Positions 1-20,000 of a stretch of 20,000 bases of DNA are shown here, piece after piece. Position 1 is the stretch's first letter, and every line of letters begins with the position of its first letter. Both the position numbers and the translations under genes were made by a program. The notes beneath the pieces were generated by a model that was not told the DNA's origin, did not search any database, and saw only the letters and a list, made by a program, of their open reading frames with translations. The stretch comes from an uncultured virus (IMG/VR IMGVR_UViG_2718218494_000001) (Duplodnaviria > Heunggongvirae > Uroviricota > Caudoviricetes), in the IMG/VR virus record IMGVR_UViG_2718218494_000001. One strand, 5' to 3'.

Positions 1-262
1 CCACCAGGCGCAGCAGCACGTAATCGGCGCTGACGCGCAGGCGCTTGTTGCGCTCCTCCATCAGCTCAGCGATTCGTTTTTGGATACGCTCATCACGCAT
101 CATAGTGCTGGCTTTGACGTGGGCAGACTTTGGGGAGAACCCGGCATTGATGGCCGCCTGCGTCTGATTTTCAGGGCATTTCACATACTCCTGGGCGTAG
201 GCTTCCTGCATCACCGTCAACGGTTTGTATTGAGTTGATTTGCGCTTCGGATCCTTTGGCAT
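1..262 (-). CDS. terS: Terminase small subunit, N-terminal part (runs off the window)
   Basis: Not in the ORF track. Manual translation from ATG 262 gives MPKDPKRKSTQYKPLTVMQEAYAQEYVKCPENQTQAAINAGFSPKSAHVKASTMMRDERIQKRIAELMEER, with the typical TerS 'NxTQAAIxAGFS' motif. Confidence 0.88.
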   Translation of the reverse strand, partial: MPKDPKRKSTQYKPLTVMQEAYAQEYVKCPENQTQAAINAGFSPKSAHVKASTMMRDERIQKRIAELMEERNKRLRVSADYVLLRLV

Positions 263-282
263 GGTAAACACCCCGAAAATAA

Positions 283-297
283 TTACCTTTTAGGTAA
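283..297. promoter_or_regulatory. Putative phage repressor operator upstream of terS
   Basis: TTACC-TTTTA-GGTAA, the same palindrome as in the cro/repressor intergenic region. Confidence 0.7.
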
Positions 298-308
298 TAG
301 TAACACGC

Positions 309-334
309 AAAACAAAGCCGCCATAGTCGGCGGC
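309..334 (-). terminator. Rho-independent terminator after the SOS-boxed gene
   Basis: Minus strand reads GCCGCC-gactat-GGCGGC followed by TTTGTTTT. Confidence 0.7.
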
Positions 335-339
335 CGCGG

Positions 340-597
340 TCATTCCAGTTTAAATTCATCCTCTAACTCATGAGATCGGGCGGCGACATGGTCGTATAGC
401 ACGACGTACTCAACGCAGCTTGATAGGGGCATTGGCCGCTCAAACTCAAGCCAGAAGCAGTCGGCATAAGCTCGACCAAACCAGTACCCGCCGCCGAACT
501 CCTTACCACGCTGGATCATCATCCATCGGCCATCAGGTACAGCGTCGATAAAATCCCCGCGGTAAACGACAGTATAATTACGGTCTTTGCCACCCAT
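340..597 (-). CDS. Hypothetical phage protein (85 aa) under probable LexA control
   Basis: ORF MGGKDRNYTVVYRG…; AGGGG RBS-like sequence upstream of ATG 597; own promoter and terminator. Confidence 0.75.
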   Translation of the reverse strand: MGGKDRNYTVVYRGDFIDAVPDGRWMMIQRGKEFGGGYWFGRAYADCFWLEFERPMPLSSCVEYVVLYDHVAARSHELEDEFKLE

Positions 598-614
598 GAT
601 CTTCACCCCTAAAA

Positions 615-657
615 TACTGTATATTTAAACAGTATAATCATGCGAGGATTTAGTCAA
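615..657 (-). promoter_or_regulatory. SOS (LexA) box overlapping a sigma70 promoter
   Basis: TACTGTATATTTAAACAGTA at 615-634 (CTGT-N8-ACAG). Minus strand has -35 TTGACT, a 17-bp spacer and -10 TACTGT inside the box. Confidence 0.88.
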
Positions 658-671
658 TCTGTCGTGACATG

Positions 672-1010
672 TCACAGCGGTAGTTTTGTTTCGTGCCAGC
701 CGTACATAACCCAGCATGCGGCTTCCCCTGAGTGCGGGCATGATGCCACTGGCAGTTGATCTCCGCACTTGCCGCAGCGCCGTTTGCTGATGGCGTTAAT
801 CCGGCCGCGCACCCGGGCATCATCCTGGCGGATCAGCAGCGCGATGTACTCGGCCATTTCGTATGGATCGCGACCAGGGCGCCGGGCGGCGCAGTTCCGC
901 GCCAGCATCTCTACTTCCTGCTCGTCGAGCACCAGTTCAATTTTGCGCTCACCGGCGGCGGACTGCCGCGCGCGCTGCGCGGCTTTGCGTTCTGCTGGGG
1001 ATTTAGGCAT
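672..1010 (-). CDS. Hypothetical phage protein with basic N-terminus and Cys-rich C-terminus (possible Zn/DNA-binding regulator)
   Basis: ORF MPKSPAERKAAQRARQ…CGKC…C…C; translationally coupled to the upstream gene. Confidence 0.7.
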   Translation of the reverse strand: MPKSPAERKAAQRARQSAAGERKIELVLDEQEVEMLARNCAARRPGRDPYEMAEYIALLIRQDDARVRGRINAISKRRCGKCGDQLPVASCPHSGEAACWVMYGWHETKLPL

Positions 1011-1249
1011 CAGTCGTCATCCTCATCCCAATCGTCACCTTCCTCATCCTCTTCATCATCGCAGGATGCGAGCAGAGGATTCATCCGCCGCCCTACCTGG
1101 CTGGCGTAGCCGCGGCGACAGAGGTTGTGCAGCACGCTGTAAATTTCGAACATTTCGGTCCGCTCATCACCAATATCAAGCTCACAGGCCAGCGTGTGGC
1201 ATTCAGTAGCGAGTGCCGATATCTTCTCAAGCAGTTCGACCTTATTCAC
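1010..1249 (-). CDS. Hypothetical phage protein with acidic tail
   Basis: 79-aa ORF overlapping both neighbours, AGGAGG RBS, ending DDEEDEEGDDWDEDDD. Confidence 0.65.
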   Translation of the reverse strand: MNKVELLEKISALATECHTLACELDIGDERTEMFEIYSVLHNLCRRGYASQVGRRMNPLLASCDDEEDEEGDDWDEDDD

Positions 1250-1910
1250 CTTTCACCTCCTGAGGGGCGGCTGGCAGCGGCATCCAGTGGGTTACGTTTT
1301 GCAACTTCAATCTGTCGCATGGCTCATAGCCATCAATGGTAAATCCATCATCAGAACTATACATAGCCTCGCCATAAACCTGATCTCCATCGAAAGCGAT
1401 AACTGCCTCAAAATCTATCGGCATCTGCTCGCTTACCGGAATCCATTTACCCGGCACGGTAGCGGGTTCACTGCCGGGTGACTGAGGGGCGGCTGCGAGC
1501 ATGGCGGCGCGGCAGGCGTTCCAGGAATCAGCGGCCGCATTTCGCTGGTCTTCATCCCACTGGAATACAGCGCGGTCACGACGCCTGGCACTGGCAAGAA
1601 TTTCGATACTGTCCGGAGTGGCTTCTTCCGGCACTACCGGCGCTGGCTGCGCGTGGCGATAGAGCGGCTCAACCTCTCCCGCCAGGTCACCTCTACTGGC
1701 GAGATGCCACCGTTTATCTGGCCCACTGCGCCAACGCCACGCCACCGGCTCGCTGTCCATCGCGGCCAGCGCCAGTTCAGCAAGCTGCAGGTCAGCCAAT
1801 ATTTCTTCGCGTGCGCTTTCGAATGCTTTCTGTCGTGATGCCATTTTCAGCGCTTTGACGTTTTCACGAGCGCGTTCGTGAAGCTGCGCTCTGGTTAATT
1901 TGCTGGTCAT
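1242..1910 (-). CDS. Eaa-like modular protein with C-terminal DUF551-type domain
   Basis: Motifs ALAAMDSEPVAW, WNACRAAML and WIPVSEQMP…VTHWMPLPAAPQ. Confidence 0.8.
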   Translation of the reverse strand: MTSKLTRAQLHERARENVKALKMASRQKAFESAREEILADLQLAELALAAMDSEPVAWRWRSGPDKRWHLASRGDLAGEVEPLYRHAQPAPVVPEEATPDSIEILASARRRDRAVFQWDEDQRNAAADSWNACRAAMLAAAPQSPGSEPATVPGKWIPVSEQMPIDFEAVIAFDGDQVYGEAMYSSDDGFTIDGYEPCDRLKLQNVTHWMPLPAAPQEVKGE

Positions 1911-2119
1911 TGGTTGGCTCCCCGTGAAATTTTGTGGCCCGGCGCATAGCAGCGCTGGCGGTCTTTGCTGATGCGCCAGCCAGCTTTGCGCGCCTGCTGA
2001 GAAATATCGGTCATATTCCGGCCAATAAAATCAGCCTGCCCCTGCGGATAGATTTTCCCTGACTGACAACCATCACAGTCGCAGTAGAGGTCCGCGCAAA
2101 ATCCTTCAGTGATAGCCAT
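1907..2119 (-). CDS. Small Cys-rich hypothetical phage protein
   Basis: 70-aa ORF with CxCxxC; ATGA overlap with the next gene. Confidence 0.65.
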   Translation of the reverse strand: MAITEGFCADLYCDCDGCQSGKIYPQGQADFIGRNMTDISQQARKAGWRISKDRQRCYAPGHKISRGANQ

Positions 2120-2290
2120 CTACTCATCCTCCCCGGTAATTTCGTGGTAGCCGTAATTGCATTGATTCAGGAAAATATCCTTAGCTTCTGCCGCAATCTC
2201 TTCATCGGTTGCATCATCTTCAACTTCGAATATTTCCTCGAAATTTCCGCCAACAATCCCGGTCTCAATGGTCACTTTGAATTTACGCAT
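2120..2290 (-). CDS. Small acidic hypothetical protein (56 aa)
   Basis: Manual translation MRKFKVTIETGIVGGNFEEIFEVEDDATDEEIAAEAKDIFLNQCNYGYHEITGEDE*; fills the gap between the flanking genes exactly. Confidence 0.7.
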   Translation of the reverse strand: MRKFKVTIETGIVGGNFEEIFEVEDDATDEEIAAEAKDIFLNQCNYGYHEITGEDE

Positions 2291-3033
2291 CACTCAGCCT
2301 CCACCTTGATGCCAGCGGCAGACGAGAGTAACTCAAGCGCCAATCGCACTTGATGCTCAACTTCATCAGCTAATGGTGATTTGTAAGTATTCCTATAGTC
2401 CGGCAACTTCACAGTGACGGTGCGGGGTTCCAGGCATTCAGCAGGCTTAGTGCTCCAGCCGTGCCACCACATGAAGGCGCAGTAAGCGGCAACGTCGCGC
2501 GGATCACCTTTGGCGATATGCTGGTGAAAGTGCGTCTGGCATTGACTTGGCCACCCATCCTGTTTCCAGTCCGCGTCGTAGCCGTATTTTAATTGGGCCT
2601 TGTACAGCTTCTCTGCTAGGGCAGTGCAGAAGTCGGTCACCAACTTCTGCGTATCCGGGTGAAGCTCGGATGGAATTACCGGTGCAGGCTTCACGGTGCG
2701 GGACTCCAGCTCGGCGATGCGAAACATCACGCGCCGTGATTTTTCTCTCTCCCGCTCAAGCTCTGCGTCCAGCTCGGCGATGCGCTTCTCTGCCGCTTCC
2801 GCCCTGGCCTCCTGCTCATGCGCTTCGCTCCATCCGCGATTGCAGTGAGCCTCCGTGGCTTGCGACTTCTCCAGCGCCTCTACCAATGCGAGAATGTTTT
2901 CCGGCGTCATTAACTCTTTGAATGTTTGCCTGGCAATGGTCGCCTTCACATATCGAGCTATATGGGCAGTCTCCTTGACGTCAGTTGCCGCCGCTTTCAG
3001 GCTCTGCGCCAGTTTGGTGATATCAGTTGTCAT
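2290..3033 (-). CDS. Ead/Ea22-like family protein with an internal extra domain
   Basis: MTTDITKLAQSLKAAA…TPENILALVEALEK, a coiled-coil AEAAEKRIAEL and an RTVTVKLP motif. ATG 3033 overlaps the upstream stop. Confidence 0.78.
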   Translation of the reverse strand: MTTDITKLAQSLKAAATDVKETAHIARYVKATIARQTFKELMTPENILALVEALEKSQATEAHCNRGWSEAHEQEARAEAAEKRIAELDAELEREREKSRRVMFRIAELESRTVKPAPVIPSELHPDTQKLVTDFCTALAEKLYKAQLKYGYDADWKQDGWPSQCQTHFHQHIAKGDPRDVAAYCAFMWWHGWSTKPAECLEPRTVTVKLPDYRNTYKSPLADEVEHQVRLALELLSSAAGIKVEAE

Positions 3034-3455
3034 GCGGCACGCTCCCATTTCACGCCATTTTTCACCAACTGGCGGCAGTGCCGAATAATTTCAGCTCGCC
3101 CAACTTTGTTACCCAGCCTCCATGGGGAATAAAACTTCTCTTTATCAACCTCTTCCCCGGTTGAGTTTTCGGCGTCATACGCATACCCAATGCCATCCCA
3201 ATCAGTGGTTTCATCGATTAGCCGGTTGTGGAGAATGTCAAACGCCTCTTGGCTATCTGCCTCCCCCCAATAGTCAACGGTGACGACTTCCCACGTCTGG
3301 TACCACATGCAGTTTGAATAAATCATCCCTTCGCCGCGTGACCACACTTCCCGTCGGTATTGGCGTGGCATAAGAGCAATCAAAATCTTCATGGCGGCGG
3401 TGTTAATTTTTTTCTCAATGCGCGGTTTTTCGTTGGTATAGCGTCGCTTGTTCAT
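3030..3455 (-). CDS. Hypothetical phage protein (141 aa)
   Basis: ORF coupled at both ends; no recognised domain. Confidence 0.7.
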   Translation of the reverse strand: MNKRRYTNEKPRIEKKINTAAMKILIALMPRQYRREVWSRGEGMIYSNCMWYQTWEVVTVDYWGEADSQEAFDILHNRLIDETTDWDGIGYAYDAENSTGEEVDKEKFYSPWRLGNKVGRAEIIRHCRQLVKNGVKWERAA

Positions 3456-3643
3456 TTGGCCCCCTCGCGCAGCTGCTTGGCAATATAATCCGCAAGTTCG
3501 CCTTTTTTATTTAGGTTTTGCATCTCAATCAGGTCGGACATTGCAAGTCCATTGGTCGGCGAGATAACAACAAAGTTACCGTTAACTTCAAACTGGCGAC
3601 CTTGCTTCTCCATGCGTTTCACAAAATCAGCGACCTTTGACAT
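3452..3643 (-). CDS. Hypothetical phage protein (63 aa)
   Basis: ORF with GGAGGT RBS, coupled to its neighbours. Confidence 0.65.
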   Translation of the reverse strand: MSKVADFVKRMEKQGRQFEVNGNFVVISPTNGLAMSDLIEMQNLNKKGELADYIAKQLREGAK

Positions 3644-4037
3644 TTAACACCTCCAAAACGAAAGACTTCGCCCACTCGGCCTCTAGATGACATTCCATTG
3701 ACACAAGATGCGCGGCAAACTCCTCCACCCCATCAGCCTTAATCCCGGCTACGATGCGATCGGTGGCGGGGGTTTGTACTGCCGTGACATTAGACCGGTG
3801 GTCATTCCATCCGCGCGCATATATCGGATTTATGGACATGCCGTCCTTCACGCAGTACCGCTGGCCACCACCATTGATAACTTCAATCTCTTCCGCAACG
3901 GCTGCCTTCAGCGCCATATTCTCCGCAGCAAGCTGCTGGTACGATTTCGCCAGCTTCAGGAACTTCTGCTCTCTGATCGACAGCTCGCCCGCAGACTCCA
4001 GCGACCGAATGAGCTCGTTTACTGTTTCGATGTTCAT
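3627..4037 (-). CDS. Hypothetical phage accessory protein (136 aa)
   Basis: Likely start is ATG 4037 (MNIETVNELIRSLESAGELS…), in ATGA overlap with the small upstream ORF; TPATD…IKADGVE motif common in enteric phages. Confidence 0.72.
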   Translation of the reverse strand: MNIETVNELIRSLESAGELSIREQKFLKLAKSYQQLAAENMALKAAVAEEIEVINGGGQRYCVKDGMSINPIYARGWNDHRSNVTAVQTPATDRIVAGIKADGVEEFAAHLVSMECHLEAEWAKSFVLEVLNVKGR

Positions 4038-4168
4038 GCTGTCACCCACTCGATCGCCAGATAAGCCACATACAGGACGGCGACGATTGCCACCCAACCA
4101 ATGATGTTTGCCACCATCACGAACAGCAGCAGTGACCGCCGACTGTAATTCACGAAATCAAAATCCAT
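4034..4168 (-). CDS. Small membrane protein (44 aa)
   Basis: Manual translation MDFDFVNYSRRSLLLFVMVANIIGWVAIVAVLYVAYLAIEWVTA*; G-rich RBS; stop overlaps the next start. Confidence 0.6.
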   Translation of the reverse strand: MDFDFVNYSRRSLLLFVMVANIIGWVAIVAVLYVAYLAIEWVTA

Positions 4169-4229
4169 ACTTACCCCCGCTTACCCGTTTAACTTATTGA
4201 TTCAATTGATATCAATGAAGATCGTTGTT

Positions 4230-4577
4230 TTAGAACTCTTCGACCTTCCACCCGCCGCCGGCTTTTGCCGGGAGCTTCGTTACTCCGATGATCCGGAATG
4301 GGTACTGGTCGGCGGCGACTTTGGTTTTCACCCTGGCATCGTCGGTCCAGTAACCCCCCTTCACTTCGTGCATTTCCAGTTGGCCGTTTGCCAGCATCAC
4401 GGCGAAGTCAGGCGTGTAGAACGTGTTGTCAGCCAGACGCAGCTTGATGCCTTCGAACCGGTACCAGGCTATCTCCCCGTAGCGCTTACGCAGTTCAAGC
4501 TCTTGCGCATACGCCGTTTCGGTTTTGTTCATCTGGCCCGCTTTAAGCCGGCCTAGTGCCTGTACTGTCTTTCGCAT
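4230..4577 (-). CDS. DUF1064-like PD-(D/E)xK endonuclease
   Basis: YTPDF…HEVKG catalytic motif; position downstream of the replication genes. Confidence 0.72.
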   Translation of the reverse strand: MRKTVQALGRLKAGQMNKTETAYAQELELRKRYGEIAWYRFEGIKLRLADNTFYTPDFAVMLANGQLEMHEVKGGYWTDDARVKTKVAADQYPFRIIGVTKLPAKAGGGWKVEEF

Positions 4578-4582
4578 GATTT

Positions 4583-4659
4583 TTACCTTATTGGTAATTT
4601 ATAACCATAAACGGATCAATATCAATAGTCTTGCGCATATTTTATTACCCTTTTGGTAA
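4583..4659. promoter_or_regulatory. Two putative repressor operators flanking a leftward promoter
   Basis: TTACC-TTATT-GGTAA (4583-4597) and TTACC-CTTTT-GGTAA (4645-4659), with minus-strand TTGATA…TATAAA between them. Confidence 0.68.
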
Positions 4660-4696
4660 ACATTAAGGCGTAAAAAAACGCGCTTCCGCGCCGGTA

Positions 4697-5482
4697 TTAC
4701 TTGATGAGTCCTGCTGCCTTCCCTCGCCGGTATTCCTCCATCAGCCACTGTGCCGGGGTTATACCTCCGAGTGTCGCCGCGTTAGGCATGCATCCGAAGC
4801 TTCGACCTGGTGGATGGTAGGTATTGCCACCGGGGTCTGGAGGGGTGCTTATAGGCTCTGGCTTCGACTGGATGCTCAGAATCGGATCAGGTATCTGATG
4901 ACCTGCCGCGACCTTTGATGCCCATTCGTCAAGAAGCTTACGCGCATGTTTCTCAACTTCAATCTCACTTAACTGACGCTGGTACATCGCGCGCCTGGTA
5001 TCGCACACAATCCAGTACATGACAGGGTGGCGCCACGGGAATTGTTCTGGTCCGCCAGGCTGTAGGCTTTTCTCCTTGGCGTAGCGGTGAAACTCCCCCA
5101 TCACATCTTCGATGCTCACGCCAAGCACCATCTTGCTGTCTTTGCACCACTTGATGAATTGACCTGGTGACGGCCAGAACGGTGATTCACAGGCACGGGC
5201 ATGGCGCATTCCTGCTGATACCTGCTCGCGGGTACGGATACCACCTTCGGCGAAAGCGGCGATCCACTGGCGCTTAGCGTCGGTCTCCTGCTGTGCGGTC
5301 TTAAGGTTGGTCTGCTCTGCTGCCGGAAACAGTTGCTTGAGCTGTTTAAACAGGGCATCGACAAGTCTCTCTGCGCTGATGTTCACAACATTGTCTTGCT
5401 GAGCCTGGTGATTGTCCGGACCCATCATGCGAGCCAGGGCGCCGGCATCACGATTCTGAATTGCTGCGAATACGTTACTCAT
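4697..5482 (-). CDS. Lambda P-like replication protein (helicase loader)
   Basis: LFKQLKQLFPA…KRQWIAAFAEGGI…GMRHAR…PFWPSPGQFIKWC, characteristic of the lambda P family. Confidence 0.85.
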   Translation of the reverse strand: MSNVFAAIQNRDAGALARMMGPDNHQAQQDNVVNISAERLVDALFKQLKQLFPAAEQTNLKTAQQETDAKRQWIAAFAEGGIRTREQVSAGMRHARACESPFWPSPGQFIKWCKDSKMVLGVSIEDVMGEFHRYAKEKSLQPGGPEQFPWRHPVMYWIVCDTRRAMYQRQLSEIEVEKHARKLLDEWASKVAAGHQIPDPILSIQSKPEPISTPPDPGGNTYHPPGRSFGCMPNAATLGGITPAQWLMEEYRRGKAAGLIK

Positions 5483-6246
5483 AAGAAATCCTTCCAGCCT
5501 TCAGGGCTGTTCCAGTGTGGTACTTCATCGTCAGAGCTTTCACCGCGCTTTCCTGCCGCTCTTTTTTTCCTGTTCATCAGCAGCCGGGCAAACTTCTGCT
5601 CCCACTGCACGTGTTGCATCACATTGCCTTCTGCCATCCAGTAGGTGATGAATTCGATCAGATCTGATTTCTTGTAACCGTCAGCTGGTAGCGCATGGCC
5701 CCATGTTCTGGCGCGCATGACAAAGTCCTCTGACGGCTTCCAGTTTTCATGCATGGTGAATTTGCCAATTGGCTCTCCGATACCATCAACGACAACCGGA
5801 GGGACTTGAATTACTTCGCGCGCAGAGAGAGGGGTTTTTATTTCCCTGATCCCTGATCCCTGATCCATTCCTAATGGTACTTGTACCGTATCAGTACCGT
5901 ACTCATACGGTACTAGGGGTAAACCTTTGATTTTGCTTTCTTTTGGCTTATTCACTACCTGATGTTTAAGGAAATTAGTTATGACCCCAAAATGCTTGCC
6001 ATCAGGGGTGGAAAACATGGATAAATAACCACAGTTGGAAAGCTCCCGTATTAGTACCGGAATAGGAACGGATGGTTCTCGGATAGGGAAAACTGCAGCT
6101 TTGATAAGCTTCGGGTTTGCATTGAAATAGCCTTCATCATCTGCGTAATTAAGCAGACCAATAGCCAACAAGCAGGCTGGTTCTGATACCTCTGCCATGT
6201 CTTCATCGGCCCAGAACTCGGGCTTAATGGTGCGAATGCGGGCCAT
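5479..6246 (-). CDS. Phage replication initiator (O-like) with C-terminal DnaT-like DNA-binding domain
   Basis: MARIRTIKPEFW N-terminus; C-terminal FTMHENWKP…EFITYW…QWEQKFA; directly upstream of the P-like gene. Confidence 0.8.
   Translation of the reverse strand: MARIRTIKPEFWADEDMAEVSEPACLLAIGLLNYADDEGYFNANPKLIKAAVFPIREPSVPIPVLIRELSNCGYLSMFSTPDGKHFGVITNFLKHQVVNKPKESKIKGLPLVPYEYGTDTVQVPLGMDQGSGIREIKTPLSAREVIQVPPVVVDGIGEPIGKFTMHENWKPSEDFVMRARTWGHALPADGYKKSDLIEFITYWMAEGNVMQHVQWEQKFARLLMNRKKRAAGKRGESSDDEVPHWNSPEGWKDFL
5844..5913. repeat. Candidate phage origin repeats inside the initiator gene
   Basis: CCCTGAT x3 (5844-5864); GTACCGTA at 5883 and 5894 plus an inverted copy at 5906. Confidence 0.5.
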
Positions 6247-6455
6247 CAGATCACCTCCACGGCATTACCTTTTGAGGCCTCATGCATTAGCCGTTTTATC
6301 TCAGCATGGCGGCGGCGGTTAGTCTCGAGGGTGCATTCGACACAATGCCCGTTGTATACCCATCGCTCACTGTCATGGCCGTGCTTACATTGCTTACCGG
6401 TGTAGTAGCGCTTTAGTCCTGCCTTTGCCGCTTCGACGCGAGTAATGATCTCCAT
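6246..6455 (-). CDS. Small Cys/His (Zn-binding-like) phage protein (69 aa)
   Basis: MEIITRVEAAKAGLKRYYTGKQCKHGH…CVEC; AGGA RBS before ATG 6455. Confidence 0.7.
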   Translation of the reverse strand: MEIITRVEAAKAGLKRYYTGKQCKHGHDSERWVYNGHCVECTLETNRRRHAEIKRLMHEASKGNAVEVI

Positions 6456-6602
6456 AGTTCCTGTCTCACTCTGGTTGTGGTTACGGTAATTTTGCAGCAA
6501 GCCAAAAAAAAGATCAACCGTATTTGGATAATTATTACCGAATTGGTGTACAGGGAGAGGCAGGAGCCGCCTGGGGGTGGCGGCGAGGGTGAGTTTTGAG
6601 GA

Positions 6603-6836
6603 TTAACGTTCGTGGAACCAGAGGACCAGGTCGGATTTTGCGGAGATCCACTTACGGGATTTGCAGGCTTTAAACAGTCTTTCTAACAGAGGCTTACGTG
6701 GAATTCTTCTACGGCCAGTCAGGTGAACCTGAATGTAGTGGCTGGTCGTGCCGGCGTCACTTGCGAACTCTTCACGCTCTGCCGGAGAGAGGTCGAGCCA
6801 GCAGCGTTTGAAGTCAAATTTTTGCACATCGCTCAT
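6603..6836 (-). CDS. Cro-like transcriptional regulator (77 aa)
   Basis: HTH-like EREEFASDAGTTSHYIQVHL; divergent from the repressor. Confidence 0.72.
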   Translation of the reverse strand: MSDVQKFDFKRCWLDLSPAEREEFASDAGTTSHYIQVHLTGRRRIPRKPLLERLFKACKSRKWISAKSDLVLWFHER

Positions 6837-6874
6837 ATTTTTTAGTCCCGGACTAACTTTAGACAGCCTGATTA

Positions 6875-6965
6875 TTACCAATCTGGTGTAAAAATCAATG
6901 ACTGTTACCTTTTTGGTAAGTTTACCTTTATGGTAATATTCTATTAAATTTAATCAGTTAGGTAA
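6875..6965. promoter_or_regulatory. Immunity operator cluster between cro and the repressor
   Basis: Perfect TTACC-N5-GGTAA at 6905-6919 and 6922-6936; imperfect copies at 6875-6889 and 6951-6965. Confidence 0.78.
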
Positions 6966-6989
6966 CAATTCCAGGCTAAAAAAATAGAA

Positions 6990-7571
6990 ATGAAAAGCAT
7001 CTACGACATAAGACGCGACAACCTCAATGAGATAATCCGGAAGGATTTCGATAACACGCAACTCCGGTTTGCCGAGAGAATCAAAAAATCAGCTAACCTC
7101 GTTAACAGGTGGAGCAAGGGGACAAAAAATATCGGCGCTAACGCGGCACGCGAGATCGAGTCGTTCGCCGGAAAAGGTCGTTTCTGGCTGGATATCGACC
7201 ATCTGTCAGATACCCCGACGCTGCCGGAGATTATCGACCCGCAGGAATGGAGTGTGGAAAAGCAGGCAGCGTTTACCCTGGGTGTATGGATGGGACAGCA
7301 TCCGGATCTGAACTCAGAGAAAAAGGTTTCGGAAGCGGCCGGTATCGGCCAGGCGACCGTAAATCGCATCCTGAACTGCGAAGGCTCCACCAGCATTGGC
7401 GTACTGTCGGCTATCGCCAGGGCGTTCGGCCGCGATGCATATGAGCTGATCCTGCCGCCTGGTAATGCTGGTCTGATTGACTATGACCACCATGAATACG
7501 CCGGGCTGCCGCAGGAAGAGAAAAACAAGATCACCGCCTTCATCAAGTTCATCGTCAGCCAGAACCAATAG
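6990..7571 (+). CDS. Phage repressor with two HTH-like segments and no obvious S24 peptidase domain
   Basis: N-terminal TQLRFAERIKKSANLVNRW and a second EKKVSEAAGIGQATVNRILN; divergent from cro. Confidence 0.82.
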   Translation: MKSIYDIRRDNLNEIIRKDFDNTQLRFAERIKKSANLVNRWSKGTKNIGANAAREIESFAGKGRFWLDIDHLSDTPTLPEIIDPQEWSVEKQAAFTLGVWMGQHPDLNSEKKVSEAAGIGQATVNRILNCEGSTSIGVLSAIARAFGRDAYELILPPGNAGLIDYDHHEYAGLPQEEKNKITAFIKFIVSQNQ

Positions 7572-7626
7572 CCTCTAATCTACCTGTCACTCCTGCCGGG
7601 GGGATAACTTCCCGCGTCTCATACAT

Positions 7627-7778
7627 TTACCAAAATGGTAAACTTTTCCTCGTCACATCTATTGACTAATTCGTAAATTGATCAGATTATTACCTTAACG
7701 GTAACAGCAGGGCGTTGAATTACCAGAAACCCACCACCGGGTGGCTTTCTCATACCCCTGATATTTACCAAATGGTAA
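7627..7778. promoter_or_regulatory. Operators upstream of the recombination operon (PL-like), with a hairpin at ~7725-7750
   Basis: TTACC-AAAAT-GGTAA (7627), TTACC-TTAAC-GGTAA (7690) and a 4-bp-spacer variant TTACC-AAAT-GGTAA (7765). Confidence 0.68.
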
Positions 7779-7791
7779 TAGTGAGGTGTGT

Positions 7792-7941
7792 ATGCAATGG
7801 CAAATCATTAACGGCTGGTACTGCGTTACGGCATGCGGGCTGATGAGCTGGAAGTTTCGCACGCTGCCGGAAGCTATCAGCTGGGCATTCGTCAGCAAAC
7901 TGGCAGCAAAAACGGAAATGGGTATGGGGGTGAGCAAGTGA
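7792..7941 (+). CDS. Small hypothetical phage protein (49 aa)
   Basis: Manual translation MQWQIINGWYCVTACGLMSWKFRTLPEAISWAFVSKLAAKTEMGMGVSK*; GAGGTG RBS; stop overlaps the next GTG. Confidence 0.65.
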   Translation: MQWQIINGWYCVTACGLMSWKFRTLPEAISWAFVSKLAAKTEMGMGVSK

Positions 7942-8237
7942 ACATTCAGCAGATTAACAACCTGAAAAAAATCATGAACAACATCGACGGCGACTACCAG
8001 CTTAACCAGATGCTGTACGAGCGCCACGTCGAGCTTATCGACGCGATCAAGTTCCATCAGCTGCAAAAGCCATTCTACGAACTGGAGCGCAAAGGCGTGC
8101 GCAGCGAGATCCTGGAAGAGCTGATGATGAGCTCTGAGTTTGAAGAATGCCTGGCTGCGTATCAGCGGGAACTCACCGGCATCATTGCCAAGTGGGATCT
8201 GGCTGACCAACTGGATACGGCGAGGAACGCGGCATGA
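7938..8237 (+). CDS. Hypothetical helical phage protein (99 aa)
   Basis: Likely start is GTG 7938 (NIQQINNLKK…), coupled at both ends. Confidence 0.7.
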   Translation: MNIQQINNLKKIMNNIDGDYQLNQMLYERHVELIDAIKFHQLQKPFYELERKGVRSEILEELMMSSEFEECLAAYQRELTGIIAKWDLADQLDTARNAA

Positions 8238-9133
8238 TGCAGAACGCTGGAAGCATGGACAGAACCAAATATCTCGGCGGCAGTGATGTCGCCGGTATTC
8301 TCGGCATTAGCCCATGGCGCACTCCGCTTGAGGTGTATCTGGATAAGGTTCAGCCACGTATCAAACCAGTAGATCCTTCAAAGCAGAAAGTTTTCACGCG
8401 TGGCCAGCGTATGGAGCCATATGTAATTGACCTGCTTTCTGAAGAGACGGGCCTAGAAATTATTCACCGCGGTAACCGGTATATCCATCGTGATTACGGA
8501 TTTATCGCAGCAGAGATCGATGCAGAAGCGGCTACCGGAGAAAACATCGAGATCAAAACAGTGAGCCCATTCAAGGCCAAAGAATGGGGAGAGGTTCAGA
8601 CAGATGCTATCCCGGTGCATTACACGGCGCAGGCCATGCATGGGCTAATGGTTACAGGGAAGCAGGTATGTGTATTCGGCGTCCTGATCGGGGGTGATGA
8701 CTTCCGTATCTATCGTGTTGAGCGAGACGAAGAAACCATCCAGGCCATTCTCGAGAAAGAGGTCGCTTTCTGGGACCGGGTTAAAAACCTGAACCCTCCA
8801 GAAGCAACCAGCGTCAGCGACATATATCTGATGTTCGAAAAGGACTCAGGAACAAGTATCGAGGCTGACGGAAAGGCTCTGGCCCTTTTCAATGACCTGC
8901 GAGATATGAAATCAAAATTCAAGTATCTGGAAGATGAAATTGCCGTATCGGAAGAGAAATTAAAGCTCTACATGCAGGAGCACTCGATTTTGACGCTGGA
9001 CGGAAAGCCGATCTGCACCTGGAAATCTCAGGTAAGCAACCGGTTTGATCAGCAGTTATTTCAGGCGGCACACCCAGAACTATTCGAAAAATTCAAAACA
9101 GCAACGACATCACGCGTTTTCAGAATGAAGTAA
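8234..9133 (+). CDS. YqaJ-like viral recombinase/exonuclease
   Basis: RTKYLGGSDVAGILGISPW, EIDA…EIKT and Y-x-x-Q motifs; adjacent to recT. Confidence 0.9.
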   Translation: MMQNAGSMDRTKYLGGSDVAGILGISPWRTPLEVYLDKVQPRIKPVDPSKQKVFTRGQRMEPYVIDLLSEETGLEIIHRGNRYIHRDYGFIAAEIDAEAATGENIEIKTVSPFKAKEWGEVQTDAIPVHYTAQAMHGLMVTGKQVCVFGVLIGGDDFRIYRVERDEETIQAILEKEVAFWDRVKNLNPPEATSVSDIYLMFEKDSGTSIEADGKALALFNDLRDMKSKFKYLEDEIAVSEEKLKLYMQEHSILTLDGKPICTWKSQVSNRFDQQLFQAAHPELFEKFKTATTSRVFRMK

Positions 9134-9142
9134 GGAGAAAAA

Positions 9143-10165
9143 ATGTCTACCAACGCACTTAAGGCAGCTGCGACAGGAAACCAGGTCGCGCAGCATAGCG
9201 ACAAACCAACCACTCTGGCTGGCTTGCTCGCAGATCCAAAAATTAAGGCTCAAATGGCTTTAGCGCTTCCTAAGCACATGACTGCAGATCGCCTTGCACG
9301 AATCGCTACCACTGAGATCCGCAAGGTTCCAAAACTGGCCGCATGTGACCAGGCCAGTTTCCTCGGGGCAATTATGCAGTGTGCTCAACTCGGGCTGGAA
9401 CCGGGCGGTGCACTTGGCCATGCATACCTGATTCCGTTCGACAAACGCCAGAAAGTAAATGGCCGCTGGGAAACTGTATCGACAGAAGCGCAGCTGATTA
9501 TTGGTTATCGCGGAATGATTGACCTCGCCCGTCGGTCAGGTCAAATCCTGAGCATATCAGCGCGTACAGTCCATGCGAACGACAAATTCAGTTACTCATA
9601 CGGACTGGAAGAAACGCTCGAGCATTCACCTTGCGAGACCGGTGACCGAGGAGAACTTACGCATGTTTACGCCGTTGCACGCCTGAAAGATGGCGGCGTT
9701 CAGTTCGAAGTTATGAGCCGGGCAGACGTTGAGAAAGTTCGTGCCCTGAGCAAAGCCGGAAGCAGCGGACCGTGGGTGGACCACTTTGACGAGATGGCCA
9801 AAAAGACGGTGATCCGTCGCCTGTTTAAATACCTGCCTGTTTCTATCGAACTGCAAAAAGCGGTTGTGATGGATGAACGAGCTGAAGCCGGCCTGAGCCA
9901 GGATAACGCAGCTGTTATCACCGGTGAGTATTCCGTCGTAGACGATGAGCAGCAGAGCATGACAGCGGTTTCTGAATCTGATCGAGAAGAAGCGCGTGAA
10001 TACGCTAGCGCCATTCTGAACAGCCTCGATCCTTCTGTGGATGATGCAAAGGCGCTTTTTAAGCGGGCAGAAGACGAAATAAACGCGCTGGCTGAAAAGT
10101 TAGGCGATGAATATCACCAGGGATTCATGACGACGCTTAACGATATGCGTCCTGAATTTGCATAA
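9143..10165 (+). CDS. recT: RecT single-strand annealing protein
   Basis: ALPKHMTADRLARIATTEIRKVP, AQLGLEPG…AYLIPF, QLIIGYRGMIDLARRSG, EMAKKTVIRRLFKYLPVSIE. Confidence 0.93.
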   Translation: MSTNALKAAATGNQVAQHSDKPTTLAGLLADPKIKAQMALALPKHMTADRLARIATTEIRKVPKLAACDQASFLGAIMQCAQLGLEPGGALGHAYLIPFDKRQKVNGRWETVSTEAQLIIGYRGMIDLARRSGQILSISARTVHANDKFSYSYGLEETLEHSPCETGDRGELTHVYAVARLKDGGVQFEVMSRADVEKVRALSKAGSSGPWVDHFDEMAKKTVIRRLFKYLPVSIELQKAVVMDERAEAGLSQDNAAVITGEYSVVDDEQQSMTAVSESDREEAREYASAILNSLDPSVDDAKALFKRAEDEINALAEKLGDEYHQGFMTTLNDMRPEFA

Positions 10166-10216
10166 CACCACCACCGCGGCGCCGGGCGCGCCGCACTGAA
10201 AAAAAGAGAGGTAACG

Positions 10217-10465
10217 ATGAAAGGTGCATTTAACAGAAAGCAACTACTGGAGGTGGTGCCTGTATCGATGAGCACTATCGACCGCATGGAGAAAAACGGG
10301 GAGTTCCCTAAGCGTTTCTGGATCACAGACAAGCGCTGTGCCTGGAACAGCGAAGAGATCGAGCGCTGGCTGGATGAACGTCAGCAGAACGGTACAACGG
10401 AGTTTGCTGGAAAAAAGCCTCCGCTTGAGCAACGAGTATTTCGCCGGGTTGGTAATGCGGCGTGA
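10217..10465 (+). CDS. AlpA-family regulator / probable excisionase
   Basis: VPVSMSTIDRMEKNGEFPKR…AWNSEEIERWL. Confidence 0.82.
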   Translation: MKGAFNRKQLLEVVPVSMSTIDRMEKNGEFPKRFWITDKRCAWNSEEIERWLDERQQNGTTEFAGKKPPLEQRVFRRVGNAA

Positions 10466-10578
10466 CGTCGCTGGCGAGGTACTGGGAAAGGTGGTCAGGA
10501 TGGTTTCTGTACCTGGCCGCCGTATCCGCCTGGCTGTTCCTGCTGGCGGTCATTTTTCGAGAGGGTTGGATACGATGA
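10462..10578 (+). CDS. Small Trp-rich membrane peptide (38 aa)
   Basis: Manual translation MTSLARYWERWSGWFLYLAAVSAWLFLLAVIFREGWIR*; GTGA and ATGA overlaps at both ends. Confidence 0.55.
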   Translation: MTSLARYWERWSGWFLYLAAVSAWLFLLAVIFREGWIR

Positions 10579-10868
10579 ATCGGATGGAAAAATACCACGC
10601 GGATTATGTCTCGCAACGCAAAGCGCCCCCTCTTGTCGCCGTAACGCCGGCGGCAATGGAGATCGAGCAGCGCGCTATTGCTCGCGAGAAAAAAGGCCAG
10701 TACCGCCTGGCCGCTCGCCTCTGGCTTGAGTGCATGGATGCGGCCACTGGAGAGGTTGAGCGGGCCCGTATCGCTATACGCCGCGATCAGTGCATTGGCC
10801 GCGGGAATCGGCTTCGCCATGGATGCTATGCCGGGATCTGCGCCACCGCAGGGGTGATTTATGACTAA
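10575..10868 (+). CDS. PerC-family transcriptional activator-like protein
   Basis: AIAREKKGQYRLAARLWLECMD…RRDQC; start at ATG 10575. Confidence 0.7.
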   Translation: MNRMEKYHADYVSQRKAPPLVAVTPAAMEIEQRAIAREKKGQYRLAARLWLECMDAATGEVERARIAIRRDQCIGRGNRLRHGCYAGICATAGVIYD

Positions 10869-11019
10869 CCCACACGACAGCATTCGCGTAGGAAGTATCA
10901 CGCTGGTTTATTCGTCCGTGCGCCGTGGCTGGCTGGCGCCAGGCGGCCAGGTTATCCAGAACCCGCTGAAGGCTCAGCGCCTGGCGGAGCAACTGAATAG
11001 CAAGAAGGTGTCAGCATGA
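10861..11019 (+). CDS. DUF1317-like small phage protein (52 aa)
   Basis: Manual translation MTNPHDSIRVGSITLVYSSVRRGWLAPGGQVIQNPLKAQRLAEQLNSKKVSA*. Confidence 0.72.
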   Translation: MTNPHDSIRVGSITLVYSSVRRGWLAPGGQVIQNPLKAQRLAEQLNSKKVSA

Positions 11020-11609
11020 GCGGAAAATACACCCTGATCTATGCGGATCCGCCTTGGGCATACCGCGACAAGGCAGCCGACGGTGACCGCGGCGCCGGTT
11101 TCAAGTATCCAGTGATGAATGTTCTGGATATCTGCAGGCTGCCGGTATGGGAGCTCGCCGCCGAAGATTGCCTTCTGGCTATGTGGTGGGTACCGACTCA
11201 GCCGGTAGAGGCGCTGAAAGTCATGGAGGCCTGGGGATTCCGCCTGATGACCATGAAGGGATTCACCTGGCACAAGACGAACAAGCATAAAGGGAACAGT
11301 GCGATCGGCATGGGCCATATGACCCGGGCGAACAGCGAAGACTGCCTGTTTGCGGTGCGCGGGAAACTACCGGCCCGCATGGACGCCTCGATCTGCCAGC
11401 ACGTCACGGCGCCGCGCCTGGAGAACTCGCGCAAACCAGACGTTATCCGCGAGAAACTGGTGCAGCTGCTTGGCGATGTCCCACGCATTGAGCTCTTCGC
11501 ACGCCAGTCGTCTCACGGTTTCGACGTGTGGGGGAATCAGTGCTCGTCGCCGGCGGTGGAGTTGCTGCCAGGCTGCGCCGTGCCAGTAGTGAAGACGGAG
11601 GCCGCATGA
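11016..11609 (+). CDS. MT-A70-family adenine methyltransferase
   Basis: IYADPPW catalytic motif, AWGF, SRKP and RIELFAR…WGN. Confidence 0.9.
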   Translation: MSGKYTLIYADPPWAYRDKAADGDRGAGFKYPVMNVLDICRLPVWELAAEDCLLAMWWVPTQPVEALKVMEAWGFRLMTMKGFTWHKTNKHKGNSAIGMGHMTRANSEDCLFAVRGKLPARMDASICQHVTAPRLENSRKPDVIREKLVQLLGDVPRIELFARQSSHGFDVWGNQCSSPAVELLPGCAVPVVKTEAA

Positions 11610-11788
11610 CAACCATACTTTCAAACTTCCTGTGCGGTGCAGCGCTGATATGGCTGGGATACCTTGTCGTTCTGTTCATCCTTTGGGAGCGGCCTACACG
11701 TACTCATACAGCCTTTTTTGGCAGGTTATCGATACTTTTCGGCGTTGTGTGCGCGCTGGCAATGGCGCTCAAGGACGGTGCTGCATGA
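11606..11788 (+). CDS. Small protein with two hydrophobic segments (60 aa)
   Basis: MTTILSNFLCGAALIWLGYLVVLFILW…LSILFGVVCALAMAL; ATGA overlaps at both ends. Confidence 0.6.
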   Translation: MTTILSNFLCGAALIWLGYLVVLFILWERPTRTHTAFFGRLSILFGVVCALAMALKDGAA

Positions 11789-11976
11789 ACATTGCCGAAG
11801 AGGCCTCGCTGATACGACAACTCGAAGAGGCGCGCGCCATTATCAACCAGAGGAATGGTGAGATCATTCACCTGCAGAGAGAAGCGGCGCGCTACCGTGA
11901 ACAGCGGGATTCTGCAAACGCGATGGTTAAGTTCCTGCGTTGGCTCTTTGAGAATTCTTCGCAGGCGACACAATGA
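11785..11976 (+). CDS. Small coiled-coil phage protein (63 aa)
   Basis: MNIAEEASLIRQLEEARAII…; ATG 11785. Confidence 0.65.
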   Translation: MNIAEEASLIRQLEEARAIINQRNGEIIHLQREAARYREQRDSANAMVKFLRWLFENSSQATQ

Positions 11977-11992
11977 GCCGCCTCCGGGCGGA

Positions 11993-13243
11993 CTATTGTT
12001 CATTCATCCACTTTTCAAATGCAGACGGGGAGAACGGCACCAGGTCGTAATGCTCCCCGTTTATCCATGCATCAACCATATTTGCCCACTGCTGCAGCAT
12101 GTAGGCCCGCTGCCGGGAATACTCGGCCTTGTTGTAAACTGCCCTCACGCCCTTCTGTTCATGCGCAAGCGCCTTCTCTATCCAGTCTGAAGGGAAACCC
12201 GCTTCATGCAAAAGCGTGCTCGCTGTGCGCCGCAGGTCGTGCACTGTTAGAGGTTGCAGGTTCTCCCCAGCATCCGCTGCCGCAGCAACCGCGCGATCGA
12301 TGACTGAGTTAAGAGCGGCATTGGATAACGGCTTACTGGTGCTGTAGCGACCTGGCAACAGATAATCACTCCCGCCGGCACACATCTGCAGGCCTACCAT
12401 CAGATCCTGTGCCTGATGCGGAAGGTAGATGACATGCGACCGGCTTCCCTTCATCCTGTCAGATGGGATCGTCCAGGTTCCTTTGCTGAAATCCACCTCT
12501 TTCCACGTCGCCATGATGAACTCGGTTTTGCGCACCATCGTGATCAGGATGAGCTTCACAGCCAGTTTTAAGGTTGGCAAAGTGCTGACGGTATCGAGAG
12601 ACCTGAACAGCACGCCGATTTCTTCCGGCTGCAGGCAACGGTCACGCGGTTTAAACATGGCGATCGCCGAAGGTTTGATATCTGCGGCCGGGTTGAATAA
12701 CCCGTGCCCGCGGTCATTGGCGTACCGGTAAACGCTGCTGATGATTTCACGCGCCTGCACCGCCGTCGCACGTCCGCCGCGCTCGACTATGCGATCGCAA
12801 AGATCACGCACCATAGGGGTCGTTATCTCGGACATCATTTTGTTTCCGAGAACAGGCAAAATATCCCTGTCGATAACTGATTGCTTCATAGCCCGCGTAC
12901 TGTCAGCCAGGACCACATGTTTCATGTAGGCGTCGGTATGTACCGTAAATGTTTCGGCGCCGCGGATCCGTTTGATACCGTCACGCTTCGCCGCAGCCGG
13001 CGACTGGCCTGCGTTCAGCAGCTTTTTAGCCGCTATCAGTTCATCCCTGGCTTCGGCCAGCGTGATACCGTCACGACCATACTGACCGATAACCAGCGTC
13101 TCCCGGCGGCCGTTAATGCGGTAATCGTAACGAAACGAGATAGTGCCTGAGATCAGCACGGCTACATACAGTCCGTCGCGATCGGAGACCTTGTACATTT
13201 TGCCCTGCGGTTTCAGGTTTTTTAGTTTGGTATCGGTAAGCAC
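11993..13243 (-). CDS. int: Prophage tyrosine integrase (P4/IntS-like, with arm-binding domain)
   Basis: MLTDTKLKNLKP…DRDGLYV arm domain; catalytic R, K, HDLRR, H and Y residues. Confidence 0.95.
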   Translation of the reverse strand: MLTDTKLKNLKPQGKMYKVSDRDGLYVAVLISGTISFRYDYRINGRRETLVIGQYGRDGITLAEARDELIAAKKLLNAGQSPAAAKRDGIKRIRGAETFTVHTDAYMKHVVLADSTRAMKQSVIDRDILPVLGNKMMSEITTPMVRDLCDRIVERGGRATAVQAREIISSVYRYANDRGHGLFNPAADIKPSAIAMFKPRDRCLQPEEIGVLFRSLDTVSTLPTLKLAVKLILITMVRKTEFIMATWKEVDFSKGTWTIPSDRMKGSRSHVIYLPHQAQDLMVGLQMCAGGSDYLLPGRYSTSKPLSNAALNSVIDRAVAAAADAGENLQPLTVHDLRRTASTLLHEAGFPSDWIEKALAHEQKGVRAVYNKAEYSRQRAYMLQQWANMVDAWINGEHYDLVPFSPSAFEKWMNEQ

Positions 13244-13270
13244 ATTTCACCCGTGATGCATCATTTTTTC

Positions 13271-13320
13271 TGACGGTACGAGAGTATACCGTAATGGTAA
13301 TACCGTCAGGTATACCGTCA
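13271..13320. repeat. Putative integrase arm-type sites
   Basis: TACCGTCA at 13301 and 13313, TACCGTAA at 13287, inverted TGACGGTA at 13271. Confidence 0.6.
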
Positions 13321-13362
13321 AAAAATGTGAGATAGAGTGAATAGTGTTGAAGTGATATAAAG

Positions 13363-13389
13363 AAAAACCCCCTGTAAAAACAGAGGGTT
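13363..13389 (-). terminator. Terminator between att and int
   Basis: Minus strand AACCCTCTGT-TTTT-ACAGGGGGTT followed by TTTCTTT. Confidence 0.7.
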
Positions 13390-13431
13390 GAATTTCAATT
13401 TGAGTAGATATGATTAGCTATAATGTAGCCG

Positions 13432-13444
13432 TTAATCATTCCCC
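13432..13444 (-). other. Probable att junction (guaA-3'-end-like core remnant)
   Basis: Minus strand GGGGAATGATTAA shares GGGAATGA with the guaA end (GAG TGG GAA TGA); no guaA ORF lies upstream. Confidence 0.62.
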
Positions 13445-13880
13445 GTTACTGTGGATAATCAATATATTGTGTCTCTGGCAGTTGCTTTTCCTACCATATG
13501 TTGTCCCTCCCCGTTCTATTTTGTGATCGCACAGTGTGAAAAACGACATCACAGTGGAGACGCTGCTGACGGGATGATGTTCATCCAGGGTCGTAAGATC
13601 GGCCGGTACTGGTTACCCGCCGGACGAAGGGCCGGCCAACGCGCAGCGTCGGTAGCTGGCTTTAAAAATGCCGGCGGAAACTTAAAGATTAAGCTGCATA
13701 CTCTGCGAAATTTTGCAAATTTCACTCAACATGCTTCGTTCAGATCCCAATAGAGCTTTCACCATCGCCTGTAATAGCCGCCCTGCTGCGTGATTACTCC
13801 GCTCATCGGGTTGCTGGCGACAAGCCAATACCTGTTCGTGACAGGCATTGATTGAACCGTTATCCCTAACTAATAATGTG

Positions 13881-14556
13881 CCGACGATGCAGGTGGGACC
13901 GTGGTCCCAGGCAGATAAGCTGACAGATGACGCAGGTGGGACCGTGGTCCCAGGCAGATAAGCTGACCGACGACGCAGGTGGGACCATGGTCCCAGGCAG
14001 ATAACCTGACCGATGACGCAGGTGGGACCGTGGTCCCAGGGAGATAACCTGACCGGCGATACAGGTGGGACCGTGGTCCCAGGCAGATTACCTGACCGAT
14101 GACGCAGGTGGGACCGTGGTCCCAGACAGATAACCTGACCGACGACGCAGGTGGGACCGTGGTCCCAGACAGATAAGCTGACCGATGACGCAGGTGAGAC
14201 CGTGGTCCCAGACAGATAAGCTGACCGATGACGCAGGTGGGACCGTGGTCCCAGGCAGATAACCTGACCGACGACGCAGGTGGGCCCGTGGTCCCAGTCA
14301 GATAACCTGACCGATGACGCAGGTGGGACCGTGGTCCCAGACAGATTACCTGACAGATGACGCAGGTGGGACCGTGGTCCCAGACAGATTACCTGACAGA
14401 TGACGCAGGTGGGACCGTGGTCCCAGACAGATAACCTGACCGACGACGCAGGTGGGACCGTGGTCCCAGGCAGATAACCTGACCGATGACGCAGGTGAGA
14501 CCGTGGTCCCAGGCAGATAACCTGACCGACGATGCAGGTGGGACCGTGGTCCCAGA
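13881..14556. repeat. sopC: sopC centromere, 16 x 43-bp direct repeats
   Basis: Core TGGGACCGTGGTCCCA every 43 bp from 13894 to 14539, matching the F sopC SopB site; directly downstream of sopB. Confidence 0.97.
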
Positions 14557-14565
14557 GAGAATATT

Positions 14566-14590
14566 CAGGCCAGTTATGTTTTCTGGCCTG
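14566..14590. terminator. Inverted repeat downstream of sopB
   Basis: CAGGCCAG-N9-CTGGCCTG. Confidence 0.45.
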
Positions 14591-14643
14591 TGAGAAAGGA
14601 AATGAAGTAAAGGGAGATAACCGTAGACTAAAGCGTGTCCGCA

Positions 14644-15615
14644 TTAGACTCCTGGTTTCTCAAGCTCCTTAAGAATGGCTTCTATTTTCTCTATACACTC
14701 CGCAGGAATGCGGGACTTATCCAGGTTAAGCACCATTTTATCGCCCTTATACAATGCTGTTGCCCCTGGAGCAAACTGATGACGTGAGCTCAGATTAACT
14801 CTTGATGCGGGAGATTGTTTCAGTACGGATGTTAAAAGACTAATGACCTCTTCAGCTTCAAAGATTAGTCCCGCTTTCTTCTGATCGTGGAGAGTCTCAG
14901 CCTGCTGCTTCAGTAATTCTTCTTTATCTGCAAAAGCCTTCTGAAGGGCTTCACCTGACCGGGCAGACAGTTCTCCAGGATGTGCAAACAGGGCAACAAC
15001 GGATTTAGGCAGTTTGGCCGTATTAATACAGCGGGTAATGATCTTACGAGAAATGTTTTCCGCATCGGCAAGCGCAGAAATATTTCCTGCAAACTCATTC
15101 TGCAGCCGGCTTGTATAACGCAGGCCACGTTCATAAGCACTCGTCGGCCGATAATCGTTACCCAGCCGGGACAATGCAGCCATCTGCTCATCGTCCAGTT
15201 CACCAACCAGAACGCGATAATCACTTTCCGTCAGGATTGCGGCTTTACGGCGACGGCTGCCGTCTGCAATTTCTATGACATCAGAAACCCGGCGGCCGAA
15301 AGCTGGAGTCTGCTGACCGGTCAGTAAAAATGAAGGTATGAGATCATCCAGAGCATCTTCGGTAAGTAGTTCCTGATCACGCTCATTTCCTGACCATACG
15401 CGTGAGGCGCTCTCAACAGAGTCTCCCCGGAGCACCTCAAGGGTAAATTTTACTTCCCGTCCACATACCGGAAGAGAGATAGCATTACCGCGGGCCATAG
15501 CACCCACGCGCGCAATTAATGAATCCACCATCGGCGCGGCCGGCGCCGGTGATGAAGTATCTTCAGTCGATTGAGTATGTGTGGTATGCCTTGGAATGAC
15601 AGGGGCACGCTTCAT
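14644..15615 (-). CDS. sopB: Plasmid partition protein SopB (ParB family)
   Basis: MKRAPVIP…, [28 protein letters not shown]; 323 aa, like F SopB. Confidence 0.97.
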
Positions 15616-16781
15616 TATCTAATCTCCCAGCGTGGTTTAATCAGACGATCAAAAATCTCATTACAAACAGGTTCCCAGATTGAAAGTGCGTTTCGCCATG
15701 CGCCGGTCGAAGAACGTTGATCAATCGCCTGTTCGAAAACGGTTCTCATGCGGATCTGGCCTTTACCAACTTCATCGGTTTCACGTACCACATTTTTAAG
15801 AACCATGCTTCCCCATGCATCGCGAATTTGTTCTTCCATCCACGGTGACTGCGAACCATTGTTATTACTGTATTTGGTAAGGAGAATACGGACATCCGGC
15901 TCAAAGCCTTTAAGATCCACATTCCTGAGCAGATCACGAAGCATATCGAAAAACTGCAGTGCAGAAGTGTAATCGAACAGCTCTGCCGGGGTGGGAACAA
16001 TCAGCACATCAGCAGCGCATACGACATTGATCGTGCCAATACCGAGGTTCGGTGCGCTGTCGATAACAATCACATCATAGTCATGAGCGACCGTTTCAAT
16101 AGCAAGGCGGAGCATCAGATGCGGGTCGGTGGGCAGTTTTCCTTCATCAAATTTGCCCATCAGTTCAGTTTCAATGCGATGCAGTGCCAGGCAGGACGGA
16201 ATGATATCAAGGCCAGGCCAGCAGGTTGGTTTTATCGCATAACTGGCATCATCCTTTTCACCAAGATAAAAGGGCAGGAGAGTATCTTCCGCGTGTATAT
16301 GAAGATCGGGCACCCATCCGTGATACATCGAGGCTGTGCCCTGAGGATCATTACCCTCGACAAGCAGAACGCGTAATCCTTTCAGGGCCAGGTCCTGAGC
16401 CAGGTGAACAGAAACGGAGGTTTTGTAAACACCACCTTTGTGAGCAGCAACACCAATCACCGGCGGAAACGCATCTTCAGCACGGCGCAGTCGTGTACCA
16501 AATACATCCCGCATGTGATTGATTTGCTCGATGGTATAACCAACGCGTTGCTCAACTCTTCCACGGGTTTCCATATCAGGGTGAGGCAGCCGGCCAGCTT
16601 TCTCGGCATCCCTGATAGCCTGAGATGACACGCCAACTAAATCAGCTGCTTCACCAATCCTCCAGCGCCGGGTTATTTTCCGGGCTTCCGGACTGTCATC
16701 ATTAAACTGCGCAATGGCGATTGCTTTCGTCATTTCATGACCAGCACTTATGCACTGGTTGAGTGTATCCATGAGTCCCAT
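15615..16781 (-). CDS. sopA: Plasmid partition ATPase SopA (ParA family)
   Basis: [24 protein letters not shown]…, deviant Walker A HKGGVYKT; 388 aa from ATG 16781. Confidence 0.97.
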
Positions 16782-16803
16782 ACTGAACATCCTTTAATCA
16801 TCA

Positions 16804-16905
16804 CTTTGCATTATTTTATTAAATCTTGGAATTTATTGCAAAGCAACAATAAAAACGCAAAGTGCACGAAAAAGTGCAAAGTGAACCGCATTGGGTGATG
16901 CAAAG
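16804..16905. promoter_or_regulatory. SopA autorepression operator hexamers
   Basis: CTTTGC at 16804 and GCAAAG at 16838, 16857, 16876 and 16900, as in the F sop promoter. Confidence 0.75.
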
Positions 16906-16929
16906 ACCGCAGGGGAGTACAAAAGAGTA

Positions 16930-17174
16930 CATACCGCAGCCAATATTAATCACTGCCGCTCGCCGCAGTAAGCGATCTCACGGAGTGAGAAAGCGGCGAG
17001 GAAGCGGAAAATCACAGAATTCACAGATTGCACGTACGTCGGGTTGCTTAAGATGGCTCGGGATCAGCCAGTTATAATGAAATTGACTGCGATATGTAAT
17101 ATATTGACTGTGGCATGATACTTACTGTATCTGTGTCGAGAAAGAGGAAAGACGACTCAGCATACCGCAGTCAA
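16930..17174. repeat. Upstream auxiliary Rep iterons
   Basis: TTGACTGYGRYATG-like copies at 17083 and 17104, inverted at 17161 and 16930. Confidence 0.75.
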
Positions 17175-17293
17175 TGTTTCATTGTTGTACCTGTAGATCT
17201 CAATCTTCCAGAGCGTATTCAGGAAAATCAGGCCAGGGTTCTGGATACCTGGTGTGGCGCTTCCGGCCTTGTATCTGAGTTATTCAAGGTCTC

Positions 17294-17517
17294 GATCCAA
17301 TAATTGATCCCAAGGAGATCATAGTGAGATCCAAAAGAGATCCCCGGATCGCTCCAGCATGCGCTGTAACTGGCTTTAACGTCTGTCTGGATCGACTGCG
17401 GAATGTAAAATGTTGACTGTTATATGCATAATCTAATACTGTGATATGCAACGGTATTTACTGAGGTATGTATATCCGTTGACTGCGATACGTATTACTA
17501 CATCCTTTTGTGGATAA
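17294..17517. promoter_or_regulatory. Plasmid replication origin: GATC cluster, five iterons and a DnaA box
   Basis: GATC at 17294, 17306, 17317, 17328, 17339, 17347 and 17390; iterons at 17392, 17413, 17435, 17457 and 17479; TGTGGATAA at 17509-17517. Confidence 0.82.
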
Positions 17518-17532
17518 CCGTTGAGGATCAAG

Positions 17533-18543
17533 ATGACGAGCGAAAATAACAGCTTACTTCTGAACCTTCAGGAAGTTGATAAGACAACCGGCGAAGTTGT
17601 TAAGCTGGATGTCAACAGCACCAGTACCGTGCAGCCAGTAGCGCTCATGAGACTCGGTCTCTTCGTCCCAACTCTGAAATCAACAGGGAAGAGCAAGGCG
17701 AACCGGAAAAACGTTACAGACGCGACTGAGGAGCTTGTACAGCTGTCTATTGCCAAAAGCGAAGGGTACACTGACGTTAAGATCACCGGTTCGCGTCTTG
17801 ATATGGACACGGATTTTAAAGTCTGGCTGGGGATAATTCGCTCCATGTCGGAGTATGGGGTAAAAAGTGACACCCTGGAACTGTCGTTCGTCGAATTCGT
17901 TAAGATGTGCGGATTTAACTCCCGTCGTTCAAACAAAAAAATGCGCGATCGCATCAGTAATTCCCTGTTTAAACTTGCCTCGGTTACGCTGAAGTTCCAG
18001 AGCGAGACCAAAGGATGGACCACCCATCTGGTGCAGTCAGCCTATTATGACATCACCGAGGATATCGTTGAGATAAAGGCTGAACCTAAGCTGTTTGAGC
18101 TTTACCACATGGACAGAAGGGTACTGCTGCGGCTGAAAGCCATTGACGCCCTGCAGCGCAAGGAATCAGCCCAGGCGCTTTATACCTACATCGAAAGTCT
18201 TCCCCAGAATCCTGCACCTATTTCCATGAAACGGATGCGTGACCGGCTGAATCTCACCTCAAATGTCTATACGCAGAACCACACGGTGCGTAAGGCGATG
18301 GAGCAGCTGCGGGATATTGGTTATCTGGATTACACCGAGTTTAAACGTGGCCGAGCCACCTATTTCAGCGTGCATTATCGCAACCCCAAACTCATCAGTG
18401 GTCCTGTGAAGGTTCCGCGCAAAGCGGAAGAAGAGAAGGCGCCAGAGCAAAATTATGACGAAGTCATTAAGGCGCTGAAGGCTGCTGGCATCGATCCTCT
18501 TAAACTGGCTGAAGCCCTCTCAGCGATGAAGCCAGAAAATTGA
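17533..18543 (+). CDS. repB: Plasmid replication initiator, RepFIB family (IncFIB(K)-like)
   Basis: [52 protein letters not shown]; flanked by iterons. Confidence 0.9.
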
Positions 18544-18782
18544 CTGCGATATGCATATCATGACTGCCGTATGCCGCTAAGGACATTCCATTGACTGTGA
18601 TATGCATCACGCATACCGCAGTCAATATTTATTCTCTATCATCTCTGCCCGGATCGAACAATATTGACTGTAATATGTGATTTGGGGTCGTGATACGCAG
18701 ATATTGACTACGGCATGCGGGTTAAATGGGGGTAATCCCTGGTCTGTTAACCATTCCATGGGTGATAACATGCCACAGTCAA
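18540..18782. repeat. Downstream copy-control/incompatibility iterons
   Basis: Iteron copies at 18540, 18560, 18591, 18664 and 18704; inverted at 18612 and 18769. Confidence 0.8.
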
Positions 18783-19259
18783 TTTTTCAGTAAAGCTCTA
18801 TACCCCTTACGAAAATCTCAATCGGGTGCTGAGACGGTCATGTTACCTGACGGTATCCGTTCCCCTGTGTACTGCAGGTTTAGCCCGGCAGGATGAGACT
18901 GCAGCTGTCTGTATAACCCGGCGCCAGCTTCACACTGCTAAATGCGATTAGGAAACGGGAGCCGGATGGCAGAAAGGTGTTGGCCACAGATGGTGAATGA
19001 CTTTCGCGGTTAACGGGATGATTTGCTGAGCTTCCAGGAAAAACGCACAGTGGGATGCACGGCCAGTATGCCTGCATTGTGCCCTGTCTTGACTGCGGTA
19101 TGTTGATGCCTGCAGGATTGCAGGTCACCGGGTAAGACCATGGCGGTTCAGTCATCAGCATGATGGCCTGGTGTGCTGGAGCAGGGAGGGGGCTGAATGC
19201 TCTCTGCTCCTGTATTCCGTATTAGCGGAATACAGGACGTCATGCCAGGGCCGTCAATC

Positions 19260-20000
19260 TCAGCCGGCCGGGGGCAGGGAGCGAAGGATCTCCGCGGCAT
19301 CTCGACCATCACCGGTAAAGGGAACGGCCAGGGTGGCAGCCATGTCCAGCGCAAATACCCGGGTATAGACTTCCATCGAGCGCGGATCCTTATGCCCGGC
19401 CAGTGCCTGGATGACCTTCCTGGGCTGCCGGTGATAAAGCATGTGCATAATATAGCTGTGACGGAAAGTATGCGGCGTCACGGGGATCGAAAAATGCACG
19501 CCGTCAGCTTCAGCCCGCTTCACCGCCTGTTTCAGCCAGTTGCGCATTGTCTCATCCGTGACCGGCCATAACGGCTCCCGCCGGCGGGGGCGGGTGGTCA
19601 CCATCCAGCTCTCCATCTGACGCACAAAACTGGCATCCGTCAGCGGTACCAGACGCACTTCATCTTTTGGCGGCCGGCCACGACGTGCCCGCACTTTTTC
19701 CGACAGCACCCGAACAAAAGGGCGCAGACCATCCAGGTCGAACGATTCCGGGGTGAGCGTCCGGGCTTCACCGATACGGATCCCGGTATTCCACATGGTG
19801 GCGAACAACATGTGGTGACGCTGGTCAGGCATATACCAGAGGAGGGCGCTCACTTCCGGCGCCAGGAGGTAAGCCGGCGTGGCACCTGTTGAGGTGGCCA
19901 TCCGCCGGAGTGCCACCGCGGTCGCAAAATCAACGCCCGGGGCGATCGGCAGCAGAGAGACGCGTTCTGGTGAATTCTGCAAGGGAATGATGCTGTTCAT
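19260..20000 (-). CDS. resD: Plasmid ResD-like tyrosine recombinase (multimer resolvase); ATG at the window edge
   Basis: [36 protein letters not shown]…YTRVFALD. Confidence 0.85.

Follow-up and report, generated by a model that had tools for sequence, protein, structure and literature searches.

Temperate phages are assumed to pick conserved chromosomal sites, and the window analysed here (the whole stretch of 20,000 nucleotides) raises the question of how the integrase end of a phage that is normally specific for the chromosomal gene guaA came to lie beside the partition and replication genes of a plasmid. The answer that we find very probable is that an epsilon15-like podophage inserted whole into an IncFIB/IncFII plasmid of the pKPN3 type by Int-mediated integration at a secondary site.

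Phage and plasmid parts of the window

Positions 1-13443 are the integrase-side portion of an epsilon15-like (Uetakevirus) prophage of 39,763 bp, and from 13444 onward the DNA is Klebsiella pneumoniae IncFIB/IncFII plasmid backbone, with a spacer, sopC, sopB, sopA and rep in that order (Table 1). Similarity to phages ends at 13443, similarity to plasmid records without the phage begins at 13438, and the break is exact in that eight of the nine phage matches terminate at query position 1544 and the remaining one at 1540. The prophage segment in the window is 100% identical to plasmids of the pKPN-fff/pKPN-498 type, and the far junction and the chromosome were examined through such identical public records. 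The entire prophage corresponds to 6978-46740 of record L001, where the CDS annotation is contiguous over the prophage with a largest gap of at most about 510 bp. Its int/attP DNA has 97% identity to the free phage BUCT711 and 78% to epsilon15.

The sequence-only reading had remarked that no guaA ORF follows the integrase end, and this is borne out: the int side gives way to a 437-bp spacer and then to sopC, SopB, SopA and a Rep3 initiator, so that the flank is plasmid spacer and sopC where a prophage with this module would have the 3' end of guaA. A 100-aa ORF in the spacer (13451-13753) gives no match in Pfam. The Rep3 initiator, the SopA ATPase, SopB and the 43-bp sopC array together make up an IncFIB (RepFIB)/SopABC backbone, and the replicon type given in PLSDB is IncFIB (and IncFII).

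Table 1. Positions of the phage, junction and plasmid features in the window.
Feature	Position	Strand	Evidence or remark
Prophage, integrase-proximal 13.4 kb	1..13440	-	genes for early functions, recombination, immunity and replication; remainder lies outside the window, before its start
HTH (XRE/CI-type) repressor candidate	6990..7571	+	Pfam HTH_3 7.1e-10; HTH regulator annotation
AlpA-family small DNA-binding protein, candidate excisionase/regulator	10217..10465	+	Pfam Phage_AlpA 4.1e-06; AlpA annotation
Tyrosine integrase, full length, 416 aa	11993..13243	-	Pfam Arm-DNA-bind_3 (7.4e-19), Phage_int_M, Phage_integrase (1.4e-21)
Two further arm-type repeats inside int	12975-12983, 13065-13073		matches the site annotated in epsilon15
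Arm-type Int-binding repeat cluster (P arm)	13271..13320	13271-13279(-), 13286-13294, 13300-13308, 13312-13320	matches the site annotated in epsilon15
Rho-independent terminator, phage-borne	13366..13389	-	13389->13366, 10-pair stem and T run; same feature annotated in the epsilon15 record
Phage half of attP core, GGGAATGATTAA	13432..13443	-	sequence match; published core
Crossover window	13441..13443	CCC on +, GGG on -	sole bases common to phage and plasmid parents at the join
Plasmid spacer, secondary att site to sopC, 437 bp	13444..13880		1 mismatch in 3,161 bp against pBIC-1a, within the core
DnaA box, perfect	13450-13458	-	within the plasmid spacer
sopC centromere	13881..14555		43-bp unit x 15.7, Tandem Repeats Finder
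sopB/parB	14644..15615	-	Pfam SoPB_HTH 3.4e-39; annotated ParB
sopA/parA	15615..16790	-	Pfam AAA_31 and CbiA; annotated SopA
Rep3-type (RepFIB) replication initiator	17521..18543	+	Pfam Rep3_N and Rep3_C

That phage genes and partition and replication genes adjoin in one replicon is also what a natural phage-plasmid such as P1 or SSU5 would present, in which case sopABC and rep would be the phage's own and no insertion would have taken place. We give this explanation practically no credence, as the free relatives BUCT711 (38.4 kb) and epsilon15 (39.7 kb) close their circles across attP without sop or rep, the same backbone is uninterrupted in 1,327 plasmid records, and the prophage is a discrete 39.8-kb block in carrier plasmids of 133-286 kb. 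Both free phages run from int through attP to the Rz/endolysin genes, and neither continues with the sequence found from 13444 onward, a continuation that had been named beforehand as speaking against an insertion. The empty site and the free phage genomes thus refute the phage-plasmid explanation.

Crossover in the attP core and the reciprocal junction

For phages of the guaA type the published core is given as attgagtgggaatgatt in the accessible part of PMC9782041. An attP core, ATTGAGTGGGAATGATT, adjoins int in BUCT711 and epsilon15, where it is intact, and is located about 190 bp upstream of the gene. In the window only one side of it is present, with the right half-core GGGAATGATT(AA) at 13432-13443, as the sequence-only reading had placed it, and the left half, ATTGAGT, at the far junction (L001). 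In a chromosomal integration the same phage-borne half-core replaces the last guaA codons and the stop.

Four sequences define the event: attP in guaA orientation (aataattgagt GGGAAT gattaacgg), the empty plasmid site (cagtaacg GGGGAT aaccgtgtg), the junction in the window (cagtaacg GGGAAT gattaacgg) and the far junction in the identical plasmid pKPN-fff (aataattgagt GGGGAT aaccgtgtg). All four fit a single crossover in GGG, and the other prophage end, for which a matching core had been predicted, carries the other half of attP. Base 13440 is T, as in the phage, vs. C in the empty plasmid, and the exact exchange point probably lies at or beside GG|A of the core. The crossover falls within the 11 bp of identity, ATTGAGTGGGA, at which this phage type recombines with guaA of K. 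pneumoniae, and within the 17-bp published core, so that the prophage breaks where attP has its crossover region; by our own arithmetic, a circle of 39,763 bp opened at random would be cut in those 11 bp in about 3 of 10,000 cases.

The uninterrupted plasmid site is available in pBIC-1a, which agrees with the left flank at 100% identity over 4,006 bp and with the right flank at all but one position over 3,161 bp, the mismatch being the core base itself. When the left and right plasmid flanks are joined with a 6-bp overlap, the pBIC-1a site is rebuilt with zero duplication or deletion, which is the behavior of a conservative and reciprocal exchange, and the replication and partition genes of the plasmid are intact after insertion. 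The sequence-only reading had proposed a prophage-plasmid cointegrate or, as a second option, a plasmid fused at attL; the phage is indeed inserted in the plasmid, while a fusion at attL only is at odds with the presence of both junctions around the whole prophage. The insertion occurs in eight complete plasmid records, pKPN-498 and pKPN-fff among them, all 100% identical over a 2.8-kb query, and these eight records share a single event.

No IS is seen at the join, in agreement with what had been read from the letters. A frameshifted IS605-type tnpB lies 230-1,400 bp past the far junction. An IS-mediated join was considered and rejected, as this tnpB is the sole IS-like gene nearby and is present in the empty-site plasmid too.

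A further explanation is that the join is an assembly chimera, in which a chromosomal guaA prophage was connected to the plasmid via repeated phage sequence. A near-identical phage end does sit at guaA in the same isolates and is a repeat able to mis-join assemblies. Against this, the eight complete records come from several submitters and have both junctions identical, KPNIH36 was finished by long-read sequencing according to the accessible part of PMC4937214, and a mis-join would not produce a far junction that is reciprocal and has the core base of the plasmid. Sequencing run X3 provides a separate view through its de Bruijn contigs. The phage-end contig (depth 46.2) stops at 13443, and its last 30 letters continue into two contigs, of which the first enters the plasmid (depth 19.8) and the second the 3' end of guaA (depth 21.4), these depths not being copy numbers. 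X3 also has 31-mers joining the phage end to the plasmid, and the contig that bridges the join starts 30 letters inside the phage end, one under the 31-letter criterion, and runs on into the plasmid. A chimera therefore seems highly improbable to us, and insertion of the phage into the plasmid is the reading that we carry forward.

The integration module and its target

The int product is a heterobivalent tyrosine integrase with an arm-binding N-terminal domain and is homologous to epsilon15 Int; it also matches the lambda Int chain 1z1b at an E value of 7.8e-4. At the DNA level int is 100% identical to that of the chromosomal guaA prophage ST512-KPC3phi13.3, with 96-100% identity to four Klebsiella phage records and 76-79% to Salmonella and E. 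coli phages. The epsilon15 record annotates a 10-bp integrase-binding site, ATACCGTCAC, of which the repeats between int and the hairpin are copies. Exact occurrences of ATACCGTCA are found at 12586(-), 12975, 13065, 13300, 13312 and 18848(-), with one-mismatch copies at 13271(-) and 13286; matches with at most one mismatch number 12 in the window against 3.14 expected, and 12 or more were reached in none of 200 shuffles. Another arm-type copy lies on the far arm, 87 bp past the core, and sites of this type are thus present on both arms. Arm-like repeats and a terminator upstream of int had both been called from the sequence, and both are where they were said to be. In the chromosomal context this phage-borne terminator sits after the rebuilt guaA stop codon. 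The AlpA-family protein is a candidate for the excisionase.

These features suggest the following course of events. By the normal route the tyrosine integrase recombines the attP core with the end of the chromosomal guaA gene (3' side). In the present case attP instead recombined with a secondary plasmid site, ...AGTAACG GGGGAT AACC..., 437 bp from sopC, in a conservative and reciprocal exchange inside the attP core at the GGG common to the partners. The whole 39.8-kb prophage is therefore flanked by hybrid attL and attR in the plasmid, still has int, the candidate excisionase and arm sites on either side, and now travels with the plasmid. The involvement of the integrase had been favored in the sequence-only reading, and the core breakpoints, the reciprocity, the intact int gene, the arm sites and the absence of an IS support it; from this sequence evidence we infer that Int catalyzed the event.

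The target itself is less persuasive. It reads GGGGAT vs. GGGAAT in the phage, and 9 of the 17 core positions agree. In a scan for core look-alikes that covered 13.5 kb of plasmid backbone (27,028 positions), 289 positions match the core equally or better, 34 of these with GGG in register, and the target does not resemble the core above this background. It was accordingly rejected as the best look-alike on the backbone scanned. The choice of target is unexplained by sequence because a match of 9/17 is unexceptional and a 13/17 match, ATTGAGTGGAAATCACA, about 420 bp from the insertion went unused. The sequence-only reading had spoken of a degenerate att site, a pseudo-attB about 440 bp beyond sopC; the distance holds (437 bp), while the match is far weaker than that wording implied. 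For scale, the primary attB of K. pneumoniae in guaA has just 11 bp in common with attP, and for E. coli 17 bp common to attB and attP are reported in the accessible part of PMC9782041.

It is here that recombination independent of Int must be weighed, in which a circular or replicating phage genome would have joined the plasmid via 3-bp microhomology by an illegitimate event of the host end-joining or replication-slippage type. GGG alone is common to both partners at the crossover, and the poor core match with better matches ignored nearby would sit well with such an event. It fails to account for two breakpoints that both fall within the attP core, in the 11 bp used at guaA, or for an exchange so exactly reciprocal that neither partner gained or lost a base; moreover, the core is broken at this very position in a second insertion into a plasmid by a member of the phage family. 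We therefore judge an illegitimate join to be improbable and retain Int-mediated integration as the description of the event.

The second event concerns a 97%-identical phage in other plasmids, namely pRJBSI76-3, that of the pRJBSI76-3 transconjugant and the plasmids of IR12197_1, where it occupies a different site. That site has a guaA-like core (caatCGAGT GGGTAT cgg), and the crossover is limited to the 7 bp GAGTGGG. The related phage entered these other plasmids independently at this guaA-like core.

Occupied guaA sites and comparison with known systems

Whether the host guaA site is taken by another element bears on why a plasmid site was used at all. Sibling prophages do occupy guaA: the same phage end is joined to the plasmid and to guaA in run X3, and the primary site in that sample is therefore occupied by a sibling prophage. 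A chromosomal relative in ST512 likewise lies at guaA and shares 99.9% identity with the plasmid prophage in stretches of 15.3 kb and 4.2 kb; the whole structural module, about 17 kb, differs between the two prophages. The occupied primary site may have favored insertion into the plasmid. The plasmid and chromosomal prophages have the same immunity region, which makes a simple superinfection of an existing lysogen awkward. In other runs, X16 (a many-contig sample) contains the phage together with the uninterrupted plasmid site and a third continuation from 13442 (TTTTCAATAAATTAATGG...), X17 contains the empty site and, at guaA, a diverged phage, and X21 contains the phage at guaA only; the junction is absent from X17 and X21, which has no bearing on its frequency.

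The insertion may equally have been Int-mediated without being driven by an occupied guaA, either as a rare side reaction in a non-lysogen or while the plasmid was passing through another species, with the guaA prophage acquired or homogenized later. This order of events is a serious possibility, to which we assign somewhat less than an even chance. It would account for structural modules that differ as wholes, it avoids the difficulty that identical immunity regions pose for superinfection of a lysogen, and the phage-encoded RecT and exonuclease could have homogenized the shared segments. No decisive point stands against it, as the co-occurrence in X3 fits either order.

For integration into the plasmid by way of Int, the mechanism itself is already known and the setting is clinically relevant, with a normally guaA-specific phage placed at base-pair resolution in a large plasmid of a much-studied K. 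pneumoniae lineage from hospital outbreaks. In the main text of openly accessible literature, including the accessible parts of PMC5142620, PMC4937214 and PMC6867608, we found no printed description of the insertion or its junctions. PMC4609946 was rejected as a prior description, as its accessible part is about a different strain with a linear plasmid prophage, and the word "phage" is absent from the accessible text of two detailed evolution studies of the carrier plasmid. If Int acted as we suppose, as few as 3 bp of uninterrupted identity at the crossover can suffice for an integrase. In nature there are double lysogens in which a conjugative plasmid bears one of the copies, and guaA-like cores on resistance plasmids are a second entry point for the same phage family. 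These observations are relevant to the exchange of hosts and genes between phages and plasmids and to annotation that tells true phage-plasmids from prophages in plasmids.

A bolder proposal is that the plasmid prophage is still active and has conjugation as a second transmission route, that it serves as a homology patch for fusion of plasmid and chromosome, and that landing in plasmids is recurrent; this we consider possible but rather unlikely. If true, an F-type plasmid would carry the prophage from one Klebsiella strain to another whatever their capsule or receptor type. The 15 kb of near-identity would be a portable homology patch, and homologous or Int-mediated recombination within it could join the plasmid to the chromosome at guaA in an Hfr-like manner. 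The repeated landing in plasmids, also at a guaA-like core that a different guaA-targeting island had left behind, would in that case reflect a recurrent pathway and no one-off accident.

For Pfeifer et al., "prophages integrated in plasmids" are a rare confounder, and integration of phages into plasmids is expected to be rare, in the accessible part of their text (PMC7969092). A survey of K. pneumoniae reports 6,191 prophage-like plasmid regions in 1,437 genomes by prediction tools (PMC10252525); its accessible text gives no junctions or mechanism and has no occurrence of "guaA", whereas the present case has base-level resolution of both junctions, of the empty site and of the donor attP. The Int-attP module is that of epsilon15, phiV10 and vB_EcoP_ZX5 (Uetakevirus), with the same core, arm-type site, terminator and int-attP-Rz order, but their partner is guaA, whereas here it is a plasmid site with 9/17 core identity. 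With the phage-plasmids P1, SSU5 and N15 the locus has in common that phage and plasmid maintenance genes share one extrachromosomal replicon; unlike them, it is a discrete integrated prophage with att junctions in a pre-existing plasmid. A further comparison is to lambda, which, in the work of Shimada, Weisberg and Gottesman, reportedly integrates at secondary attachment sites in hosts that lack attB. Those sites are alike in their partial match to the overlap region, in conservative exchange with the break at the attP core and in their rarity. In contrast to the lambda work, the present event is a natural one fixed in a clinical plasmid lineage, with the primary site occupied rather than deleted and with Int as the probable agent.

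Phage-plasmid boundary in the window

The ORF listing and Pfam scans place phage DNA at 1-13443 and plasmid backbone from 13444 on, and the integrase matches the lambda Int chain 1z1b at an E value of 7.8e-4. The sequence-only reading had placed a core half, a terminator and arm-like repeats upstream of int, and all three were recovered, the repeats as copies of ATACCGTCA(C) between int and the hairpin. In the GenBank record of epsilon15, four annotated integrase-binding sites consist of this 10-mer. At up to one mismatch it occurs 12 times in the window (3.14 expected; 0 of 200 shuffles reached 12), with four copies crowded together and two inside int, the same as in epsilon15.

Features of the window and of related loci (window coordinates unless a locus is named; sequences in guaA orientation)
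Feature	Coordinates	Strand	Basis or remark
HTH repressor candidate	6990-7571		ORF and Pfam
AlpA-family protein	10217-10465		ORF and Pfam
Tyrosine integrase (int), full-length, 416 aa	11993-13243	minus	Pfam arm-binding, central and catalytic domains
Four crowded arm-motif copies	13271-13320
Terminator hairpin	13389->13366
Core half GGGAATGATTAA	13432-13443	minus
GGG of the proposed crossover	13441-13443
Plasmid spacer, 437 bp	from 13444, up to sopC
Putative DnaA box TTATCCACA, perfect	13450-13458	minus	7 nt from the crossover
Putative DnaA box TTATCCACA, perfect	17509-17517	minus	just upstream of rep
Candidate 110-aa ORF	L002 (pBIC-1a) 3984-4316; window 13451-13753		no Pfam match
sopC array	13881-14555		15.7 copies of a 43-bp unit
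sopB, then sopA, then Rep3 (RepFIB) initiator	beyond sopC, in that order
Prophage in pKPN-fff, 39,763 bp	L001 6978-46740		int through holin-endolysin-Rz genes
IS605-family tnpB, split by a frameshift	L001 5520-6745 (= L002 2572-3770)		114-aa and 330-aa ORFs
Second-event loci	L009 4514-4520, L010 2495-2501 (pRJBSI76-3); also L008, L012 (IR12197_1)
guaA-3'-end-like target sequences	L014 2380-2560, L015 2180-2300		caatCGAGTGGGATAA at end in IncC plasmid; tagagtGGGTATcgg beside sul2 in another
attP (BUCT711)			aataattgagt GGGAAT gattaacgg
Empty plasmid site			cagtaacg GGGGAT aaccgtgtg
Window junction			cagtaacg GGGAAT gattaacgg
Far junction			aataattgagt GGGGAT aaccgtgtg

A 2.8-kb junction query (window 11900-14700) was searched against phage and plasmid records. 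None of the nine matching phage records covers 80% of it, and the match ends at query base 1544 (window 13443) in eight of them and at 1540 in one; they include Klebsiella phage BUCT711 (97%), epsilon15 (78%) and the predicted prophage ST512-KPC3phi13.3 (100%). Eight plasmid records cover the whole query at 100% identity (pKN-LS6, pKPN-498 of KPNIH1 and of KPNIH10, pKPN-fff, two OW records, MN922301 and CP037929), and the phage-free plasmids among the matches listed (H13-H25) match only from query base 1539 (window 13438).

Reciprocal exchange at a secondary site

The annotated coding sequences of the pKPN-fff prophage are contiguous throughout. The phage is absent from pBIC-1a. There, bases 1-4006 are the left flank at 100% identity and bases 4001-7161 the right flank except for one mismatch, at core base 13440; the two alignments have six bases in common, with no duplication and no deletion. 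One reciprocal crossover within GGG explains all four junction sequences in the table. The other prophage end carries the matching core, as the sequence-only reading required, with the far junction completing attP, and the empty site could be reconstructed with nothing gained or lost. The free phages BUCT711 and epsilon15 are closed at attP, beyond which the Rz gene follows, so the sequence from 13444 on is ruled out as phage sequence. A natural phage-plasmid is the least credible origin of the arrangement, refuted by the empty site and the free phage genomes. The junction is not chimeric either: eight complete plasmid records, the finishing of KPNIH36 with long reads (PMC4937214) and the reciprocal far junction refute an assembly artefact, which we regard as highly improbable.

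For comparison, in the chromosomal prophage at the primary site guaA ends in ...caacgATTGAGT GGGAAT GATTAAcgg on the int side, and the far side reads ...aataATTGAGT GGGAGT AATCCCC, so that attP and attB have 11 bp in common in K. pneumoniae, ATTGAGTGGGA. For phiV10, epsilon15 and ZX5, PMC9782041 gives the core as attgagtgggaatgatt, 190 bp from int, and the plasmid crossover falls inside it. We consider it very probable that the phage entered the plasmid by Int-mediated integrative recombination, which would have joined attP to a secondary plasmid site. Microhomology joining independent of Int seems very unlikely, as both breakpoints coincide with the core, the exchange is exactly reciprocal, and the event has a replicate in a second plasmid.

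Target quality, frequency and occupancy of guaA

By its sequence the plasmid site is a poor core match (9 of 17 positions). Across 13.5 kb of backbone (27,028 positions, both strands), 289 positions match the core at 9 or more, 34 of them with GGG in register, and a 13/17 match, ATTGAGTGGAAATCACA, lies unused about 420 bp from the secondary site inside the frameshifted tnpB; core likeness therefore does not single out the secondary site. This tnpB sits 230-1,400 bp past the far junction, is present in the empty-site plasmid too and is missing from the PLSDB gene table. The window holds two putative DnaA boxes against 0.15 expected (2 of 200 shuffles reached 2), and in the empty plasmid the near-DnaA boxes GGGGATAAC and TGTGGGTAA flank the secondary site on its opposite side. 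The start of the candidate 110-aa ORF in that plasmid is 17 bp ahead of the secondary site, and the insertion removes its first codons; a hypothetical protein is annotated at this place in some records.

Among 72,556 plasmid records the integrase is present in 12: eight with the identical event, three with a second one, and a single 727-kb record in which guaA itself also lies. The uninterrupted site occurs in 1,327 plasmid records with a coverage of at least 80%, and 781 of these reach at least 99% identity. Together with the eight identical carriers, this points to a single insertion inherited within one plasmid lineage. The insertion has the appearance of a rare side reaction which became fixed. 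Two records filed as plasmids, NZ_CP129873.1 (727 kb, circular) and NZ_CP129740.1 (229 kb, linear), have chromosomal guaA-guaB or a chromosomal sulfatase flank beside a prophage of the same family; they could represent pieces of a chromosome, megaplasmids or fusions between chromosome and plasmid. The E. coli records NZ_CP079771.1 and NZ_CP079768.1 (41,027 bp each) are as long as a complete phage genome and match the prophage at its lysis end with 78% identity; both may be circular phage genomes that were filed as plasmids.

Logan contigs from four sequencing runs were compared with window 10000-13880. In run X3 a 9,483-letter contig (depth 46.2) stops exactly at 13443; a 505-letter contig (19.8) continues from 13414 into the plasmid, and a 14,828-letter contig (21.4) leads through 13414-13443 to ACTCAATCGTTGCTGGCGGC..., which is the guaA 3' end in reverse complement. 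Such a fork is what one expects of a repeat with two contexts. Host guaA is thus occupied by another prophage in at least one carrier, with the two branches overlapping the phage end by 30 letters each, one below the bridging rule, and depths given per contig. Run X21 has the guaA context only, X17 a diverged phage at guaA and an empty plasmid site, and X16, a many-contig run, the phage, an empty plasmid site and a third continuation of the int-side end, which runs on at 13442 into TTTTCAATAAATTAATGGTTAACTTTAATA. This sequence is neither guaA, attP nor the window's plasmid; it may reflect a variant attP or one more context of integration.

Compared with the plasmid prophage, the ST512 chromosomal prophage shows 99.9% identity in two stretches, 15.3 kb from int to terminase and 4.2 kb from the tail fibre to the lysis genes, and differs across the structural module. 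That module has its closest match in the ST11-OXA245phi3.2 prophage (96.6% identity, with 87% of the query covered). The two copies are thus homoimmune mosaics. The plasmid copy may have come from the resident prophage once this was induced, or from a second phage that was homogenised afterwards. That the occupied guaA did not drive the plasmid insertion is a serious possibility, to which we give somewhat less than even weight.

A second plasmid event and known systems

A 97%-identical phage lies in pRJBSI76-3 (CP068692), in its "conjugation assay" derivative and in strain IR12197_1 (split over two records). Its int-side junction is caatCGAGT GGGAAT gatt and its far junction aattgagt GGGTAT cggagac..., beyond which another DUF4102-type integrase begins and runs for its first ~28 codons. 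The crossover is limited to GAGTGGG. This event is independent of the window's insertion. The target core is guaA-like (caatCGAGT GGG TAT cgg), probably the att core of another guaA-targeting island, which may be GIsul2. Its neighbours are the truncated DUF4102 integrase fragment, an IS5075 and a gene for a resolvase. Resistance plasmids widely carry the plasmid-side sequences (with at least 80% coverage, the far-side flank in at least 1,868 records and the int-side flank in at least 1,846), which adjoin sul2 in one record. The prophage ends in the pRJBSI76-3 record are only ~29 kb apart, so the prophage may carry a deletion. GGG lies in the crossover window of all three events with both junctions seen (guaA, the window's plasmid and the second plasmid), which fits an exchange point fixed at or beside GGG.

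For lambda, the use of secondary att sites in integration is a classical finding. Prediction surveys report "prophages on plasmids" (PMC10252525), and a term search of the survey that deposited ST512-KPC3phi13.3 (PMC7371120) returned no discussion of plasmid locations or guaA in the text it covered. Descriptions of the window's prophage junctions were not found in the main texts of the open-access literature searched. The insertion is well supported. Its main value, beside these known cases, is that it offers a clean natural example of integration into a plasmid and a starting point for work on phages carried by conjugative plasmids.
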